This document shows positions 1 through 64,000 of a DNA stretch of 64,000 nt, piece after piece. A program made the translations under genes and the position numbers. The notes beneath the pieces are model-generated. The model saw only the letters and a list, made by a program, of their open reading frames with translations. It ran no database searches and was not told where the DNA came from. The stretch is from an uncultured virus (IMG/VR IMGVR_UViG_3300043775_001647) (taxonomy: Duplodnaviria; Heunggongvirae; Uroviricota; Caudoviricetes): the IMG/VR virus record IMGVR_UViG_3300043775_001647; one strand, written 5' to 3'. Positions within the stretch are counted from its first letter, which is position 1. The number at the start of each line of letters is the position of its first letter.

Positions 1-222
1 GGGTAAGAAGACGTCGTCAATAAGTGTTGGGGGTGGGGCAGGATAACTTAAGATAATAGTATCAGCTAGTTGTCTCTCTGTTGCACCTATTAAATAACTA
101 CCTTGTCTCAACCTAATGCTTTGAGAGTTTAATAAAACCGCTCTTTTTTGAGGTCCTAATTTTTCAAAGATAATAACATCACCGTTTGATAATTTAATGT
201 ATGGTGGGGAGGGGTTTGCCAT
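1..222 (-). CDS. Hypothetical protein, 5' part only (runs off window start)
   Basis: ATG at 222-220 overlaps the TAA of the upstream gene (TAATG); frame MANPSPPYIKLSNG... stays open to position 1. Confidence 0.7.
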   Translation of the reverse strand, partial: MANPSPPYIKLSNGDVIIFEKLGPQKRAVLLNSQSIRLRQGSYLIGATERQLADTIILSYPAPPPTLIDDVFLP

Positions 223-1460
223 TATACTGTAAAGTTAGAGTTAGATTTAAGAAGGTCGGGATTTAATGTTAAAAGTTTCTTTAATAATGCAGGTGCTTTT
301 TTATTTAGACTTGGTATTGGGCCGCCTGAATTAGATGCTTTTAAAGAGGCTGTTACTAGTTCTTTAAGCACGTCAATCATTGTCTTTAGTAACTCTACTG
401 TTGTATCTCCAAGTAGTAAAGGTTCTTTTGCAGATTTAGATCCTAAGTATATTTTACTAGTTTGAATTATCATTTCAGAAGCATCTATGTTAACTGTTCC
501 TGCAGAACTTAAACTGATACTTTTTGCTGAACTTAATAATAGGTGATCTTCTGTTGTATTAAAGACTAGCCTTCCAGAGTTTATAATTACCTGCTTGCCC
601 GTGTATTCATCAGGTAGGGTAGGGGGATTCGATTTATAACTAAAGTAATTTGTATTTGCTAGTAGCGGTACTTTTTGAGTTGTTGTTAAGTAGATAGAAG
701 ATGCATCTGTGTTGATATCTTCTACTGTAAAATCCCATCCATTCTTAGTAGGGTTATCTGTTTGACCGTTCCTAATAATTGTTATAGCGTCTCCTTGGGT
801 GCCCACAGTGGACCAGGGGTTTTTATCAGGAGCTGTACCGCTCAACCTAATACTATTGCCCCACCTTCCTTCGTAAATTAAATCTCCTTCGAAAGGCTGT
901 AGTGGATAGATATCTGAACGTTCTTTAAAGTATTTGCCAAACCTAATTGTACCTGAAGTATCTGTTAATTTATTTGTACTTCCTAAAGCAGAGTCCTGGT
1001 AATTTTTAGAATTCTCAGGGGTTAAAGATCCTGCAGAATATGGGATAGCGTTATGATGTGGGTGATTCCAAAGATTAACTACACTAATGTAGTATAGTGC
1101 TTTTGCAGAATTCCTCTGCATTATTTTCTTTGTCGGCTGTGATACTAAGTAGACAACCTCATTTACGAGCGGATAGTTCTTAATACCGGGCTGTAAAGGG
1201 TAAGCAACTTTATAGTTTTGATTTTCAGATACTGTAGAGTAGTCTCCTGTACCTCCAGAGAGGTCAATTATCTCAACTGCACCGATAGCTTTTGGCCCAC
1301 CTAATTCTTTATACTTTGGGTGAGAGTCGTCAAGTACGACGCTAAGTACTCTCCCGGTCGAATTTAAGTTTGCTAACTTTAATGCATCAAGGGTTTTACT
1401 AGTACCGGAGGTGCTATTATTAAAACTACCATCTAGAGCTCCAAAGCCAAATTTTGCCAT
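222..1460 (-). CDS. Putative baseplate hub/spike (gp5/VgrG-like) virion protein
   Basis: 412 aa; N-terminal OB-fold-like region (YPLVNEVVYL), GDLIYEGRWGNSIRL, beta-helix-like C-terminal region (VIINSGRLVFN...ISLSS...VNID...IYLG). Confidence 0.55.
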   Translation of the reverse strand: MAKFGFGALDGSFNNSTSGTSKTLDALKLANLNSTGRVLSVVLDDSHPKYKELGGPKAIGAVEIIDLSGGTGDYSTVSENQNYKVAYPLQPGIKNYPLVNEVVYLVSQPTKKIMQRNSAKALYYISVVNLWNHPHHNAIPYSAGSLTPENSKNYQDSALGSTNKLTDTSGTIRFGKYFKERSDIYPLQPFEGDLIYEGRWGNSIRLSGTAPDKNPWSTVGTQGDAITIIRNGQTDNPTKNGWDFTVEDINTDASSIYLTTTQKVPLLANTNYFSYKSNPPTLPDEYTGKQVIINSGRLVFNTTEDHLLLSSAKSISLSSAGTVNIDASEMIIQTSKIYLGSKSAKEPLLLGDTTVELLKTMIDVLKELVTASLKASNSGGPIPSLNKKAPALLKKLLTLNPDLLKSNSNFTV

Positions 1461-1795
1461 TACTTATCTTCTTTTATATTGTTAATCTCTTTTAGTAACT
1501 GCTCCCTTTCTTCATCGGTAATCCCGAACGAGTCAGTAGCGGAGTCTTGATTCTGGAATATACGTTGGATGATTGTTGCAACCTTTACAAGTTGGTCATC
1601 ATTCTTAACTCCGATCTCTAAGTACTCTTTAATAAGAGGTACTATCAAAGTTGCATCTCCGGTATCTTCAATTAAAGGACGTAACTCAGAGATAAGAGTT
1701 GAAATCTGCTTTTCTTTCTTCTTCTGATTGTCGTAAATCTCCTCTAGAAGGTCTGCGAATTTCTTATTTTTAAAAATTAATTTATCTAAACTCAT
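1460..1795 (-). CDS. Helical hypothetical protein
   Basis: 111 aa, coupled to the downstream gene, TATTTAT motif upstream. Confidence 0.8.
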   Translation of the reverse strand: MSLDKLIFKNKKFADLLEEIYDNQKKKEKQISTLISELRPLIEDTGDATLIVPLIKEYLEIGVKNDDQLVKVATIIQRIFQNQDSATDSFGITDEEREQLLKEINNIKEDK

Positions 1796-1811
1796 GGTTA
1801 ATCTATTTTTT

Positions 1812-1818
1812 ATAAATA
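1812..1818 (-). promoter_or_regulatory. Putative late promoter TATTTAT (representative of 9 sites)
   Basis: ATAAATA on + at 1812, 4360, 5250, 5708, 42049, 46747, 50014, 51629 and 54948, each 4-33 nt upstream of a minus-strand ATG. Confidence 0.65.
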
Positions 1819-1832
1819 GAAAGTAGTACAGT

Positions 1833-2567
1833 TTAGAAGTCTGCGTACCCGTTCTCTACATAGAATGCATACTGTTTCTTATAGAGATCCCCTAGTTCGT
1901 TAGCTACTTTTGTGATTCTAGGCGTCTTAACGTCGATAATCTCCCTTATGTAAATGTAAAGAGCTTTCTTATTAAAGATTGTTATATGTTCTCTTTTTCT
2001 GAATAATTCGAGAATAGCATCTGCAATCTGTGCATCTTCATCTTTAGGGAATAACTCGTAGATGTTATCTGTACAATGCTCCACGTAGATATCTAAGAAC
2101 TCAGACACTTCATCTACCGGATGGTACACTTGAGTGTCAGCCTGTACCCCATTTACATCTAATACGTCTCCATAAACAACCTCACCGTCTTCCTGTTCCG
2201 TATTTAAGGTATCTAAGGAGAGTAACTCTAACCTCTTCTTATAATTCTTTTGATTAGAAGCAATTAGGTATCTTTTAGCTACTGTTCCGAAATAAGAATA
2301 CGCTTTAGCTCCATTCTCAGGGTTGAAGCGATCTAGTTTAGTTAGTAGGAAGGTAATTACTTCGTGCTGAAGGTCTTCTAAGTTTGTTTCCTCTGTGTAG
2401 TAGAATTTAAAAGTATGAATTAAGTTCTGTGTTAACTTATATAATGCATAGTGAATCTCTTCTCTATAAATCTTATTACGTTCTGCATAATCCTCAGTGT
2501 GCACATATTTAACTATTGCAAGTTGAGTATCGTGGGTAAAGTAATTTTTATTTTTCTTCTCGGTCAT
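1833..2567 (-). CDS. Phage sigma factor, T4 gp55-like (late transcription)
   Basis: Sigma region-2-like DLQHEVITFLLTKLDRFNPENGAKAYSYFGTVAKRYLI; N-terminal KNYF motif. Confidence 0.7.
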   Translation of the reverse strand: MTEKKNKNYFTHDTQLAIVKYVHTEDYAERNKIYREEIHYALYKLTQNLIHTFKFYYTEETNLEDLQHEVITFLLTKLDRFNPENGAKAYSYFGTVAKRYLIASNQKNYKKRLELLSLDTLNTEQEDGEVVYGDVLDVNGVQADTQVYHPVDEVSEFLDIYVEHCTDNIYELFPKDEDAQIADAILELFRKREHITIFNKKALYIYIREIIDVKTPRITKVANELGDLYKKQYAFYVENGYADF

Positions 2568-2835
2568 CGGTCAATTTAAAGTTATTTAATCTACTTTGAA
2601 TAACCTTTATTTGCTCGAAGAACCAACCGATCTCATCATCACTTTGGAATGTGCCTTTGCTATCAATTTTTTGAAGTTGTTGTTCACTGTGTTCGATAAT
2701 CTTAGATAAATTATCCATGTACAGTAAATAAGCAGTTAAAACATCTTCCTGCTTTTCATTTTTACGAAGTAAGTTGTAAGTCGTATAACCTAATACACAT
2801 ACTGCTAGACTCAATATAGTAATTAATATCGTCAT
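2548..2835 (-). CDS. Membrane-anchored hypothetical protein
   Basis: N-terminal hydrophobic helix; overlaps both neighbours. Confidence 0.75.
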   Translation of the reverse strand: MTILITILSLAVCVLGYTTYNLLRKNEKQEDVLTAYLLYMDNLSKIIEHSEQQLQKIDSKGTFQSDDEIGWFFEQIKVIQSRLNNFKLTDDREEK

Positions 2836-3623
2836 TAGTCTGTGAAAAAGTTAGACATTGCATTCTTCAAACCATCACTCTGAATATTAGATAATGCTTT
2901 GTTTTTTGCCTGTTGTTGGTGAGTTACTGGATTCTTCTGAGTAGTCTCTTTTGAAATTGAGAACTGTTTTGACTTGGGTTGTTCTGTAGGATTGACTGTC
3001 ATCTCAACTACTGAAGCCATTAGATCTGCTTGATGTAAAATATAGATAATCACTGATTTAGGTCTACTCTCTGGCATTCTGGAAATTAGATAAGCTTTGT
3101 TAGCTTCTTCATATAGTCCATCGTGAGTTTTAATAGCAAGCATCTCATTCATAGAATATTTAATATTAGCTTCCTGAAGTAAGAATAAGGACCTATCCGG
3201 GATAGTCATAAAAGCAACCTCATTGTTGTAGGAGTAAACCTCACCTAGGTTTTTCTTTCTCCATTCATCTCTTCCGGGTAAATACAAATCGTTTTGGCTA
3301 TCTCCCACTTTCCCTAAATCATGATTCATAGCAGAAAAGACTAACTCTTCAATTGTAAAGGTAGACATATCACAGCCGAACTTCTCCCAAAGTTTTGCAA
3401 AGTGTAAGGAAGCTTTAATAACACGATTAACATGTTCAATGTATCCTCCGGGGAAACAGTTGTGATACTTAGTAGTATGAGCTGCTGGCATTAAGATAAA
3501 CCTATCTACACGGTCTTCATAAAACTTACGCAAGTCTTCTTTTCTTGGAGAAGAAATATAGGTGTCAATATACCCTAGAAATTCTTCCCAATTAGATTGG
3601 ATCTGTTCTGCTGTTAAATTCAT
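2835..3623 (-). CDS. HD-domain phosphohydrolase
   Basis: YHNCFPGGYIEH...NHDLGK...THDG...HQAD metal-binding pattern. Confidence 0.85.
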   Translation of the reverse strand: MNLTAEQIQSNWEEFLGYIDTYISSPRKEDLRKFYEDRVDRFILMPAAHTTKYHNCFPGGYIEHVNRVIKASLHFAKLWEKFGCDMSTFTIEELVFSAMNHDLGKVGDSQNDLYLPGRDEWRKKNLGEVYSYNNEVAFMTIPDRSLFLLQEANIKYSMNEMLAIKTHDGLYEEANKAYLISRMPESRPKSVIIYILHQADLMASVVEMTVNPTEQPKSKQFSISKETTQKNPVTHQQQAKNKALSNIQSDGLKNAMSNFFTD

Positions 3624-3636
3624 ACTCTAAAGATAA

Positions 3637-3846
3637 TTACCTTTGTCCGGAAAAGCCACCTACTTCATTAGTAGTTGTCGGCTCCATTTCAACATACTGT
3701 CTAACTTGGTTAAGCTGTTCTTCCGCTCTTTCAATAGTTTCTAAGTATGTTTTAATTGGCTCTTGTCTTTGAACAATCTGCCTCAACACCTTTAAGGTAC
3801 TTTCTAATACCTCTACTTTGTTAATTACTTGATCTCTATATCTCAT
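3637..3846 (-). CDS. Hypothetical protein
   Basis: 69 aa ORF filling the gap between genes, coiled-coil-like. Confidence 0.7.
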   Translation of the reverse strand: MRYRDQVINKVEVLESTLKVLRQIVQRQEPIKTYLETIERAEEQLNQVRQYVEMEPTTTNEVGGFSGQR

Positions 3847-3914
3847 ATTATTATATCCCTTTTAACTTTTCCCCCCTGTCTCAAACCCCATGTATAGATG
3901 ATAAGAACTAAAAA

Positions 3915-4352
3915 CTACAAAGGCAACTTATTTTGTGAAAACTCTATAAATTCTATAATATTTTTTATAAAACTACATTTTTCATATTCCTCCAACTCTA
4001 GAAAATGGTCTAGAGCTAAAGTACAAGCCTGTAAAAAGTTATCATCTACCTTCTCTAAGAGTGTATCTATGTGAAATGAATCTTCTAAATTTAATTGAGA
4101 AAGATATGAATAAGCTCTATTAAAAATCAAGCTCTTATTGAGCTGTTCTAAATTTACTTTATCTAAATCTTTATTAATCTCGGTAAAAAACCTAATCACC
4201 TGATCATTAAGTACATCTCCCCTGAAAATAATCCGGGTAAACATTCCCATAAAGACATACGGGTGGTCTGAAAAATCTAAAATCTCTTTAACTTTCTTAC
4301 CTGACTTATCTTCAGGATCTTGAAATAATCCAAATACTAAACTAGGATCCAT
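3915..4352 (-). CDS. Hypothetical protein with C-terminal UvrB/C (UVR)-like motif
   Basis: FLELEEYEKCSFIKN; start moved to ATG 4352, just after a TATTTAT motif. Confidence 0.7.
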   Translation of the reverse strand: MDPSLVFGLFQDPEDKSGKKVKEILDFSDHPYVFMGMFTRIIFRGDVLNDQVIRFFTEINKDLDKVNLEQLNKSLIFNRAYSYLSQLNLEDSFHIDTLLEKVDDNFLQACTLALDHFLELEEYEKCSFIKNIIEFIEFSQNKLPL

Positions 4353-4412
4353 ATATATTATAAATAGGAAAAGGACACTATAAGGCATCCTTTCCAAATA
4401 TTTTAAGTTTAA

Positions 4413-5231
4413 TTATGCTTGTGGTTGACCTGGTTTAAGTATCATATTTTTATTAAAATAAGTTACAGCATTAGCAAGCATTTGAGTGTATTTAGGATCA
4501 CCTATTTCTTTAGCAGCATTGTAAGCATCAATCAGAGTTGTAAATGCCTTTTTAAACTCCGGTGAACCAGTATCGAGATCAGGAGTTCCATCCATATTAA
4601 TATCAACAGTAGTATCAGCAGTATCTTCTACAGGAGCCTCAACATCAATATTAACCTCTTCAGGAACCTCTTCTTCTTCTTTCTTAGCCTCAAAAAGAGC
4701 TTCATCTACAGACAAAGTCTTAACCTTATCCATAATATAGTCATAGATATCCTCCTGCTCAAATCCACCATCCTTTAATGCACCAATAATTCTTTTTGCA
4801 GCTGCAACCAAAACCTCAACAGAAGACTTAGAAACAGAGTTAGAGATATCCGAAGCATCCTCATTCATACCATCCATCTCACCAGAGAATTGCTTTAGAT
4901 GATCCATCATATCGTAACCAAGGTTATTATCAAATCCTGAACCTATAGATCCAGCATCATAAGCCATCTTTAAATAATGATCAACAACACTAGCTGCATT
5001 AGTAAGACCTTGAGTATCATACTCATCCATGCTACCCATCTCAGCATAAGCTTCTTGACCAATAGTCTCTTCAGGGAGCATCATCTCCTTAATCTTTGCC
5101 TTCAATTTCTCCTTAGTCATCTTTTTCATAGGAGCTTCCATTACAGGCTCTTCAGAAGTCATCTGATTAGTATACAAGCCTTCAGTCATAAGACCAGCAA
5201 GTTTCAACATTCTATTAAATTCTTTATTCAT
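4413..5231 (-). CDS. Acidic hypothetical protein, probably late/virion-associated
   Basis: 272 aa; EFNRMLKLAGL motif, E-rich; TATTTAT upstream. Confidence 0.75.
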   Translation of the reverse strand: MNKEFNRMLKLAGLMTEGLYTNQMTSEEPVMEAPMKKMTKEKLKAKIKEMMLPEETIGQEAYAEMGSMDEYDTQGLTNAASVVDHYLKMAYDAGSIGSGFDNNLGYDMMDHLKQFSGEMDGMNEDASDISNSVSKSSVEVLVAAAKRIIGALKDGGFEQEDIYDYIMDKVKTLSVDEALFEAKKEEEEVPEEVNIDVEAPVEDTADTTVDINMDGTPDLDTGSPEFKKAFTTLIDAYNAAKEIGDPKYTQMLANAVTYFNKNMILKPGQPQA

Positions 5232-5278
5232 TTTAAAAAGCGCTTTTATATAAATAGCGTCAAATTATAGAAAAGAAC

Positions 5279-5509
5279 TTAAGGTAACTCTTCCAAATAC
5301 TTGAGGGTTGCTCGATGAATCTCCTTAATACCATGAACACTGCTAAGACCTAACTCTACTTGAATAGACCCCTGGTAAACACTGAAGCTATTTATAGGAC
5401 CGTGTGGTGTTATATCACCGAGAAAGAATTTCTTACCATCCTTTAATCTTAATACACCTGTAATATACTCATCAGGTTGGATTGCAATAATTCTCCATGA
5501 ACTGTTCAT
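5279..5509 (-). CDS. Hypothetical protein
   Basis: ATG at 5509 preceded by GTT as in other genes; 76 aa. Confidence 0.65.
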   Translation of the reverse strand: MNSSWRIIAIQPDEYITGVLRLKDGKKFFLGDITPHGPINSFSVYQGSIQVELGLSSVHGIKEIHRATLKYLEELP

Positions 5510-5546
5510 AACAGTTAATATAAGTAATAAAAGTAAAAGAAGCAAA

Positions 5547-5699
5547 TTAACCTTGTCCTCTAGAAACTTTTACGTAATTTTTAGAGGTTTTAATTTTAGA
5601 CATTTTAGTCTTAGCATGAATGCCTTTTCTCTTTACCTGCTTCTTCGCAACCTTAAGTATAACAGAGGTAGATTTTGATTTTCCTTTAGTCGGTGCCAT
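5547..5699 (-). CDS. Small very basic protein (50 aa, not in ORF track)
   Basis: MAPTKGKSKS...KNYVKVSRGQG; TATTTAT motif 8 nt upstream. Confidence 0.7.
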   Translation of the reverse strand: MAPTKGKSKSTSVILKVAKKQVKRKGIHAKTKMSKIKTSKNYVKVSRGQG

Positions 5700-5718
5700 A
5701 TTCCCTGATAAATAGACA

Positions 5719-5752
5719 TAAAAAAAAGACCTACCGAGTTAACGATAGGTCT
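5719..5752 (-). terminator. Intrinsic terminator
   Basis: AGACCTA/TAGGTCT stem followed by a T-run on the minus strand. Confidence 0.65.
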
Positions 5753-5794
5753 ATAATAGTAAATTAGAAATCCCTCGACGGGTTAGACATTTGA

Positions 5795-6097
5795 TTAATA
5801 ATCCTGAGCAGATTTGCTCTTAATGTAATTTAATTGATCTGTAATTCGAAAATCTAATTTATCGATCCGAGAGTCGATCTTTCGATCTAATTCTTGATTC
5901 CGATAAGCGATCTCACGCTCTACAGTTTCTATCTGTCGATAGACATCCTGTATAGATGTTTGATGGTCACGCATTGAATTTTCAATCACCTGTTCGAGTT
6001 CGGTAACATTTTTGTCTGCCCTAAGAACCACCCTCATTAGTATTAAAATACCAACACTGACAACTCCTAGACCATAAGCTAAAATAATTTCATTCAT
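5795..6097 (-). CDS. Membrane-anchored coiled-coil protein
   Basis: N-terminal TM helix followed by coiled coil. Confidence 0.75.
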   Translation of the reverse strand: MNEIILAYGLGVVSVGILILMRVVLRADKNVTELEQVIENSMRDHQTSIQDVYRQIETVEREIAYRNQELDRKIDSRIDKLDFRITDQLNYIKSKSAQDY

Positions 6098-6117
6098 AAT
6101 TTGTTTCTTTTTTTTAA

Positions 6118-6127
6118 GTCAAAGAAC
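6118..6127 (-). promoter_or_regulatory. boxA-like antitermination motif GTTCTTTGAC (second copy at 6791-6800)
   Basis: Identical 10-mer just downstream of tRNA-Glu and tRNA-Arg; resembles the boxA consensus GCTCTTTAAC. Confidence 0.5.
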
Positions 6128-6137
6128 TTCTAATTTG

Positions 6138-6209
6138 TACTCGGTAGGGGAGTCGAACCCCTCTTACCAGGATGAAAACCTGGTGTCCTAACCGATAGAC
6201 GAACCGAGC
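6138..6209 (-). tRNA. tRNA-Glu(TTC)
   Basis: Cloverleaf; anticodon arm CCAGG-TTTTCAT-CCTGG; T-loop GTTCGAC. Confidence 0.95.
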
Positions 6210-6214
6210 GATTG

Positions 6215-6285
6215 TTACCCCTGATAGATTCGAACTACCATTAACTGGACCAAAACCAGTTGTCCTGCCGTTAGACGAAAGGGTA
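6215..6285 (-). tRNA. tRNA-Gln(TTG)
   Basis: Anticodon arm ACTGG-TTTTGGT-CCAGT; T-loop GTTCGAAT. Confidence 0.93.
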
Positions 6286-6396
6286 ATTTTGTTAGGTCAC
6301 CAACTCCACCTAACATGAGGAGATTTAACGTGATTTCTTTCTTGCACGAGAAGAACAGGCCTCCTTTGTTCACGAACCTGAACTGGTATTAAGGTG
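6286..6396 (-). ncRNA. Candidate structured RNA between tRNA-Ser and tRNA-Gln
   Basis: Stems 6291-6297/6308-6314, 6318-6322/6361-6365 and 6368-6372/6379-6383; no ORF. Confidence 0.4.
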
Positions 6397-6483
6397 CGGA
6401 AGATGTAGGATTCGAACCTACGGATGCTTTTCAACATCTTTAGTTTTCAAGACTAACGCAATCGGCCACTCTGCCAATCTTCC
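6397..6483 (-). tRNA. tRNA-Ser(TGA)
   Basis: Anticodon arm TTAGT-CTTGAAA-ACTAA; long variable arm; G discriminator. Confidence 0.95.
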
Positions 6484-6705
6484 AATTTGTGTAAGGTTCC
6501 GTTACTTACACGTGCAACATATTTAATGAGAGTGTTTTCGTTCTTGTTGCTTCCCCCTCACGAACACCGGATTTTGTAAAAGAAAAGCTTCGGGTCTTTC
6601 AGGGTTTCTGATTAAGTGCAATGAGTGACGCCTACCTACTATTAACCCTTTTTCAGTATTTAAAACACTCTACCTCTCAATTACAGCTTCACTACTTTTC
6701 CTTTG
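6484..6705 (-). ncRNA. Candidate pseudoknotted structured RNA between tRNA-fMet and tRNA-Ser
   Basis: Five complementary segment pairs, including two crossing 10-bp helices (see findings). Confidence 0.5.
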
Positions 6706-6776
6706 TTGCGGACGACAGACTCGAACTATCAACTCTGGGTTATGAGCCCAATATGTTACCATTACACCAATCCGCG
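6706..6776 (-). tRNA. Initiator tRNA-fMet(CAT)
   Basis: CAT anticodon, C1:A72 mismatch, GGG/CCC in the anticodon stem. Confidence 0.92.
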
Positions 6777-6805
6777 ATTAATTTTTATACGTCAAAGAAC
6801 TACTT

Positions 6806-6882
6806 TGGTGATCCTGACAGGATTCGAACCTGTGACCTACTGCTTAGAAGGCAGTTGCTCTATCCAGCTGAGCTACAAGATC
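6806..6882 (-). tRNA. tRNA-Arg(TCT)
   Basis: Anticodon arm ACTGC-CTTCTAA-GCAGT; encoded CCA. Confidence 0.95.
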
Positions 6883-6890
6883 GGATCAGA

Positions 6891-7073
6891 TTAATTATCT
6901 GACTTTAATTTTTCAACCTCCATGTGGAGTGAATCAGCATGAGCTTCTGAACTCTCAATAAGAGAATCGGTAGCGATAGAATCAACAGAAGTTGAATCCG
7001 TAGAAGTGGTTGAGGTCTCGTTCGAGCAAGCTGCTAAAACGACCATCACGGCGATATAGATTAGTTTTTTCAT
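6891..7073 (-). CDS. Small Ser/Thr-rich lipoprotein inside the tRNA cluster
   Basis: Signal peptide II MKKLIYIAVMVVLAA-C. Confidence 0.8.
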   Translation of the reverse strand: MKKLIYIAVMVVLAACSNETSTTSTDSTSVDSIATDSLIESSEAHADSLHMEVEKLKSDN

Positions 7074-7077
7074 AAGT

Positions 7078-7166
7078 TGGTACTACTGGCCGGGGTCGAA
7101 CCGGCACTTGCTTTACGGCAAACGGGATTTTAAGTCCCGCGGGTCTACCTATTCCCCCACAGTAGC
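7078..7166 (-). tRNA. tRNA-Leu(TAA)
   Basis: Anticodon arm CGGGA-CTTAAAA-TCCCG; long variable arm; encoded CCA. Confidence 0.95.
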
Positions 7167-7231
7167 ATTCTAGTTCGCCTTACAGGTATATATATAAATA
7201 TACGAATAACAAATAAACAGGGCAAGCCTTT

Positions 7232-7861
7232 TTAATAAATAATTGATTCACCGGCATAAAAATCTTTACCAAAGTATTCAACTGCTTTGACAGCAGTCTC
7301 AAAGTCTACCTCAAAGAACTCCCGGGCATGACCCTGGTCAGAGTCTCTACGAAATTCCTGCAGGTGACGATGGACCAGGTTTTCAACCTTATAGTCATTG
7401 GTGACCGGTAGAGCATACCTTAAGATCCATTCGGACACGGTACCGGCCGAATTGATACCGTTGATCCTTGTCTCCGGGTTTACTGCCTTACCGACCTTAC
7501 ATAAGTTAGGATATGCCTCATTGGTTAAGACGTAGACATACTTACCTGAAGTCTCAGCTCTTTCTCTGTCTTGTAACTTAAGTTTATCTTTAGCATATAA
7601 AAGTATCCAAGTGATAGAGCCGCCGCCGTCATTAGAGCGTACCTCTATATCGGATACATACTCACATCCTATGAAGTCTAAAACACTTTCCGAAGGTATC
7701 CGGGGGTACTTTAAAAGTAATTTCTGAAAGTTGTTATAGTATTCAGGTAGTTTACCGGGTACGTTAGGTACCGTACTTGGGTTCAACATGCAATATATCC
7801 TAACGAACCCTTGGGATTCAAGCATTGCTAATTCAAACAAACTAATGTGAGATCTTCTCAT
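7232..7861 (-). CDS. GIY-YIG (T5orf172/MUG113-like) nuclease-domain protein
   Basis: GKYVYVLTN...KVGKA...ETRI...ENLVHRHL...REFF; start moved to the GGTT-ATG at 7861. Confidence 0.8.
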   Translation of the reverse strand: MRRSHISLFELAMLESQGFVRIYCMLNPSTVPNVPGKLPEYYNNFQKLLLKYPRIPSESVLDFIGCEYVSDIEVRSNDGGGSITWILLYAKDKLKLQDRERAETSGKYVYVLTNEAYPNLCKVGKAVNPETRINGINSAGTVSEWILRYALPVTNDYKVENLVHRHLQEFRRDSDQGHAREFFEVDFETAVKAVEYFGKDFYAGESIIY

Positions 7862-8252
7862 AACCTTTATTGTATGTAAATATACGAAGATATACTTATA
7901 TAACCAACTATGCACTAAAAATCTTCCGGAAAAAAAAATTGAGTCTATGGGTTTTCTGACCTAGGTTACAATTTGGAATTCATAGGGGTAGTTTGGTTAT
8001 CCAAGTGTTATCACCATATTCATACTATTCATTATAAGTTACATTGTCTTTTAAAAAGACTTTGGGAGATACCTACCTTGTACTTATTATGTTATTATAT
8101 AGATATATACATTATATACTAGGATTTTGTCGGAAAAATACGCGTAGGTCTGGCTACGAGCTAACCGTATACCTACTATAGTGATATTAACTACACTTGT
8201 ATTGAGTACGTACATCGTACCTACTACCTACCTACTACCGTCTGCCTAAGAC

Positions 8253-8277
8253 AGAAAGAGCCGACCGTAGCCGACTC
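8253..8277 (-). terminator. Terminator closing the early island
   Basis: GAGTCGGC-TACG-GTCGGCTC-TTTCT on the minus strand. Confidence 0.7.
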
Positions 8278-8300
8278 CCCCCTATATGAAAACTAAAGGT

Positions 8301-8399
8301 TTAAATGTTATATAGAGCAACCACTACTATGGCTCCTATCATTGATGCTCCAAAGAGGTATAGACCTCCTATGATTGATTCTTTAATTAGATTTTTCAT
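8301..8399 (-). CDS. 32-aa membrane peptide (not in ORF track)
   Basis: MKNLIKESIIGGLYLFGASMIGAIVVVALYNI; overlaps the end of the upstream gene. Confidence 0.5.
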   Translation of the reverse strand: MKNLIKESIIGGLYLFGASMIGAIVVVALYNI

Positions 8400-8589
8400 C
8401 GGCTAAGTATATTGCGTTACATTTAGGACATCCAGCTTCATTTAAGATACTAGCATGGTTTGAACTTAGAGCTGGAGTACCACATAGGTTTCCTGTTCCT
8501 GATTTGTAGATGTGAGCAGTGTTGCTCCATACGTTACCTTTGTTCCCAAAGATTGTGTAGTTTGGTTTTAGTTCTGTTTTGTTTATCAT
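8383..8589 (-). CDS. Early hypothetical protein (H..C..CxxC possible Zn site)
   Basis: Own early promoter at 8608-8616. Confidence 0.8.
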   Translation of the reverse strand: MINKTELKPNYTIFGNKGNVWSNTAHIYKSGTGNLCGTPALSSNHASILNEAGCPKCNAIYLADEKSN

Positions 8590-8658
8590 AACCTTTTCTT
8601 TTGATACCTAAAGATAAGAAGAAAGGCTGGTTAATCCAACCTTTCCTCAAACTTTTTT

Positions 8659-8922
8659 TTAAAGAGTTATTTGGTGTAAGGTGGGGTCGTTAATGAGTAT
8701 GTCGGATAAAGACTGACCGTTGTCGGTGCGTCCATTTTGATATATGATATTGTCTTCGAATAAGTTTAATACATAGGATGTTGGTATTAAGGTTTCGTCG
8801 TTATGGGTAATAGAAGGGGCGTTTTTAAATGTGTCTAAAAAGTCGTCTTGGCGACCGTAGAGGGAATAAAGTAATTGAGATTTTTTAAAGTAAGTAGTTT
8901 GGTTGTTTATTTTTTTCTCCAT
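8659..8922 (-). CDS. Early hypothetical protein (leaderless)
   Basis: ATG immediately after the promoter -7 box. Confidence 0.8.
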   Translation of the reverse strand: MEKKINNQTTYFKKSQLLYSLYGRQDDFLDTFKNAPSITHNDETLIPTSYVLNLFEDNIIYQNGRTDNGQSLSDILINDPTLHQITL

Positions 8923-8975
8923 ACCTAAAGATACGAATAAGGGAGGGAGTTTCCAACCCTCCCCTAATCTTTTTT
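8920..8975. repeat. Terminator-promoter intergenic module (further copies at 13508-13565 and 13908-13964)
   Basis: CCATACCTAAA(G/T)ATACGAA...AGGGAGGGA..CCAACCCTCCCC.AAT.TTTTTTAA occurs three times. Confidence 0.85.
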
Positions 8976-9258
8976 AATTCTTTTTCTTTACTGGCTTTGC
9001 TGTTAGACCTGCCTTCTTCAAAGCAAAATAAACATCTGAGTACTTCACTCCAAGCTCCTTAGCAATCTCTCTGGTGGTCAAAGACCCATCTGCCATCTCA
9101 ACGATGCGAGGATCAACCGGCTTCTTCTCTCTCTTCTGAGCTGTTAGCCCGGTTAAGAATTTGATCAAGTCTTCCTTCTTGGTTTGACTAGCCTTCTGGA
9201 GACCTTTGGTAGTAGCTTCTGCTACTAGTTCTTTGTAAGATAATGTTTGAATGTTCAT
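8974..9258 (-). CDS. Small basic DNA-binding protein (Rho-N-like plus HTH)
   Basis: LSYKELVAEA...KKEDLIKFL; LTTREIAKELGVKYSDVYFAL. Confidence 0.75.
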   Translation of the reverse strand: MNIQTLSYKELVAEATTKGLQKASQTKKEDLIKFLTGLTAQKREKKPVDPRIVEMADGSLTTREIAKELGVKYSDVYFALKKAGLTAKPVKKKN

Positions 9259-9337
9259 AACCTATTTTTTTGTTTCTTTTTTATTATACCTAAAGATAAG
9301 AAGAAGCCTCCGAAGAGGCAACTCTTTTTTTTATTAT

Positions 9338-9589
9338 TTAGCTAAGCCAAACCATCATTGTGCCTGCATCGTACCACTCAAAGTACCATCCGTTCTCTTC
9401 AACGAAGTCGTTCAATTTAGGCTGTACTCCGAAGGTATCCATCCATCTCTCAGAGTAGTAGTCGAACAGGCTTGGATGAGACTCTCCTGATATCCAAATA
9501 CCTTCTCCACCAATGCCGAACTCTTCTGTTGTTCCTACTACATGAACTCCTTTTTCTCGGAGTGCTAAAATCATTCTGTCTCTTGTCAT
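9338..9589 (-). CDS. Early hypothetical protein
   Basis: Start corrected to AGGTT-ATG at 9589, after the promoter. Confidence 0.8.
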   Translation of the reverse strand: MTRDRMILALREKGVHVVGTTEEFGIGGEGIWISGESHPSLFDYYSERWMDTFGVQPKLNDFVEENGWYFEWYDAGTMMVWLS

Positions 9590-9684
9590 AACCTTTTTTA
9601 TTTCTTTGATACCTAAAGATACGAAAACAAAAGCAGGGGACCTACTGGCCCCCAAACTTTTTATCAAAAGAAAATAAAGGTTTC

Positions 9685-10467
9685 TTATTTGTAGATGGTC
9701 TTTCTAAAATTACCCATCACGTACTCCATTTTGATTCCCTCATGCGTAACAATTCGGTCTTCTTTCTCCACTCTCTTACCGCTGCCATCCTCTTCATAGC
9801 TCCAATCATATTGAACGTATGTAACTTCTAAATCAACAGTTTTACCAGATTTAGTTGCTTTAACGATTTTTAATTTCTTTACTAGATAAGAAGTCCATTG
9901 GCGATTAAACTCAAAGCATAGATCTGAATTCCACTCCATTCCCTCTCCGTTCAATTTATCGATAATATCTTGCTTTCTAGCTTCTTGCATCTGATAATCC
10001 TTCTGCTTAATTTCTGATGAAAGAATTTCATATTCGGAAGCCAGAGCAGCTAATTCTACCTTCTTACTATAAGGAGTTGCAAACGCTTCTTTAATACTAT
10101 CCATATCATTAAGCATCCTTTCAGCAACCTTACCATTGAAAATTAATCTCCTGAATTCAAATTCATCCTCACATATAGTAGCGTAAGTATTAAAGTAATA
10201 CTTCCTATCCTTATCTTCATCTCTCCAATAGCTCCTCTCAGTAATGCTCCCAATCTCCTTATGCCCAATCTTAAAATACATCCCACTATACCCCATCTCA
10301 ACAGCAACATCTGCATAAGATACTAATTCATCTGCAAATAGTTTCTCAAAGATTGCCTTCTTTTCTTCCTTAGCTTCCTTCTCAAGAGCCGAACAAGTAA
10401 CTTCGATTACATCTCTTTTCTCAATAAGAGCTGCTTTAACGATTTCTAAACTTTCATTTTTTGTCAT
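9685..10467 (-). CDS. Early hypothetical protein
   Basis: 260 aa, own promoter. Confidence 0.85.
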   Translation of the reverse strand: MTKNESLEIVKAALIEKRDVIEVTCSALEKEAKEEKKAIFEKLFADELVSYADVAVEMGYSGMYFKIGHKEIGSITERSYWRDEDKDRKYYFNTYATICEDEFEFRRLIFNGKVAERMLNDMDSIKEAFATPYSKKVELAALASEYEILSSEIKQKDYQMQEARKQDIIDKLNGEGMEWNSDLCFEFNRQWTSYLVKKLKIVKATKSGKTVDLEVTYVQYDWSYEEDGSGKRVEKEDRIVTHEGIKMEYVMGNFRKTIYK

Positions 10468-10510
10468 AACCTTTTTTTTATTTCTTTTTTCTATACCTAA
10501 AGATATGAAA

Positions 10511-10750
10511 TTAATCTTCTGGAGGCAACCCTAATCCTAACTTTTTTGCTAAAATTATCGCTGCATCTTTCTGCTCCTCTGAAGGCTCTGGGAACTTATG
10601 CCCCAGGTTGTAGAGCTCTTCATATAGCTCCTGCAAGTGTCTCTCAGTCGGAGACCCCCAAAAGTCTTTGCATGTAACAAAAGCGTCACCATATAGCAAG
10701 GCAGCAATCTCAAACAGATCTTCTCTCTTCTCTAATAACTCTTCTATCAT
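10511..10750 (-). CDS. Early hypothetical protein (leaderless)
   Basis: Promoter at 10753 abuts the ATG. Confidence 0.75.
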   Translation of the reverse strand: MIEELLEKREDLFEIAALLYGDAFVTCKDFWGSPTERHLQELYEELYNLGHKFPEPSEEQKDAAIILAKKLGLGLPPED

Positions 10751-10752
10751 AT

Positions 10753-10971
10753 CTAAAGATAAGAAATATTTATCGGGATAGCAACCTTTGCCTGCAAATC
10801 CTCTACCGAGCCTTCTAAGCCGGGAGGGTCAAGCCTCTCCATGCACTCTTTAAAAGAGCCTGTGAAGAGGATGCTGCAGTATCTAGCCGGCATGGCTTTC
10901 ACACCGGCTATTGCAAACATTCTATTCCCGCAGTGGTTTATATAATCGTAGTAGTTAAATATGGAATCCAT
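10753..10971 (-). CDS. Hypothetical protein
   Basis: ATG 10971 overlaps the end of the upstream gene. Confidence 0.55.
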   Translation of the reverse strand: MDSIFNYYDYINHCGNRMFAIAGVKAMPARYCSILFTGSFKECMERLDPPGLEGSVEDLQAKVAIPINISYL

Positions 10972-11494
10972 ATTCCCTTCCTGCAACTAAATTAGTTAAC
11001 AAGTAATCATCCCCGGTCAAGAATAATTGACGAAGCATCTGCTCTTCCATCCCTACACTCCGAATGATATACTCCATAGTCTCCCCGTCAACATCCATAT
11101 GCTTAAGCATGCTAATAATCTCTTCAACCATTCCAGGGTGACTCTTCATCTGCATAGTATCAGCTTTCTCAAGAATAACCAAATCCTTTAGCTGAATTAC
11201 ATAACGGGCATAATCATAACCCTGAGTATCAACCAAGAAGATTTTCTCTTTATAAGTAACCAAGTAGAACTGCTGATCTCCATCCAAAAAGTAATCGAAG
11301 AATGAGTTCGGGAATTCGACTATCGGAAGACTAGAAACAATCTCTCGAACGCTTTCATGCAATTCATTGAAGTTAATCGATGACCGAACATCATTCGGAT
11401 GATTAGGTTTACGTTCATAATCGAGAGTAGGGCGAGTAAGCTTTCTGTACTGCTCGTCAGTAATTGTGTCTGAGAATAATTTTTTGTTTTCCAT
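10955..11494 (-). CDS. Early hypothetical protein
   Basis: 179 aa, own promoter. Confidence 0.85.
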   Translation of the reverse strand: MENKKLFSDTITDEQYRKLTRPTLDYERKPNHPNDVRSSINFNELHESVREIVSSLPIVEFPNSFFDYFLDGDQQFYLVTYKEKIFLVDTQGYDYARYVIQLKDLVILEKADTMQMKSHPGMVEEIISMLKHMDVDGETMEYIIRSVGMEEQMLRQLFLTGDDYLLTNLVAGREYGFHI

Positions 11495-11553
11495 AACCTT
11501 TATTTATCTATACCTAAATATATGAATTATTTTTTAAATAAACAACTTTTTTT

Positions 11554-11649
11554 TTAAACCGCTTTACCGCAATCCCGGCATTTGCGTAATATTAACCCTG
11601 ATACGTGTCTTACTGCAACGTAGGTGGTTTTATGTTGACATGCTTTCAT
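11554..11649 (-). CDS. 31-aa Zn-finger-like peptide (not in ORF track)
   Basis: MKACQHKTT...RKCRDCGKAV. Confidence 0.5.
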   Translation of the reverse strand: MKACQHKTTYVAVRHVSGLILRKCRDCGKAV

Positions 11650-11654
11650 AGCTC

Positions 11655-11906
11655 TTAGAATTTATCTTGATAAGCAAACTCTCCATGCTCGTTGAATGCA
11701 TCAACCATGCTTTCAATTCTTTGAACATCATCATCATCCAACTCCAGAATGATTGAGTAATTATCCTCATCAACAATATCAACATCAAGAACTTTCGTTC
11801 CTTCTGGGTTCATAAATTCTTTATACCAGACATGACGTGTATTATCCATCATGATGTAGTAAGTTCGAACAGTGATTTGTTCTTCGTGATTTTCTAATAT
11901 CTTCAT
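11655..11906 (-). CDS. Acidic early hypothetical protein
   Basis: Own promoter, GGTT-ATG start. Confidence 0.8.
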   Translation of the reverse strand: MKILENHEEQITVRTYYIMMDNTRHVWYKEFMNPEGTKVLDVDIVDEDNYSIILELDDDDVQRIESMVDAFNEHGEFAYQDKF

Positions 11907-11949
11907 AACCTTTATTTTAATATACCTAAATATAAGAAATATAATTCAA

Positions 11950-12240
11950 TTAACCAACTACTTCCAAAGTAATTTTAATTTTAGCTACTCGGCAAGCTTC
12001 AAACATCTCTGCTTGATTTCTGTAATGTTCCACACTCTTTAAACAAAACTCTAGATACTCTGGGTAAGATTCACCATATGCTTTTGCATTCTTTTCATGA
12101 AATTTAGCTTCTTCAATCCATTTCTTAAGATTGTTCTCTGCTGTTTCTTTCTTAGAGAACATATCCTTGTTGGTAAACATGTTCAAGATTTCTCCTTCTG
12201 GAGTAATAGCAGCATACTTAAATTTTGTATCTATTTTCAT
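11950..12240 (-). CDS. Hypothetical protein
   Basis: Start corrected to AGGTT-ATG at 12240. Confidence 0.75.
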   Translation of the reverse strand: MKIDTKFKYAAITPEGEILNMFTNKDMFSKKETAENNLKKWIEEAKFHEKNAKAYGESYPEYLEFCLKSVEHYRNQAEMFEACRVAKIKITLEVVG

Positions 12241-12245
12241 AACCT

Positions 12246-12422
12246 TTAATTTTCTTCTCCTTGAATGATTAATTGAACAAACCCGTCTTCTTCCTGGATG
12301 TGACACTCCTCGGAAACGAATTCTATTGTCTCTCCAAACCCATACTCAACCAGACCAACAAACTCAATTTCTGATTCTGGATTCTGTTTCTGTAATTCTA
12401 ATATCAAGTCCTTTATTTTCAT
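12246..12422 (-). CDS. Acidic 58-aa protein (leaderless, not in ORF track)
   Basis: MKIKDLILELQKQNPESEIEF...; promoter at 12425 abuts the ATG. Confidence 0.75.
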   Translation of the reverse strand: MKIKDLILELQKQNPESEIEFVGLVEYGFGETIEFVSEECHIQEEDGFVQLIIQGEEN

Positions 12423-12465
12423 ACCTAAAGATAAGAATTATTTTTTTATTAAACAACTTTATTTT

Positions 12466-12648
12466 TCAATACCAACTCTCATTAATAACCACGTGATTGT
12501 ATCTGATATTGTCATTCTTGTCTCTATTCCAGACTTTGACCTCACAGTAGATATTGTTCTTACCATTCTGGTAGCCGACTACCTCATACATGTCAGCCAC
12601 CTCCTTCAGATGCTTCCATCTAGACCTACTTATCCTGCTGTAGTTCAT
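12466..12648 (-). CDS. Hypothetical protein
   Basis: ATGA overlap with the upstream gene. Confidence 0.7.
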   Translation of the reverse strand: MNYSRISRSRWKHLKEVADMYEVVGYQNGKNNIYCEVKVWNRDKNDNIRYNHVVINESWY

Positions 12649-12863
12649 TTCGCAATCTCTAGCTCCATAGTAGACCCATCCATGAACCGGACCATAGTCC
12701 CCATAAGCTGAGCGTAAGTATAAATGTTACAATCGAAATCCTGATAAAGAGTTTCCCTCTTATAGGAGCTTGTCAATTCAAGTTTCAATTTATCTGAAGA
12801 AGCAATCTCAAGCTTCCTTCCTTCATCTGTAATGGGCCTGTAACCAACGACTAGCTTTATCAT
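12645..12863 (-). CDS. Early hypothetical protein
   Basis: Own promoter. Confidence 0.75.
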   Translation of the reverse strand: MIKLVVGYRPITDEGRKLEIASSDKLKLELTSSYKRETLYQDFDCNIYTYAQLMGTMVRFMDGSTMELEIAK

Positions 12864-12899
12864 AACCTTTTTTCTATACCTAAAGATACGAAAGCTGGT

Positions 12900-13175
12900 T
12901 CAAAGAACCAACTCTCCATCCTTAAAAACGTAAATATTTTTGTCTGCTTTAATCTCGTGAATAGTATTAGCATTAATCATCCTGAATGCTTCTTTCTGCA
13001 TATCAAAGACAACGACCAATCCTTTCTCAGAGGGATTGTAAGACATTCCAACTCCTTTGACTCCTTTAGTAACACCCCTACGAGCATTCATCAATCTGAT
13101 TGAACCATCCTTCTTTGTGAAGGAAACTGTGAAGATCTTATCTCCTAGCAATTCTATAACCTTATTAACTTCCAT
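12900..13175 (-). CDS. SH3/Sm-fold (WYL_2-like) protein, leaderless
   Basis: FTVSFTKKDGSIRLM...VFDMQKEAFRMI. Confidence 0.7.
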   Translation of the reverse strand: MEVNKVIELLGDKIFTVSFTKKDGSIRLMNARRGVTKGVKGVGMSYNPSEKGLVVVFDMQKEAFRMINANTIHEIKADKNIYVFKDGELVL

Positions 13176-13201
13176 ACCTAAAGATAAGAATTATATTTCA
13201 A

Positions 13202-13510
13202 TTAACCAACAAAAAGTCCCATTTTATGCATTTCATTTTTTGCCTGGAAAGCAATTCGGCTCGAATCTGCTCCGATGTGAAAATCCAAAACCTCATCCTC
13301 ACCAATGGGGCGATAATTTTTCCAATCGTAAACCGTGAATACATCTCCGTCGGGAGTTTCCAAATTGTAATCGATGTTGGTTTTATCCTCCCCGTCATTA
13401 CTCTCCCATTGCGGATCTCCGAATGCTGCTCTCAACCTACCCAAGGTCGTTTTAATCGTAATGCCGTGGAAGGAAGTCTCATCGGTGGATTTATTTGTCT
13501 TTTTAACCAT
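13202..13510 (-). CDS. Early hypothetical protein (leaderless)
   Basis: Start corrected to 13510; LRAAFGDP...GDVFTVYDWK. Confidence 0.8.
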   Translation of the reverse strand: MVKKTNKSTDETSFHGITIKTTLGRLRAAFGDPQWESNDGEDKTNIDYNLETPDGDVFTVYDWKNYRPIGEDEVLDFHIGADSSRIAFQAKNEMHKMGLFVG

Positions 13511-13562
13511 ACCTAAATATACGAAAAAAAAGGGAGGGAACCAACCCTCCCCTAATCTTTTT

Positions 13563-13910
13563 TTAAGCTTCAACATCGCCGAACCCGGCATTGTCTGTTA
13601 ACTCCATCGCTTCATCTAAAATACCGTGTATCTTATCAGGGTCAGCAAGACCCGAAACATAATCCCCAAAGGTGTCTTCCTTGATCTGACATTGATTAAG
13701 GTCCTTAGCTACAGAGAACATAATATACTCTGGATCTGGAACTACTTCCCCTGTCAGCATGTGTCTCATCAATAAAGATGGTGAAATTAGTTTAGTAGTA
13801 ATAGCGTTAGCCATAGCGTGGCATTCAACACCGTAAGTCTCTTTAACTAATTTGTGAATGCTTAGTACATGTTCGTTGTACTCCACAAGTGTTTTTTTAT
13901 TTTCTCCCAT
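13563..13910 (-). CDS. Early hypothetical protein (leaderless)
   Basis: Start corrected to 13910, abutting the promoter. Confidence 0.8.
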   Translation of the reverse strand: MGENKKTLVEYNEHVLSIHKLVKETYGVECHAMANAITTKLISPSLLMRHMLTGEVVPDPEYIMFSVAKDLNQCQIKEDTFGDYVSGLADPDKIHGILDEAMELTDNAGFGDVEA

Positions 13911-13961
13911 ACCTAAATATACGAAAAAAAAGGGAGGGAACCAACCCTCCCCCAATTTTTT

Positions 13962-14312
13962 TTAATCTTCGTTTCCTGCCTCCTCTAAAACATCCCAAAG
14001 AGCTTCCAATGAATCAACAGCTGAATCAATTAAGAAATCCTCATCAATCGCAATTCTATCAATCTCAATTTTATTATCATAACCAATACTTAACTCAAAT
14101 TGATCCTTATCAGCAACATCATCCCAATCTTTCTCTGAAAGCATTTGTCGGAAAGTAGTTAGGAGAACATCCTTATCAATTACTTGCTTTGGAGCTTCAT
14201 CCTGCATTTCTGCAGATAAATCTGCTAACAACTTAATTACATCATCTTTAGTAAAGATGGAAGGGTAGCTGTTGGAAACCCTGTCGATTGCGTTTTTAAT
14301 ATTGTTTATCAT
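13962..14312 (-). CDS. Acidic early hypothetical protein
   Basis: YPSIFTKDDVIKLL; own promoter. Confidence 0.8.
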   Translation of the reverse strand: MINNIKNAIDRVSNSYPSIFTKDDVIKLLADLSAEMQDEAPKQVIDKDVLLTTFRQMLSEKDWDDVADKDQFELSIGYDNKIEIDRIAIDEDFLIDSAVDSLEALWDVLEEAGNED

Positions 14313-14359
14313 AACCTTTTTTTATTTCTTTTCTATACCTAAAGATACGAATCTTCTCT

Positions 14360-14539
14360 TTAATAACCAACTTTTATTTTATTTTTTTCCTCAACATAAA
14401 TGTTAAGAATGTTAGAAGCTCCTTCGTAGTTACCGCTAGTCAACATCATTGTTGATAATGCTAAGATTCTAGCCAAGTCTCTCTCCTTTGGAGTCCTGCT
14501 TGTGTCGTCTGCAATAGCTTGTAGTTCTTTATTTCCCAT
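14360..14539 (-). CDS. Early hypothetical protein (leaderless)
   Basis: Start corrected to 14539. Confidence 0.7.
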   Translation of the reverse strand: MGNKELQAIADDTSRTPKERDLARILALSTMMLTSGNYEGASNILNIYVEEKNKIKVGY

Positions 14540-14593
14540 ACCTAAAGATACGAATAAGCCTCTAAACAAACAACTAATTTATTTATTCTTTTG

Positions 14594-14683
14594 TTGGAAA
14601 TTAAAATTGTTTTTCGTATCTTTAGGATGTCGGAAAGATGGAGTACGAAGGGCGGGGTAAAAACCTGAAGAAATCAGACGTAG
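14594..14683 (+). ncRNA. Plus-strand promoter plus ~55-nt hairpin RNA candidate, copy 1
   Basis: TTG(14594)-N20-TATCTTTAG(14617), then ATGTCGGA...TCAGACGT; near-identical to 16112-16200. Confidence 0.5.
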
Positions 14684-14709
14684 GCTGTTCTTTAAAAAAA
14701 AATGGTATG

Positions 14710-14738
14710 AAAAAAAACCGACCCCTTTCGGGGCCAGC
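14710..14738 (-). terminator. Intrinsic terminator
   Basis: GCTGGCCCC-GAAA-GGGGTCGGT-T8 on the minus strand. Confidence 0.8.
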
Positions 14739-14760
14739 TTCTCATATAACTTAAACCAAA

Positions 14761-14988
14761 CTATTGCTCTGTGAGTTCTTTTACCTTCTCATTGTGAAGC
14801 TCAATCATTGCAAAGTAGAGCTCGATGCTTTGGACTCTGGATTTAGAACTTAATCCCAATGTCTGCTTAGCTGCATCCCTAGCTGAGAATCTAGACATCT
14901 TCATGCCTGTTTTGATTTCAAATTCAAGACCTGTGATGATTGTCTTCAATCTGAAGAGTTCGATGTTGTTTTTTTCTGTGATTATCAT
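14761..14988 (-). CDS. Early hypothetical protein
   Basis: GLEFEIKTGMKMSR; own promoter. Confidence 0.8.
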   Translation of the reverse strand: MIITEKNNIELFRLKTIITGLEFEIKTGMKMSRFSARDAAKQTLGLSSKSRVQSIELYFAMIELHNEKVKELTEQ

Positions 14989-15058
14989 AACCTTTTTTTT
15001 ATTTCTTTTTTCCTATACCTAAATATACGAATAAGCCTCCAAGGGACCAACTAAAATA

Positions 15059-15085
15059 AAAAAAAAAATGGGCCCGAAGGCCCAC
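15059..15085 (-). terminator. Intrinsic terminator (UUCG loop)
   Basis: GTGGGCC-TTCG-GGCCCAT-T run. Confidence 0.85.
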
Positions 15086-15088
15086 TCT

Positions 15089-15877
15089 TTAAATGAACGA
15101 TTCTGCAAGCTCGTAAAGCTTCTCATTCAATTCAATATCTCTATTGAAGTTCTTGATAGACCTAGCCGTCTTATTTCGGCCGGTAGAGGCTTTGTATTTA
15201 AAACCACCACGAACCATCTTCTCTTGAATCACATTAAAGACTGTCCAAAGATCATTCCCTTCATCCTCAGAACGAACAGGCTTAAGAATTTCCTCAGCCG
15301 TAACCTCAGCTCCACCTTCTCCAAATCTAATACCCAAAGCAGCTAAAGCCATCTCAACCTTCTGATCCTCAGTCAAAGTAACCTCTCTAAATTTATTCAA
15401 GGTCTCAACAGTCACCGGTAAGGTTTCAACCAACCCCATAACCGTCTTCTTTAACTCCTCAAAAGAATAGCCCTTATGACGGATGGTCATAGAACCGAAA
15501 TCTTTGGTTGCAATAACCAACCCATTAGAACAAATCAATCTGAACAAACCGGCTCTGAACTGGAATGAAGAAAGACCATCGTGAGAGTTACTCAATAGGA
15601 TCTGAGGGTAAACAACCTCTCCATCCTCACTCTTAATAACTACATCGTCGTTTCTGAATACAACCATGTGCTTACTAAAGCTTCCACCCGCTTCATCTTT
15701 GCGAGTCTTTCTTTGCTTTGCATCAACAACATTCCATCCCATCGTAGCCATATCACCGATTAAATCGATAGTGGGTACGTGAACATACTTTGAAGATACT
15801 TTTGAAGAGACACCAGTCTCGAGAACTGCAGGGGCCATAATGGCGATCTGCTCTGTGGTTAAAAATGTGTTTTTCAT
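15089..15877 (-). CDS. DUF932/DUF945-family protein
   Basis: PQILLSNSHDGLSSFQFRAGLFRLICSNGLV; DLWTVFNVIQE; start corrected to 15877. Confidence 0.85.
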   Translation of the reverse strand: MKNTFLTTEQIAIMAPAVLETGVSSKVSSKYVHVPTIDLIGDMATMGWNVVDAKQRKTRKDEAGGSFSKHMVVFRNDDVVIKSEDGEVVYPQILLSNSHDGLSSFQFRAGLFRLICSNGLVIATKDFGSMTIRHKGYSFEELKKTVMGLVETLPVTVETLNKFREVTLTEDQKVEMALAALGIRFGEGGAEVTAEEILKPVRSEDEGNDLWTVFNVIQEKMVRGGFKYKASTGRNKTARSIKNFNRDIELNEKLYELAESFI

Positions 15878-16111
15878 AACTGTTTTTATCTTATTGATAC
15901 CTAAATATACGAATAAGCCTCCGAAGAAGCAACCTTTAGACAAAAAAAAATAACGACCATCCAAAGCATTTTTTGTGGCCACTATAGTGTTTCTGTAGGT
16001 TCTAGAAGCTTTTGATTGTTATTTTATTATGTGCCCTAAGCTCGTTTCCTTATGTAACGTCAATGTCTCTGTAGACTACATTAATAAATATGGTAAAAAT
16101 AAAAAAAAGTG

Positions 16112-16200
16112 TTTGTCCCCTGAACTAATGTTCGTATCTTTAGGATGTCGGAAGATAGTACGAAGGGCGGCTCCAAAGGGGTTGAAGAAATCAGACGTAG
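16112..16200 (+). ncRNA. Plus-strand promoter plus ~55-nt hairpin RNA candidate, copy 2
   Basis: TTTG(16112)-N19-TATCTTTAG(16135), then ATGTCGGA...TCAGACGT. Confidence 0.5.
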
Positions 16201-16245
16201 TTTGGGCCCTGGAATAAGTGGTACTTTCAGTGGTACCTTACCACT

Positions 16246-16441
16246 CCCCCTAGAACCACATCCCCAAGTCTTCCCCAGCGGTTTCTTTTCCCAGACCTCC
16301 CCCCCCCCCATGTCCCGCCTGCGGCGGGTCTCCCCTTACCCCCCACTGTTCCTGCAGGTCTCCCCCCATGCCCGGGGCGGTACCTCGAGTCGATCGACCG
16401 GCGAGTCTTGCGAAATCGACCGGAGCGGTACACATGCCGGT
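16246..16441. other. GC-rich patch with C-tracts and a palindrome cluster
   Basis: About ten C3-C11 runs; CCTGCAGG, CCCGGG, GGTACC, CTCGAG and GTCGATCGAC within ~50 bp. Confidence 0.8.
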
Positions 16442-16648
16442 AAACTCTCCTAAATACTCTCCACTCTTCCCTTGTCTATTTTCTACACACCATTACCATT
16501 CTTTTATATAGTACCATGTTATACCCACTACTAGTTAACACACATTACTTTTCATTACACACTTCCCATATCACCCTTACCCTTTATATTATGTTTTCTC
16601 ATTGTCTTATAGTCTTACCATACGTCTATACTTATCTATAGTATACTC

Positions 16649-16822
16649 TACGGTTTAATAAGCTACGGTCGTCTAACACTACGGTTGACTCCTTACGGTT
16701 TTCTTTACAGTTCCCTATACGGTTTACTCACTACGGTTGTCTAGTTCCTACGGTTACCTATCTTACGGTTACCTCTACCATACTATCCTACGGTTGACTC
16801 TTCTACGATTTTCTATACGGTT
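16649..16822 (+). repeat. Array of 12 TACGGTT heptamers (iteron- or pac-like)
   Basis: Perfect copies at 16649, 16680, 16694, 16718, 16732, 16749, 16764, 16789 and 16816; one-mismatch copies at 16664, 16706 and 16804. Confidence 0.9.
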
Positions 16823-16871
16823 TTCTTTATATTGGCTATACCCTGAATTACTCTACTCCTTCTTACTAGGT

Positions 16872-17408
16872 TCAATATTCATGTCTCATAGCTTTCTTTA
16901 ATACCTTTCTTGCTTTATACAATTGTGATCGGACAGTTACATGCCCTACATTTAATTCCTTTGCTATCTCTGGTCCAGATAGTCCTTCAATACAGAACAT
17001 TTCAATCACTCTTTTATATCCCGGTGCTAAATTATCTATACATTTCATAACCACCTGTAAGTCCATAGGTGAATGAGTATCATTACATCTTCCTGGATTT
17101 ACTACGGTTACATCTTTCTGATATTGCTCATACTTTCTCTTCTTTATATGATTAAGTGCTGTGGTTATTACCACTCTACCACACCATGCTACTAAGTAAT
17201 TATCATCCTTTAGTTGTCCAATATACCTAAAGATTCTTACAAAGCTATCACAGACTACATCATCTGTATCATCTACATTATTGACATACTTGTATGCTAG
17301 TTTTGAAAAGTATGCCTTATACCTAGTATAGAGAAGTGCTTTAGCACTCTCTGAACCTGCTTTAAGTTCTTGAGCTAGCTTAACCGTATCTACCTGTTCC
17401 TGTTCCAT
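16872..17408 (-). CDS. ECF-type RNA polymerase sigma-70 factor
   Basis: Region 2 (DTDDVVCDSFVRIF...AWCGRVVITTALNHIKK) and region 4 (LAPGYKRVIEM..IEGLSGPEIAKELNV..VTVRSQLYKARK). Confidence 0.9.
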   Translation of the reverse strand: MEQEQVDTVKLAQELKAGSESAKALLYTRYKAYFSKLAYKYVNNVDDTDDVVCDSFVRIFRYIGQLKDDNYLVAWCGRVVITTALNHIKKRKYEQYQKDVTVVNPGRCNDTHSPMDLQVVMKCIDNLAPGYKRVIEMFCIEGLSGPEIAKELNVGHVTVRSQLYKARKVLKKAMRHEY

Positions 17409-17445
17409 CTACTTAATATACGAATCATATTTCAACTAAACAACT

Positions 17446-17469
17446 AAAAGAATGGGGCCCGTAGGCCCC
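17446..17469 (-). terminator. Intrinsic terminator after the folE-queF block
   Basis: GGGGCC-TACG-GGCCCC-ATTCTTTT. Confidence 0.75.
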
Positions 17470-17532
17470 TTACTCTTACTCATATCTTCTCCCCGTGTGG
17501 GGAAGTTCTTGAGAATTCGCGCGATCTTCTTT

Positions 17533-17889
17533 TTAATCTTGCGCTGGTTTTTTCTTAGCCGGACGCTTACGCTTTGCTTTTGGTTTCACAGCAGGGGCTT
17601 CTTGAGTTGTTACCATCTCCTGTACTGCTGCTTTAACTGCAGCCATTTCCTGTACTACTGCTTTAGCTGCTAATGCTTCTACTACTGCAGGAATCTCTTT
17701 TACAGCTACTACTGCAGGTTTAACTTTAGCTACGACCGGAGCAGGTTTTGCTACGGGAGCTTTTTGACGAAGAATTTCTTCTTCCATTTCAGCGATTAAC
17801 TCTTGACGAGTTTTTCTTGACTGAAGGTAGGCAGCGATTACCAAAATGATAAATGCGCCTACGATACCGAGTACGAGTACGTTTGTCAT
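17533..17889 (-). CDS. Membrane-anchored Ala/Lys/Pro-rich protein
   Basis: N-terminal TM, low-complexity basic tail. Confidence 0.75.
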   Translation of the reverse strand: MTNVLVLGIVGAFIILVIAAYLQSRKTRQELIAEMEEEILRQKAPVAKPAPVVAKVKPAVVAVKEIPAVVEALAAKAVVQEMAAVKAAVQEMVTTQEAPAVKPKAKRKRPAKKKPAQD

Positions 17890-17890
17890 A

Positions 17891-18814
17891 TTATTGTCTA
17901 AGTGTTTTTTTGTTTCTGTAATTTACATCTGTGAACATTGTTGGGATCATATCTGTATGAGTTGCTCTGATAGGATTAATATCCAATCCTCCTCTACGGG
18001 TATACAAACAAGCTACCATCAAACGAGAAGGTTGATAAGCTTCTGTTAAATGCATAAACATCATCTCACAAATCTCTTCGTGGAAATGAGACACCTCTCT
18101 ATGAGATACGATGTACTTTGCTAACGATTTGAAATCAGGAGCATTTGTTCCGGTAGTCTCAATCTCGATATAAACATCACCCCAGTCTGGTTGGTTGGTT
18201 ACCCTACAGTTACTTCTCAAAAGGTTTGAAGTTATCTTAGTCGTAACTGCTACCTCATTAGGAGCTACTTCCATTGATTGCAACTGACTAGCATCTGAAT
18301 GGAATGTATCGAAAGTTTCTTCGTCTAAATTAACTGCCTGGTCAAGGTGTATGTAATCTGTTCCAAACTCTACCTCAGGAGTAAACTCGTTCGTAAAGAA
18401 CTTAACTTCAACTTCTGTCTGTAATAGTTTAGATAGATCTTTAGTGACCATCTGCTCAACTAAGTTAACACATTCGTGTGCTGTAGAACCCAAACGGGTC
18501 ATGTTAAAGGAGTTCAAGTAAAGCTTGATTGACTTAGACTCTACGTGAGCAGGACTATCTGCCGGACAGTAGATCTTCATCATTCCGTTTACCGGACGTC
18601 CATTCTCTGTGATTGCTGATACTTCATAAGCATTCCAAACATCACCGCCTACAAAGGGTAGGTCACCTTCTTTAATGCTGTAACTCTCTCGGTTGTAGTA
18701 GCGAGGTACTGCAACGAGAAGCTCAGGAGCATACGTTGACTTGTAACCCTCACCGCCTACCTTACCAAGGTGTTTGCCGGCAATTTCAATTACTGTATTT
18801 TGATTATTATCCAT
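17891..18814 (-). CDS. queF: NADPH-dependent preQ0 reductase QueF (bimodular)
   Basis: QueF motif VESKSIKLYLNS, catalytic SNCRVTNQPDWG, FHEEICE, YTRRGGLDINP. Confidence 0.93.
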   Translation of the reverse strand: MDNNQNTVIEIAGKHLGKVGGEGYKSTYAPELLVAVPRYYNRESYSIKEGDLPFVGGDVWNAYEVSAITENGRPVNGMMKIYCPADSPAHVESKSIKLYLNSFNMTRLGSTAHECVNLVEQMVTKDLSKLLQTEVEVKFFTNEFTPEVEFGTDYIHLDQAVNLDEETFDTFHSDASQLQSMEVAPNEVAVTTKITSNLLRSNCRVTNQPDWGDVYIEIETTGTNAPDFKSLAKYIVSHREVSHFHEEICEMMFMHLTEAYQPSRLMVACLYTRRGGLDINPIRATHTDMIPTMFTDVNYRNKKTLRQ

Positions 18815-19343
18815 GATTCTTTATTGTTGTATAAAATTTTTCTAATCTTTCTTCTACTGATCCTGTTAGGTATACTACAGGAACTTTTATATGCTTAATG
18901 TATCGTTCAAATAAGTCTACTATATCATCTCTGAATTGAGTATTAGTGCTCCTGGTTCCATCGTCTACGATATCGAATTCAGGCTTTAGATAGAAGATAT
19001 AATCATAGCGATCCTTGTAATGATTGAATACGTTCATAGAGTATTCCCATACCCACTTCTCAACACTACCTTGCTGGTATAACCAATGAGTATAAACTAC
19101 TCCGTCGATGACACATCTATCCATAATAGCATCAGTATACAGAGTATTCTTAATATGCTCATTCATAATTAGAAGCTGGGTAGTATTACCTCCTGCTTCG
19201 TTTATCTTCAAACCCTTCTTAACCATCCGGCGGGTAATCTCGTCGATGAATTCGTATTTGTACCTGAACTCCTCGTTCTGCTTAATTGCTTCTAGTAGAG
19301 TAGTCTTACCTGTTGATTGAGCTCCTGTAAATGATATTCTCAT
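18807..19343 (-). CDS. P-loop nucleotide kinase (NadR/AAA_28, dNMP-kinase-like)
   Basis: Walker A GAQSTGKTT, DRCVID motif. Confidence 0.8.
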   Translation of the reverse strand: MRISFTGAQSTGKTTLLEAIKQNEEFRYKYEFIDEITRRMVKKGLKINEAGGNTTQLLIMNEHIKNTLYTDAIMDRCVIDGVVYTHWLYQQGSVEKWVWEYSMNVFNHYKDRYDYIFYLKPEFDIVDDGTRSTNTQFRDDIVDLFERYIKHIKVPVVYLTGSVEERLEKFYTTIKNHG

Positions 19344-19370
19344 TAGTATTAATATACGAAGTTAATTTGA

Positions 19371-19916
19371 TTAAAGCCAATGTCTTTTAAGAAAGTTTAC
19401 CCACATATCGACTGAGATGTTATGCAGCTTCTGAAACATTTCATCCATTGTAAGGTTCCTGATGCTTATCTGCTGAGATCTAACTACCGGACCATCATCC
19501 ACTCCTGCTGTTACTTGATGAATTACACAGCCGGAACTACTCAAATCTAGATTCCAGGCTTTCATCTGAGGATCTTTTCCTTTCAGTTCAGGGTATTTAG
19601 TGATCAAACCAGGATGTCCATTGTAGATAGTTGAATACTCTTCAATCACTTCTGTAGGTATTACTCTTAACCATCCATGTAAGGTGATCACGTATGTATC
19701 AATACCGATTGCTTCTGCTAAGACGCTACGGTAGTCTTCTACGGTTGGTTGGTTCGGTAATGTTATAATATTTTTAGAGAGCACCTCTTGGTTTATTTTC
19801 CTTAACCGGGCCGGTCTTTCATTGGTAATAATAACATCAGGCCATCGATCTAAATGATTACTTACTTCAGCAATCTCGTTGCCAGTCTGAGAGAAGAATG
19901 CAATCCACTTACCCAT
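19371..19916 (-). CDS. dpdN: PurN-like formyltransferase; probable preQ1 formyltransferase
   Basis: FFSQTG, LHGWLRVIP, YNGHPGL..YPELKG, GCVIHQVTAGVDDG; embedded among 7-deazaguanine genes. Confidence 0.75.
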   Translation of the reverse strand: MGKWIAFFSQTGNEIAEVSNHLDRWPDVIITNERPARLRKINQEVLSKNIITLPNQPTVEDYRSVLAEAIGIDTYVITLHGWLRVIPTEVIEEYSTIYNGHPGLITKYPELKGKDPQMKAWNLDLSSSGCVIHQVTAGVDDGPVVRSQQISIRNLTMDEMFQKLHNISVDMWVNFLKRHWL

Positions 19917-20700
19917 TCCACCATGCTTTAAAGACGTCAATATTCCAATCTAAGTTATGCTTGCTGATTTGGTCTGCCGGGTAGTTAATTAATTCAAATA
20001 GCTTCTGAGACTCTTTTGTCTTAAGCCCGGAGTGAGGATAAGGAATTCCTTTAATAGCATGTACTACTGGGTTAGAAGTATCCATTGAGTAAATCCAATC
20101 ATATCCTTTGTAGAACTGACCTTCTTGAGGTAATGCACAACCGAGTAAGTGGTGAGGCTTTTGCTTATTAATAATACCGTCCTTCTCTAATCTGCCTAGC
20201 AAAGCAACTCTTCCTAGCATCCAGCTTACAAGCTTGTTCGGATTAGGAACTATTTTTTCATAGAGAGAATAATCAAAAGAGATTGCAATCATATCAACAT
20301 CCAGCTTGTCATCTAAAGTCTGATAGCATTCCACGATCTCCTCATAAGTCTTTCCTTGAACTACTGCAATACTTTTACCCTTAGCGGTTGGTCTATGAAA
20401 CTGATTCCATACGTAAGCATTAAAGATTGTTGTCTTTGCATCCTCTAAAGCATCTGGGATGATGTACCAGGTAGGCTCAAGCTTATTATTCCATTCGAAG
20501 AACTTCTTCATATCAAAAGCCTCTCCTAATTCAAAGATTGAATTATCTAAAATAACTTCTCGTTCTTTACAGGCTTCAACAAAGGCTTCTTTATAGGCTT
20601 CACTCTCCTCTAACAAATGAACTAAGCAGTAATCGTAATCAGTCTTAGTTTGAACGTAAGAGAATAAATCGATAGGAGATTCGTGCGCTATCTTAATCAT
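19909..20700 (-). CDS. dpdA: TGT-like TIM-barrel protein; probable DpdA-family 7-deazaguanine transglycosylase
   Basis: ILDNSIFELG, IIPD, AVVQG, HHLLG and SMDTSNP motifs; coupled to folE. Confidence 0.65.
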   Translation of the reverse strand: MIKIAHESPIDLFSYVQTKTDYDYCLVHLLEESEAYKEAFVEACKEREVILDNSIFELGEAFDMKKFFEWNNKLEPTWYIIPDALEDAKTTIFNAYVWNQFHRPTAKGKSIAVVQGKTYEEIVECYQTLDDKLDVDMIAISFDYSLYEKIVPNPNKLVSWMLGRVALLGRLEKDGIINKQKPHHLLGCALPQEGQFYKGYDWIYSMDTSNPVVHAIKGIPYPHSGLKTKESQKLFELINYPADQISKHNLDWNIDVFKAWWNG

Positions 20701-21377
20701 TACTTGCAGCTATATCCTTTAACGAATTCGTAAAACTCTGCTCTTGCTGAATCTTCCATCATGAAGCATCCTGATAACTTTGAAGTTTTCATAGAAGCTC
20801 CTGCATGCTTTACTCCTCTGCAAGATACGCAATTGTGGGTTGCTTCGACCATTACAGCTACTCCCTGATTACCTTCACAAATCTTATTCACTGCGTTATG
20901 GACTGCAACTGTATATTGTTCTTGGATTGTTCCTCTTCTTCCGAAGTATTCAACAATCCTATTTAGCTTTGATAAACCGACAACCTTACCTTCTGGAGAA
21001 GGAATGTAACCGATATGAACCCGGCCTTGGATTGTTTGGTGATGATGAGAACACATAGAGGTAATTGGAATATTGCCTTCAAATACCATTCCGTCGTATC
21101 CATCTGAAGGAAATGCAGTAACGTTATCCATCATATCGTAACGTCCTTTCCATAAATCGAATACGTATGCTTTTGCTACCCTGCGAGGAGTATCAGAAGA
21201 GTTAGGATCATTCTTCCAATCACAACCTAATGCATCTAGAAACTTTCCGTAAGCATCTGCTGCCTTATCAACCATCTTCCATTTCTCTTTTTCGGTGAAC
21301 GGATAACCGGGTGCCTTGCCGTTAGCAAAGCCCATGCTCGCTAATTCAAGACCGTCTGAAAATTCTTTTAAATCCAT
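20700..21377 (-). CDS. folE: GTP cyclohydrolase I
   Basis: DTPRRVAKA, SMCSHH, GLSKLNRIV, HNCVSCRGV. Confidence 0.95.
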   Translation of the reverse strand: MDLKEFSDGLELASMGFANGKAPGYPFTEKEKWKMVDKAADAYGKFLDALGCDWKNDPNSSDTPRRVAKAYVFDLWKGRYDMMDNVTAFPSDGYDGMVFEGNIPITSMCSHHHQTIQGRVHIGYIPSPEGKVVGLSKLNRIVEYFGRRGTIQEQYTVAVHNAVNKICEGNQGVAVMVEATHNCVSCRGVKHAGASMKTSKLSGCFMMEDSARAEFYEFVKGYSCK

Positions 21378-21413
21378 AAATATAATATAGTAACTTTTGT
21401 TTTAGTATGCAAC

Positions 21414-21740
21414 TTATAATCCAGCAACGGAAGTTCTTTCTGCTTCTACTCTAGTCTCTCCTCCTTGGTAGATGATCTTACCTTTCTCATGCTCGTGAGG
21501 ATTACAGCGGATATTAGTCTTATAGAAGTATACAGGACCATTATACTCGAAAGTCTCGCTACCTAAATGCTCTCCTAATGCTATCCCTTTCGGGCCAGAG
21601 ATTCTTCTCGGTCCATTAAACGATCTGAAATCAATATCTAATGCTCGGTACCACTTACCGTTATTCATTTGAATTTCATGTGCCCATGCGGTATTAAAAT
21701 CAAATTCTAATTTACCAGTATTGCCTCTTTTTTCTCCCAT
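21414..21740 (-). CDS. Hypothetical protein (leaderless, early promoter)
   Basis: FRSFNGPRRI; promoter at 21743. Confidence 0.75.
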   Translation of the reverse strand: MGEKRGNTGKLEFDFNTAWAHEIQMNNGKWYRALDIDFRSFNGPRRISGPKGIALGEHLGSETFEYNGPVYFYKTNIRCNPHEHEKGKIIYQGGETRVEAERTSVAGL

Positions 21741-21755
21741 GCCTAAAGATACGAA

Positions 21756-21962
21756 TTAATCTGGGAGTAAGCCAGCTTTTTCTACTGCAGTCCAAACTCT
21801 AGTCTTCCAAAGATCTATTCTTATTCCTTCAATCTCCTGGAGTCCGTTTATGGTTTCTTTCGATAGGTGAACAATACATAAATCAAACATTCTATCTGCT
21901 TGTGCAATGTTACCTTCTTTTGCAAATTTTCTACCTAGTTTATATTTTTCCTTTAATGTCAT
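21756..21962 (-). CDS. Hypothetical protein
   Basis: AAGTT-ATG start. Confidence 0.7.
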   Translation of the reverse strand: MTLKEKYKLGRKFAKEGNIAQADRMFDLCIVHLSKETINGLQEIEGIRIDLWKTRVWTAVEKAGLLPD

Positions 21963-21966
21963 AACT

Positions 21967-22173
21967 TTAGTTTTTATAACGAACTGATTTAAACTGCATT
22001 TCTTCCTCTGCCATCTGGTAATCTAAGCAAAGGAATACACATAAGTCACGCAGCTGTTGAGGGTAAATGAGAGCCATCTCTACCAGCAGTTCGTCTTCCA
22101 TTGATTCAAATACATGACTGAAGCTTTCAATCTCTTCAGGGTGCTCTTGAGGTGTTTTCTTAATCTTCTTCAT
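21967..22173 (-). CDS. Hypothetical protein
   Basis: 68 aa in a packed gene run. Confidence 0.65.
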   Translation of the reverse strand: MKKIKKTPQEHPEEIESFSHVFESMEDELLVEMALIYPQQLRDLCVFLCLDYQMAEEEMQFKSVRYKN

Positions 22174-22275
22174 AAGCTACGTAGGTCTTTTTCATCACAG
22201 GCTTTGGCTTCCTTGTCTTAAAGGAGTCTAACCATGTTTTCAAAACGTGTAGCTTTTGGTGGTTTGATGTTTTGC

Positions 22276-22803
22276 TCATATTTTAATCCATTTATTTTTA
22301 TAGTCCTTATTTGATGCTGCGTACTGAGCGTAACCGTTTCTGATAGGTCGGCCGGAGTTATAAGCACCGCATGCTAACATCCAATCACCATGCATTGAGT
22401 ACCACTTACGGAGCATCTGCATACTGATCTTAACATTCAAATCAATATTAGTCTTTAATTCTTTCTCACTCAATCGCTTCCTAACATAAGGCCTAGCCCA
22501 TCGAGTAATAATCTGCATCGGACCAACAGCACCTGCGAATGAGGTCTGGTATGGGTTATAATCAAAATCAAAAGGACCTTGGTATCTAGTCTCTAAGTAA
22601 GCAACGTTGTATGCAATATGCTTCGGTATCTTTAAACTATCACTCCAGTGCTCAATCGACTCATACATCTGGAGTGAGATAGTTCCGTTAGCTAAATCTA
22701 AACGTTCTTCAAAGTAATCCAGGCGTTGATTGAAGTTAATATACATCAACCCAATAACTCCCAAGAGAATAATTAAATACCAGTTTCTTACTTTAGCAAA
22801 CAT
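22276..22803 (-). CDS. SLT-domain lytic transglycosylase with N-terminal anchor
   Basis: AYLETR, GAVGPMQI, ACGAYNSG. Confidence 0.88.
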   Translation of the reverse strand: MFAKVRNWYLIILLGVIGLMYINFNQRLDYFEERLDLANGTISLQMYESIEHWSDSLKIPKHIAYNVAYLETRYQGPFDFDYNPYQTSFAGAVGPMQIITRWARPYVRKRLSEKELKTNIDLNVKISMQMLRKWYSMHGDWMLACGAYNSGRPIRNGYAQYAASNKDYKNKWIKI

Positions 22804-22811
22804 CCTTTAGT

Positions 22812-23129
22812 TTATTTAGTTGATACCGGACTAGCAATCTTAGAAGCATACATCTTAAAGATAATTCGTCCGATTGAGTCACTATAAATAGTATAGCTAC
22901 CAGTCTTGCGATCCATCATAATCAATTTGTCTTCTGAATCGATTGCGATTCGAACTTCTTTATTCAAGATAGTTTCATTAACTGCTTTAGGTTTCATCTT
23001 CAATTCATTGAAGTAGTAACCGAGACCAAAGCCTCCAATTAAGGTTGCAGTAACAATTGCAACGTTCATAAATCGGTTGAAGATAACTTTCAACTTGTCT
23101 TTTTGTTCTGTACTAATTAGATTTTTCAT
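22812..23129 (-). CDS. Single-TM membrane protein next to the transglycosylase
   Basis: Hydrophobic segment VAIVTATLIGGFGLGYY. Confidence 0.75.
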   Translation of the reverse strand: MKNLISTEQKDKLKVIFNRFMNVAIVTATLIGGFGLGYYFNELKMKPKAVNETILNKEVRIAIDSEDKLIMMDRKTGSYTIYSDSIGRIIFKMYASKIASPVSTK

Positions 23130-23433
23130 AACTTATTTCTTTTTGTTTTAAATGTTTTATTGCTTCAACTACTTCCCGGCATTGTTCGTATAATTCATTA
23201 TCTACCAGTACTTTTAAATTCTTCTCTAAAGTAACGATAAATTCTTCAGGATTGCAAGTTAAATCATAAAATTCTTCTTCATCTTCCATCTCTACTGAGA
23301 TAATATGCACATGCTTCTTAGTACAATCTAGATTAGCTATAATTGCAGTACATATAATAGAGGCAAGCTTGGCATCTCCTTGCTTAACTCTTTCCATAAA
23401 ATCTGCTTCAGACTTAACCTTATATGTTCTCAT
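23113..23433 (-). CDS. Hypothetical protein with UVR-like motif
   Basis: VDNELYEQCREVVEAI; start 23433. Confidence 0.7.
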   Translation of the reverse strand: MRTYKVKSEADFMERVKQGDAKLASIICTAIIANLDCTKKHVHIISVEMEDEEEFYDLTCNPEEFIVTLEKNLKVLVDNELYEQCREVVEAIKHLKQKEISYEKSN

Positions 23434-23434
23434 C

Positions 23435-23590
23435 TCAGAATAAATCAAGGGGATTTCTTTTTAGGGTGTATTTTTTCATCTGAGTGGCTTTCTCATCTGC
23501 TTTGAGCATTTCGGTTGCAATTCTCTCCAAATGCTTTCTCTTCTCTTTTTCCTTATTCTCTAGGATCTTTTCGTGCTTTGTCTTCTTCAT
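23435..23590 (-). CDS. 51-aa basic protein (not in ORF track)
   Basis: MKKTKHEKILENKEKEKRKHLERIATEML...PLDLF; ATGA overlap. Confidence 0.65.
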   Translation of the reverse strand: MKKTKHEKILENKEKEKRKHLERIATEMLKADEKATQMKKYTLKRNPLDLF

Positions 23591-24219
23591 AAGCGGCTGA
23601 TGAAATCATCCTGCTTCGGTTCTTCATCTGTCAATCCCAACTCTTTTAATCTCTGAAGTTGGTATTCGTCAAGTTCCCAGCTAGGTTCTTCCTGCTTATA
23701 AATAGTTACGTGATCTTCAAGTCCTTGTATTTGTTTATTTTCAAATACGTCTCCTACTGTTAAGAAGAAGCAATTGTAGCAAAGTAGGTCTAAGTTTTCT
23801 GCTCGGTAGTTCTTTTTATTACCATCCTTAAAGTGCATAAGGAGAGGCATTTTGTAATCAAGGACTCTCCTCTCACTAAAATGGCAATTGTAACATTCCT
23901 CTAGTAGGTAACCTTCAGTGATCATTCGATCTTTTATCTTTGCCGGTGTAAAGGAATGCGGTGATGCATTACCTTCTACGATATCCAATAAAGATGGTTC
24001 ATCTGATTTACCTGTTAAGAACTTTGGAATGCCTGTACCGGATTGGTTTTTATGCTTTTCCCATAGAGATATTCCTAGTGCTTCATCCTTGTATTGTTTA
24101 GCATATTTTTTATAATGCACAAAAGATACTGAAAGATACCGGGCAGCTGCTCGGTTAGATCTAGTTCGGCTCATCGCCGATAAGACCATATCCTTAGATA
24201 GAAACTTAATCTTGGTCAT
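23587..24219 (-). CDS. HTH plus HNH-like Zn-binding protein
   Basis: SNRAAARYLSVS; CYNC...HFKDGNKKN...NLDLLCYNC. Confidence 0.75.
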   Translation of the reverse strand: MTKIKFLSKDMVLSAMSRTRSNRAAARYLSVSFVHYKKYAKQYKDEALGISLWEKHKNQSGTGIPKFLTGKSDEPSLLDIVEGNASPHSFTPAKIKDRMITEGYLLEECYNCHFSERRVLDYKMPLLMHFKDGNKKNYRAENLDLLCYNCFFLTVGDVFENKQIQGLEDHVTIYKQEEPSWELDEYQLQRLKELGLTDEEPKQDDFISRL

Positions 24220-24463
24220 TGTCTATCAATTCATCATCCCGAAAGTTTGATGTTGATTGATTTTTCTTTCCAAAGACTTGGTCATACTGATCTGCTTCCA
24301 TGATAACTAAGTCGTTGAAAGTATCTTCACCCTCTCCTTTTGTTATTGTGATAGATCTTTTCATCTTAGATGATGAACAACTAACGCATGTTGTAGCACT
24401 TGGAAGTGCTTTCAATCGACCTTCCGGGATTGCTTCTTTACATTTAATACACTGTACTGTCAT
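24206..24463 (-). CDS. DksA/TraR-type C4 zinc-finger protein
   Basis: CIKCKEAIPEGRLKALPSATTCVSC. Confidence 0.85.
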   Translation of the reverse strand: MTVQCIKCKEAIPEGRLKALPSATTCVSCSSSKMKRSITITKGEGEDTFNDLVIMEADQYDQVFGKKNQSTSNFRDDELIDNDQD

Positions 24464-24518
24464 AACTTACTATTTTATTTTGTTATAATATATGAATTTC
24501 TTTAGGGAATAGCAAGTT

Positions 24519-24917
24519 TTATAAGTCGAACTTAAAAACAATTAGCTCATAAAGATCTCCGGGAGTCTTAAAGAAGTATTCTGTTCCATCTTCATCCTCC
24601 CAGGCCATTATATCTCCAGCTGCATTCTTTCTCTCATAAACATACCACCAAACAATACTAGCAACCTCTTCATTAAAGGCAAAGCTTAACATCTCTTCCA
24701 TCATAGTCCAGTATGGAGCAACGATAGTTGAGGTATCGATCCCTGTCTGAGTGAATGTTTTATGCTCGTTAGTAACTAACTTCTCTAAATGATTAATCAT
24801 CTTGGTGAAGAGTTTCTTTTCTTCTTCCAAGATTCCATCCTCTGTTATATCAATAACTTTAAACCTAACCCCAAGAGCCTTTTCAAGACCCTTCTTAATA
24901 CTTTCAAAACCTTCCAT
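24519..24917 (-). CDS. Hypothetical protein
   Basis: 132 aa. Confidence 0.8.
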   Translation of the reverse strand: MEGFESIKKGLEKALGVRFKVIDITEDGILEEEKKLFTKMINHLEKLVTNEHKTFTQTGIDTSTIVAPYWTMMEEMLSFAFNEEVASIVWWYVYERKNAAGDIMAWEDEDGTEYFFKTPGDLYELIVFKFDL

Positions 24918-24921
24918 AAGA

Positions 24922-25092
24922 TTATCTAAGACGTGATTTTATATTTGTAACTGAGAATATCTCTAAAAATTGTTCGACTGGTAAGCCTTTCATTGCTGCA
25001 AAGAAGCTAACTGCTTGCTGCATAGTTTCAGCTGCTTGGGTCATTATTACCTCCTTGTTAGGATCATTCTTTCTATAGAATCCGAATTTCAT
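24922..25092 (-). CDS. 56-aa hypothetical protein (not in ORF track)
   Basis: MKFGFYRKNDPNKEVI...FFAAMKGLPVEQFLEIFSV; ATGA overlap. Confidence 0.65.
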   Translation of the reverse strand: MKFGFYRKNDPNKEVIMTQAAETMQQAVSFFAAMKGLPVEQFLEIFSVTNIKSRLR

Positions 25093-25406
25093 ATTTTATC
25101 TATTAGGTTTTTAATTTCAACACATTTTAAGTAATCTTCTTCCTGCTGATAAATAGTTAGAATAAGGTTTAATAATTTCTTGAACTGCTTCCTCTCGACT
25201 GAAAGATCTAATCCATAGTAAACCATTCTAAATAAGACTAGTTCGTCTCTTCCATCATTGATTGCATCGGTGATTCTTTCTAATACTCTCAACTTAATAA
25301 CTTCTTTGAACTCAGGAGTCTTGAGAGTTTCGGCAAAGCTTTGTTCAATATCTTCTTCGTCCTCAAAATAAACTTCGAGGTAGATTGGCTCATCTATTTT
25401 CTTCAT
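25089..25406 (-). CDS. Hypothetical protein with UVR-like motif
   Basis: YQQEEDYLKCVEIKNLI. Confidence 0.75.
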   Translation of the reverse strand: MKKIDEPIYLEVYFEDEEDIEQSFAETLKTPEFKEVIKLRVLERITDAINDGRDELVLFRMVYYGLDLSVERKQFKKLLNLILTIYQQEEDYLKCVEIKNLIDKI

Positions 25407-26158
25407 AGTATAAATTTTAAATTAGTTTCTGGATGAGAATAAATATAGCTACTCCATTTGTATTTTGCATACTCGTGTCCTTTTTGTTCTGCCTGCAGTC
25501 TTTTTTCGCCGTTAGTTGAAATGGAAGCAAAATGGTAAAAGTGACAATTATATGTTCTAACCATTTTTAAATCTGATATAGCACATTTTAAAAAGAAATC
25601 CCAATCAGCTACCATACCTGCTTCATAATTTTCATCCCATCCGCCTAATCTTATGTAATCATATTTGTTCATAAAGATCGGTAAAGTTGATCCCGATTCT
25701 TCTGTTTTACCCTCCCTGACTGAATTTTCGTAATCCCAGTAAGTTTGTAGGTCAAACGTTTTAGGATCTCTTCCTAGATCCTTAATATGGAATTGTCTGA
25801 AGATAGAAGGAGAAGGCTCGATTTGATTAGGAGCTAATACATATCCGGGTTTATATTCCTCAAGTAACACTTGATCCCATACATCCGGAAAGACATTATC
25901 ATCATTTACAATCAGAATCTTATCAAACTTAGCATTATAAACTCCTAAGTTAGTTGCCCGGCAAAGCCCGACGTTCTCTTCTAAAACTAGAATCTCAACA
26001 GAGTCTTTATACCTATCAAGAACCTCCTTATTAACCTCATAGAACCCATCTACCACTACTATAATTTGGTTGTTTAACCTCTGTCCGTTAATGGCTGATC
26101 TTAAACATAAGTCCAGCGTTTCAGGCTCTTTATATGTAGGGATGATTACTGAGATCAT
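25403..26158 (-). CDS. Glycosyltransferase family 2
   Basis: ISVIIPTY, VVVDG, NDD, LGGWDE...DWDF. Confidence 0.9.
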   Translation of the reverse strand: MISVIIPTYKEPETLDLCLRSAINGQRLNNQIIVVVDGFYEVNKEVLDRYKDSVEILVLEENVGLCRATNLGVYNAKFDKILIVNDDNVFPDVWDQVLLEEYKPGYVLAPNQIEPSPSIFRQFHIKDLGRDPKTFDLQTYWDYENSVREGKTEESGSTLPIFMNKYDYIRLGGWDENYEAGMVADWDFFLKCAISDLKMVRTYNCHFYHFASISTNGEKRLQAEQKGHEYAKYKWSSYIYSHPETNLKFIL

Positions 26159-26850
26159 ACTAAGCTCCAATCTGTTAGAGGTGATAGCCAAGCTGTCTCT
26201 CCATGAGTTGCATACCCGGGAATAGAGCTTATTAATAACTCTCCCTGCTCTCTCAAATCTAAGAACATTTTAAAGTCCTCAGGATAGCTTCCTTGAGTAT
26301 ACTTACGGAGAGTTTCTTCTGTTCTCTTTAATGTTGAGACTGTAGCTGCAAAGGTCATAGTAGTTGAGTTTGTTATCTTCCAATGAGTTGATTCCGTTAA
26401 GTATACTCGAGTATCTTCTGCTCCTCCTTCACAGTAGGGATTCCCTCCTCGGGATGGCGGTAGATACTTATCAGGATGATCATATAAAGATATGAACGAA
26501 GCTCCTAATTGCAAACCTTCTTTAATAATTTTATCTGAGTTTGGTTTATGTAAGTAATCATTCTCTAGGAAGTAAACAACTTCTTCATCCGGTAATTGCA
26601 GCGCTTCATCTAAAGCCAAGTTAAAGGTACCTGCTCCATGACCGACAGAAATATACTCAATAAAGTTTCTAGGGCTATGCTTTTGAATCATATCGTTAGT
26701 CTCTTCTGAGATATTATCTGCAAGGATAGTCCAGTCGTTATCAAACCAAGGGAAGGTCTGGATAGCATTCTTCAGACAGGCCTCATTGTTTATGTAAACT
26801 GGTTTTACTTTGCTATAACCTGAATCGGATATTCTATAGATTATTTTCAT
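26155..26850 (-). CDS. GT-A-fold glycosyltransferase-like protein
   Basis: ILADN, VYFLENDYLH. Confidence 0.65.
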   Translation of the reverse strand: MKIIYRISDSGYSKVKPVYINNEACLKNAIQTFPWFDNDWTILADNISEETNDMIQKHSPRNFIEYISVGHGAGTFNLALDEALQLPDEEVVYFLENDYLHKPNSDKIIKEGLQLGASFISLYDHPDKYLPPSRGGNPYCEGGAEDTRVYLTESTHWKITNSTTMTFAATVSTLKRTEETLRKYTQGSYPEDFKMFLDLREQGELLISSIPGYATHGETAWLSPLTDWSLV

Positions 26851-26853
26851 ATA

Positions 26854-27744
26854 CTATGATAGCAAATTTATTATATGATTTGCAACTTCTTTATCGGCTA
26901 AGTAGGCATCTAGTACCGTATGAGGATCTCCAAAATATTCTCTAGGACCTAAACGAGGCTGTTTAATCTGCTTTAACACTCCATTCCAACCGTAAAGCTG
27001 TAAATTAAAGTCGCCTGTAATTACAGTCTTAGTCCCTACTCCTGCAGCAATTGTAGCTAATCCTCCATCAGTTCCGATAAATGCAACACAATGCTTCATT
27101 ATAGAAGCTTCAAACAAAAGTGATTTTTGATCATCATCTGGCAAATATAAAGTCTGTTGCTGGTTGGCATCTCCAACACCGATTGGGTATAAAGTAAAAT
27201 GCTCCTGCAGTTCGTTTACTATGTATTGAATGTCTCTATGTGCTCCTCCGTAACCTAGGTTTGGAACATCTACACCTGCTTCATACTGCTCAGGAGTAAA
27301 TAGGTAAGTCTTTGGTTGCCAATTAGTCATAAAAGCAAGAACTGGTTTGTTACCTGTCTGTCTTAATTCAACAACAACATCTCTAGCAATAGCATCATAT
27401 TCCGGAGTGGTGTAAACTACATACCCGGAGGATAATTCTTCAAAGCCGGCTTGCTGTTGGTATTGTTCGCAAGGAGTAATTTGATAGTCTAAAGCTCCTA
27501 ACTCAATAACCTTGCTGTAATTATTCCCAGTACAGGGATGATAAGGTTTAGGGCCTGGTATTTGTGATATAAAGACCCTATCTATAAATGGATTGTTCTC
27601 AACTAATTGAGCTACTTGTGGAAAGCCGATTAAGTAATCTACTTGAGAATAACCTTCTCCTTTTAGCTTTTCAGCTAAGGATGTTGCGAAGATAATATCT
27701 CCAAAGAAGCCAAAAGTTACTACTAAACAATTAGTATTGCTCAT
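26854..27744 (-). CDS. GT9 (heptosyltransferase-like) glycosyltransferase
   Basis: FGDIIFATSL, NNPFID, FIGTDGGLATIAAGVG. Confidence 0.8.
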   Translation of the reverse strand: MSNTNCLVVTFGFFGDIIFATSLAEKLKGEGYSQVDYLIGFPQVAQLVENNPFIDRVFISQIPGPKPYHPCTGNNYSKVIELGALDYQITPCEQYQQQAGFEELSSGYVVYTTPEYDAIARDVVVELRQTGNKPVLAFMTNWQPKTYLFTPEQYEAGVDVPNLGYGGAHRDIQYIVNELQEHFTLYPIGVGDANQQQTLYLPDDDQKSLLFEASIMKHCVAFIGTDGGLATIAAGVGTKTVITGDFNLQLYGWNGVLKQIKQPRLGPREYFGDPHTVLDAYLADKEVANHIINLLS

Positions 27745-28108
27745 AGGATTTTTCTTCCACAAATAATGAACCTGTCAGTAGGTTAATTTCTTTTTTAACT
27801 TCTGCTCTCTTGTCGTTAGTAACATAAATTTGTCTAGCATAATGAATAAACTCTTCATCAAAGACTTTATTCTTCTCTTTCATTCGAATATCATCCTCTA
27901 GATCCCAAAGTGTTTCGTTAACTGTTTTCACTTTTTCGTATAGGATACGAACCTGCTCATCTTCTAAAAGGCTAGCTCCTATATTAGTTAATTCTGTATA
28001 CTCTGTATGTATGTTCTTCAGTTTACTTTCGTCTGAAATCCGTTCTAATTTAATTTGCAGTATGCTAATTTTATCTAGCAACTCTCCGTCTGATATTTCT
28101 ACTTTCAT
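27731..28108 (-). CDS. DUF6165-like protein
   Basis: VEISDGELLDKISILQIK...NDKRAEVKKEIN...EEKSY. Confidence 0.75.
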   Translation of the reverse strand: MKVEISDGELLDKISILQIKLERISDESKLKNIHTEYTELTNIGASLLEDEQVRILYEKVKTVNETLWDLEDDIRMKEKNKVFDEEFIHYARQIYVTNDKRAEVKKEINLLTGSLFVEEKSYEQY

Positions 28109-28833
28109 AAATTTATTTTGTAGTTGTTTGATTTAATCCATTTTACATTCTCTAATCCTATTGGTATTTCCTCTAAAGTATATTCAATATTATCATAACC
28201 AACATGCCTATATTCATAAGCTTTTTGGTATAGCATCTTTCCTTCGTAGAAGTCTCTTTGATCCTGTTCTGGTTTCAAATGCATTGCTCCATTATCATCA
28301 TGGTACAAACAGAAATAAGTACCTTCAGACTGTCTCACTACAGGAATACTAGCCCATCTTAGTCTCTCTCTTAAGTCTTCATCTTCGTTACCCCACCCTT
28401 TATATAGAGGATTTAAACCGTTAATAACCTCAAACTGCTCTCTTGACATCATTACAACCCCGCCGTAAAAATTAGGATCGATTGCTTGAGAGAAGCTTCT
28501 GTAACCGCCTGGAATGTCATGCTCAGGCCTTAAGCTTGCGTTGTCCTTATCAAGGAAGAATGCTTTTGCTCCCATTAGAGTAACAGTTCCGGTAAAAGTA
28601 TAATCTAAATCGTCAGCTGGATAATAATCAACCTGATGTAGAATAATAACATCCCCGGTTGCTTCTTTGAAGCCAATATTATTTACAATAGCAATCTGGA
28701 AATTATCTTCGTTACCTTGTTCGGAGATTATAATTTCATATTCTTTATCTGCAAACTTATCTTGCAGTCTTGGTAGCAATACCTCCAGATGCTCTTCCCT
28801 ATTCCGGTAAGGTATAATAATTGAGTATTTCAT
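28105..28833 (-). CDS. GT7 galactosyltransferase-like glycosyltransferase
   Basis: IIIPYRNREEHL, YGGV, INGL...GWGNEDEDL. Confidence 0.88.
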   Translation of the reverse strand: MKYSIIIPYRNREEHLEVLLPRLQDKFADKEYEIIISEQGNEDNFQIAIVNNIGFKEATGDVIILHQVDYYPADDLDYTFTGTVTLMGAKAFFLDKDNASLRPEHDIPGGYRSFSQAIDPNFYGGVVMMSREQFEVINGLNPLYKGWGNEDEDLRERLRWASIPVVRQSEGTYFCLYHDDNGAMHLKPEQDQRDFYEGKMLYQKAYEYRHVGYDNIEYTLEEIPIGLENVKWIKSNNYKINL

Positions 28834-29599
28834 CTCCGAATCTATCATATTGGTGAATAACTGTGTAGTCTTTTAAAGTATTCAAATCAAACTTAACCAC
28901 TCCTTCTTTAATAACATGTAGATGAACTGCAAATTTATCTTCTAGACTTGTGAAGGTTGTTTTATGTTTGTAAGAATTTCTTGTAAGATAATTAAAAGAA
29001 GTCTGATCGGCAACTTTAAATTTACCACAAGACATTAGGAAGATATCTTTACATAGAGCTTTAACATCCTCTGCTCCGCCTCCAAATACTCCAACATTAA
29101 GAACTTCCTCTTCTGCTAATTCAGATCCTAGGAAGCCTAAGTTAACATAAAGATGTTCTAAGTTCCATCTGTGATCTTCATACTTAATAACCTCCCCGGT
29201 TGCAATGATGCCTTCTAAAGGTACTCTTGAAAAAGGTGATTGAGTAAACACAACGTCCTTCACATCTGTTATGAATACTTTCTCATACTGCATATCATTA
29301 AGGAAGTTAGCAATGTGAAGGAACCGAATATTATGTACTAGGTTGTAAGAGCTTTCCGGGGTTACTCTTCCGGTGTCTGTCAAAAACTCATCCTGTATCG
29401 CTCCAAAGAAATTAACCTGTGGAAGGTAAACATCTACATTATTTTCAGCTAAGTATGATACTAAAGGTGAATTTGAATTTCCATTATATAAATACAAGAC
29501 TCTGTCTGTATCTTCGAACTTAGAAGTTTGCACCCAATTCTTAATATCAGCAACAGAATAGTTATTACTGATTGCTCCTATAAGTAAATTTTTATTCAT
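28799..29599 (-). CDS. GT-A-fold glycosyltransferase-like protein
   Basis: VFITDVKDVVF..SPF, LNVGVFGG, DQTSFN, HQYDR. Confidence 0.7.
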   Translation of the reverse strand: MNKNLLIGAISNNYSVADIKNWVQTSKFEDTDRVLYLYNGNSNSPLVSYLAENNVDVYLPQVNFFGAIQDEFLTDTGRVTPESSYNLVHNIRFLHIANFLNDMQYEKVFITDVKDVVFTQSPFSRVPLEGIIATGEVIKYEDHRWNLEHLYVNLGFLGSELAEEEVLNVGVFGGGAEDVKALCKDIFLMSCGKFKVADQTSFNYLTRNSYKHKTTFTSLEDKFAVHLHVIKEGVVKFDLNTLKDYTVIHQYDRFGDEILNYYTLPE

Positions 29600-30413
29600 T
29601 AAAGTTAATATAATTAATTTCTGGGTTAACGAACCAACCGATATTGTCTGAATACTTCTCTTCACCTATCCAATGGTAAGCATCTCCGGTCATTGGTAAT
29701 TCAATAATTCGTTTCTTATCTAAAGCGGAAGCAATTGAGGATGGTCCTGATAAGTTACCTACATAGAGTGCTGCTGAGTTAATTGCTGTAAACCAATTAT
29801 GCACATCCCCTATTTGGTAGAACTCACATTGATCTTTGAATGGGAATAAATCATAATCCTTCTGCTCAGTACCGATAAAGACAACCTGTCCCGGATAAGC
29901 TTCCATAATACTTTGGTAAGGGAATTCATTATTAATCCTTGAGTGACTGTACCTCCTGTTAATAATAACCTTATCGGTAAAGTATGGATCAATCTCATTG
30001 AACTGTATCCACTGATAAGGCTTTTTAATTTCAAAATCAAAAGTTAAGCTAAAGATTTCAGACCAGCAAGTCTTATAGAGGTGAGGAGATCTCATAAAAT
30101 GCTCTAGGTGCGTAAAGCCTTCCTCTACCAATTTAGGTTCGTAGACTTCAATAGGCCCACTAATAACATTTGGATTAGTAGGCACTATCTTAAAGTCCTC
30201 AAGCATCTGAAAGGAATTAACAAATGGTTGGTTCATTACCAAGTCGCGAAGTTCCTTGTATGCTGTATCAGTTCCTAATTCGAACCCTCCTTCAACATGG
30301 TAGAGGTAAATATCTGCCATTGTATTATTCTTCTCACATAGATGCTTCATACCGAACATCATATGCATAAAGTCACCAAGCTTACCGCAGATAGTAAAGT
30401 TCTCAGTTCTCAT
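29592..30413 (-). CDS. GT-B/GT9-like glycosyltransferase
   Basis: GKLGDF, VFIG, YVGNLSGPSSIA. Confidence 0.6.
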   Translation of the reverse strand: MRTENFTICGKLGDFMHMMFGMKHLCEKNNTMADIYLYHVEGGFELGTDTAYKELRDLVMNQPFVNSFQMLEDFKIVPTNPNVISGPIEVYEPKLVEEGFTHLEHFMRSPHLYKTCWSEIFSLTFDFEIKKPYQWIQFNEIDPYFTDKVIINRRYSHSRINNEFPYQSIMEAYPGQVVFIGTEQKDYDLFPFKDQCEFYQIGDVHNWFTAINSAALYVGNLSGPSSIASALDKKRIIELPMTGDAYHWIGEEKYSDNIGWFVNPEINYINFNE

Positions 30414-31042
30414 TAAATTCTCTTCTTGAAGCAAGCTGTTAAGATGTTTGGTGACAATGCTTTATCAACTCGAACCTTATCTTCAACATTGCAGTAATTA
30501 ATCATATCGAACCCTTGCCTGTTCATAAAAGCTTCTAAACTCTTTTCTGTGAAATGGTACAAGTGTTCATCAGGCTTTCTATGCTTCCAGGTTTCAAACC
30601 AAGCATCATCTAAGCCATTAACGCACCAAGGTAAGCTGATAACAGCATACTTACATTGAAGGTTCTTAACGAACTCAATATCGCCAAAATGTTCTAAGCT
30701 ATCAAAGAATGTAATAACGTCAGCGTACTGGTTAGTAATATCATCAACGAAGTTAATTCCCGGGTTCAAAGGATAGGCTGGCTGTATATCGTTACCGTAA
30801 AGCTCTCCAATAAATCCTCGGCAAGATTCTAAAAAGTCTCCATTACCGTATCCAACATCCATAAGCGATTTAGGGACCTCTCCAGTTGCGCCAATAATAT
30901 AACCCAATCTCAAATTCAAAATGTTTCCTCTGTCATTGAAGTGAGAGTATCTACTATCTGAATAATCAATGTCGTAGTTGTAAGGCTTACATTCGATTTG
31001 CTTAATAACACCGTCCTGTGTTAATTCGTAGTTGTTTAACAT
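30413..31042 (-). CDS. Class I SAM-dependent methyltransferase
   Basis: LMDVGYGNG, ITFFDSLEH, EHLYHF. Confidence 0.88.
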   Translation of the reverse strand: MLNNYELTQDGVIKQIECKPYNYDIDYSDSRYSHFNDRGNILNLRLGYIIGATGEVPKSLMDVGYGNGDFLESCRGFIGELYGNDIQPAYPLNPGINFVDDITNQYADVITFFDSLEHFGDIEFVKNLQCKYAVISLPWCVNGLDDAWFETWKHRKPDEHLYHFTEKSLEAFMNRQGFDMINYCNVEDKVRVDKALSPNILTACFKKRI

Positions 31043-31085
31043 AATATTATAATATAAGGATTAGTTTAGTAAATAGCAATTTATC

Positions 31086-31913
31086 TTAAGAAAAATCTAC
31101 ATCTGTTGCCCAGTAAGCATGACCGCCTCTTTCTGTCTCCATTACATCGTAGTGGTATTGTTGCATTCCATTTTTAGGCCACTGCATTTGTATTTTTGGA
31201 AAAAGTAGGAACAGTTCTTCCATCACTTCCTGACTTGTGTTTAAAGCTTCTGATACTTTCGGTGCTTTATCTTTTAAGTATGTATCAGCATCTGTAAGGT
31301 GCTTAGCTGCCTCTTTGTTATATTTAGCAACGTAAGGAATGGTTAGGTAAACTTCTGACCTTGTATAAAGCTCTTCGTAAGGCCTACTTAACGCTGCTTC
31401 ATCATGCCAAGACATATCATACTCAATTCCAAATAAGGTAAGTAGGTCTTCTTTTCTGCCCCAGAATATATGATCAATCGGATGGTAAGGATAATCTTTA
31501 CACATAGCCATAATACCGATTTTAGCTAATGGTTTAGTTTCTTCTCTAAAATACTCTGAGTTGATTTCATTTTTGCTGAAGTAGTAATCATAAAGCTTCA
31601 ACATGCTCTCCAAAGAAACTATTTGATCTCCTCTCATCTTTATTACATACTCAGCAGCGGTTGCTTTAATACCTTCGTAAGAGGACTTAACTAATCGGTT
31701 TCTATTCCAGCTTCCAGGAAATTCTACATCCTTACTCTTCAATACATAGATCTTTGGATTTTCCCAATCAATCATAGTATCGTCAATATCAGGGCAAGTC
31801 TCCCAGCAGGATATTACTACAGCATTTACAAAAGGTAATTTTGTATAGTGATCAGCAATACGAGCAGTGTATGGCTGCAAAGGTCCTTGCAGAACAATAT
31901 CTATAGGTATCAT
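31086..31913 (-). CDS. WavE-like protein
   Basis: IVLQGP, VVISCW, N.NR..KSS..G, IKMRGD, DHIFWG. Confidence 0.75.
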   Translation of the reverse strand: MIPIDIVLQGPLQPYTARIADHYTKLPFVNAVVISCWETCPDIDDTMIDWENPKIYVLKSKDVEFPGSWNRNRLVKSSYEGIKATAAEYVIKMRGDQIVSLESMLKLYDYYFSKNEINSEYFREETKPLAKIGIMAMCKDYPYHPIDHIFWGRKEDLLTLFGIEYDMSWHDEAALSRPYEELYTRSEVYLTIPYVAKYNKEAAKHLTDADTYLKDKAPKVSEALNTSQEVMEELFLLFPKIQMQWPKNGMQQYHYDVMETERGGHAYWATDVDFS

Positions 31914-32368
31914 AACAGAGTTTCTACTTCATGTAAATAATCCGAACATACTCCATAAACATCTTGAGCTATATAACCATACTCGTTAATGCTTTGAAGA
32001 TCTAGCAAAGGGATAATTGATTTACTATTAGCAGATTCTAAGTCATGAGACCAGATCAGATTAGTATTGTTAATAATAGTTTGCCTTTCCTGTTCGTGGA
32101 AAAAGATTCTTAGACCTGTCTCGATTAGGAAATCCAGACTCTCAAAATCTTTTGTATGCACCCACAGCTTATCTTTTCTTTCCAGTAGCCAGCTCAACTC
32201 AACTCGATATTGCGGATGGTCGTGACCTAGATACAGTTGACCTTCTTTCATTCGAACATCAATCTCAACATCGTATCCTAAAGTAATAGTATCCTGAATG
32301 TAGCTAGGTCGGTTCTCGGAGTCCGGTATCCTGCCGGTAATGTTTCCTCTATGTGAAATTAAAATCAT
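31910..32368 (-). CDS. Truncated GDPD-like phosphodiesterase-fold protein
   Basis: LISHRGN, ENRP, YDVEIDV, LGHD, GVCSD. Confidence 0.8.
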   Translation of the reverse strand: MILISHRGNITGRIPDSENRPSYIQDTITLGYDVEIDVRMKEGQLYLGHDHPQYRVELSWLLERKDKLWVHTKDFESLDFLIETGLRIFFHEQERQTIINNTNLIWSHDLESANSKSIIPLLDLQSINEYGYIAQDVYGVCSDYLHEVETLL

Positions 32369-32715
32369 AATTCTTCTATTCTTTTTGCTTTATCGTCAAC
32401 AACTAAATCATAAAGAGGTTTTTTATCTCCAACCTCTAGGTTGTGGAACTTTGCTCCCCATTCCTTTAATTGCTTTAAAGTTAATGCTCGGTATTCTTCC
32501 ATACGCTCTTTGTTGGTAGGATCAGAACTTCCTCTAGCTGTCCAATAAGTAATAATCCAACCTTCATTATAAAGCTTGTTTATCTTCTGAATGTTTTCCC
32601 GGCTTGGTGTAGCTAATTCATAGACTCTATCTCCTTCATAGAAGCAAATCGTCTCATCTATATCAACAAAAGCTATAGGGTAAGCATTGTTTTTATTGTG
32701 TATCTCCTTGTTCAT
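32365..32715 (-). CDS. Small HAD-family phosphatase
   Basis: VDIDETI, WTARG, KP..D..VDDK. Confidence 0.85.
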   Translation of the reverse strand: MNKEIHNKNNAYPIAFVDIDETICFYEGDRVYELATPSRENIQKINKLYNEGWIITYWTARGSSDPTNKERMEEYRALTLKQLKEWGAKFHNLEVGDKKPLYDLVVDDKAKRIEEL

Positions 32716-33523
32716 TATATTCCTTCCAGTACCTATAAGTTCTAATTAAATCCTCTTCGCTTCTAACTTGTAGACCTCTTAAGATTGTTTGCCATGCTTC
32801 AAAGTTCTCAACCTCTTCTGGAGTGCCGAACACTGTAACGAAGTCGGTAGGGTAGCAAGTCACTTTCAAATTATCCTGAATCAATAAATTATAAACTAAC
32901 GTAACGTAATATTCTCCGTTGTAGTTTATATCTAAGTCCATGAGTTGTTGGAAATACTTCTTAATATAAAATCCTTTCTTAAAGTAGTAAGTCCCGGTAG
33001 AGGCATGCTCCTGCATCGGATCTTCCGTATAAGGCTCTTTCTCTTTTATCTCAGAAACCGCTAAGTCACTTTCTTTCATATAAGCCATAAAGGTAGAGCT
33101 TAATCGGTGAGGATGAAATCCAACATGACTCAAAATACATCCATCACTTTCACTTTCCTTAATCCATTTTTTAAATTCTGCGTAGTTCCACAAGTAGGGA
33201 TTATCACAGTAGCAAACTATAACCTCTTCATTATCATCAATATAGCTCTCCATTCCTGTCATAGTGTATACCGGGCCTTTTTTGTGAGGAGGTACTCCAA
33301 CGATGGTAGCATCAGACCTAATATTAATTATAATTTCTCTCATGGAGGTTGTTGTTAGGTGATGGTGATTGCAGATAAAAATCAACTCATCTTCTTTATT
33401 AAACATACCGCAGATGTATTCAAGAATCCTTTTTCCGTTAACTGTAATAAGAGGTTTTGGATCTCTGTACCCTGCTTTTACAAACCGGTTACCAAATCCG
33501 GCCATTGGTATAATTACTTTCAT
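32693..33523 (-). CDS. Sugar-phosphate nucleotidyltransferase
   Basis: IIPMAGFGNRF...PKPLI, NGEYYV, FGTPEE. Confidence 0.88.
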   Translation of the reverse strand: MKVIIPMAGFGNRFVKAGYRDPKPLITVNGKRILEYICGMFNKEDELIFICNHHHLTTTSMREIIINIRSDATIVGVPPHKKGPVYTMTGMESYIDDNEEVIVCYCDNPYLWNYAEFKKWIKESESDGCILSHVGFHPHRLSSTFMAYMKESDLAVSEIKEKEPYTEDPMQEHASTGTYYFKKGFYIKKYFQQLMDLDINYNGEYYVTLVYNLLIQDNLKVTCYPTDFVTVFGTPEEVENFEAWQTILRGLQVRSEEDLIRTYRYWKEYNEQGDTQ

Positions 33524-34992
33524 AAACTCTTTCTGTATTTTTCTGATTCTAAACTTAAAAGCTCAAACATATCATCACTGAATAATGTATGTCTGGACTG
33601 TAGTGTTTCTGTAATGTAGTGAATATAGTTGTTGAAGGCAAGTACTTCCAGGCTTTGTTTTTTATCTGAGAAGATTACTGCGTCAGGGAAGTAATAATGC
33701 TCACTCTTCTTCTCTTTAGCAAAAGCTAATGTAAATGTTATAAAGCTTAATATCTGGTTCTGCAAATACTTCTGTGCTTTGTATGTAATATCTTTCACCA
33801 AAGTTAACGCTTCTTCCTTTGAATCTGAACTTATTATCAATCCGTGGTTCTGTAAGAAGGTAATGCTTGGTTTGTCTTTCAATCGCTCTAAAGCTTTGAA
33901 TAGGGAATACCCAGGTGCTGTATAAGGAACATAGGTATATTCATAATCGTTATAAATTTCCTGAAGAACTTCTTTTACATTACCTAAGCAAAGAATAGCT
34001 GTCAGGTAAACAGGGTGCAGGTGGATAGTGTATTTGTTTAATAAAGCATGTAAGCCAACTTCCATCGAAGGTCTTTTACCTGTGTAGAATATATCAGATT
34101 CAAATAAAGCATCATACCTCTCAGAGGTTGAAATACCTTTCATCATAGCAGGTCGAACAATTGAGTAACCATTCACTCTACTCACATCTTTCATCTTAAA
34201 GCCAGAAGCTTTTATAAACATATGATCACCGGTCTTTATAGAGATATTTCCTCCTGTGTGTTGACATAGTAAGATATCAGCTCCAAGGTTATTAGAAAGT
34301 TCAATAAAGTCTTTTATGTCTGTGTTATAGTCTTTAACAAAAGTAAATAAGTATTCATTAGCAGGTTTTATAAACCGGTAACTTATTACTACATCAACTA
34401 CTTCATTCTTATCTCCAATGTTCCTAATTGGCTTTTCTGGTATCATATCAACAATAACATCCGCAATAGCAATTTGCCTTTCGTTTATTTTTATAGCATC
34501 AAGCTTCCTCCTATTGATTGCATCTATGACAGCACTGTACTTATAGCCCCTCTTTTCAGTATCTCTGATTATCTTCCAGTGAGTACGTAATGTTTCGTCT
34601 GTATTAATAAAGATTTTAAGATCAGTTAACTGCTGAGATTGTTCAGTATAGAATGCATGAAGGCCTTGATTGATAATTATTCTATTAGATTCAATCTTTT
34701 CAGGTGCTTTAAATGTTCCTGTACCGTGGTCGTAAGCAGAACGATAAATAGAATTACCTTCAGATAGTTCCTTTAAGTGAATATCTCCTAACTCTAAGTT
34801 ATTAGCTTCTGGGTTAAGGTGGGTAAAGATATCCCAATTCGGACTTGTCCTTTCCCACCTATGCAAATCATCTGTACTAAGAGTGATTGTATTTTCTTTT
34901 CCAAAAAACAATTGCACAATCCCGGTCATTGTAGATTTACCTACTCCAGATTCTCCAGCAATACCTATTATGTAAGGTTTTACTAAACTCAT
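33520..34992 (-). CDS. Phosphoribulokinase/uridine-kinase-like domain fused to a class II aldolase domain
   Basis: IGIAGESGVGKST, DDLHRWER, WKIIRD..RGY; then GGNISIK, KASG, RPSME..LH, HLH, LQNHGL. Confidence 0.85.
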   Translation of the reverse strand: MSLVKPYIIGIAGESGVGKSTMTGIVQLFFGKENTITLSTDDLHRWERTSPNWDIFTHLNPEANNLELGDIHLKELSEGNSIYRSAYDHGTGTFKAPEKIESNRIIINQGLHAFYTEQSQQLTDLKIFINTDETLRTHWKIIRDTEKRGYKYSAVIDAINRRKLDAIKINERQIAIADVIVDMIPEKPIRNIGDKNEVVDVVISYRFIKPANEYLFTFVKDYNTDIKDFIELSNNLGADILLCQHTGGNISIKTGDHMFIKASGFKMKDVSRVNGYSIVRPAMMKGISTSERYDALFESDIFYTGKRPSMEVGLHALLNKYTIHLHPVYLTAILCLGNVKEVLQEIYNDYEYTYVPYTAPGYSLFKALERLKDKPSITFLQNHGLIISSDSKEEALTLVKDITYKAQKYLQNQILSFITFTLAFAKEKKSEHYYFPDAVIFSDKKQSLEVLAFNNYIHYITETLQSRHTLFSDDMFELLSLESEKYRKSL

Positions 34993-36218
34993 TATTTACT
35001 GATGATCTCAAATTTAGGACAAGGTACAATAAATTTACCACCTTTATTTAAGAACTCTTGCTCTCTTGAAACAAACTCGCTAATAAAGTGCCAGGGAAGT
35101 ACTAATAAGTAATCAGGCTTAGCTGCTCTCATTTCATCTTCTGAGATGATTGGAATGTCTGTTCCGATTGTTTTCAATCCGAACTTATAAGGACTGCGTT
35201 CGGCAATAGCTGTAATCAAAGTGTGGTCTAATTCAAAGTACTGAAGCAGAGTGTTTCCTTTTGTTGATGCTCCATATCCGTAAATTGTTTTTCCTTTGGC
35301 TACTTCTCCTTTGATAAAGGAAACTGTTTCTTCTTTTAAAGCATCAATTTGATTTTGATACTCAGCCCATACCTCTGGAGATTCAATATTGATCTTCTCT
35401 TCTAAAGAAAGTATTGATTGAATTCGATAATTGCAAACATCTCTTAATGGTGAAGTTCCAAACGAAGTAACATCGGCATTATTCTTCTGTACGTAGATGC
35501 GGAAGCTTCCTCCGTTAACATCATTCAATTCACAATCAACAATCTTTAAGCTGTGGTTAGCAAAGAGATTCATAACTGTCTTCAGTGAATAGTAGTAGCG
35601 ATGCTCATGGCAAATATTGTCAAATGCAAGCTGTTGGATCATTAGTGGAGTATAACTCAACTGTAATACCCAAACACCATTATCATCTAGGATCTTTGTA
35701 ACATCGTGAACAAATGAATTCGGATCAGATAAGTCGTAAAACATTGCAATGGTTGTAATTACCTTTGCTTTCTTATCACCATGACCGGTCCTTTGGTAAG
35801 CATCATAAGAAAAATAATCCTGAATGACTGTTCCGTGTTTAGAAGATTCTTGGTAAAAGGAATCATCGCAAGGGTCGATACCTAGCTTAACAAACTCATT
35901 AGGAATCTGTTTAAGCATTGTGCCATCATTACAGGCAATATCTAACCACACATCCCCTTCCTTGTACTTCACCCGAGAGGTAATTTCGCTAACAATGTTC
36001 CCTAGCTCTTTAGTCATGGTAGCATTAATACCAGAACGGTACCAATACTTACCCCACATTGTTTCGTTGGGAGCATCTTCTACTAATCTAACAGCACCTG
36101 TACTTTCTTCTATCTGCAAATCCAGGCTGTATTTGTTTCTGCCTTCATAATCTGTTTCGTCTTTAATAAAATCTGAAACGTAGTGTGAGTTTAACTTTAA
36201 TACTGTATTTGTTTTCAT
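34992..36218 (-). CDS. NDP-sugar C-methyltransferase-like protein
   Basis: YWYRSG, LDIACNDG, FDNICHEH, YGASTKGNTLL, LVLPWHF. Confidence 0.88.
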   Translation of the reverse strand: MKTNTVLKLNSHYVSDFIKDETDYEGRNKYSLDLQIEESTGAVRLVEDAPNETMWGKYWYRSGINATMTKELGNIVSEITSRVKYKEGDVWLDIACNDGTMLKQIPNEFVKLGIDPCDDSFYQESSKHGTVIQDYFSYDAYQRTGHGDKKAKVITTIAMFYDLSDPNSFVHDVTKILDDNGVWVLQLSYTPLMIQQLAFDNICHEHRYYYSLKTVMNLFANHSLKIVDCELNDVNGGSFRIYVQKNNADVTSFGTSPLRDVCNYRIQSILSLEEKINIESPEVWAEYQNQIDALKEETVSFIKGEVAKGKTIYGYGASTKGNTLLQYFELDHTLITAIAERSPYKFGLKTIGTDIPIISEDEMRAAKPDYLLVLPWHFISEFVSREQEFLNKGGKFIVPCPKFEIISK

Positions 36219-37171
36219 CTCTTTAAATCGTGGTTAACCATTTTTGTAATCATTTCTTCGAATGAGGTTTTAGGAGCCCATCCTAAATGATTGTTTATTT
36301 TACTGTAATCTCCTTTTAAATCTTGAATATCGTTATTGCGGACAAACTTTGGATTAATTGTAATATAGGCATTGTAGTCAGTTATTCCAACTGCTTTAAA
36401 AGCAACCTCTAGCAAATATCTTAGAGAGTGAGACTCGTTAGTTGATATAACAAAGTCTTCAGCGGTATCATTTTGTAACATCAACCACATAGCTTCAACG
36501 AAGTCAGGAGCATAACCCCAATCCCTTGTCACATCTAAATTACCTAGTTCAATACTATCGATTTCTCCTTTAGCTATTTTAGCTATTCCATTAGTAATCT
36601 TTCTAGTAACAAACTCCAAGCCTCTTCTTTCTGATTCGTGGTTAAAGCTGATACCATTACAGGCAAACAGTCCATAGGACTCTCTGTAGTTTCTAATGAT
36701 CCATTGAGCGTATAACTTAGCTACTCCGTAAGGTGACTTTGGGTAAGGAATAGTCTGTTCGTTAGCCGTAGTGTACTTTAAGTTACCAAAGATTTCACTA
36801 GTGCCTGCTTGGTAAAATTTAATATCAGGATTGACCTGTTTAATTGCTTCTAAGAATCTTAATACACCAACACCATTTACGTTAGCGGTATACTCTGGGG
36901 TAATCCAGCTATTCGGTGCAAAAGATACTGCACCAAAGTTATAGATTTCATCCGGGTTGGCTTGGGTGACTGCTTTGTAGAGTGATGCTTGGTCATTTAT
37001 ATCGACTTGTAAGAAATTTATTTTATCTTGAATCTGAACAATGTTATCTTTTTTAGATGTGTTTATATCCCTGGTTGATCCATAAACGGTATAGCCTTTC
37101 TCTAACAGAAAATCCGCCATGTGGCTTCCAACCATCCCAGTAACTCCTGTTATTAATGCTACCTTTGTCAT
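36215..37171 (-). CDS. gmd: GDP-mannose 4,6-dehydratase
   Basis: ALITGVTG, PDEIYN, TSEIFG, SPYGVAK, FNHES, FVTRKI, LGNLD..RDWG. Confidence 0.92.
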   Translation of the reverse strand: MTKVALITGVTGMVGSHMADFLLEKGYTVYGSTRDINTSKKDNIVQIQDKINFLQVDINDQASLYKAVTQANPDEIYNFGAVSFAPNSWITPEYTANVNGVGVLRFLEAIKQVNPDIKFYQAGTSEIFGNLKYTTANEQTIPYPKSPYGVAKLYAQWIIRNYRESYGLFACNGISFNHESERRGLEFVTRKITNGIAKIAKGEIDSIELGNLDVTRDWGYAPDFVEAMWLMLQNDTAEDFVISTNESHSLRYLLEVAFKAVGITDYNAYITINPKFVRNNDIQDLKGDYSKINNHLGWAPKTSFEEMITKMVNHDLKR

Positions 37172-37173
37172 AA

Positions 37174-37797
37174 TTACTTAACGTAGGTGAAAAGGTAATG
37201 ATCTTCAAAAGATACTTTTTCCCATACGTAACCTGGTAGTAATGCTTGTACAGCTTCCACTGTCACTCCTAAATGTATTTCGACCATAACATCAGGATGA
37301 TTTTGCTCAATTGTTTTTTGAGCTCCTCTTAAAACTTCTAACTCTAAACCTTCAACATCTATTTTAATAAAAGTAACATTTAAAAAATCATAACTATCTA
37401 ATGTTCTTAGTACTATTGGATGTCCGTTTGAACTTACTTTAGATGTTCCTGAGTTATGATCCATACTATTTACAAATTCTAGGAACCCTTGTATATTGTC
37501 AGAAGAGATTCCTACATCATAAATTTCACAATCTGAGCAGTTTTTGTGTAATAAAGGAAGGTTATCGGGGTGAGGTTCAAAACAAACCACCCGATCTGCT
37601 TTACATACTTTCTTAAAAAACAAAGCGTGATTACCAATGTTTGCACCTACATCTATAACAAAATCAAAAGACTTTACTTTTTCTTTTAACGGTGTCAATA
37701 GCCATTCCTCAAAAAAAGTATTATTTTCTGAAGCTATCCGCCCTATAAGGTCTGGGTGGTACTGTATCTCATACTCTTTATCTTCGTATTTTATCAT
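37174..37797 (-). CDS. FkbM-family methyltransferase
   Basis: IDVGANIGNH, FEP, IKIDVEGLE. Confidence 0.92.
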   Translation of the reverse strand: MIKYEDKEYEIQYHPDLIGRIASENNTFFEEWLLTPLKEKVKSFDFVIDVGANIGNHALFFKKVCKADRVVCFEPHPDNLPLLHKNCSDCEIYDVGISSDNIQGFLEFVNSMDHNSGTSKVSSNGHPIVLRTLDSYDFLNVTFIKIDVEGLELEVLRGAQKTIEQNHPDVMVEIHLGVTVEAVQALLPGYVWEKVSFEDHYLFTYVK

Positions 37798-38408
37798 AAT
37801 GTTTCGTAATAATTGTTTTGTTTTTCCTGTCTTTCGATAGTCTTAGGGTGAATCAAAGCTAATTCATCTACTGCAGGTAAGGTAGTATATTGTTTGAACC
37901 CAACAATCTTTTCATGAACTTTATTCTCCCATTTGATCTCTGGGTTGTTTCTATAGATTCTGCTCTGGTAATCAGGCCAATTCACTCTTCCGTTCTGTAC
38001 TCTCCAACCCCATTTCTGTATATGCTCCGGGGTGAGACCACTTACAGTATTAATCCTAGGAACATAGTACAGATCAACTTCGGGGTTAGCTTCCAGTATT
38101 TGATGAAGGAGGTCGATAAACTCTGCAGGTAAGTATTCATCAGCATCTATCTGGAATATGAAATCGCCGGTACAGTGTGATGATAATAAGTTCTTCCAGT
38201 CTGCAAAATGTCCTTCAAAGCGGTTGCTTACTAAACATCCTTCTGATTTAATTGTATCAAGGTAGGTTATTACTTCTTGAGTGCCTTTACTCTGATCGAA
38301 TAGGATTATTATCTCATCTTCTTTGTGTTTGTTAGAAATAAGGAAATCAACTAAGCGTTTAATCTCCTCTAATTCATCACAGACTGTAATAGCATAGCTA
38401 ATTTTCAT
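37794..38408 (-). CDS. Glycosyltransferase family 2
   Basis: ISYAITVC, FQIDADE, WPDYQ.R, KVHE. Confidence 0.88.
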   Translation of the reverse strand: MKISYAITVCDELEEIKRLVDFLISNKHKEDEIIILFDQSKGTQEVITYLDTIKSEGCLVSNRFEGHFADWKNLLSSHCTGDFIFQIDADEYLPAEFIDLLHQILEANPEVDLYYVPRINTVSGLTPEHIQKWGWRVQNGRVNWPDYQSRIYRNNPEIKWENKVHEKIVGFKQYTTLPAVDELALIHPKTIERQEKQNNYYETL

Positions 38409-38424
38409 ATTATTAATATATGAA

Positions 38425-38880
38425 TTAAGCTCCTAAAATGCCAATATATTCTAGAGCATCCATGAAGTCTTTTTCTTCAAAGTACTTAGCTGTAGACATA
38501 TCCATTCTGAATTCATAGTATTCGTTCTTCTTGCCTGGCTTAGGATACTTCTTCTTCTCCTCTTCCTTGACAGGAACTGCCTTAACTCCGGTCCATCTCC
38601 ATTCACTCTTATTTGATCCTTGAGCAAATACCATTCCTTTATCGGGCTGGTTAACCGTATTTGGCATCCAGATCTTACCTTCTGCATCTTTAAAGAATAG
38701 ATCTTTGTAGAGCTCAGGAAGAATTTCTGCCTGTAAAGTAATAAATTCGCTTCCTTCAGTCATAACAGTGTTGGTAATAAACCCGCAACCGTAACAAAGG
38801 TAGTTAGTAACTTCAGGAGAGACTTCCTGAGTGTAGCAAGCATCGGAGCCGCATCTATCGCAGATTGTTAAATTGTCCAT
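38425..38880 (-). CDS. Zn-ribbon hypothetical protein
   Basis: CDRC...CYGCG. Confidence 0.8.
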   Translation of the reverse strand: MDNLTICDRCGSDACYTQEVSPEVTNYLCYGCGFITNTVMTEGSEFITLQAEILPELYKDLFFKDAEGKIWMPNTVNQPDKGMVFAQGSNKSEWRWTGVKAVPVKEEEKKKYPKPGKKNEYYEFRMDMSTAKYFEEKDFMDALEYIGILGA

Positions 38881-39065
38881 TTAGTCTTTTTTTTATAGTC
38901 TTCTAAAGCTTTCAAGGATGCTTTTCTTTGAACTACTTTAGTTTTAGTCACGTAGTTATTCATATACTTACCCAGAAGTCTTTCGTGGGTTAGTTTCTGT
39001 ACCTCTCTCCGGGTACGTCTGAAGAGGTATCTAAAGTTTAAGATAACTGTTAGTAAGTCTTTCAT
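38868..39065 (-). CDS. Hypothetical basic protein
   Basis: TAATG overlap with the GT4 gene. Confidence 0.65.
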   Translation of the reverse strand: MKDLLTVILNFRYLFRRTRREVQKLTHERLLGKYMNNYVTKTKVVQRKASLKALEDYKKKTKWTI

Positions 39066-40366
39066 TATAGCTTTTTAAGTTTAGGTAGTTCAATTTTCTT
39101 TAACTGAGGTAGTTGAAGCTTTATCTCCTTTGGGAATTCAGGTATATGCTTGGTTAATAACGTATCTAATCTCTCTTTCATCTTATCATAAGAGAATTCA
39201 GTTTTCGACCTATAAGCCTGTCTCTTTGCTCCGTCAGTATACTTTTTGTAGTTCTCAAATACATCCCTCATTTTTGCTCCTAACATACCTGCATCAGGTG
39301 AAAACCATTGAGCGCCTTCTAAAATAATTCCCGGTACGTAAGCACTTGGATGGACTGGTTTTAGTTTTCCTGGGATTAAGGTAACGAATTCTGAATCTAA
39401 ATAATCTAAGTGTCCAGACCAATCACTAACTAGGATCGGTTTCTTTATTAACGAAAATTCTAATAAAGGTCTTCCAAAGCCTTCACCCTTGGTTAGATTA
39501 ACCATTGCTTTTACTTTAGGGTGATTATATAGCTGGTTAACCTCTTGATCGGAAAACTCTCCATGAAGTAGGTAGACGTTCGGGATATTAACAGAATTGA
39601 CAGTCTTTCTGATTGAGGCAATTCTTTTTAGTATCTCTTCTCGGTCCATATAAGAAGTTCCGCCCATTGAAGTTTTAAGTATCAATGCAGGTTTTTTAGC
39701 TTTATTCTTAAATGTTTCATAGAATGCTTTGATGAGTAACCCAACATTCTTTCTATCCTCTCCAAGGTCTCCTTGCAGCCAATGACCGACAAATAAATAA
39801 GCGAAGTCTTCCTTAATGCTAGAAAGATTAATATCAACTACCTCTTTAGATTCTAAAGGAAGATATTTCGTAATATCTACTCCTTCAAATAAAACCTCTA
39901 AAGGCTTTTCAAGCTTAATAGTTCGTATTAACTGATTTGTTTTTTTATCTTTCTCTTCGAAGTTTGATTTCTCTAAAGCCTCTTTTGAAAATGTAGATGA
40001 TACGAAAGTAATATCCATTCTATTTAGTCCTTCAATCCACTCCGGCGCACACATCGTAGTCTCAACTCCGGCTGTAAAGCCGATGTTGTATTTACCTACA
40101 GCCTGGAATTCATTAGGAACTGTTAACTGAGACCAGATTTCTGGCTGACGGGGTAATTGAGGAGATGTTAAAATATGTTCTTTAAGAAAGCCCCAATCCT
40201 CTTTAAAGTCTTCGATAAAGCCCCAGGGAGTACTTCCCCATCTTTGTGGTAGTATCTTAACATCATACTTGTCGAGTTCGATGATTGCTTTAACTAAGTC
40301 TCTTGATCTTGATCCATACCCGGAATAGGTATCTATCGGGCAACTAATTACGTATAATGGCTTCAT
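39065..40366 (-). CDS. Glycosyltransferase family 4
   Basis: SGYG, RKNVG, KGEGFGRPLLE, WSGHLD. Confidence 0.9.
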   Translation of the reverse strand: MKPLYVISCPIDTYSGYGSRSRDLVKAIIELDKYDVKILPQRWGSTPWGFIEDFKEDWGFLKEHILTSPQLPRQPEIWSQLTVPNEFQAVGKYNIGFTAGVETTMCAPEWIEGLNRMDITFVSSTFSKEALEKSNFEEKDKKTNQLIRTIKLEKPLEVLFEGVDITKYLPLESKEVVDINLSSIKEDFAYLFVGHWLQGDLGEDRKNVGLLIKAFYETFKNKAKKPALILKTSMGGTSYMDREEILKRIASIRKTVNSVNIPNVYLLHGEFSDQEVNQLYNHPKVKAMVNLTKGEGFGRPLLEFSLIKKPILVSDWSGHLDYLDSEFVTLIPGKLKPVHPSAYVPGIILEGAQWFSPDAGMLGAKMRDVFENYKKYTDGAKRQAYRSKTEFSYDKMKERLDTLLTKHIPEFPKEIKLQLPQLKKIELPKLKKL

Positions 40367-41802
40367 TAATATTTTAATTTATGAACTATCTTCTTTCTAG
40401 CAACTTCTCCTGCAAGGATTAATTCGTATTTTTCTCTCGGTGTCCAAGTTTCAAATAGAGTATCCATATGCTTAACGATTCTTTCTCCCATGATTTTAGA
40501 AGTAAACCCTGCTTCCGGACCTGCAGCCCACTTCCTACCAGCTTCACCTCTCCTCTTTCTCTCTGTATTTCCAAGCAAGTACACCTCCTCGATCATCTGA
40601 GCAGCATCCTCTGCTTCACATCTATCATCCCAGATGTAAGGAGTTGGTACTGAACCTTGGATTGATCTTGAGACTGGATAGACTGGGAATGCCCACTCTC
40701 CATGCTCTCTATAAGTACCTCTGTGATTGGATGGGAAATCGTAATCAAAGTCCATCCATACTCCATCTTTAACAAATCTCATCTGGTCTTGCATTCCACC
40801 GGTAACGTTTGCAATAATAGGCATACCTACAAGTAGAGCCTCAGTCAAACATAAACCCCATCCCTCATTCGAGGTTAATAGTATGCAAGTATCTGCGAGG
40901 TTATACAACCAGTTCATCCGAGTATGATCGAACATACCTCCTGTGAAATGAACGTTGATATGCTCCTCCGAACAGAATAATTCAACGACTGCATTTAAGT
41001 CTGTTCCATGCTCTTCAACCGGCTGGGTATGCATAAGAAGTAAACACTTCTTTGCTTTCTCTTTTGGAAGACTATCCACGAAGTGTCTGAATGCTAAGAT
41101 TGTATCCGGGATCTGTTTCCGGCGAATGTTCCTGGAATTAAATAGAACGACGAAGTCGATCTCCTTTCCTTGAAACATCTGCTTTTTAAACTCCGTAAAC
41201 TCTTTTGAACCTAATACGTCTTCAGTTAACGGTTTAAAATTGTCTTCGTTTACTCCATGAGGTACATACTCAATCATTTTATATTGAGCTTTATCTCCTA
41301 AGACTAATTTATTGATATTAACTGTCTGCTTTGAAATGCCGAACAATGCATCACACGACTCATAAAACTCTTTATTGTAGAGAGGTGCCGGATAGTCATC
41401 CCAAATATTCAAATACACGATCGGGATGTGTCTCCGGATCTCATTCTCCATTTGGAATAACCAAGTCCAATATCTTGGATCGGTAATGATGAAGATTGCA
41501 TCCGGCTTCTCCATTTGAATTAACTGGCGGGTTAGATCGGGATTTCCGTACCCGTCTGTCGGATAGAGCATCACCGAGGAATCCTGGATGCCGGCTTGCC
41601 TGTTAGTATCCTCGGAGAGATCAAAGCGTTGACCAGCTTCTGGATGCTTGACAGCTCCTCCTAAGTTAACCCAATTAAAGTGGTGAGCTGTATTGATCAC
41701 AAGCTCCCGACCCATGTGAGCGATACCGGAATGAACCCGAATGTCATCGCACATTAATAAAATTTTCTTTCGTTTGTCTTTTCGTATGTAACCGTCTTTC
41801 AT
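40366..41802 (-). CDS. Glycosyltransferase family 4
   Basis: VPHGV, NSRNIRRK, NEGWGLCLTEA, TGGMQDQ. Confidence 0.9.
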   Translation of the reverse strand: MKDGYIRKDKRKKILLMCDDIRVHSGIAHMGRELVINTAHHFNWVNLGGAVKHPEAGQRFDLSEDTNRQAGIQDSSVMLYPTDGYGNPDLTRQLIQMEKPDAIFIITDPRYWTWLFQMENEIRRHIPIVYLNIWDDYPAPLYNKEFYESCDALFGISKQTVNINKLVLGDKAQYKMIEYVPHGVNEDNFKPLTEDVLGSKEFTEFKKQMFQGKEIDFVVLFNSRNIRRKQIPDTILAFRHFVDSLPKEKAKKCLLLMHTQPVEEHGTDLNAVVELFCSEEHINVHFTGGMFDHTRMNWLYNLADTCILLTSNEGWGLCLTEALLVGMPIIANVTGGMQDQMRFVKDGVWMDFDYDFPSNHRGTYREHGEWAFPVYPVSRSIQGSVPTPYIWDDRCEAEDAAQMIEEVYLLGNTERKRRGEAGRKWAAGPEAGFTSKIMGERIVKHMDTLFETWTPREKYELILAGEVARKKIVHKLKY

Positions 41803-41844
41803 AATATAACTTTAAAATAACTAATTAGTGGGAGGAAGGCAAGC

Positions 41845-42033
41845 TTATTTCTCTTGATAATCGATAATTGCCTTTCGAAAGTCTTTATCGTTCAAATAAA
41901 GGTGAATGCATTTATTTACAAGGTTATGCAGAGTGAACCGGTCGCGTACGCACTCTACTTTAAAATCATTGAACTGGTCTTGTTCCACCTTCACGGAGGT
42001 TAATACCATTGTTTTAGTTGTATCTTTTGTCAT
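41845..42033 (-). CDS. Ribbon-helix-helix-like small protein
   Basis: LTSVKV...F..FK...TLHNLVNKCIHLYL; TATTTAT upstream. Confidence 0.65.
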   Translation of the reverse strand: MTKDTTKTMVLTSVKVEQDQFNDFKVECVRDRFTLHNLVNKCIHLYLNDKDFRKAIIDYQEK

Positions 42034-42083
42034 AAATATATCTTTATAATAAATATATACTGTCCTAAATTCGCGATCTAGAT

Positions 42084-43037
42084 TTATTTAAACTTCGCCC
42101 CTGCATGCTCGCAGTGCCTTGGCTGTTCGTAGAACGGACAAAACTTACAAGCACTAGCCGAGGGTGTTCTTGCATACACTCTCTCTTTTATCTCCCCTGT
42201 CGGTTCGAAACATTCTTTAATAAACTCTTCCATCTTACCAACTGCTTTCTTAGTCTTAATCGGACCTGAAGCTGGAATGAACTCCTGCACTCTCTTCTGA
42301 ACGAAATCAGATTGTTCCCAAAGCTTTCTTTTAACAATAAAGAACTTAATATGAATCTTCTCCGGATTAACTCCGAACTGCTTATTAAAGAAATTCTTAT
42401 AGAGGATCAATTGAGATTGTTTCATCTCGTCTTTCTTATCCTTGTCACCCCAACCTCTGGTCGAAGTCTTGATATCAAAGATATGATACTCGTCTGAAGG
42501 TTCATGATATAGAACTAAGTCAATAAAGCCTTTGAATAATACTCCCGGATGGTCTTCAATAGGTTGAATCATTAGTGGAATTTCAACTCCTACTAAATGC
42601 CAACCCTGTTTGCCGAAGTAAGCTGCTCTATTCTTTTTAATATACTTAAGGATAGTGCAGCCGTCTTCGTAGAACTCCTGTAAGTCTTTCGCAGTAACAA
42701 AATGCTCTCCGTTGTTATTCTTCTTCTCGTCTGAGTAATGGAAGATTAATCCTTCGTAAAGTTTATCTTCTAAGTCCATCGCATCGGCTGCCACTCCTGA
42801 TACTTCATATAGGGTTGTTAGCCAGTCCTGAACTGTTTCATGGAATGCTTTACCGAACACAGTATGAATGGAAGGCTTATAGACTTTAATCTTGTCTTTA
42901 TAAGTTAGCTTCCAACGGTGAGGACATTGATTATAGACCTGCATTTGAGAGTAAGAGATGTTCTTCTGAGTCTCTTTGTCGATCTCCAGAAGCTTATGCT
43001 CCCGGATCTGCTTAATTACTTTCGGTAACTTGATCAT
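42084..43037 (-). CDS. PD-(D/E)XK nuclease, Cas4/AddB-like
   Basis: SYSQ...CP, FG..FHE, GFIDLV, DIKTS, QL.LY, CKFCPF...C. Confidence 0.88.
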   Translation of the reverse strand: MIKLPKVIKQIREHKLLEIDKETQKNISYSQMQVYNQCPHRWKLTYKDKIKVYKPSIHTVFGKAFHETVQDWLTTLYEVSGVAADAMDLEDKLYEGLIFHYSDEKKNNNGEHFVTAKDLQEFYEDGCTILKYIKKNRAAYFGKQGWHLVGVEIPLMIQPIEDHPGVLFKGFIDLVLYHEPSDEYHIFDIKTSTRGWGDKDKKDEMKQSQLILYKNFFNKQFGVNPEKIHIKFFIVKRKLWEQSDFVQKRVQEFIPASGPIKTKKAVGKMEEFIKECFEPTGEIKERVYARTPSASACKFCPFYEQPRHCEHAGAKFK

Positions 43038-43248
43038 CGATCTCCTGTTTAAGTCTTTCTAAGTATAGAATACCGTCCATGAGTTCTTCTTGGGCGTGGT
43101 TGATCCATTCTACTTTACTTAGATCTTTTCTATCGAGAGTGTTGCTGTATTTCTTAAAGCCCATCTCGGCTCTATCAACAAACTTATTTAAGATAGAATC
43201 AACAATAGAATCAGGAATGAAGTTAGTATAATTAATCTTTCTGCTCAT
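43012..43248 (-). CDS. Small all-alpha protein, possibly a MazG-like NTP pyrophosphatase
   Basis: RAEMGFKKY...WINHAQEELMDGILY (EExxD). Confidence 0.5.
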   Translation of the reverse strand: MSRKINYTNFIPDSIVDSILNKFVDRAEMGFKKYSNTLDRKDLSKVEWINHAQEELMDGILYLERLKQEIDDQVTESN

Positions 43249-43477
43249 CAGCGTATTCCTCTCTTAAGTCTTTAGGTAAAGTATCTAATAGGATCTTTCC
43301 TGTCTTAACGTCGTAGAATACTGGGATGGGCATTACTGCATCTTCGTCAGTACCTGCAACAAAGCGAGAGATTTTCCTTAGGATCATTCCTTCGGCAAAA
43401 ACGTGGTTACCTTCTGGTGATAATACCGGCTGGGTATTTTTAAGGTCGATGTTGAGTTTTAAGTCTTGTTGTTTCAT
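43232..43477 (-). CDS. Hypothetical protein
   Basis: 81 aa, packed between neighbours. Confidence 0.75.
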   Translation of the reverse strand: MKQQDLKLNIDLKNTQPVLSPEGNHVFAEGMILRKISRFVAGTDEDAVMPIPVFYDVKTGKILLDTLPKDLREEYADEQKD

Positions 43478-43740
43478 AATTCGTAATCTCCGTAAATGGA
43501 ATATTGTTTTGGTTGTTCTTCTGGTATTTCTACTTCACTAGTTCTAATTGCAAATAATTTACCCTGGATTGGTTCCAGACGGTAGGCTAAAGGCTTTGAG
43601 GTTGCTTTCTGGTAATAAGCTTCTAAAGCATCAGTTATGCTCTTCCTGATCTCCATCTCCCCCTCCAAGGTCCATCTGTCCCCCGGCGGTGTTCTCTGTG
43701 CTATCAACTGTAAGCTCTCCTTGATTTCTGTCTTGTTCAT
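43474..43740 (-). CDS. Hypothetical protein
   Basis: IAQRTPPGDRW. Confidence 0.7.
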   Translation of the reverse strand: MNKTEIKESLQLIAQRTPPGDRWTLEGEMEIRKSITDALEAYYQKATSKPLAYRLEPIQGKLFAIRTSEVEIPEEQPKQYSIYGDYEL

Positions 43741-43939
43741 CTTCTAATGGTTCAACTGTTTGTACTTCATTAACAAAGAAGTATTCGTCTCCGTGTTTGA
43801 ATACTTTCTCGGCATGCCATGCCTCTTTTATTTCATTGGCTGATTCGGTAGGGAGAACAGCTCCAGGTCGAAGCTTTAAGATCCTAACAACCTCATACAT
43901 GTTATCCTGTATAAGAACTATTCTCCCCTTGCCAACCAT
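43631..43939 (-). CDS. Hypothetical protein
   Basis: TAATG overlap with groEL; 3' end overlaps the next gene. Confidence 0.65.
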   Translation of the reverse strand: MVGKGRIVLIQDNMYEVVRILKLRPGAVLPTESANEIKEAWHAEKVFKHGDEYFFVNEVQTVEPLEDEQDRNQGELTVDSTENTAGGQMDLGGGDGDQEEHN

Positions 43940-45567
43940 TACCCTAGCATTAATTGATTAGACGCATCGTCCATGCTGTTAGAACCGTTCTCTGTAAGTT
44001 CATCTGCAACTACACATTCAGTCAATAGGATTGTTCCTGCTACTGATGCTGCATTCTCTAGAGCCGTTCTAGTTACTTTAAATGGATCAATGATACCAGC
44101 ATCTTTTAAATTAGTAACATTCTCTTCTGTAAGATTCCAACCTGTCCACTTATCGGAATTCGCGCAAATTTGCCCGCTAATATCAGATATTTGTTGGTAC
44201 TCATAACCAGCATTAGTTAGAATTTTATAGAATGGCATTGTACATGCCATGTATATAATTTGATATCCGGTACTTGTCTCACTGGCAGTCCAGCTAGGCA
44301 TACTTCGTAGTAAAGCAATTCCGCCGCCAGGAACAATTCCTTCAGCAATAGCAGCTCTTGTAGCATGTAAAGCATCCTCTACTCGGTCCTTCTTCTCTTT
44401 CATTTCAAGTTCTGAATTACCTCCAACGTGAATGATTGATACCCCGCCTGTAAATTTAGCTAAACGCTCCTGAAGCTTCTCCATCTCAAAAGGACTCTTT
44501 GCATTATCGATCTGAGCTTTCAAGTCTTCAATACGAGAAGTAATAGCTTCTACTTCACCTTTACCGTCGATGATAGTAGTAGATTCTTTCTGGATATTAG
44601 CCTTGCGTGCTTCACCTAACCATGCTTTATCTACCCGGCTTAACTTCATTCCTTTCTCAGGAGAGATTACTTGACCGCCTGTCAAGACTGCAATGTCTTC
44701 CATGATAAGCTTTCTTCTATCTCCGAAGTCAGGAGCTTTAACTGCACATACTTTAATAGTACCTCTCATCTTATTTACAATCAAGGTAGCCAAAGCTTCA
44801 TTATCAATATCTTCGCAGATGATCAACAACGATTTATTATCAGATGAAACTGATTCGAGGATAGGAAGTAAGTCCTTAGCCTGTGAAAGCTTCCCATCAT
44901 AAATTAAAACTAAGGGATTGTCTAACACTGAAGACATAGTTGCATTATCAGTAACGAAGTGAGGTGATTTAAATCCTCGATCGAACTGAATACCTTCAAC
45001 TGTCTCTAAGTAGGTATCACCCGTCCTAGATTCTTCAATAGTAACAATCCCGTCTCTGCCTACTGCAGCTAATGCTGAAGTGATTAGAGAACCTACCTCA
45101 GGGTCGTTGTTTGCAGACACAGAAGCGATCTGGTCTAACTGCCCCTCTGAAGTAATATCTTCAGCGATATTTTCTTTGATGTAAGCAATTACTTCTTTAA
45201 CTGCTTTATCGATATCGCGTTTAATTTGTACTGCATTACCTCCGTTATCTAAGGCTTTTAATCCTTGATTGGTAATGAATTGAGCAAGTAGGGTTGCTGT
45301 AGTAGTTCCATCACCAGCAATGTTTGCTGTCTTGATAGCTGCTTGTTTAAGCATATCAACGGCGATTGAATGTACTGGGTCTTTCAAAGAGATAATCTTT
45401 GCAACCGTAACTCCGTCCTTGGTAGAACGAACTTCACCTGTCTCATTTCTATAAACAACATTCCGGCCGTTAGGTCCTAAAGTTGCTGTAACTGCATTTG
45501 CAATCTTATCAATTCCTTCTGATAATTTCTTGCGTGCTTGGTTTGAATATTCTATCTGTTTGCTCAT
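43939..45567 (-). CDS. groL: Chaperonin GroEL
   Basis: TLGPNGRNV, TKDGVTVAK, AGDGTTTAT, KAPDFGDRRK, EGIVPGGG. Confidence 0.97.
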   Translation of the reverse strand: MSKQIEYSNQARKKLSEGIDKIANAVTATLGPNGRNVVYRNETGEVRSTKDGVTVAKIISLKDPVHSIAVDMLKQAAIKTANIAGDGTTTATLLAQFITNQGLKALDNGGNAVQIKRDIDKAVKEVIAYIKENIAEDITSEGQLDQIASVSANNDPEVGSLITSALAAVGRDGIVTIEESRTGDTYLETVEGIQFDRGFKSPHFVTDNATMSSVLDNPLVLIYDGKLSQAKDLLPILESVSSDNKSLLIICEDIDNEALATLIVNKMRGTIKVCAVKAPDFGDRRKLIMEDIAVLTGGQVISPEKGMKLSRVDKAWLGEARKANIQKESTTIIDGKGEVEAITSRIEDLKAQIDNAKSPFEMEKLQERLAKFTGGVSIIHVGGNSELEMKEKKDRVEDALHATRAAIAEGIVPGGGIALLRSMPSWTASETSTGYQIIYMACTMPFYKILTNAGYEYQQISDISGQICANSDKWTGWNLTEENVTNLKDAGIIDPFKVTRTALENAASVAGTILLTECVVADELTENGSNSMDDASNQLMLG

Positions 45568-45570
45568 AAC

Positions 45571-45882
45571 TTAAAAAGGTACTGATGTAAAATCGTCTTC
45601 GATGATAGCTAAGATTTGATTCTCTGGACCGATGTAGTAATCTTCTCCTTTGAATTCGAACTTAGTAAAGCCCATCGTTGGTAGAACGGCAATATCACCG
45701 AACTTGGCTGTAGTCTTTACGAAACCAACTCCTGGGATTGTTATTCCGTCTCCGACAGATATTACCTGGCCGATCTTATTCTTTTCATTTCCTAAATCTG
45801 GAACGATGATGTTCCCGTGTAACTCTTCCTCCAACTCGTAAGGCTTAAGGATAACTGCGTTATAAATTGCTTTTAATTTCAT
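45571..45882 (-). CDS. groS: Co-chaperonin GroES
   Basis: GNIIVPD, GQVISVGDG, ILAII; adjacent to groEL. Confidence 0.93.
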   Translation of the reverse strand: MKLKAIYNAVILKPYELEEELHGNIIVPDLGNEKNKIGQVISVGDGITIPGVGFVKTTAKFGDIAVLPTMGFTKFEFKGEDYYIGPENQILAIIEDDFTSVPF

Positions 45883-46166
45883 TTTATTGTTATTTGTTTT
45901 AGTTCTTGTAAACGTGTTTTATGACCGGAGATAAATTTCTGCAGGGAATCATAATCTTTATTCTTAATTGAATCTTCTGCAATCACATCTAAACATCTTT
46001 CTAGATCAGAATAGTAACCAATCGTTTGATCTCTCTCTCTTCCGGAAGTTCCGGCAATAATTTTCTTAATAGCTGTGTAGCAATACTGATCGTATTGAAT
46101 GTAATAGGGTTCTAATAACGGATCGGTAATCGTGTAAATACTCGAGTTTTTCTCTTTTTTATCCAT
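45879..46166 (-). CDS. Hypothetical protein
   Basis: ITDPLLEPYYI..D, IGYY; promoter variant upstream. Confidence 0.75.
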   Translation of the reverse strand: MDKKEKNSSIYTITDPLLEPYYIQYDQYCYTAIKKIIAGTSGRERDQTIGYYSDLERCLDVIAEDSIKNKDYDSLQKFISGHKTRLQELKQITIK

Positions 46167-46223
46167 AACTTTACTTTTAATATACGAACTTTTATTTAAA
46201 TTGCAACTTGTTTATTATAAATA

Positions 46224-46556
46224 TTAAATACCAAAACTTTCACCGCAGCCGCAAGTCCTGCTTGCGTTTGGGTTAGTGAATAGGAATCCTTTGCCGTTTA
46301 GGCCTTCAGTAAAGTCTAATTCGGTTCCTAATAAATACAGTAGAGATCTTTTATCAATAACTAATTTTAAACCTTGATCTTCTGATATTTCATCAAAAGG
46401 AACTATCGTATCATCAAAGTCTAAATCATAAGTTAGACCAGAACAACCTCCACCTTTCACCGATACTCTTAAAAAATGATCTTCGGTGCATTGTTCCTCC
46501 ACCATCAGTTTGTCTAATTGGGATTTGGCTTTCGTGGTCAAAGTGAATATTTTCAT
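46224..46556 (-). CDS. iscA: A-type Fe-S carrier (IscA/HesB)
   Basis: GGGCSGL, NPNASRTCGCGESF. Confidence 0.93.
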   Translation of the reverse strand: MKIFTLTTKAKSQLDKLMVEEQCTEDHFLRVSVKGGGCSGLTYDLDFDDTIVPFDEISEDQGLKLVIDKRSLLYLLGTELDFTEGLNGKGFLFTNPNASRTCGCGESFGI

Positions 46557-46713
46557 TTCCTATGGTATGTTTTGGTTTGTATGGACAATTTAAGCATTTA
46601 TTTCCGCAACACCTACCTAATTTAAGTAAAGTTTCTGCTGATAATGGGAGTGGTTTTCGTTTTAAGCTGTACCAATCATCATCATCTAATCGTTCAAGTG
46701 TTGTTTTATCCAT
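46426..46713 (-). CDS. Cys-rich DUF5522-like protein
   Basis: LLKLGRCCGNKCLNCPY; tail overlaps iscA. Confidence 0.65.
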   Translation of the reverse strand: MDKTTLERLDDDDWYSLKRKPLPLSAETLLKLGRCCGNKCLNCPYKPKHTIGNENIHFDHESQIPIRQTDGGGTMHRRSFFKSIGERWRLFWSNL

Positions 46714-46757
46714 TTAGATGTTTATTCTAATAATCGATTATTTTATATAAATATTGC

Positions 46758-49094
46758 TTAGTGACCATCCCTAAAATTCTTTGCTATTTCCGGTGGTGCC
46801 TTTAAGGTTACCCCTGGTAGCTGGGTAGTGGTTTCCATAACATGCTTAACTACTTCAGCTGCTTCATGAACTAAGTCTTCTCTAATCTTAATGATCAATT
46901 GGTCATGAATCTGGGCAATAACGATACCGTCCCAGTCTCTTCTCTTAAACTCCCTATTAATGGCTAAAGCTGCTCGATTAACCACTGATGCTGCTAAAGA
47001 TTGAATTTGAAAGTTTAAGCAGTTATTCAAAGCATTCTTATAATCTCCGTAGAGTCTCTTTACATTATCTCCTCCAATCTCTTTAGTAAGATCATTTCTA
47101 AACTTCCAATCCATAATCCTTTCTCCAAAAGAATCATAAACCGCTTTACCTCTATCAAGGTGTCGGATTCGACCTACTTGGTTTTTAATAAAGCCATCTC
47201 TTTTAAACAATGCTCTTGAATTGTCAATCCATTCAGCAACTCCCGGGAACCCTTTCATATAACCTTCGTGAAGCCTCTTTCCTTCTTCTTGAGGTACTCC
47301 TAAGGACATTGCAAGTGCGTAAGGAGACATTCCGTAAGCAACTCCTAACGAATAACCCTTTGCTTGATTTCGTTTAGGTGCATCAAGCTTCTTAAGGAAG
47401 TTAGGAGCCTTTTTATCAGCTGATACTCCGTCGGGGTACTTATCTCTTTGTTCGTCAAGCTTTTCGGTTCGGATAGCAACCGTTGAATAGAAATCATGAC
47501 CTTGACTAAAGATCTCTTGCATGGCTTCGTCATTAGATATGGAAGCGAAAATGTGAGGCTCTAAAGACTCGAAGTCATTATCAATCAACAAGTAACCAGG
47601 GTCTGTTGTAAAGAATGCTCTGATCTCGTTATTGTATTTAACGATGATTGGATCTGCTTCTCCATCTTCTTTAGGCTTAGGTAACTGCTGAAGGTCAGAT
47701 CCGTATCTGCCTGACACAGTTCCGTTCTGTTTAAAATAAGGGAAGAAACGTCCATCCTCTGCTTGATCGTAAAATCGATCCACGTAGGTTGACTTAATCT
47801 TTAGGAGCTTATTATAGATACGTAAGTTCCTACACCATTCGTATTTGTCTGATAAAGCTTGAATCATATCATCATCGAATTGAGCTTGGCCTTTAGTCGT
47901 TTTAGATAACGGCTTCTCTTTCAAGTAGTTAAAAGCGATATCACCTAACTGCTTCTTTGATTGAATATTTAACCACTCCCCGTCGTTAAAGTCTTTCCAA
48001 AGCTTCATAGAAACTTTAGTAACAACTTCTTCAGTTAAGCAATCTAAATCTCCAGAAAGCAAATAATCTTTTACCGGACTATCCTCTAGTATAAGGATGT
48101 TAGCCTGCTTTAAAGAATAGTTTCTCGAGTTTTTAGGTATAGGGAGCTTATACATATCAACCAACGTACAAGCCCAAGTTCCTTTATGACCTGGAGGGAA
48201 TTCAGTTAATGCTGAATCGATAATCCATTCTTTAACTTTTTGTAGCTTAAGTAGTTCTTCAATTACTGCCCGGCGATACTTCTCCTGGTCAGTTAAGATA
48301 GCATCTCTAGTTTGTTCTATCAAAGGTATATCAAGGGCTATCCCTTCGATTTCCATTGGTATAGTAACCTCTCTATAAAGGGGCATTACTTCGTCTTCAA
48401 AGAAGAACTTAGTTAGTCCTTCATGCTCGAGAACCGGTAGAAAGTGATTACAAATACGCAAAGTAAGATCCGTATCCGCAGCAGCATATTCACTCAACAG
48501 GTTAATATCTGCTTTGTAAATCTCAAAGTTATCTTTAGTAACTGAACCGCCATTCTCCTTAATTGAGTTCTTAAGGTTGATCTGTTCTTGGTTAGCTGCT
48601 TCTTCAACATTCAAACCGATCTTATCTTGAATCATAATGGCGATTGATTTTAGTCCGAAAGGACTTGCTCCATACCCGAATGCTCCTTCTTCTTTTACCG
48701 TGTGAACTAGTAAAGCAGTATCAACCCAAAGTGAAGGTAGCAAGTTGACTTTGTAGAAGTTATCTGTATAACGGCAGTCAAAAGAAGCATTATGCATAAC
48801 AAGTTTCTTTCCAACCAGCATCGAAATAATCTTCTTTGCTATTCGATGACAGCCAATGCTTTCAATCTGACACTCGTCAAGAGTTTGAGTTTCGTTATTC
48901 CAAAACATAGTCGGCATATAAAAGCCCATTCCTTCTTCACCCGAAACAGAAAAACCAATAATCCTTCCTTTGCGAGTATTTAAAGAGTCTGTTTCTGTAT
49001 CATAAGCAAGAATCTCTTTCTCGTTAATATGCTGGATAAGGAGATCAACTAGCTCTTTGCTATTGACAAGGTAATACTTTTTTTCGACAACCAT
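46758..49094 (-). CDS. polA: Family A DNA polymerase with 3'-5' exonuclease
   Basis: Exonuclease YDTET, HNASFD, YAAAD; polymerase motifs DFESLE, R..AK...G..YG, IHDQ. Confidence 0.95.
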   Translation of the reverse strand: MVVEKKYYLVNSKELVDLLIQHINEKEILAYDTETDSLNTRKGRIIGFSVSGEEGMGFYMPTMFWNNETQTLDECQIESIGCHRIAKKIISMLVGKKLVMHNASFDCRYTDNFYKVNLLPSLWVDTALLVHTVKEEGAFGYGASPFGLKSIAIMIQDKIGLNVEEAANQEQINLKNSIKENGGSVTKDNFEIYKADINLLSEYAAADTDLTLRICNHFLPVLEHEGLTKFFFEDEVMPLYREVTIPMEIEGIALDIPLIEQTRDAILTDQEKYRRAVIEELLKLQKVKEWIIDSALTEFPPGHKGTWACTLVDMYKLPIPKNSRNYSLKQANILILEDSPVKDYLLSGDLDCLTEEVVTKVSMKLWKDFNDGEWLNIQSKKQLGDIAFNYLKEKPLSKTTKGQAQFDDDMIQALSDKYEWCRNLRIYNKLLKIKSTYVDRFYDQAEDGRFFPYFKQNGTVSGRYGSDLQQLPKPKEDGEADPIIVKYNNEIRAFFTTDPGYLLIDNDFESLEPHIFASISNDEAMQEIFSQGHDFYSTVAIRTEKLDEQRDKYPDGVSADKKAPNFLKKLDAPKRNQAKGYSLGVAYGMSPYALAMSLGVPQEEGKRLHEGYMKGFPGVAEWIDNSRALFKRDGFIKNQVGRIRHLDRGKAVYDSFGERIMDWKFRNDLTKEIGGDNVKRLYGDYKNALNNCLNFQIQSLAASVVNRAALAINREFKRRDWDGIVIAQIHDQLIIKIREDLVHEAAEVVKHVMETTTQLPGVTLKAPPEIAKNFRDGH

Positions 49095-49159
49095 TACTTA
49101 AATATATGAAAAAAGCCCTTGGGTTGCAAGGGCTCTTAAAAGTTTATTTTTTGGTTTGC

Positions 49160-50008
49160 TTAGATTAGAGCATTCCCTATGTGAGTCATAATATCTTGTC
49201 TAGCACCGTCAACCATTCCTGGCTCTGTCATTGACCCTGCTTTCCATACATTCCAAGCTTTCTCTACCATCTTAACACCGTCTTCGAAGTCAGAACCTAG
49301 TACATCAATATACCCACCGATCATTTCTTCCTTAATAGTTTGCTTTTCAGCCCATGCAGCAACAATTTTTTCTGCTTCAGCAAGTACACCGTCTTCACCA
49401 TCTACCCTAGTTATAAGTTTTTCAATATACGCCTGAGCTGCTTTCTTTGAAACTACTCCGGATAGAAACTCGTCAGCTTGTCTATTTTCGCCTAGTTCAT
49501 CAGCAAGCATCATAATCATACCCATCTGTTCAAAGCTTATAGCGTGAGCTGGTCTGTTTAAGATCTCAGCTGATTTGCTAGATGCTTCATTTATAGGGCT
49601 ATCCTCTGGCATTTCTTCAATATAATCTATATCGCTTTCTTGGAAATCCCAGTCACCGCCACCAGCTTCTGTGCCGACAACGCTGCCGCCGTAAGTCTTA
49701 CCTGTTGTAGGTGAATAACCATGTACAGTTAAGTCAGCACTATAATTGTCATAGTAGTCTAATACGTCTGCAACTTCCCATTTAATATCGGTAGGAATAT
49801 TACTACCCTCCTTCATTGGAACTGCTCCAGGAACTACAGAAGGTCCGCTACGGAGATCCATTTCTTTTTCTTCTTTTTCGTATTTATTGATAGCAGCCAT
49901 TGCAGCAGCATCTTTCTCCTCTTCGGGAGTCATTACACCAGAATTTGTCTTTGGAGCTACTTCACGCATTGATCTTTTAATAAGTTCTTTTATTACTGAA
50001 CGTTTCAT
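49160..50008 (-). CDS. Acidic hypothetical protein, probably late/virion
   Basis: 282 aa; TATTTAT 5 nt upstream. Confidence 0.75.
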   Translation of the reverse strand: MKRSVIKELIKRSMREVAPKTNSGVMTPEEEKDAAAMAAINKYEKEEKEMDLRSGPSVVPGAVPMKEGSNIPTDIKWEVADVLDYYDNYSADLTVHGYSPTTGKTYGGSVVGTEAGGGDWDFQESDIDYIEEMPEDSPINEASSKSAEILNRPAHAISFEQMGMIMMLADELGENRQADEFLSGVVSKKAAQAYIEKLITRVDGEDGVLAEAEKIVAAWAEKQTIKEEMIGGYIDVLGSDFEDGVKMVEKAWNVWKAGSMTEPGMVDGARQDIMTHIGNALI

Positions 50009-50022
50009 ATCTTATAAATAGG

Positions 50023-50532
50023 TTATTTTTTCTGTTCCCAAGCATTAGTACCGCCTTGCCACTGACCGTCGTAGAGTTCGTCTACAGGAGCATTCTCATG
50101 GAAGAACATTTGAGCTGCTCTAGCATTCTTTTCTAAGATTAAGAATACGCTAACAATCATCACCGTACCCATTTTCTCTGTTTCATATCCTGAATCCCAA
50201 ACGGGAGAAACAATCGAAGTTCCTGTCCTGTACAGAGAAGATCTATGAAGAACAAACCCAGTTGCATTGTCAGGAATCTTACATCCTTCGTTGAAGGTGA
50301 TTGCGTAACTTCCTTTGTCTAATCTCCAGCATTCCTTGCCGTCAATCTTAACGGTATCAACTTCCATGAAGTTTAAAGGATCTATAATAGTTAAGTCCTT
50401 GTAAACTACTGAACCTGCTAAAATGCGTTCAACTTTACATACTGAAAGGTCAATTCCAACCTGGGTTGGTTTTGAGTACTGCGAAGGAATTACAATCCCT
50501 CTCTCTAATATTTCTTTGCTTGTTAGTAACAT
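50023..50532 (-). CDS. Trimeric dUTPase/dCTP-deaminase-family protein
   Basis: GIDL, RSSLYR, WDSGY, R.AQ, YDGQWQG. Confidence 0.85.
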   Translation of the reverse strand: MLLTSKEILERGIVIPSQYSKPTQVGIDLSVCKVERILAGSVVYKDLTIIDPLNFMEVDTVKIDGKECWRLDKGSYAITFNEGCKIPDNATGFVLHRSSLYRTGTSIVSPVWDSGYETEKMGTVMIVSVFLILEKNARAAQMFFHENAPVDELYDGQWQGGTNAWEQKK

Positions 50533-50533
50533 A

Positions 50534-51043
50534 TTATTCTTCAATTATTTCTCCGGTGATAAAAGGCTGGTTTCGCTTAGTTCCGTTAGTTGCATCAAGG
50601 CCGTAACCTACCAACCATGCTTCATTATTTAATTCAAATCCGTAGATAAGATCCTCCATATAGGAATAGCTTCTTTTAAATAAAGTAACCGGAGTAATTG
50701 ACTTAGCTCCCTTAGTTTGAAGATGGGCTATCAAGCGTTTCATAGTGTTACCCGAATCGTAGATGTCGTCAACTATAAAGACGTCCTTATCTTTTAAATC
50801 AATTGAGACATCCTTCAGAATATCTACCCGGTCTTGAACTTGCCCTAAGTATGATTTTGCTTGCATAAAGTCGATTTCACAATCAACCTCCATGTTACGA
50901 ACCAGGTCTGCGAAGAACATAAATGCTCCGTTTAGAACTCCGATCATAACCCTTGATGAATTCTCAGGATTGTTTTTGTAGCTTACCTCAAGGGCAAGAC
51001 TTTTTACTCTTGTTTGAATTTCCTCTTCTGTGAATAGAACCAT
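50534..51043 (-). CDS. hpt: Hypoxanthine/guanine phosphoribosyltransferase
   Basis: GVLNGAFMFFADL, KSY, IVDDIYDSGNT, VGYGLD. Confidence 0.9.
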   Translation of the reverse strand: MVLFTEEEIQTRVKSLALEVSYKNNPENSSRVMIGVLNGAFMFFADLVRNMEVDCEIDFMQAKSYLGQVQDRVDILKDVSIDLKDKDVFIVDDIYDSGNTMKRLIAHLQTKGAKSITPVTLFKRSYSYMEDLIYGFELNNEAWLVGYGLDATNGTKRNQPFITGEIIEE

Positions 51044-51048
51044 ATAAC

Positions 51049-51624
51049 TTATTTAATTTTGTACTGCGTATAACTACTTAATGTTGGAACTGTATTGGAA
51101 AAATAATAAACTTCTGTCGTATTTGCAACTTTAATTGTCTTAAAAAATCCATCCGGAATAGTTGCACCGGTTGGTAGCTTCTGAGATCTTGGAGAGTAAA
51201 CCATTCTGATCTCAACAAACACTTTACCTTGTTTAGCTAATTCCCTTTCTCTAACCTCTAACATTCTCCAGACTCCTCTGTTTAGTCTTTCATGCTGTAG
51301 TACGCAGTTCACATAGGAGAAAGTCTTAAGGAGCATTTCTCTTGTGCAATTAAAATCAGCAGCAGGAGCACAATGACCTTTGTCCCAAACATTAGCAACA
51401 TAGTCGTTAGCATCTGAGGTTACGATGCCAGGAACGGTATAAAAATCCATGCCTGTTCTAGCAGCGGTGCCGGCAGTGCATTGAACTGTGTACCATACTC
51501 GTTTAGGTTGTTGAAGAACCTCGGAATAAACTGCTTCATAAATGTCTGTTTTAATATAGATTGAATCTCTTAACTGTGCTAATAATGATAACGGAAGTAA
51601 AAATAAAACTATAATGAATCTCAT
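51049..51624 (-). CDS. Secreted DNA/RNA non-specific endonuclease (NucA-like)
   Basis: Signal peptide; DKGHCAPAADF, LNRGVW..LE. Confidence 0.9.
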   Translation of the reverse strand: MRFIIVLFLLPLSLLAQLRDSIYIKTDIYEAVYSEVLQQPKRVWYTVQCTAGTAARTGMDFYTVPGIVTSDANDYVANVWDKGHCAPAADFNCTREMLLKTFSYVNCVLQHERLNRGVWRMLEVRERELAKQGKVFVEIRMVYSPRSQKLPTGATIPDGFFKTIKVANTTEVYYFSNTVPTLSSYTQYKIK

Positions 51625-51639
51625 ATTAATAAATATGGA

Positions 51640-52803
51640 TTAATTACTTAACGGTGCTTTGATTATTGGGTGTGATTGGTAATTAGTTAACTGGATATCT
51701 TCTAATAGGCATTTACAGAAATTATCATCTGCTAAGCCTGAAATGAAGCCTGAAGTGCTAATTGGACCTACTCCGCATTCTCCTGATTCTGTTTGCCAGA
51801 ATTCGGTGTTTATATTTAGTGTAGGTAACTCAAATGGCTCTCTGCTAATCTGCTCCTTTGCTTGTTCAATATGGTTGTTATATAGATGCGTATCACCTAA
51901 ATGGCCAACCAGATGCTCAGGTACCATGTTAACTACCTTAGCAATAATTTCTAATAACAAACCGTATGAAGCAATATTAAACGGCAAACCTAAAAACACA
52001 TCAACCGATCTTTGGTTCCAAGATAATGAGATTGCTCGCTTAGGAGTAGATGGTTTAGCTATCTCTTCTACTATGTAAAGATTTTCCCATTCAACATTAG
52101 TATTCTTCATAACCCATTGAACTTGTTCTTCCCATGTTAGTTCTCTTGTATAAACTTGAAATCCATAATGACAAGGTGGAAGTACCATTTGGTCTAATTC
52201 ACCTACATTCCAAGCATTAACCATTAATCGTCTTGAGTCTGGGTTTGTTTTGAGTTCAGAGATTAGGTTTGCGATTTGGTCAAAATTACCCCAACCCAAT
52301 TCATAGCTTGTAGATGTTAATTGTGTTTTTGTTACACCTTCCCAATTTCTCCATTGTTTACCATAGATTGGACCTAATTCACCCCACGTATTAGCAAACT
52401 CATCATCGGTTTTGATTTTGTCAATGAATTCTTCTATTGTAAATGGTTCAGTTAATGTTCTGTTTTTCTTAGAATTCTCTAATAATTTGGTTTTACCAAC
52501 ATATTCACCTTTATTATATCTTTTAATATAGGCTTGGTAAGCATCACCATTCCAAATATTACATCCGTTATCAACTAAATATTTAATATTTGTATCTCCT
52601 TTTAAGAACCACATCAATTCAGTAGCCATTGTTTTAAATGCAACCTTTTTAGTAGTTAGTAGTGGAAAACCATTCCTCATGTTATGATGAATCATGTAAC
52701 CAAAAATACTTTTAGTTCCAGTTCCTGTTCTGTCTTGCTTGTCGGCTCCAAAGTCAATAATGTCCTGAAGGAGGGATTGGTATTGTTCGTCTAATCGATT
52801 CAT
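51640..52803 (-). CDS. thyA: Thymidylate synthase
   Basis: DRTGTGT, FPLLTTKK, LPPCH, QRSVDVFLGLPFNIASY; two in-frame insertions. Confidence 0.96.
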   Translation of the reverse strand: MNRLDEQYQSLLQDIIDFGADKQDRTGTGTKSIFGYMIHHNMRNGFPLLTTKKVAFKTMATELMWFLKGDTNIKYLVDNGCNIWNGDAYQAYIKRYNKGEYVGKTKLLENSKKNRTLTEPFTIEEFIDKIKTDDEFANTWGELGPIYGKQWRNWEGVTKTQLTSTSYELGWGNFDQIANLISELKTNPDSRRLMVNAWNVGELDQMVLPPCHYGFQVYTRELTWEEQVQWVMKNTNVEWENLYIVEEIAKPSTPKRAISLSWNQRSVDVFLGLPFNIASYGLLLEIIAKVVNMVPEHLVGHLGDTHLYNNHIEQAKEQISREPFELPTLNINTEFWQTESGECGVGPISTSGFISGLADDNFCKCLLEDIQLTNYQSHPIIKAPLSN

Positions 52804-52806
52804 AAC

Positions 52807-52989
52807 TTAATCTTGTTTTGTTCCTAATGCCCAAATCGAGTCTGGAAATAATTCAATTCGTAATTTTAAAATAGTGTCTCTGTGTTCCTGGAATTTATCT
52901 CCCTCAACAGATTTGTGTCCATTTAATATGGCTTTAGTCATCTCATAATCCAACTTAGATATTAAAGCTAACTTTTCAGGCTCGGTCAT
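52807..52989 (-). CDS. Hypothetical protein
   Basis: ATGA overlap. Confidence 0.65.
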   Translation of the reverse strand: MTEPEKLALISKLDYEMTKAILNGHKSVEGDKFQEHRDTILKLRIELFPDSIWALGTKQD

Positions 52990-53387
52990 AATTTAGATTC
53001 GGGTATTTTAAATGCTCTCTTAACTTGTTCTGAAATTGGGATAGGAATTCCTTCATCGTCTACTCTAACGAAGGTCATGTTGGTTGCAAGTAGAATAGCT
53101 TCATCGCCTCTAAAAACATTGTAGGCTCTTGCTTGAATCCGGAACGTTGCTGAGGTATTTCCAACCTTAAACATTTCTGCATAGATTTTTATCAGCTGTT
53201 TTTCCTTGGCAGGTTTTCTAAAAACACACTCGTCAAGAGCAATAGTAATCATATTCTGTGACCGGCATTTCTCCATTGCATAAGCTGCCACGGCAGCATC
53301 TACCCATGAAAGCAATTTGCCTCCGAATAGATTGCCGTGAAAGCCTAAATCAGATTTCTTAACGGGGTGTGTTGATAGTAAGTCCAT
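52986..53387 (-). CDS. Hotdog-fold acyl-CoA thioesterase
   Basis: DLGFHGNLFGGKLLSWVD, VGNTS, TFVRVD. Confidence 0.9.
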   Translation of the reverse strand: MDLLSTHPVKKSDLGFHGNLFGGKLLSWVDAAVAAYAMEKCRSQNMITIALDECVFRKPAKEKQLIKIYAEMFKVGNTSATFRIQARAYNVFRGDEAILLATNMTFVRVDDEGIPIPISEQVKRAFKIPESKL

Positions 53388-53581
53388 TATCGATCTACTT
53401 CAATTTTATGACCTATTTGATAAGGCATTACTGAAATCACTGTGAATGTATCACATATGCGATCTATCTTTTTCATAGCAGTACTATCCTGCCTAGGTCG
53501 AACTTTAACTGCTTTGTAGCTATACATGTCCTGTGAAAGGTCTGCATGAATTAATGCTACTATAATTAAAACTGTTTTCAT
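53387..53581 (-). CDS. Small exported hypothetical protein
   Basis: Hydrophobic N-terminus; TAATG overlaps. Confidence 0.6.
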   Translation of the reverse strand: MKTVLIIVALIHADLSQDMYSYKAVKVRPRQDSTAMKKIDRICDTFTVISVMPYQIGHKIEVDR

Positions 53582-54372
53582 TATACTGCTCGCTTAGTGT
53601 CCCAGCTTATTATGTGATCCCTTCCTGTCCAATTGTAGCCCATGTCGAATGCTTTTTCTAATGAGATTGGATACTGCTTGATCAATTCCTCTCTGTTATC
53701 ACCAGCAGGCATCAACCAGGTTTTATTCTTAGGGATGTTGTGCTTTACTCTAAATTCTTCAATCTCATTCATTGTTTCTTCAGTACCGTCATACACTGGT
53801 TTGTAATGGTAGTCCGAATGGTATGCAAGGGTCTTCTCAATTGCATCATCATTTAAACGTAGCTTATTATGCTGATCGATCATCTTCTGGTCGACCAGTT
53901 TACCCATTGGAGTAGTAACATCAAGCTTAGGCACACTATTACTAAACTTAGGTGATAGGGAAATAAGACCAATTGGATAATCCGTCTCGACAAAATGAGA
54001 ACCTTCTGTTTCAATAGTTATAAATATTCCTCTTTGATTAGCAAAATGCGTTAATTCATTACATAGATCTGGCTGCATGGTAGGTGAACCTCCAGTCAAC
54101 ATCATTTCAGTAATGGTTGGATTCTCATCATAAATTTTAATGATGTCGTTAAATGTAATATGCCCTTTCTCAGGGTGTATACTGCTATACCAACTATCAC
54201 ACCATCCGCCTTCGCCAAACCAACATCTGTGAGTACATCCGGTTGTTCTGATAGCAACGGTAGGTCTTCCCTGCCTTGAACCTTCAGACTGGATGCAAGT
54301 ATAAAGTTCGATGATGGGTAATTTTTTGTTGTAATCTAAAATACGACCTGGTTTTTTAATTTCTATTGACAT
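53581..54372 (-). CDS. queE: 7-carboxy-7-deazaguanine synthase (radical SAM)
   Basis: IQSEG, RTTGCTHRC......WCDS, LTGGSP, IETEGS, SLSPK. Confidence 0.9.
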   Translation of the reverse strand: MSIEIKKPGRILDYNKKLPIIELYTCIQSEGSRQGRPTVAIRTTGCTHRCWFGEGGWCDSWYSSIHPEKGHITFNDIIKIYDENPTITEMMLTGGSPTMQPDLCNELTHFANQRGIFITIETEGSHFVETDYPIGLISLSPKFSNSVPKLDVTTPMGKLVDQKMIDQHNKLRLNDDAIEKTLAYHSDYHYKPVYDGTEETMNEIEEFRVKHNIPKNKTWLMPAGDNREELIKQYPISLEKAFDMGYNWTGRDHIISWDTKRAV

Positions 54373-54375
54373 AAT
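54354..54375. repeat. 22-bp direct repeat (20/22 identical) with 54989-55010, flanking the HNH gene
   Basis: TTTTAATTTCTATTGACATAAT vs TTTTAATTTCTACTGTCATAAT; both contain a queE-type start. Confidence 0.85.
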
Positions 54376-54402
54376 ATTTTTTATTAATATAGTTATTTTT
54401 TA

Positions 54403-54942
54403 TTATAGATCCAACTTTTTATTTTGGTTCTTTCTCTTTAATGTTTCTGAGATTTTTTTCTTTTGCTCTTCAGACATTAGCTTACCTAAATTAGTACCGA
54501 CCATGCCTTTTTTAGCTTCTGATATTCTCCTACCTACTTCAACTGGCATTTTTTTACCTTTGTTTGTTCCTCGAGAACCTTCTGCGTAAGCTTTTTTTAG
54601 ACTTTCTGAGATTTTCTTTTTATGCTCTTCTGTTTTTTTATTTAAGCTTTCTTTTATTCTCTGGTATGTTTTTGCAGAAACTCTGTACCTACTTTGGTTG
54701 CTTGCTTCCATTGTTGCCATCATCCACAGAGCGTATTTCAGTTTTTGATTTGTTGGGTAAATTTCAGTAAGAAGTAAGTGGGCTAAGAAATGCTCTTTAG
54801 CTGTAAGCTTTACGAGGTTATCTGGATTATTAGTTCCGTGTAAGCATCTAGGTATTATATGATGTGTTTCAAAATACCCACTTATTTCTTCTCTAGTCTT
54901 AGCTTTCAGTACTAATTGATAATAAATTTTTTGATAGTCCAT
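54403..54942 (-). mobile_element. Free-standing HNH homing endonuclease with NUMOD3-like repeats
   Basis: ETHHIIPR..GTN...NLVKLTAKEHFLAH; EEHKKKISES, SEEQKKKISET. Confidence 0.88.
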
Positions 54943-55009
54943 TTATTATAAATAGTAGTAAAAATAATTTACTAAGGGTCACACTAGATTTTAATTTCTA
55001 CTGTCATAA

Positions 55010-55474
55010 TTATCCTTCGTAAATTGCTGAATTGCGTCCATGTTCCATAAAGTCTACTCGAACTACTCTCACTCTGCCTTCTGTCTCTGTATGAATAAAT
55101 TCCTGAAGCTTATTAAAGATATGCTCAGCAAATTTCTCTGCTCCTACTGCGGGTAGGATTCTTACTTGAGCTGCTCCTGCTCGATCCATTAACTTAAATG
55201 ATTCAAGGAACGGATCATCTTCGGCAATAATCATAGTATGATCGAACATATAGTCCATCCATGCTTTTGGATTCATTCCGTCGATAGTTCCTTTAGCTCT
55301 CTTCATTCCTCCGAAATCCCATACCCAGTTCTTTTCGTCTAACTCTCCTTCAAACCATACTTTAAAAGATACTCCGTATCCATGAACGTACTTACAATGA
55401 GTTCCCTCTGCTTTCCATTGACGGAATACGCAGCTGAATCCGTCAAATACTTTTGTTGATTGATATTTTCCCAT
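55010..55474 (-). CDS. queD: 6-carboxy-tetrahydropterin synthase
   Basis: HCKYVHGY, WVWDFG, FDHT, AEKFA. Confidence 0.9.
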   Translation of the reverse strand: MGKYQSTKVFDGFSCVFRQWKAEGTHCKYVHGYGVSFKVWFEGELDEKNWVWDFGGMKRAKGTIDGMNPKAWMDYMFDHTMIIAEDDPFLESFKLMDRAGAAQVRILPAVGAEKFAEHIFNKLQEFIHTETEGRVRVVRVDFMEHGRNSAIYEG

Positions 55475-55511
55475 AACTTAATATATGAACTTTATTTAAT
55501 ATAAGCAAGCC

Positions 55512-55760
55512 TTAAGCATTATTGTATGCGTTCATAACTGCTGTCGGAGTTTGAACTCCAACCATTCTGTTAACTACTTCACCGTCCTTAACAATGATTA
55601 CTGTAGGTACATTACGTACTGAGTAAGCAGTAGCTAGGTCAGGTTGATCGTCAACATTAATTTTTTGTACTGGGATTGATTGTCCCATCTGTTCCATTAC
55701 TGGTCCGAATTGCTTACAAGGACCGCACCAAGGTGCACTAAAATATAAAATTTTCTTCAT
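55512..55760 (-). CDS. trxA: Thioredoxin
   Basis: WCGPC, VPT. Confidence 0.93.
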   Translation of the reverse strand: MKKILYFSAPWCGPCKQFGPVMEQMGQSIPVQKINVDDQPDLATAYSVRNVPTVIIVKDGEVVNRMVGVQTPTAVMNAYNNA

Positions 55761-55912
55761 ACTAATTCTTCTATAATACCTATTAATTCTGATAAGATTA
55801 AAATAAATGCTCCAAGGCTGATGCTCCAGAATAGAGCAACGTAGCCGGAGATTCTAACAGCTGATTTTAAAAAGCTTACCAGCTGGTGTAGTTTAGGGTC
55901 TGGTTGGTTCAT
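55757..55912 (-). CDS. 51-aa membrane protein (not in ORF track)
   Basis: MNQPDPKLHQLVSFLKSAVRISGY...ELIGIIEELV. Confidence 0.65.
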   Translation of the reverse strand: MNQPDPKLHQLVSFLKSAVRISGYVALFWSISLGAFILILSELIGIIEELV

Positions 55913-56079
55913 AGTTCTAATAATTCTGTTCCTGGGTTTGATACTAATACTCGTGATGTATTTTCTTTGTGTAGAGCTTTTCCTGCAGCCCAGTTGTGAG
56001 TCCAGATCAGAGAGCCTTGTACCATACCGGCATAAGCTTCTCCGTCTTTATTTACTATTAGGTAATACTTATCCTTCAT
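55909..56079 (-). CDS. 56-aa hypothetical protein (not in ORF track)
   Basis: MKDKYYLIVNKDGEAYAG...; overlaps both neighbours. Confidence 0.55.
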   Translation of the reverse strand: MKDKYYLIVNKDGEAYAGMVQGSLIWTHNWAAGKALHKENTSRVLVSNPGTELLEL

Positions 56080-56887
56080 GCTTACTCAAAACGTTTTTAA
56101 CATGTTCAACTACTTGCTCCCAAGTTACCGGTCCGCCTTCGTCAGCGTATTGAACTGGATCTTTTCTTTGTAGTTTAATGAATGCTTCTACTCTCTCTAC
56201 TGAGGATGCTGACTTGTAATCAGAGTACCACCTACCGTTGATCTGGATTGGCTTATAAGAGGTGTTAGTCTTTTCATAAACAGAATCAAAGTCAATATGC
56301 ATTTTATCGCAGCACTTCTCTCCATCTCTCAAGATTCCAAACTTGGTTGACTTTAGATAGGGAGTATAAAGGCTTACTTTATCTGCACCCCAGTTACCTG
56401 ATTTAAATGCTTCAAAGTCTGCATCCCTAAATTCTTCCCGGCAGTCTGGATAAATAGCATGATCGCCAGAATGGATTCCCATTGCAATAACGCATTTAGT
56501 ATTCTTCTGTTCTGAAACTGATAATGCAACTGCTTGAATGATTGAACTGAAGATTTTATTCCTATTCGGAACAACGGTTGCTTTCATATTCTCTTCAGCA
56601 TAATGCCCTTCAGGAACATCAGCACCGCCTGTAACTAGAGTAGAGTTAAGCAATTGAGCTAAACCGTCAAGCTTAATTACTTGATATCTGATTACTGGAT
56701 ACCCTAAGGGGGTTACTTGGTGATTTAAATATTGAACTAGAGCTTTTGCTCTTTCGAGTTCAACTTTATGTTTCTGACCGTAGTCAAAGGATAGTGCTGT
56801 AACTTCGTAGCCATCGGCAAGTAGACGTAGTAACAGTGTTGAGGAATCCATCCCCCCGGATAAGCTAAGCACTGCTTGTTTATTCAT
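56069..56887 (-). CDS. queC: 7-cyano-7-deazaguanine synthase
   Basis: SGGMDS, FDYGQKH, VVPNRNKIF, YPDCR; C-terminal Zn cysteines absent. Confidence 0.92.
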   Translation of the reverse strand: MNKQAVLSLSGGMDSSTLLLRLLADGYEVTALSFDYGQKHKVELERAKALVQYLNHQVTPLGYPVIRYQVIKLDGLAQLLNSTLVTGGADVPEGHYAEENMKATVVPNRNKIFSSIIQAVALSVSEQKNTKCVIAMGIHSGDHAIYPDCREEFRDADFEAFKSGNWGADKVSLYTPYLKSTKFGILRDGEKCCDKMHIDFDSVYEKTNTSYKPIQINGRWYSDYKSASSVERVEAFIKLQRKDPVQYADEGGPVTWEQVVEHVKNVLSKHEG

Positions 56888-57024
56888 AATTTTGTTTTGT
56901 TAGCTAATTTACGTAATTTTTCTAAATTATTCAAGTTTATTCGAAAACGATTTTCCCAAATAGCATCTAATACTTTCTTAATTTCAGCTTCATAAGCTGA
57001 ATTAATGTCTATTTTTTGCATAGC

Positions 57025-57264
57025 TTAAAGAAGTAAGTCGTCTGGTTCGTTGTAAAGAATCTTTGTGCTTGGCGTAGCTCCTGTGTCAAAATATGCTTCT
57101 AGCCAATATACAGGGTACATTTTAATTTCTCCTTTGTATTGTCTGTTAGAAACATTTTTTGTTTGTACCACAATTCCTTCTACGAGAGCTGCTTTAGCTA
57201 CTTCCAATCCTAATTCACGACCAGCAGCTTTGCCTAAAAAGTCGAAGAGTGATTTGAATTCCAT
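57025..57264 (-). CDS. Hypothetical protein
   Basis: SLFDFLGKAAG..LG..V; start 57264. Confidence 0.75.
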   Translation of the reverse strand: MEFKSLFDFLGKAAGRELGLEVAKAALVEGIVVQTKNVSNRQYKGEIKMYPVYWLEAYFDTGATPSTKILYNEPDDLLL

Positions 57265-57265
57265 A

Positions 57266-57466
57266 CTACTGCTCATCGTCATTGTCCTCCGGGCCTTCAT
57301 TAAGAGTGTCTAAGTAGATGAGACCTGATATTACAGCAGAAATTCCATGCCCGAATGCAATCCAAGCGGTTCCTACCCACACTCCTAGAATCATTCCGAG
57401 AATGTTAGCGACTAAAGAGAAAAGAGCGAATCCTTTCCATAATTTTTTTTGTGTAACCTTATTCAT
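57266..57466 (-). CDS. Two-TM membrane protein
   Basis: Two hydrophobic helices. Confidence 0.7.
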   Translation of the reverse strand: MNKVTQKKLWKGFALFSLVANILGMILGVWVGTAWIAFGHGISAVISGLIYLDTLNEGPEDNDDEQ

Positions 57467-57666
57467 TATTTTGTTTTTAATTTTCTTTTCTTTTTTTCCT
57501 TTAAAGAATCTAAATACTCTTTTGAATATTTGTGATCTACGCGGTAAGGTCCGCTGGTAGATACGCTCTTGTCATAATACCAAGTAGATACTATCCCTGT
57601 TTCATTAACATACTCCCGAACGTATTTGTCCAAAGGAGCCGGAGGTGGTTTAGGAACGTATGCCAT
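57466..57666 (-). CDS. Hypothetical protein
   Basis: Promoter at ~57681; AAGTT-ATG start. Confidence 0.7.
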   Translation of the reverse strand: MAYVPKPPPAPLDKYVREYVNETGIVSTWYYDKSVSTSGPYRVDHKYSKEYLDSLKEKKKRKLKTK

Positions 57667-57755
57667 AACTTTTATTATACTTAAAGATACGAACTATTAG
57701 TTACAAAAGCAACTAAAAAATTTCGTAGATTGTATTTGCTTCTTTTTCAGTAACC

Positions 57756-58553
57756 TTACTTATCAACCTCCACCATGGATTGTTTGACAGTGACTTTGGA
57801 ATTTTGGTTGACCCGTAATTCTTTTTCTTGGTGTTTTTTCTTTGACGATGTATTTTCATAGATCTTTAAATTTAATTTATCTATAATACATAGTGCCATC
57901 TTTTTATGCCCTGTAGCGGTCATATGACATAAAAAGTCTCCACAATCAGTTCTTGAAATGCAGTGTGTCTCAATGACTACTGCTCCTTTAATAGAATCAA
58001 TAAGATACTGTTGGAACTTAGCATAACGTTGAGGATAACCTTTATATACATCCCTTCCCTTAATGTTAATACAAGTCACCGGATCAAATCCGGTAATAAC
58101 AATTGGAGTTACTCCGTGTCGGTTGCACATATTAACAATTGCCTGAATATTCTTAACTGATTTCATAGGCGGTCTGTTACCGGCCATATCATTAGCACCT
58201 CCGTAGATGAAGCAGTAATCAAAGTACTCAGTCACTTTTGCTCTTGCCTGTTCAACCATCCATGCTGTTTGCTTCCCGCCAACGGCAGTATTCAAATAAG
58301 TCATCTTAGTCTTCTTACAGAGCTGATGCTGCCATCCGTAGTCAGCTGCCGAGTGTGAATCACCAATAAACAAAGCCTTCTTTCCTTTAACTGAAAGGAC
58401 TGTGTCTTGTTTGATTGTATCCTGCTTGATAGTATCTACTTGAGGTAATTCACCCCAGGCTAAAGGATCTCTAACGGCAGGTTTTGATTCTACTACCACC
58501 CATCCCACTACCAGGCTCAAGGCTACTAATACAAGTGCGTCTTTAACTGTCAT
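57756..58553 (-). CDS. Exported SGNH/GDSL hydrolase
   Basis: FIGDSH, AVGG, GANDM, DFLCH; N-terminal TM. Confidence 0.85.
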   Translation of the reverse strand: MTVKDALVLVALSLVVGWVVVESKPAVRDPLAWGELPQVDTIKQDTIKQDTVLSVKGKKALFIGDSHSAADYGWQHQLCKKTKMTYLNTAVGGKQTAWMVEQARAKVTEYFDYCFIYGGANDMAGNRPPMKSVKNIQAIVNMCNRHGVTPIVITGFDPVTCINIKGRDVYKGYPQRYAKFQQYLIDSIKGAVVIETHCISRTDCGDFLCHMTATGHKKMALCIIDKLNLKIYENTSSKKKHQEKELRVNQNSKVTVKQSMVEVDK

Positions 58554-58975
58554 TTTTTAATCTTGATTAAGTATCCTTCCGGAACTGATTTAAATTCTTC
58601 AGCAATCATTCCTTTAAATGATTCGTCAAACATTCCCATATCATATCCTGAATGTAGATAAGGTCCGCCTGAAGGATCGATCATATCGATTTTAGTAGTA
58701 TCTGAATAGACTAAACCTCGGTATTTTTTAGATAGTGGAGTTGATTCAAATGTTTTCTTATCGTATTCGTGAACGGCTTCTTTAAACTTACCTAGAGTCA
58801 TTTGTTTATCAGTATCAACATCAGCACAATAGGCTTCATAAGCTCTATTATAAACGTTAGGCCACCCGCATCGCATCCATTTAAACTCTCCTTCAAACAG
58901 AATATCTCCTTCGTCAGTTTTACTAAACGTATAGATGTCCCGGTACCGGTTTTCAAATTCTATTTTACTTTTCAT
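58550..58975 (-). CDS. Hypothetical protein
   Basis: NRYRD, MIDPSGGPY. Confidence 0.75.
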   Translation of the reverse strand: MKSKIEFENRYRDIYTFSKTDEGDILFEGEFKWMRCGWPNVYNRAYEAYCADVDTDKQMTLGKFKEAVHEYDKKTFESTPLSKKYRGLVYSDTTKIDMIDPSGGPYLHSGYDMGMFDESFKGMIAEEFKSVPEGYLIKIKK

Positions 58976-59270
58976 CTTTATTGTATTCCTCCCAGTTACT
59001 GAATTTAAGACCCCACATTAAGCTGCACATAGCCATTTCGCGTTCGGCTACTTTAGCATATAGCTTAAGTTCCTTCATAAGGTATTTCTTACCCCATGCT
59101 TTCCATTCTTCACTCTGCTCAACAGTCATAGTCCATTGAGCATACCAATCGTCTTTTCGGTCCTTGATATCCTCGTAAGTGACTTCGTGACCGGCTACTT
59201 CAAACATCTTGTTGATTAGCTCAACAACTGCTTTATTCCATTTCTCTTCTCTACTTAATCGTTTTACCAT
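58965..59270 (-). CDS. Hypothetical protein
   Basis: Promoter variant at ~59275. Confidence 0.75.
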   Translation of the reverse strand: MVKRLSREEKWNKAVVELINKMFEVAGHEVTYEDIKDRKDDWYAQWTMTVEQSEEWKAWGKKYLMKELKLYAKVAEREMAMCSLMWGLKFSNWEEYNKDEK

Positions 59271-59306
59271 ATCCTTAATATACGAATAATCTTTCAGAAT
59301 TCCAAC

Positions 59307-59729
59307 TCAATCCCACCATTCTTCAATCCTATCGTTCATTATTTTGAACAATAAACGTTTGGCTTTATTATGCTGTGCTTGTATTCTATAATACATTTCA
59401 CCAGTCATAGGTTTAGTATCATAATATTCAGCATAATAATCCTCGTTTTGTATTTTATTGATTAGTCTAACACAGGTCATCATTAATTCAGCATCACGTT
59501 GGGCGCCATTATGAAAACCAACATGGGCTAAGTGTTTAGCCTGTTTCTCTAATTTAAATTTTAATACCTGAAAAATATAATGATGATCCCAGTCTCTATC
59601 TTTCCAAATGACCCAAAACCATTTATACAAGTTTTTAACTCCATACTTAGTATATTTGTACTGGTAGGGTAGTTCCCATCTTACCCACCTGTAGAGTTTC
59701 CAGTACCATTGATCGTATTCTTCGTTCAT
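59307..59729 (-). CDS. Hypothetical protein
   Basis: IWKDRDWD...WWD. Confidence 0.8.
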   Translation of the reverse strand: MNEEYDQWYWKLYRWVRWELPYQYKYTKYGVKNLYKWFWVIWKDRDWDHHYIFQVLKFKLEKQAKHLAHVGFHNGAQRDAELMMTCVRLINKIQNEDYYAEYYDTKPMTGEMYYRIQAQHNKAKRLLFKIMNDRIEEWWD

Positions 59730-60079
59730 AACTTAAATAATTCGTATACGCTGTTCCTTGTATTAAACTTAAGATACGAACCATCCTCTGAAGATTCAAC
59801 TATTTCTGTAATATCTGTTGTCATCCAAGTAAAGAAATCATTAAACGGAGACATAAGTAATGATCGTCCTATTGCCGGTTCAGTACAGTCTTGCTTAACT
59901 CTACCTTCCTCGTTCCATTCCAACCATTTTATATCCCTGGATTGATTAACTAAGCCATCACGTTCACGAACTAATTTCCAGTTAAATTCGTTTTCAATTA
60001 CTCTTTGCTCAACAGCAATTTTAAATACATTATCCTCAGTTAGGATCATCGGTATTTTTGTTTGTTTAATCTTACTCAT
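59726..60079 (-). CDS. Hypothetical protein
   Basis: FTWMTT...FNTRNSVYEL. Confidence 0.8.
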   Translation of the reverse strand: MSKIKQTKIPMILTEDNVFKIAVEQRVIENEFNWKLVRERDGLVNQSRDIKWLEWNEEGRVKQDCTEPAIGRSLLMSPFNDFFTWMTTDITEIVESSEDGSYLKFNTRNSVYELFKL

Positions 60080-60314
60080 CTGATTTGTGTTTAAGTATAA
60101 ATTTAATACATCCTTTGTAAATTAGCAACTTACATATCCACTTAGGTAGCCAACCTGCCATGTAAGGTTCTGTTTTAGTTAGAACATAGAAGTGATTTCC
60201 AAACTCAATAGTAGCCAATTCACCTCTTGCTCTAAAGTAGAAGGGTTGCTTTAAGAACCAACCTTCTGCCTGTACCGGGCAATTACCTGACGGTTTATAT
60301 TTCCATTTAATCAT
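60072..60314 (-). CDS. Hypothetical protein
   Basis: GNCPVQAEG...FYFRARG. Confidence 0.75.
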   Translation of the reverse strand: MIKWKYKPSGNCPVQAEGWFLKQPFYFRARGELATIEFGNHFYVLTKTEPYMAGWLPKWICKLLIYKGCIKFILKHKSDE

Positions 60315-60493
60315 TCTAGAGTAAATTTACTATTTAGACCTTCCTTTATTCTTGCTAATTCTAACTTATCACTCATCTCTTCATAGATCTCATCAAAACC
60401 TTCCCCACTCTCTTTTGAGAGTTTGTATTGCTCCTCAGTAAGTTCTACTTCGTAGATGCGTTCAGTTCTTTCTATTTTAATTAATTTAGGCAT
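60311..60493 (-). CDS. Hypothetical protein
   Basis: ATGA overlap. Confidence 0.65.
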   Translation of the reverse strand: MPKLIKIERTERIYEVELTEEQYKLSKESGEGFDEIYEEMSDKLELARIKEGLNSKFTLE

Positions 60494-60596
60494 AATTTTA
60501 GTTTTGTATTTCTATTTAATTATTGCTTATTTATTTTTCTTAGTTCAAAAACTATTTGCCATAAAGGTAAAGCTATTAGTAGTGCTGCTAACATTA

Positions 60597-60815
60597 TCAT
60601 TGCTCACCTCCTCCGTAGGTTTCGTTGTAGTATTGTTCTGCCCATGTATCGCCAGGTCCAGGTCCTGCGTACAATAAAGTATTAGCGGCATCAATGATTT
60701 GTTGTTTCTCCATTTCTTTGGCTTGTTCTTTCCATTCAGAAGGTATTGAATAACCTGCAAAAAGGAATCTGTCATACAACCACTCCACTGCCGTTTGTTG
60801 TTTATTGTTTGTCAT
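60597..60815 (-). CDS. Small accessory protein, paralog of 61128-61349
   Basis: KQQTAVEWL...AKEMEKQQIIDA...EQYYNETYGGGEQ. Confidence 0.75.
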   Translation of the reverse strand: MTNNKQQTAVEWLYDRFLFAGYSIPSEWKEQAKEMEKQQIIDAANTLLYAGPGPGDTWAEQYYNETYGGGEQ

Positions 60816-61131
60816 TGCTCGCTAATTTTGATTGCAAAAATTCAATTAGTTGTTTCAATTCGTCTTGGTTTAAGAATAATGTTTCTATACCTAAAAATGC
60901 ACATTCAATTCCAACATCCCCGTCTGGATAACCTTTTATACTCCATTGGGAAAGTTCTTGTTGAATGTCAATCCTATCCCATTGTGGGTTTTCTTGGTAC
61001 TTGATGTATTTAAATCTTTGTTTATTGTTTTCCATTCTTTTATCGTTTAAAAATTTGTTTAGTGTTTCAGTTGTTTCATTGCTTAATGCTTCATCAAGTT
61101 TGTTTTCAAGTTTGTTTAAGTCAAGGCTCAT
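60802..61131 (-). CDS. Hypothetical protein
   Basis: ATGA overlap. Confidence 0.7.
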   Translation of the reverse strand: MSLDLNKLENKLDEALSNETTETLNKFLNDKRMENNKQRFKYIKYQENPQWDRIDIQQELSQWSIKGYPDGDVGIECAFLGIETLFLNQDELKQLIEFLQSKLASNDKQ

Positions 61132-61349
61132 TGCTCACCTCCTCCGTAGGTTTGTTGGTAGTATTGTTCGCCCGAAACACATTGTAAATTGTTCACTCCT
61201 TTCATTTTGATTCCGTGAGCCCATATAATTTCACTCTTATGCATTGCCATATGCTCCTCTAATATAGCATACCAAATGAATTTATCCTTTGGTGTATCCC
61301 ATAACTTGTGGAATAACTGTTCTATTGATGTTTGTTTATTGTTGCTCAT
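61128..61349 (-). CDS. Small accessory protein, paralog of 60597-60815
   Basis: KQTSIEQL...EQYYQQTYGGGEQ. Confidence 0.75.
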   Translation of the reverse strand: MSNNKQTSIEQLFHKLWDTPKDKFIWYAILEEHMAMHKSEIIWAHGIKMKGVNNLQCVSGEQYYQQTYGGGEQ

Positions 61350-61554
61350 TTATTATGCCTTTTTTCAATACAGCTTTAATTTTCCACATATACTCTCTAT
61401 AAAGCATATAACTGTGTCTTGCTTGTTGACCGCCCTTTACATTGTGTAAATCTGAAATCATGTCGTCCATTAATCTAGATAAGAAATCTAAATCCTCAAA
61501 CACATTTTTTAATGTATTTTCATCCATGTTTACTGTTTTCATATTATTGCTCAT
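61336..61554 (-). CDS. Hypothetical protein
   Basis: Packed gene run. Confidence 0.65.
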   Translation of the reverse strand: MSNNMKTVNMDENTLKNVFEDLDFLSRLMDDMISDLHNVKGGQQARHSYMLYREYMWKIKAVLKKGIINEQQ

Positions 61555-61714
61555 TATTTTTATAAATTACAATACCCCATTTTAACCAACCTATTACAAT
61601 AACACCATTCCCAAATCTTTCCCTAAAAGATTGTTTGTAGTAATAAATTGTAGGAAGTATTTCTACTATATTTTCAAAATACTCAAACCTAATTTTAATT
61701 TTACTGTTACTCAT
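61544..61714 (-). CDS. Hypothetical protein
   Basis: ILPTI...GWLKWG; start 61714. Confidence 0.6.
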   Translation of the reverse strand: MSNSKIKIRFEYFENIVEILPTIYYYKQSFRERFGNGVIVIGWLKWGIVIYKNNEQ

Positions 61715-62024
61715 TGCTGTTAAATACTTTAGGAAGTTCATCTAATGTCATTCTACTATTATCGGCTTGCATTTTATACAATTCATCTTGTACTTTATCA
61801 TAGATATTTATTCTACTCATAATCCTAGGATCATTTGATTCTACTGATATAAATTCTAATGTTAGAATAAGTCGTTTAACACCTATTAAAGCACATTGTA
61901 TTGCTTCTTTATAACGTCTATCACAGCTCATAAGCCCATGATTTAATGAACCATTATTAGGCAGTGCGTAATAATATTCATGAATAATTTCTAGTGCTAC
62001 TCTTCTATATTGATCTATTTCCAT
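61707..62024 (-). CDS. Hypothetical protein
   Basis: 105 aa. Confidence 0.7.
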   Translation of the reverse strand: MEIDQYRRVALEIIHEYYYALPNNGSLNHGLMSCDRRYKEAIQCALIGVKRLILTLEFISVESNDPRIMSRINIYDKVQDELYKMQADNSRMTLDELPKVFNSNE

Positions 62025-62025
62025 A

Positions 62026-62304
62026 TTACCATTGACTTAAAGTGTAGATTAATTTAGCAACATCACTTGCTGTTTGACGAGGCATAACATCACTTCCATC
62101 TACAATCTCAAACCATCTCTCTCCATCAGTCATCAACCAATTCCCTTGATTATCCCAAGCAGCTACTTCTGCTGTTGTTTCACCAGCATCACTGTAGGTG
62201 TGCTTGCCGAACTGAACGCTAATAGTACATCCGTTTTCGAAGGTCATTTGGAAGCCCTTATTGTAGCCTCTCTCAACCATTGTCTTAAATGCTTTATCTT
62301 TCAT
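62026..62304 (-). CDS. Hypothetical protein
   Basis: GFQMTFENGCTISVQF...AEVAAW; promoter/terminator hairpin upstream. Confidence 0.8.
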   Translation of the reverse strand: MKDKAFKTMVERGYNKGFQMTFENGCTISVQFGKHTYSDAGETTAEVAAWDNQGNWLMTDGERWFEIVDGSDVMPRQTASDVAKLIYTLSQW

Positions 62305-62362
62305 AACTTTTATTTATACTAATATACGAAAAAAGGCTCACATAAGCAAGCCTTTCCTCAAA

Positions 62363-63013
62363 TTAATCCATGTCTTTTTCTGTAGAAGACCTAGTTTGTT
62401 TCTTTTCTAATTCTTCTAATTGCCTTTCTAAACGATCAATACTACCCCAGATAATACTTGCTTTAGGATCTAGTCTCATAATATCAGCTACTAACTCTTC
62501 CTGCCTGCCTCTGCTATAAAACCCACTTTCAATATCATCAGCTAGATCTTGCAAATGTTTAGGTGCATGAATAGAGATACGTAGGTCATAGTCTTGCCAT
62601 TTAGTCTTCCAATCTACAAAAGCAATACCTTTAGTTAGCTTGCGTAGTAAGTTATGCAAAGTCCAGTTACGAACTCTTACAATAGATTTATCACTACCAA
62701 ACACATGTAAGAAGCGTAAAAACCATCTTGGGCAGAATTTAGGCTTAGCTTCATAGTCCATAGCGAGTACTAGAGGATAAAGAGCATTAAAGTAATCACC
62801 TCCTTCATCCCATATTTGTGTTCCTAAATACCCATACTTCTCAAATCCTTTAGGAAAGAATATGAAACGGAAATCATCTAACTCTATGTTACGAGTATAA
62901 ATCCTTCCTTTACTGCGTCCTCTCCAAAATAATATACTATACTTGATATTATCTAAACGCTCTTTAAGCGTTGGTGGTTTGTAAAATTTACTATTTTTAT
63001 CTATTTTGCTCAT
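62363..63013 (-). CDS. Hypothetical protein
   Basis: KPKFCPRWFLRFLHVFG; start 63013. Confidence 0.75.
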   Translation of the reverse strand: MSKIDKNSKFYKPPTLKERLDNIKYSILFWRGRSKGRIYTRNIELDDFRFIFFPKGFEKYGYLGTQIWDEGGDYFNALYPLVLAMDYEAKPKFCPRWFLRFLHVFGSDKSIVRVRNWTLHNLLRKLTKGIAFVDWKTKWQDYDLRISIHAPKHLQDLADDIESGFYSRGRQEELVADIMRLDPKASIIWGSIDRLERQLEELEKKQTRSSTEKDMD

Positions 63014-63015
63014 AA

Positions 63016-63372
63016 TTATCTTCCGTAAAAAGTTCCGTAGAACCAGTTTGACCAACTGCGTTTCATTTTAGTTACTTTGATATCTACCCGTCGTTTTGCA
63101 CAAGTAATCATATAAGTCTTTGGCTTTCCTTCTAAGCTTCTAGTATACTGCTTTAAAGCTTTGCCAAAATCTATCTTATAGATACTAAACAGGAACCAGA
63201 ATAGTTTCTGCTGATGATAGTCGTCAAAGATCCATCGACCGCTCTTGTAAGTAGCTAATTTGCTGTTAGTAGTTGAACCTTCATGCCCGCTGAATAGTTC
63301 AAAATGATCTCGTTGAGGTTTAAAAACCAGGTACTCGGTTTCGCTTAAATTGTAAATGAATGTATTTTCCAT
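63016..63372 (-). CDS. Hypothetical protein
   Basis: AAGTT-ATG start. Confidence 0.7.
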   Translation of the reverse strand: MENTFIYNLSETEYLVFKPQRDHFELFSGHEGSTTNSKLATYKSGRWIFDDYHQQKLFWFLFSIYKIDFGKALKQYTRSLEGKPKTYMITCAKRRVDIKVTKMKRSWSNWFYGTFYGR

Positions 63373-63530
63373 AACTTTTATTTCTTATATCGATTTTCAA
63401 AAGAGTATTTTTGAACTGCTGCCACAATAAGGGCGATTAATCCGTAGAGGAATAGTACTGCTAAATATTTCATAACTTATTTTTTTTATCTTATACTTAA
63501 GATACGAACAATAATTCAATAAAGCAACTA

Positions 63531-64000
63531 TTAGTAAACTTTTCCTAAATCATCAGTCTTAGCTCGATTAGAAGCTTCCTGTATCTTTGATCTCTTACCC
63601 CAGGCTGAAAGATGCTTATCGTTTTCGATAGTTTCAATTTGGGTCTGTAGAGGGGGTTTCTGTTCTCCGGTGTAAACTTCGTAAGGTTCTTTTTCTTCAT
63701 CTTCGATTTTCCAATCATCCTCCTCTTCTTTAACTAAGGGTGCGTCTAACCATTCCTTATCTTCTTCAGTTAATTTAGGAGTAGGCTGTTCTTCCTTCTT
63801 TGTAAAAGCAAAGTTAGCAGCAATCACCAAAGCAATCGCCAATGGATCAAATACAAAAATAATAACCAGTAAGAACCAGTTGATGATTTTATCCATGGGC
63901 TGTCCTGTAAGCCCGGAAAGGTATTTCAAAGGACCTAACTCAGAAGAAACTGTTGAGTTTGTTTTAACTTCTAAAATTTTATTCTCTAATGAGAAGATAG
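63531..64000 (-). CDS. Membrane protein, 3' part only (starts beyond the window)
   Basis: ELGPLKYL...WFLLVIIFVFDPLAIAL; frame open to the window end. Confidence 0.75.
   Translation of the reverse strand, partial: IFSLENKILEVKTNSTVSSELGPLKYLSGLTGQPMDKIINWFLLVIIFVFDPLAIALVIAANFAFTKKEEQPTPKLTEEDKEWLDAPLVKEEEDDWKIEDEEKEPYEVYTGEQKPPLQTQIETIENDKHLSAWGKRSKIQEASNRAKTDDLGKVY

What the first reader, a model, noticed from the sequence alone, without database searches (positions are those of the whole stretch)
14594..16200. Twin plus-strand promoter plus small structured RNA, the only antisense transcription units seen in 64 kb
Seen: two copies (14594-14683 and 16112-16200) of a consensus early promoter pointing against all other genes, followed by ATGTCGGAA..GAT..AGTACGAAGGGCGG-[variable]-TGAAGAAATCAGACGTAG. 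The ends pair (AUGUCgGA/UCaGACGU). The variable part differs in sequence yet forms a hairpin in both (CGGGGU-AAAA-ACCUG vs CGGCUCC-AAA-GGGGUUG), which looks like covariation. A conserved purine-rich internal loop is left unpaired. The reading frames are not conserved (13 aa vs a different frame), arguing against a peptide. Inference: an undescribed early phage sRNA. Its loop (AAGAU..UACGAA) resembles the promoter template strand AAAGATACGAA, so it may be a 6S-like or protein-sponge decoy.
Basis: partly seen in the sequence, partly recalled or inferred. Interest (0 to 1): 0.75.

Follow-up and report, generated by a model that had tools for sequence, protein, structure and literature searches.

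The report
Twin antisense small-RNA genes in phage
A large Flavobacterium-type phage carries two backward-facing early promoters that each drive the same very conserved, purine-rich, non-coding RNA piece with a small hairpin; the RNA family is real and undescribed, but its job is still unknown.

Summary
The early promoter motif occurs perfectly on the + strand only twice in 64 kb (14613, 16131). Each copy is followed at once by the same ~57-nt purine-rich module. The module recurs in related phage contigs and metagenomes: 25 distinct sequences, in lineages I call A, A' and B. It is far better conserved than its flanks. It is non-coding: ORF lengths from the copy-2 start range from 35 to 123 aa with shifting frames, ATG becomes TTG in one lineage, and there are frameshifting indels.

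Only part of the proposed fold survives. The central hairpin is supported (a GC/CG swap; 13 of 13 variants fold on the + strand only). The terminal stem is not (0 compensations, 11 broken cells). Folding energies are no better than shuffles. Nothing matches Rfam, and I found no credible counterpart in 151 Flavobacteriales genomes. A 6S-like structure is not supported.

Best reading: twin early phage sRNA genes that act through conserved single-stranded purine boxes around a hairpin. Their partner is unknown. Copy 2 is the likely ortholog of the single copy in phage immuto and points at an iteron region about 500 nt away. The same scan has noted this family twice before on other DNA.

The parts
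14594..14626 (+). Promoter of copy 1. TTG at 14594-14596, 20-nt spacer, -7 box TATCTTTA at 14617-24, then GG.
   Evidence: Perfect match to the 14-nt early-promoter core. Same TTG-N19-20-box layout as the - strand early promoters. The box type TAnnTTTG at -12 to -5 is the flavobacterial sigma-A consensus (PMC9723704, passages).
14627..14683 (+). RNA module, copy 1 (type A1), 57 nt, 74% purine by my own letter count.
   Evidence: Alignment with copy 2. It has 55 of 57 letters unchanged in a relative whose surroundings are 82.8% identical. Model R1 scores it 88.9 bits. GC skew is +0.41 to +0.57, against negative values around it.
14653..14667 (+). Central hairpin of copy 1: a 4-bp stem (CGGG with CCUG) and a 7-nt A-rich loop.
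   Evidence: Folds at -3.3 kcal/mol on the + strand and -1.8 on the complement. Variation among relatives falls in the loop or keeps the pairs.
14684..14760 (+). Tail of copy 1: GGCTGTTCTTT, an A-run, then a G+C hairpin at 14718-14737. That hairpin is the terminator of the convergent - strand gene 14761-14988 and may also end the + RNA.
   Evidence: Sequence. In the A' lineage the same place carries a run of 10 T straight after GTTCTT. The 134-nt fold has z = -0.59. The 3' end is inferred, not shown.
14541..14554 (-). Divergent early promoter of the leaderless gene 14360-14539, back to back with the copy-1 promoter.
   Evidence: Perfect core match. ATG lies 1 nt after the core, opening a 59-aa ORF.
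16112..16144 (+). Promoter of copy 2. TTTG at 16112-16115, 19-nt spacer, box at 16135-16142.
   Evidence: Perfect core match; layout read from the sequence.
16145..16200 (+). RNA module, copy 2 (type A2), 56 nt.
   Evidence: All 56 columns are invariant in 9 of 9 copy-2 variants, although their surroundings are 81-100% identical to the window. R1 scores it 59.2 bits.
16168..16184 (+). Central hairpin of copy 2: 7 bp, 3 of them G-U, with an AAA loop.
   Evidence: Folds at -5.9 kcal/mol on the + strand; the complement has no structure, 0.0.
16201..16249 (+). Conserved extension of copy 2 only, with a GGTAC...GTACC hairpin at 16220-16237. Shares GGGCC..GGTACCTTA with type B.
   Evidence: Nearly invariant in 9 variants. 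The few changes fall in the GGTAC hairpin loop and at 16201 and 16212-16215. Shared motif with immuto-type loci.
16250..16440 (+). C-rich, G-poor tract with variable poly-C and GGTCTCCCC-type repeats. Not coding.
   Evidence: GC reaches 0.76 with skew -0.41 to -0.51. Many indels between relatives. The frame opened at the copy-2 ATG ends after 35 to 123 aa in 10 variants, and the same motifs turn up in different frames. A rut-like role is my inference.
16440..16640 (.). Pyrimidine-rich spacer (+ strand).
   Evidence: GC skew -0.71 to -0.77; moderately conserved.
16640..16830 (.). Array of about 12 TACGGTT iterons between copy 2 and the sigma-factor gene 16872-17408.
   Evidence: Repeat families D1-D5; conserved in relatives. 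Comparable arrays (ACGGGT in immuto, CTACGG in A') lie about 600 nt downstream of the RNA start in two other lineages.

Best explanation
The two stretches are paralogous genes for small non-coding RNAs of a lytic phage that infects Flavobacterium-type hosts.

The host sigma-A RNA polymerase would transcribe them from two consensus early promoters that face against every other gene. The working part is the first ~57 nt. It is a purine-rich and mostly unpaired stretch, made of boxes (U)GUCGGAAR, RUACGAAGGGCGG and GAAGARAUCAGACG, with one short hairpin in the middle whose sequence is free to change.

I think the RNAs act in trans early in infection. The single-stranded boxes and the hairpin would be presented to a partner, more likely a host or phage protein that is titrated or recruited than an mRNA.

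The 3' parts differ between lineages and only end the transcript. Copy 1 runs into a shared terminator. Copy 2 runs into a C-rich tract that looks like a Rho loading site. The immuto type has a hairpin array plus a terminator.

Shown: the promoters as motifs, the conservation, the lack of coding potential, and a hairpin specific to the + strand.
Inferred: that the RNAs are made, their ends, action in trans, and a protein partner.
For: - Promoters: only two + strand matches with fewer than 3 mismatches, both perfect, each with the TTG-N19-20 upstream element.
- Family: both copies occur in 3 of 3 contigs found by the module pattern. All 18 loci of a promoter+start pattern carry the module. 61 of 64 metagenome loci do too; 3 are chance. 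That gives 25 distinct module sequences.
- Selection: flanks are 82.8% identical where the modules have 55 of 57 and 56 of 56 letters unchanged. An A' relative shows 93.8% over the promoter plus module, against 71-84% elsewhere. 56 of 56 columns are invariant in 9 copy-2 variants.
- Not coding: the frame from the copy-2 ATG ends after 35, 102, 85, 86, 93, 35, 84, 44, 57 and 123 aa in 10 variants, with motifs changing frame. ATG becomes TTG in A' copy 2. Type B has indels of -2 nt and -1 nt. The 4 substitutions in the copy-2 extension of the 83% relative change 3 codons, all to a different amino acid.
- Hairpin: one pair swaps GC (9) for CG (5), and one pair changes GC to GU in 3. In type B, 98.9% of 87 cells pair, with 4 one-sided changes that keep pairing. 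13 of 13 distinct hairpins fold flush on the + strand and are weaker or absent on the complement. This fits an RNA of the + strand, not a DNA site.
- Discrete-gene look in relatives: the immuto 206-nt unit folds with z = -2.95, matched by 1 of 200 shuffles, and ends in a hairpin plus a U-run. A' copy 1 is followed by a run of 10 T.
- No extended match to the phage's own transcripts: seven 10-mers shared, against about 4 for shuffled modules.
Against: - No transcript is shown. Contigs from four RNA runs cover the neighbouring early genes but not the modules.
- Folding energy is ordinary: z from +0.50 to -0.70, and -0.59 for copy 1 with its tail.
- Covariation is thin: one compensatory pair, possibly a single event. 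In type B the pair counts are reached by 452 of 500 shuffles.
- The window's copies lack a clear + strand terminator. The scan found only - strand ones.
- The link between types A and B is weak by model score: 6.8, 4.0 and 6.0 bits, E about 1. At E up to 1, R1 found none of the 11 B loci searched.
- No partner is known. Three GAAG boxes are not beyond chance in so purine-rich a sequence (my estimate).
Confidence: 0.45

Rival explanations
1. Origin-linked transcript. The copy-2 and type-B promoter fires into the nearby iteron region and activates or primes replication there. This is how promoter-plus-unwinding-element origins and plasmid primer RNAs work (recalled knowledge of T4 oriF/oriG, the T7 primary origin and ColE1 RNA II). 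Copy 1 would be a spare or a regulator.
For: In three lineages the RNA start lies about 500-600 nt from the first iteron and points at it. This holds although the DNA in between is unrelated: a C-rich spacer in the window, a - strand gene in A', and a hairpin array plus small genes in immuto. The module is purine-rich, which favours stable RNA-DNA hybrids (general knowledge). In A' a convergent - strand promoter about 50 nt behind the module would make an antisense RNA, a layout like a primer RNA with its antisense inhibitor.
Against: That the iterons are an origin is itself unproven. Terminator-like hairpins and head-on genes lie between the RNA and the iterons in B and A'. Downstream of copy 2 the RNA would be C-rich, which disfavours R-loops. 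Copy 1 has no iterons downstream. Synteny alone could explain the linkage.
Confidence: 0.15
2. Cis-acting RNA that modifies the polymerase transcribing it, in the manner of put or nut sites: linear boxes plus a small hairpin just behind two early promoters.
For: The module starts at +1. It combines invariant linear boxes with a hairpin whose stem covaries and whose loops are purine-rich. There are two copies behind two promoters in the A and A' lineages.
Against: Nothing lies downstream to express. 77 of 79 ORFs of 100 aa or more are on the other strand, and one of the two + strand frames, 16145-16453, is shown here not to be conserved. Type B has one copy and is followed by a terminator-like hairpin. 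No two-stem fold as in put RNA is seen. No antiterminator protein has been identified.
Confidence: 0.12
3. Cis-antisense or interference element. The + strand transcripts collide with, or pair to, read-through transcripts of the early units and of the sigma-factor gene 16872-17408, and so tune the early-to-middle switch.
For: Everything else is on the - strand, so any + RNA is antisense to read-through RNA. Copy 1 sits between a terminator and the next early promoter. Copy 2 points at the sigma-factor gene. A' copy 2 faces a convergent promoter.
Against: The module overlaps no coding sequence. The strong conservation of its exact sequence and the + strand-specific hairpin are not needed for mere interference. 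The C-rich tract would probably stop transcription before the sigma gene (inference).
Confidence: 0.1
4. DNA-level element. The promoter core and the downstream AAAGA..TACGAA form an imperfect palindrome bound by a regulator of early promoters. The RNA would be a by-product.
For: In type A the module holds the reverse complement of the promoter core, split by an insert.
Against: The insert length varies from about 3 to 12 nt. The match fades in type B. Conservation extends 57-104 nt, far beyond such a site. The hairpin relies on G-U pairs that exist only in + strand RNA.
Confidence: 0.08
5. 6S-like or promoter-strand mimic that traps host RNA polymerase.
For: Likeness of AAAGAU..UACGAA to the complement of the promoter core in type A.
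Against: No long rod-with-bubble fold, and energies at shuffle level. No 6S model hit at E up to 5, nor in relatives at E up to 1. The mimic is interrupted and not conserved in type B.
Confidence: 0.05
6. Leaderless micro-ORFs (13-16 aa peptides).
For: 8 - strand promoters of this class start an ORF at an ATG 1 nt after the core, and the + copies also begin with ATG. All type A copy-1 variants end at the same TGA after 13 codons.
Against: ATG becomes TTG in A' copy 2. One B variant stops after 4 codons and another is frameshifted. Copy 2 reads on into a non-conserved frame. Sequence after the copy-1 stop codon is as conserved as before it.
Confidence: 0.03

Closest known systems
Phage-encoded trans-acting small RNAs and decoy RNAs, including RNA anti-CRISPRs (Racrs; PMC10651486, abstract and outline read)
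   Same: A short non-coding RNA with its own promoter in a phage genome, presumably made early, with a small hairpin flanked by conserved single-stranded sequence.
   Different: Racrs are defined by mimicry of host CRISPR repeats. Here no Rfam CRISPR-DR model matched. Model R1 found no array-like or strong hit in 151 Flavobacteriales genomes: the best was 30.9 bits, with 5 weak single hits. No target or partner is known. The host is not identified.
HK022 putL/putR and lambda nutL/nutR (cis-acting antitermination RNAs; recalled, no paper read here)
   Same: Two look-alike copies just behind two early promoters. Conserved linear boxes plus a small hairpin that varies between relatives.
   Different: No downstream genes to read into. 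There is one copy only in the immuto lineage. There is no two-stem put fold. No N-like factor has been identified.
6S RNA
   Different: Size, fold and model searches all disagree.
Origin primer or activator transcripts (T4 oriF/oriG, T7 primary origin, ColE1 RNA II with RNA I; recalled)
   Same: A strong promoter aimed at an iteron-bearing non-coding region about 0.5 kb away. The RNA start is purine-rich. One lineage has a convergent antisense promoter.
   Different: The origin is not demonstrated. Terminators and genes intervene in relatives. The downstream RNA is C-rich.

Membership tests
6S RNA | RNA of about 180-200 nt forming a long irregular helix with a central open-promoter-like bubble | tested here: not met
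   The conserved unit is 56-57 nt (104 nt in copy 2). The folds show no such rod, with z from +0.50 to -0.70.
6S RNA | Match to an Rfam 6S-type covariance model | tested here: not met
   No such hit at gathering score in the window, at E up to 5 in 14000-17500, or at E up to 1 in three relatives' loci.
6S RNA | Binds the RNA polymerase holoenzyme | not testable with these tools
   Needs a pull-down.
RNA anti-CRISPR (Racr) | Mimics the repeat of a host CRISPR array (definition from the abstract of PMC10651486) | tested here: inconclusive
   No CRISPR-DR family of Rfam matched. R1 gave no multi-copy or strong hits in 151 sampled Flavobacteriales genomes. The true host and its arrays are unknown, and only the type A model was used.
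put / nut type cis-antiterminator RNA | Lies in the early transcript upstream of terminators and of genes that need read-through | tested here: not met
   No conserved + strand gene downstream: 77 of 79 ORFs of 100 aa or more are on the - strand, and the frame at 16145 is not conserved.
put / nut type cis-antiterminator RNA | Conserved stem-loop(s) with covariation next to linear boxes | tested here: met
   One hairpin with a GC/CG swap and one-sided changes; flanking boxes invariant. A second stem as in put RNA was not found.
put / nut type cis-antiterminator RNA | Makes the polymerase resistant to terminators | not testable with these tools
   Needs a reporter or an in vitro transcription assay.
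Trans-acting phage sRNA gene (generic) | Own promoter, no coding potential, discrete 3' end, conservation above the flanks | tested here: inconclusive
   Promoter motif, lack of coding and conservation are met. The 3' end is clear only in relatives, not in the window. The transcript itself was not seen.
Origin primer/activator transcript | Promoter directed into a demonstrated origin, with the RNA forming a hybrid there | not testable with these tools
   Only the geometry is seen: the iteron array lies about 500-600 nt downstream in three lineages.
Leaderless micropeptide gene | Start codon and reading frame kept among relatives | tested here: not met
   ATG to TTG, a stop after 4 codons, frameshifts, and variable ORF ends.

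The most novel reading that the evidence does not exclude
The module may be a new kind of promoter-proximal phage RNA device that couples host-polymerase early transcription to the phage's iteron region. It would load onto, or mark, the polymerase or a replication or regulatory factor as soon as it emerges. The twin copies would give dosage or two entry points, and the C-rich tract would act as a built-in Rho stop. This would be neither a classic base-pairing sRNA nor a put or nut site.
Probability: 0.15. Interest if true: 0.75.

Novelty: new variant of a known kind. Interest (0 to 1): 0.5.

Why it matters
Small RNAs of phages that infect Bacteroidota are almost unexplored. These hosts lack Shine-Dalgarno-led translation and use unusual promoters, so the rules learned from E. 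coli phages may not carry over.

Here is a sharply conserved RNA module with a simple anatomy, found across freshwater metagenomes and, in a diverged one-copy form, in Baltic Sea phages. That diverged form (immuto) has a culturable host, so the family can be tested directly. Finding its partner would show how these phages take over the host, or start replication, in the first minutes of infection.

I found nothing in print on it. Searches for immuto with Flavobacterium phage (8 papers listed) and for phage-encoded small RNA, Flavobacterium and antisense (listing only) showed no description. These were title and abstract listings only, not full reads.

Tried and rejected
- RNA evidence: 19 runs were listed and 4 freshwater metatranscriptome runs were laid. 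Contigs cover 13907-14519, 14814-14999 and 15141-16065 but not the modules. All are contigs, so there is no strand or end information. This is no evidence either way.
- The whole genome is not held.
- Rfam: only 6 tRNAs at gathering score. There were 10 sub-threshold chance-level hits at E up to 5, and nothing in relatives.
- Host counterpart: R1 found 0 hits in 5 genomes. It found 5 weak hits in 151 genomes. On inspection none has the promoter or the whole module.
- Targets in the phage:
  - The first duplex scan timed out.
  - The reduced scan gave only self-antisense hits, plus one at 8170-8126 of -31 to -33 kcal/mol.
  - That hit turned out to be a degenerate module-like stretch rather than a target.
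  - The k-mer check gave seven 10-mers against about 4 expected, plus one 13-mer at 63781 in the non-conserved tail. I take that as chance.
- A to B homology by model: 6.8, 4.0 and 6.0 bits, not significant.
- Alternative folds:
  - A long stem pairing GAAGGGCGG with CTGTTCTTT in copy 1 is the MFE with the tail, but it has only one-sided changes and one break.
  - An outer stem in type B is broken in 5 cells.
- The 102-aa ORF 16145-16453 is rejected as a gene.
- The sigma-70-type promoter scan is not informative for this host type.
Full report
WHAT THE WINDOW IS

The window is part of a 115-kb viral contig, matched at 100% identity by loci L003 and L004. The phage is a distant relative of the 160-kb Flavobacterium myovirus immuto, with 60.6% amino-acid identity in the DNA polymerase. 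77 of 79 ORFs of 100 aa or more are on the - strand.

Between about 8.6 and 16.0 kb lies a cluster of small genes. Each is preceded by the motif TTCGTATCTTTAGG or a near variant. There are 36 matches with up to 3 mismatches against 8.45 expected, and 0 of 100 shuffles reach 36. Upstream of each box is a TTG element 19-20 nt away.

This is the layout of the flavobacterial sigma-A promoter. PMC9723704 places the TAnnTTTG box at -12 to -5 (I read passages only). So the host polymerase should read these promoters, and the genes are early by inference. In the 8.6-16 kb cluster, 6 of these promoters start an ORF at an ATG one base after the motif (leaderless layout). Two more promoters outside the cluster do the same. 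The others have an A-rich leader.

THE OBSERVATION

Only two + strand matches have fewer than 3 mismatches, and both are perfect: 14613-14626 and 16131-16144. Each is followed directly by the same module. Its parts in order are ATGTCGGAA, a short variable linker, AGTACGAAGGGCGG, a variable 15-17 nt segment, and TGAAGAAATCAGACGTAG.

One detail is wrong. Copy 1 differs from copy 2 by 3 extra bases in the linker. The two therefore share a frame through ..STKGG and part ways only after the variable segment.

RELATIVES

- A pattern made of the two conserved boxes found both copies, about 1.5 kb apart, in 3 of 3 viral contigs. These are the window's own contig, a 94-95% relative and an 83% relative.
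- A pattern of promoter plus the first bases found 18 loci in 15 viral contigs, and all 18 carry the module.
- A looser pattern found 64 metagenome loci, of which 3 are chance matches.

Together these give 25 distinct module sequences. I sort them into:
- type A1 (like copy 1);
- type A2 (like copy 2);
- an A' lineage (records G003 and G004) that also has two copies, 780-850 nt apart;
- type B (immuto and its kin), with one copy per record.

The A to B link rests on four things. They share the same perfect promoter, the same orientation against all genes, and shared motifs (ATGTYRGAAG, RTAMGRRGG, GAAGAR, AGACG, then GGGCC..GGTACCTTA). By my own letter count they are about 59% identical. By covariance model the link is not significant. 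The B model scores the window's copies 6.8 and 4.0 bits, and the A model scores immuto 6.0 bits. Each hit falls at exactly the right place, but E is about 1. I treat A and B as probable orthologs, not proven ones.

SELECTION

- In the 83% relative, copy 1 has 2 changes in 57 and copy 2 has none in 56.
- In nine copy-2 variants all 56 module columns are invariant, and the next 48 nearly so. Just beyond, the sequence breaks up into indels.
- An A' contig matches the window at 93.8% over promoter plus module, against 71-84% in other matched parts.

NOT CODING

- From the copy-2 ATG the frame ends after 35, 102, 85, 86, 93, 35, 84, 44, 57 and 123 aa in ten variants. An eleventh is cut by its contig end. 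The same peptide-like motifs appear in different frames. The tract is simply too C-rich to hold stop codons.
- In A' copy 2 the ATG is TTG.
- One type B variant stops after 4 codons, and another is frameshifted by one base.
- The type A copy-1 variants do all stop after 13 codons. However, the 16 bases after that stop are as conserved as those before it.

STRUCTURE

Folding energies are ordinary, with z from +0.50 to -0.70 for six constructs and -0.59 for copy 1 with its tail.

Among 14 type A sequences, 4 of its 7 pairs never vary. The other 3 vary only by breaking: 11 unpaired cells and no compensation. By the -12 to -5 rule, its first one or two bases may lie upstream of the start.

The central hairpin fares better:
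- one pair swaps GC (9 sequences) for CG (5);
- another changes GC to GU in 3;
- in type B, 98.9% of 87 cells pair, with four one-sided changes that keep pairing and one break. Variation is so low that 452 of 500 shuffles do as well;
- all 13 distinct hairpin segments fold flush with the conserved flanks on the + strand. All 13 are weaker on the complementary strand, and 6 have no structure there, because the stems use G-U pairs.

This points to a + strand RNA rather than a DNA site or a - strand RNA. The sequences are related, so this amounts to perhaps four or five independent hairpin versions.

WHAT FOLLOWS THE MODULE

- Copy 1 is followed by GGCTGTTCTTT, an A-run, and the terminator hairpin of the convergent gene (14718-14737).
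- In A' the same spot has ten T.
- Copy 2 has a conserved 48-nt extension. After it comes a C-rich, G-poor tract (GC up to 0.76, skew about -0.5), then a pyrimidine-rich spacer (skew -0.77), and then about 12 TACGGTT iterons. The iterons abut a phage ECF-type sigma-factor gene. I read the C-rich tract as a possible Rho loading site. That is inference only.
- Type B is followed by tandem 17-nt AU-rich hairpins and a hairpin with a U-run about 190 nt from the start. The 206-nt unit folds with z = -2.95.
- In all three lineages an iteron array lies 500-600 nt downstream in the direction of the RNA, although the DNA in between is unrelated.
- In A' a convergent early promoter sits about 50 nt behind copy 2.

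KNOWN FAMILIES AND HOSTS

Rfam gave nothing for the window or for relatives. The type A model found no credible counterpart in 5 plus 151 Flavobacteriales genomes. There were five weak single hits, the best 30.9 bits, and none had the promoter or the whole module.

That search was a sample, run with strict filters and with the type A model only. So the module was not found in those searched. I cannot say it is absent.

EXPRESSION

Four freshwater metatranscriptome runs hold contigs over the neighbouring early genes but not over the modules. These are contigs without strand information, and small RNAs are easily lost. I draw nothing from the gap.

READING

The evidence fits twin genes for an early non-coding RNA whose function lies in its sequence. 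That sequence is a set of conserved purine boxes held around a small, freely evolving hairpin. I put about 0.75 on 'functional + strand RNA' and 0.45 on the fuller statement that it is a discrete trans-acting RNA binding a still unknown partner.

Rivals are:
- an origin-linked transcript (0.15);
- a put or nut-like cis device (0.12);
- antisense or interference (0.10);
- a DNA palindrome (0.08);
- a 6S-like polymerase trap (0.05);
- a peptide (0.03).

The likeness to the promoter complement is real in type A. But it is split by inserts of about 3 to 12 nt and is lost in most type B sequences.

EARLIER NOTES OF THIS SCAN

Two earlier notes, on other genomes, describe the same family. One favoured a protein decoy, with RNA anti-CRISPRs as the closest known system. 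The other favoured put or nut-like elements and an origin link. I used them as leads and tested them only in part. They are not independent support.

Noticed in passing
window 16640-16830 (and 16250-16440): An array of about 12 TACGGTT iterons, a pyrimidine-rich spacer, and GGTCTCCCC-type repeats with a poly-C of variable length. Together they form a 670-bp non-coding region between the early cluster and a sigma-factor gene. It may be an origin or a terminus. Immuto has ACGGGT iterons in two arrays around a similar spacer.
   Followed up: partly
window 8110-8300: A second non-coding region at the far end of the early cluster. On the + strand it holds a degenerate module-like start (TAGGATTTTGTCGGAAAAATACG) without a proper promoter box. 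It also holds iteron-like CTACGGTC repeats in inverted orientation and a 35-nt core conserved in the A' lineage.
   Followed up: partly
window 16872-17408: A phage-encoded ECF-type sigma factor (Sigma70_r2 and r4_2, E = 5.9e-12). Its own promoter at 17411-17424 is a TATATTAAGT variant of the early box. The same variant recurs at 55489, 59286, 59780 and 63508, so it may be a second promoter class.
   Followed up: no
window 17891-21377: A gene set typical of 7-deazaguanine DNA modification: a QueF-like protein, GTP cyclohydrolase I, a kinase-like AAA_28 protein and a formyltransferase-like protein.
   Followed up: no
window 8600-16000: Six of the early promoters in this cluster start an ORF at an ATG one base after the motif (leaderless layout). 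The rest have an A-rich leader ending AAAGGTTATG. Leaderless mRNAs are only 5.5% in F. psychrophilum (PMC9723704, passage read).
   Followed up: partly
L082 (metagenome contig B570J29032_109956961, last 240 bases): This contig is 100% identical to the window up to 16206. It then jumps to a 94% copy of 14559-14728, placing a copy-1 unit 132 nt after copy 2. It is probably a chimeric assembly of two strains, or possibly a real rearrangement between the twins.
   Followed up: partly
L007 6560-6660 (immuto) and kin: Two to five tandem 17-nt palindromic units (TTAAAGC-AAA-GCTTTAA, period 18 bp), with the number varying between strains, lie between the type B module and its terminator-like hairpin. 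They could be RNA hairpins or protein-binding DNA sites.
   Followed up: no
window 14718-14737 (- strand): The terminator hairpin next to copy 1 (CUGGCCCC-GAAA-GGGGUCGG on the - strand) resembles the type B central hairpin. It was the best hit of model R2 (11.3 bits, E = 0.04). I cannot tell whether this is coincidence or shared origin.
   Followed up: no
window 6137-7166: A cluster of six tRNA genes (Glu, Gln, Ser, Met, Arg, Leu) on the - strand.
   Followed up: no

What the first reader, a model, noticed from the sequence alone, without database searches (positions are those of the whole stretch)
17891..21377. folE / TGT-like / formyltransferase / kinase / queF block: a nucleotide-pool route to 7-deazaguanine (formyl-preQ1) DNA
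Seen: five contiguous, mostly overlapping genes, with queE, queD and queC at 53.6-56.9 kb, so FolE-QueD-QueE-QueC (preQ0) and QueF (preQ1) are all present. QueF keeps the ESKSxKLY reductase motif, which points to preQ1 rather than archaeosine. No GUN-anticodon tRNA is encoded in this window. Established (recalled from the literature, to be verified): phages with a PurN paralog (DpdN) and a divergent DpdA, e.g. Flavobacterium phage vB_FspM_immuto_2-6A, carry formyl-dPreQ1 in place of G. Inference: the P-loop kinase between the formyltransferase and queF is not needed for post-replicative base exchange. It is the candidate monophosphate kinase that makes the modified dNTP, which would mean the TGT-like enzyme acts on free nucleotides rather than on DNA.
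Basis: partly seen in the sequence, partly recalled or inferred. Interest (0 to 1): 0.85.

Follow-up and report, generated by a model that had tools for sequence, protein, structure and literature searches.

The report
Phage guanine-replacement operon with nucleotide kinase
An uncultured phage carries the known gene set that replaces every guanine in phage DNA with a formylated 7-deazaguanine, and the kinase gene inside it is swapped for unrelated nucleotide kinases in other phages, which suggests, without proving, that the new base is put into free nucleotides before DNA is copied rather than into finished DNA as published.

Summary
Observation confirmed. folE-dpdA3-dpdN-kinase-queF match Flavobacterium phage immuto_2-6A (72/60/56/37/64% identity), whose DNA has formyl-dPreQ1 at all Gs (Cui 2023). 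The gene set is known; the kinase is not part of the published pathway. A kinase gene lies within 0.7 kb of dpdA3 in all three phages with measured 100% substitution. In 74 of 74 related loci the dpdA3-queF interval holds a kinase: this P-loop family in 58, an unrelated DUF3310 'nucleotide kinase' in 16, never both. DpdA1 controls: 0 of 54 loci, 1 of 21 records (100-102, 117, 120). Best reading (0.5; any pre-replicative route about 0.65): DpdA3 exchanges the base on dGMP and the kinase feeds the dNTP pool. Against: no biochemistry; the kinase fold is closest to NadR; four complete distant DpdA3-like genomes lack a detectable kinase; Streptomyces phages carry this kinase without dpdA3; this phage lacks the MazG-like gene of its relatives. 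A modified-dGTP route was proposed in 2019 for Campylobacter phages. This scan reported the same idea before on at least eight other genomes.

The parts
20700..21377 (-). folE, GTP cyclohydrolase I (225 aa)
   Evidence: PF01227 E 4e-44; 72% to immuto FolE
19909..20700 (-). dpdA3, minimal TGT-fold transglycosylase (263 aa); D52, D83, D207 conserved; no CxCxxC zinc motif
   Evidence: 60.4% to immuto gp206, 40% to CP220 gp056; model pLDDT 92.8; Z 17.8 arcTGT, 17.4 DpdA 7ui4; motifs
19371..19916 (-). dpdN, PurN-like formyltransferase (181 aa from ATG 19916; longest ORF starts at TTG 19940)
   Evidence: PF00551; 56% to YP_010114479.1, the DpdN named by Cui 2023
18807..19343 (-). P-loop kinase of the NadR/dNK/TMPK class (178 aa); candidate kinase for the modified dGMP analogue
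   Evidence: PF13521, phrog_2107; 36.5% to immuto gp203, 33% to CP220 gp057; Z 17.9 NadR, 16.4 dGK, 15.5 TMPK
17891..18814 (-). queF, bimodular preQ0 reductase (307 aa)
   Evidence: PF14819+PF14489; ESKSIKLY, C203, D210, H245-E246; 64% to immuto QueF
53581..54372 (-). queE, radical SAM CDG synthase
   Evidence: phrog_2076 E 1e-45
55010..55474 (-). queD, CPH4 synthase
   Evidence: PF01242, phrog_2389
56069..56887 (-). queC, preQ0 synthase
   Evidence: PF06508 E 3e-38
50534..51043 (-). HGPRT-like phosphoribosyltransferase; possible salvage of released guanine (inferred)
   Evidence: TIGR01203 126.8 bits, under the cut-off of 150; a PRT lies beside folE in many relatives
46758..49094 (-). family A DNA polymerase; would incorporate the modified dNTP (inferred)
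   Evidence: PF00476+PF01612; a few kb downstream of queF in most immuto-like relatives

Best explanation
The window is part of a 166-kb immuto-like phage that replaces its guanines with formyl-preQ1 to escape restriction. FolE-QueD-QueE-QueC make preQ0 from GTP and QueF reduces it to free preQ1 (established chemistry, orthology shown here). Inferred: DpdA3 swaps guanine for preQ1 on free dGMP, not on DNA; DpdN formylates the amine, probably on the small molecule as its relative PurN does; the kinase takes the modified monophosphate to the diphosphate; a host nucleoside-diphosphate kinase completes the dNTP; the phage polymerase incorporates it. Released guanine may be salvaged by the PRT. How dGTP is kept out in this phage is unexplained.
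For: Orthology and order match immuto_2-6A, 100% fdPreQ1. Kinase within 0.7 kb of dpdA3 in immuto, CP220 and phiST, the three with measured full substitution; phiST's is a different P-loop family. Kinase within 3 kb in 79 of 107 DpdA3 loci against 0 of 54 DpdA1 loci; library profiles on whole records: 19 of 30 against 1 of 21. Slot between dpdA3 and queF: P-loop kinase 58, DUF3310 16, empty 0, both 0 of 74; starred branches force at least 5 changes of the DUF3310 label. T7 gp1.7 phosphorylates dGMP and dTMP (PMC11897194); its link to DUF3310 is recalled. Close kinase homologs: dpdA3 in 25 of 25 clusters. MazG-like gene within 3 kb in 41 of 107 against 1 of 54; a MazG-kinase fusion abuts dpdA3 in L202. 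dpdA3-queF and dpdA3-dpdN fusions exist. DpdA3 failed in the E. coli plasmid test where DpdA2 worked. 13 DpdA3 records do not avoid G-containing 6-mer palindromes, 11 DpdA1 records do.
Against: No biochemical test. Cui 2023 concludes all insertions are post-replicative. The kinase model is closest to NadR (Z 17.9) and deoxynucleoside kinases, so its substrate is open. 28 of 107 DpdA3 loci have no kinase within 3 kb; 11 of 30 records have none by five profiles, four of them rated 100% complete (G006, G011, G013, G018). The kinase family occurs without dpdA3 in complete Streptomyces phages. G001 lacks PRA-PH and MazG matches. MazG is as common in DpdA1 records (9 of 21) as in DpdA3 records (10 of 30). 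Net charge does not separate DpdA3 from DpdA1 (medians -9, -7). The DpdA1 control is mostly one phage lineage, and the locus-level profiles were built from DpdA3 loci.
Confidence: 0.5

Rival explanations
1. Published model: DpdA3 is a very efficient DNA transglycosylase acting after replication; DpdN formylates preQ1 or dPreQ1 in DNA. The kinase is an accessory that keeps GTP/dGTP supply up, since full substitution roughly doubles the guanine demand.
For: All tested DpdA insert into DNA; Cui 2023 proposes this for DpdA3. The catalytic motifs align with DpdA1 and the fold matches DpdA 7ui4 at Z 17.4. Several complete DpdA3-like genomes have no detectable kinase. This phage has no MazG.
Against: DpdA3 activity on DNA has never been shown; tests in E. 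coli failed. It does not explain why one of two unrelated kinase families fills the same slot in 74 of 74 loci, nor MazG-like genes abutting dpdA3. DpdA1 is motif-limited and partial (listing abstracts).
Confidence: 0.25
2. Pre-replicative, but at nucleoside level: DpdA3 works as a deoxyribosyltransferase on deoxyguanosine and this kinase is a deoxynucleoside kinase making the monophosphate.
For: Foldseek ranks deoxynucleoside kinases first; the only sequence hit in the PDB is a deoxyadenosine kinase, E 0.016; E35 is invariant and aligns with the dNK Glu. Cui 2023 reports that the ADG nucleoside was seen in CP220-infected cells; Hutinet 2019 raises deoxyribosyltransferases.
Against: The family that replaces it (DUF3310, PHROG 'nucleotide kinase') and the thymidylate-kinase-like and DNMK forms beside other dpdA3 genes are monophosphate-kinase types. 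MazG-like neighbours yield monophosphates.
Confidence: 0.1
3. Pre-replicative by salvage chemistry: the PRT joins preQ1 to PRPP, the kinase phosphorylates the ribonucleotide and the phage B12 ribonucleotide reductase makes the dNTP; DpdA3 has a finishing role.
For: HGPRT-like gene at 50534-51043 and a class II reductase in G001; PRT beside folE in many relatives.
Against: No PRT was detected in the CP220, phiST or BSTP12 loci, whereas dpdA3 plus kinase is in all (flanks only). In the window the PRT lies 30 kb from dpdA3.
Confidence: 0.05
4. The kinase is unrelated to the modification (nicotinamide-riboside or ordinary dTMP kinase) and lies here by inherited gene order.
For: Best fold match NadR kinase domain; JGI names 'nicotinamide riboside kinase'; homologs without dpdA3 in Streptomyces phages and a second copy in CP220.
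Against: The linkage holds across immuto-like and T4-like backbones (31 and 14 of 58 loci), Firehammerviruses and small siphoviruses, with four kinase families. No NMN-adenylyltransferase domain in the 178-aa protein.
Confidence: 0.05

Closest known systems
[quoted passage not shown] 2023, PMC10516641)
   Same: All eight genes; dpdA3-dpdN-kinase-queF order; 56-72% identity for FolE, DpdA3, DpdN, QueF.
   Different: folE abuts dpdA3 and the MazG/PRA-PH-like gene upstream of dpdA3 in immuto is absent from G001; queE/D/C and polA lie 26-36 kb away. The paper does not treat the kinase and calls the process post-replicative.
DpdA3 phages Campylobacter CP220 (100% dADG) and Cellulophaga phiST (100% dDG)
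   Same: dpdA3 with a kinase gene directly beside it: same family in CP220 (gp057), another P-loop family in phiST (CGPG_00066), plus MazG-like CGPG_00068.
   Different: No queF or dpdN beside dpdA3; different final base.
DpdA1/DpdA2 DNA transglycosylases (9g, CAjan, VH7D) and bacterial DpdA (7ui4)
   Same: TGT fold and catalytic motifs; shared preQ0 pathway.
   Different: Partial, DNA-level insertion; longer proteins (DpdA1 median 308 aa against 264); kinase in 1 of 21 DpdA1 records; still avoid G-palindromes.
Z-genome (2-aminoadenine) pathway PurZ/MazZ/DatZ
   Same: Works like it under the best explanation: full base replacement through the dNTP pool, starting from dGMP, with a kinase step (host GMP kinase per 10.1101/2025.10.22.683976) and MazG-like enzymes.
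   Different: No PurZ-type gene seen; the polymerase scores 66 bits against the DpoZ cut-off of 500; the base would be exchanged, not built on the nucleotide.
CBASS Cap10 (10.1101/2025.04.06.647259)
   Same: TGT-family fold remodelled for a non-tRNA partner (listing abstract; Z 14.0): precedent for substrate change.
   Different: Protein conjugation in bacterial defence, not DNA modification.

Membership tests
fdPreQ1 system (immuto type) | DpdA3 ortholog | tested here: met
   60.4% over 263 aa to immuto gp206
fdPreQ1 system (immuto type) | DpdN group formyltransferase linked to the pathway | tested here: met
   56% to YP_010114479.1; overlaps dpdA3
fdPreQ1 system (immuto type) | FolE, QueD, QueE, QueC, QueF all encoded | tested here: met
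   (Pfam/PHROG hits; NCBIfam equivalog cut-offs not reached)
fdPreQ1 system (immuto type) | QueF is the NADPH reductase type, not QueF-L | tested here: met
   bimodular, ESKSIKLY and catalytic Cys/Asp kept; motif as given by Cui 2023
fdPreQ1 system (immuto type) | fdPreQ1 replaces dG in virion DNA | not testable with these tools
   needs LC-MS; weak indirect sign: G001 does not avoid G-palindromes (-0.17)
TGT/DpdA transglycosylase superfamily | TIM-barrel fold with guanine-pocket and nucleophile aspartates | tested here: met
   Z 17.8/17.4/16.1 to arcTGT, DpdA, TGT; D52, D83, D207 invariant in 54 close homologs and aligned to DpdA1 motifs; assignment of roles is recalled from TGT
DNA-acting DpdA | exchanges guanine in polymeric DNA | not testable with these tools
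   no assay; published E. coli tests of DpdA3 failed; net charge uninformative
tRNA queuosine pathway | tRNA-type TGT with zinc site and GUN tRNA substrate | tested here: not met
   no Pfam TGT hit, four scattered Cys only, no GUN tRNA in G001
dNMP kinase | P-loop NMP-kinase fold | tested here: met
   GAQSTGKT, DR motif; TMPK Z 15.5
dNMP kinase | monophosphate rather than nucleoside or nicotinamide-riboside acceptor | tested here: inconclusive
   NadR 17.9, dGK 16.4, dNK 15.9, TMPK 15.5; PF02223 gives no hit in G001
Pre-replicative full-substitution pathway (Z-genome-like) | enzyme removing the canonical dNTP | tested here: inconclusive
   no MazG or PRA-PH match in G001; an HD-like protein at 2835-3623 is an untested candidate
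Pre-replicative full-substitution pathway (Z-genome-like) | modified dNTP in the pool and polymerase that uses it | not testable with these tools
   needs metabolomics and polymerase assays

The most novel reading that the evidence does not exclude
DpdA3 is a TGT-family enzyme that exchanges the base on a free deoxynucleotide, so all phages with complete 7-deazaguanine substitution use an undescribed pre-replicative pathway (DpdA3 + one of four interchangeable kinase families, often + a MazG-like dGTPase + phage polymerase), a guanine counterpart of the Z-genome route. [quoted passage not shown]
Probability: 0.6. Interest if true: 0.8.

Novelty: new variant of a known kind. Interest (0 to 1): 0.58.

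Why it matters
The gene set itself is a further member of a described system; the variant lies in the route. How a phage replaces every guanine is unresolved: DpdA3 has never shown activity, and base exchange on every G of finished DNA is hard to picture. The comparative result names the missing parts and a cheap test (DpdA3 + preQ1 + dGMP; kinase on the product) that may explain why DpdA3 alone failed in E. coli. If true it adds a new substrate class for TGT-fold enzymes, gives DUF3310 proteins a role, and offers an enzymatic route to 7-substituted 7-deaza-dGTPs. If false, the locus is an ordinary immuto-type operon.

Tried and rejected
Complex prediction of DpdA3 with the kinase gave no answer (score 0.00, mark 0.32); not used either way. 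Net charge/pI as a sign of DNA binding: no separation. Looked for a dpdA3-kinase fusion: none among the long hits or the 5 longer hits (fusions were to QueF, DpdN, homing-endonuclease/intein parts, a weak GNAT and an unknown domain). PDB sequence search with DpdA3: 0 hits. PF02223 was too insensitive for these phage kinases (1 weak hit in 51 records). MazG presence genome-wide does not discriminate. The HD-like protein 2835-3623 as a replacement for MazG: found in 6 of 14 records, all immuto-like, including ones that have the MazG-like gene, so no sign of displacement. tRNA-queuosine reading rejected (membership test). Archaeosine reading rejected (reductase QueF). Literature: 'DpdA3' occurs in one relevant paper of the library; searches listed no paper linking a kinase or dGMP to DpdA3; 'kinase' has 0 occurrences in the bioRxiv text and the NAR supplement of Cui 2023. 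Crippen 2019 and a 2024 review on 7-deazaguanines were not held and may bear on the claim. PMC12884076 had no passage on kinases. No DpdA2 or DpdA4 control set was built (three annotated regions with folE seen only).
Full report
Observation. The five genes are as described, on the minus strand, in the order folE, TGT-like, formyltransferase, kinase, queF, with three overlapping junctions and one 27-nt gap. queE, queD and queC lie at 53.6-56.9 kb. The window lies within G001, a complete 166,276-bp virus record with terminal repeats; PolA, GroEL/ES, ThyA and six non-GUN tRNAs mark it as an immuto-like phage. QueF is the bimodular reductase.

Identity. tblastn against 50,697 phage records gives immuto_2-6A as best match for the TGT-like gene (60.4%), the kinase (36.5%) and FolE (72%); DpdN is 56% and QueF 64% identical. 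Immuto has the same dpdA3-dpdN-kinase-queF order. Cui et al. 2023 (PMC10516641; I read parts 1 and 3-6 of 7 and searched the supplement) found no dG in that phage, only formyl-dPreQ1, named DpdA3 and DpdN, could not get DpdA3 to work in E. coli, and concluded that all such modifications are post-replicative. The model of 19909-20700 (pLDDT 92.8) matches archaeal TGT (Z 17.8, rmsd 3.0, 231 aligned), DpdA 7ui4 (17.4) and bacterial TGT (16.1); it is a bare barrel of 263 aa with the conserved aspartates and no zinc motif. So the gene set is known and fdPreQ1 DNA is very likely (about 0.9, inference).

The kinase. Its model (pLDDT 87.8) is closest to the NadR kinase domain (Z 17.9, rmsd 2.5, 165 aligned), then deoxyguanosine kinase (16.4), fly dNK (15.9) and vaccinia thymidylate kinase (15.5). 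Fold alone leaves the acceptor open. Context says more. All three phages with measured full substitution have a kinase at dpdA3: immuto gp203 and CP220 gp057 (same family) and phiST CGPG_00066, a different P-loop family 1 nt upstream, which Cui et al. set aside as having no homologs in other pathway phages. Bacillus BSTP12, Weizmannia Youna2 and Chryseobacterium MA9V-3 have kinases abutting dpdA3 too.

Linkage counts. 242 DpdA3-like loci (and annotated records) fell into 159 clusters at 90% identity. Of 107 clusters with 3 kb on both sides, 79 had a kinase within 3 kb (65 P-loop, 15 DUF3310, 1 both) and 28 had none; of 54 DpdA1 clusters none had. These profiles were built from DpdA3 loci, so I repeated the test with five library profiles on whole records: 19 of 30 DpdA3 records, 23 of which had been picked for lacking a nearby P-loop kinase, against 1 of 21 DpdA1 records (two short P-loop-only hits not counted). 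The DpdA1 set is mostly relatives of phage 9g, so it is a narrow control.

Displacement. In the large group that includes the window and immuto, 74 of 91 clusters had queF in the locus. The interval between dpdA3 and queF held the P-loop kinase in 58 and an 80-120-aa DUF3310 protein in 16, never neither, never both. All 33 such proteins sent to Pfam passed the DUF3310 cut-off; PHROGs labels all 11 tested 'nucleotide kinase'. T7 gp1.7 phosphorylates dTMP and dGMP (PMC11897194, passages); that gp1.7 is the source of the label is recalled, and activity of the short forms is not shown. DUF3310 also abuts dpdA3 in unrelated small phages. On a quick tree of 107 DpdA3 rows (141 eligible, 34 close rows with the P-loop kinase dropped at random, one label set by hand), starred branches force at least 5 changes of the DUF3310 label; the branch holding immuto, CP220 and phiST has a kinase in 56 of 57 rows (support 92, flagged as a long-branch join), while 20 of the 26 kinase-less rows sit in one distant starred clade with no characterised member. 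The block rides on both immuto-like and T4-like backbones (31 and 14 of 58). An unrelated fold taking the same slot repeatedly is the strongest sign here that a monophosphate-kinase step belongs to the pathway.

Reverse test. Close kinase homologs from metagenomes (48-97% identity): dpdA3 in 25 of 25 clusters with 1.5 kb upstream, out of 30. A scan centred on the Streptomyces homolog: 33 of 46 clusters; of the 13 others, 4 have dpdA3 elsewhere in the record, 2 are complete Streptomyces-like phages without it, and 7 are fragments. The family is therefore strongly but not only tied to DpdA3.

Other signs. MazG-like genes lie within 3 kb of dpdA3 in 41 of 107 clusters against 1 of 54 for DpdA1, and L202 has a MazG-kinase fusion next to dpdA3; but MazG is common genome-wide in both sets (10 of 30, 9 of 21) and absent from G001. 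Natural fusions join DpdA3 to QueF (3 proteins) and DpdN (2), not to the kinase. Thirteen DpdA3 records, G001 included, barely avoid G-containing 6-mer palindromes (mean log2 -0.24 to +0.09) while 11 DpdA1 records do (-1.46 to -0.43; p 4e-5); AT-only words do not differ (p 0.82). All 11 DpdA1 records spare GA-containing words relative to other G-words, against 5 of 13 DpdA3 records, as expected for motif-limited against context-free protection. Hosts differ and no unmodified control was run, so this supports full substitution only weakly and says nothing on timing.

Mechanism. Shown: gene content, orthology, fold, linkage. Established: GTP to preQ0 to free preQ1 by FolE/QueD/QueE/QueC/QueF. 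Inferred: DpdA3 exchanges guanine for preQ1 on dGMP; DpdN formylates; the kinase and a host NDP kinase give the dNTP; PolA incorporates it. I put 0.5 on this, 0.1 on the nucleoside-level form, 0.05 on a PRT/reductase route, 0.25 on the published post-replicative model with an accessory kinase, 0.05 on an unrelated kinase. Kinase-less DpdA3-like phages could use host GMP kinase, as Z-phages do (10.1101/2025.10.22.683976, one passage), or could act on DNA; this is untested. Exclusion of dGTP in this phage is unexplained.

What is known. A modified-dGTP route was already proposed for Campylobacter phages, as cited by Hutinet 2019 (PMC6884629, passages); I could not read the original or the 2024 review. 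Searches listed no paper tying a kinase or dGMP to DpdA3. Cap10 is a precedent for a remodelled TGT (listing abstract only). Eight earlier AI reports of this scan on other genomes give the same reading; they are not evidence, and my reading and the DUF3310 lead were noted before that call (notes).

Verdict. Real feature, known gene set, with a well-supported but unproven revision of how it works. Interest 0.58; 0.8 if the nucleotide-level route is confirmed.

Noticed in passing
window 25403-41802: A 16-kb block of glycosyltransferases, methyltransferases, WavE, GDP-mannose dehydratase-like, nucleotidyltransferase and a PRK-aldolase fusion; likely surface or virion glycan synthesis; it separates the deazaguanine block from polA and queE/D/C.
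   Followed up: no
window 2835-3623: HD-like metal-dependent phosphohydrolase conserved in immuto-like phages (6 of 14 records); untested dNTPase candidate.
   Followed up: partly
window 46758-52803: polA, archaeal-type dUTPase/dCTP-deaminase-like gene, HGPRT-like PRT, non-specific endonuclease and thyA in one run.
   Followed up: partly
window 54403-54942: HNH/NUMOD3 homing endonuclease between queE and queD; close relatives have GIY-YIG-like insertions between dpdA3 and dpdN (family recalled from motif).
   Followed up: no
L202 9081-9959 (G008): MazG-like pyrophosphatase fused to a thymidylate-kinase-like domain directly upstream of dpdA3 and polA.
   Followed up: partly
L185, L191, L195, L198, L199: Small phages with a minimal cassette: queC or none, a membrane protein resembling the YhhQ/VUT preQ0 transporter (resemblance recalled; phrog_4899, unknown function), MazG-like gene, often DUF3310, dpdA3, polA; no folE/queD/queE nearby.
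   Followed up: partly
G009 and G027: G009 (DpdA3-like) almost lacks TTAA (log2 -7.2), a G-free palindrome that G substitution cannot protect; G027 lacks GATC (-8.4) although it has dpdA3 and dpdN.
   Followed up: no
L004 7944-8732 (Bacillus phage BSTP12) and L009 6975-7775 (Brevundimonas phage StAshley): Cultured phages with DpdA3-like genes, mis- or unannotated (BSTP12's is labelled NadR); tractable models for measuring substitution, one with an adjacent kinase, one with a DNMK 6 kb away.
   Followed up: partly
P0243, P0339: DpdA3 fused to a 317-aa unknown N-terminal domain, and to a weak GNAT-like C-terminal domain (E 0.047), hinting at other preQ1 acylations.
   Followed up: no
T4-like DpdA3 loci such as L080, L106, L149: queC is followed by a separate 204-212-aa glutamine-amidotransferase-like gene although queF is present.
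   Followed up: no
window about 16030-16450: Short G+C-rich, gene-poor stretch with shadow ORFs on both strands in a 37% G+C genome.
   Followed up: no
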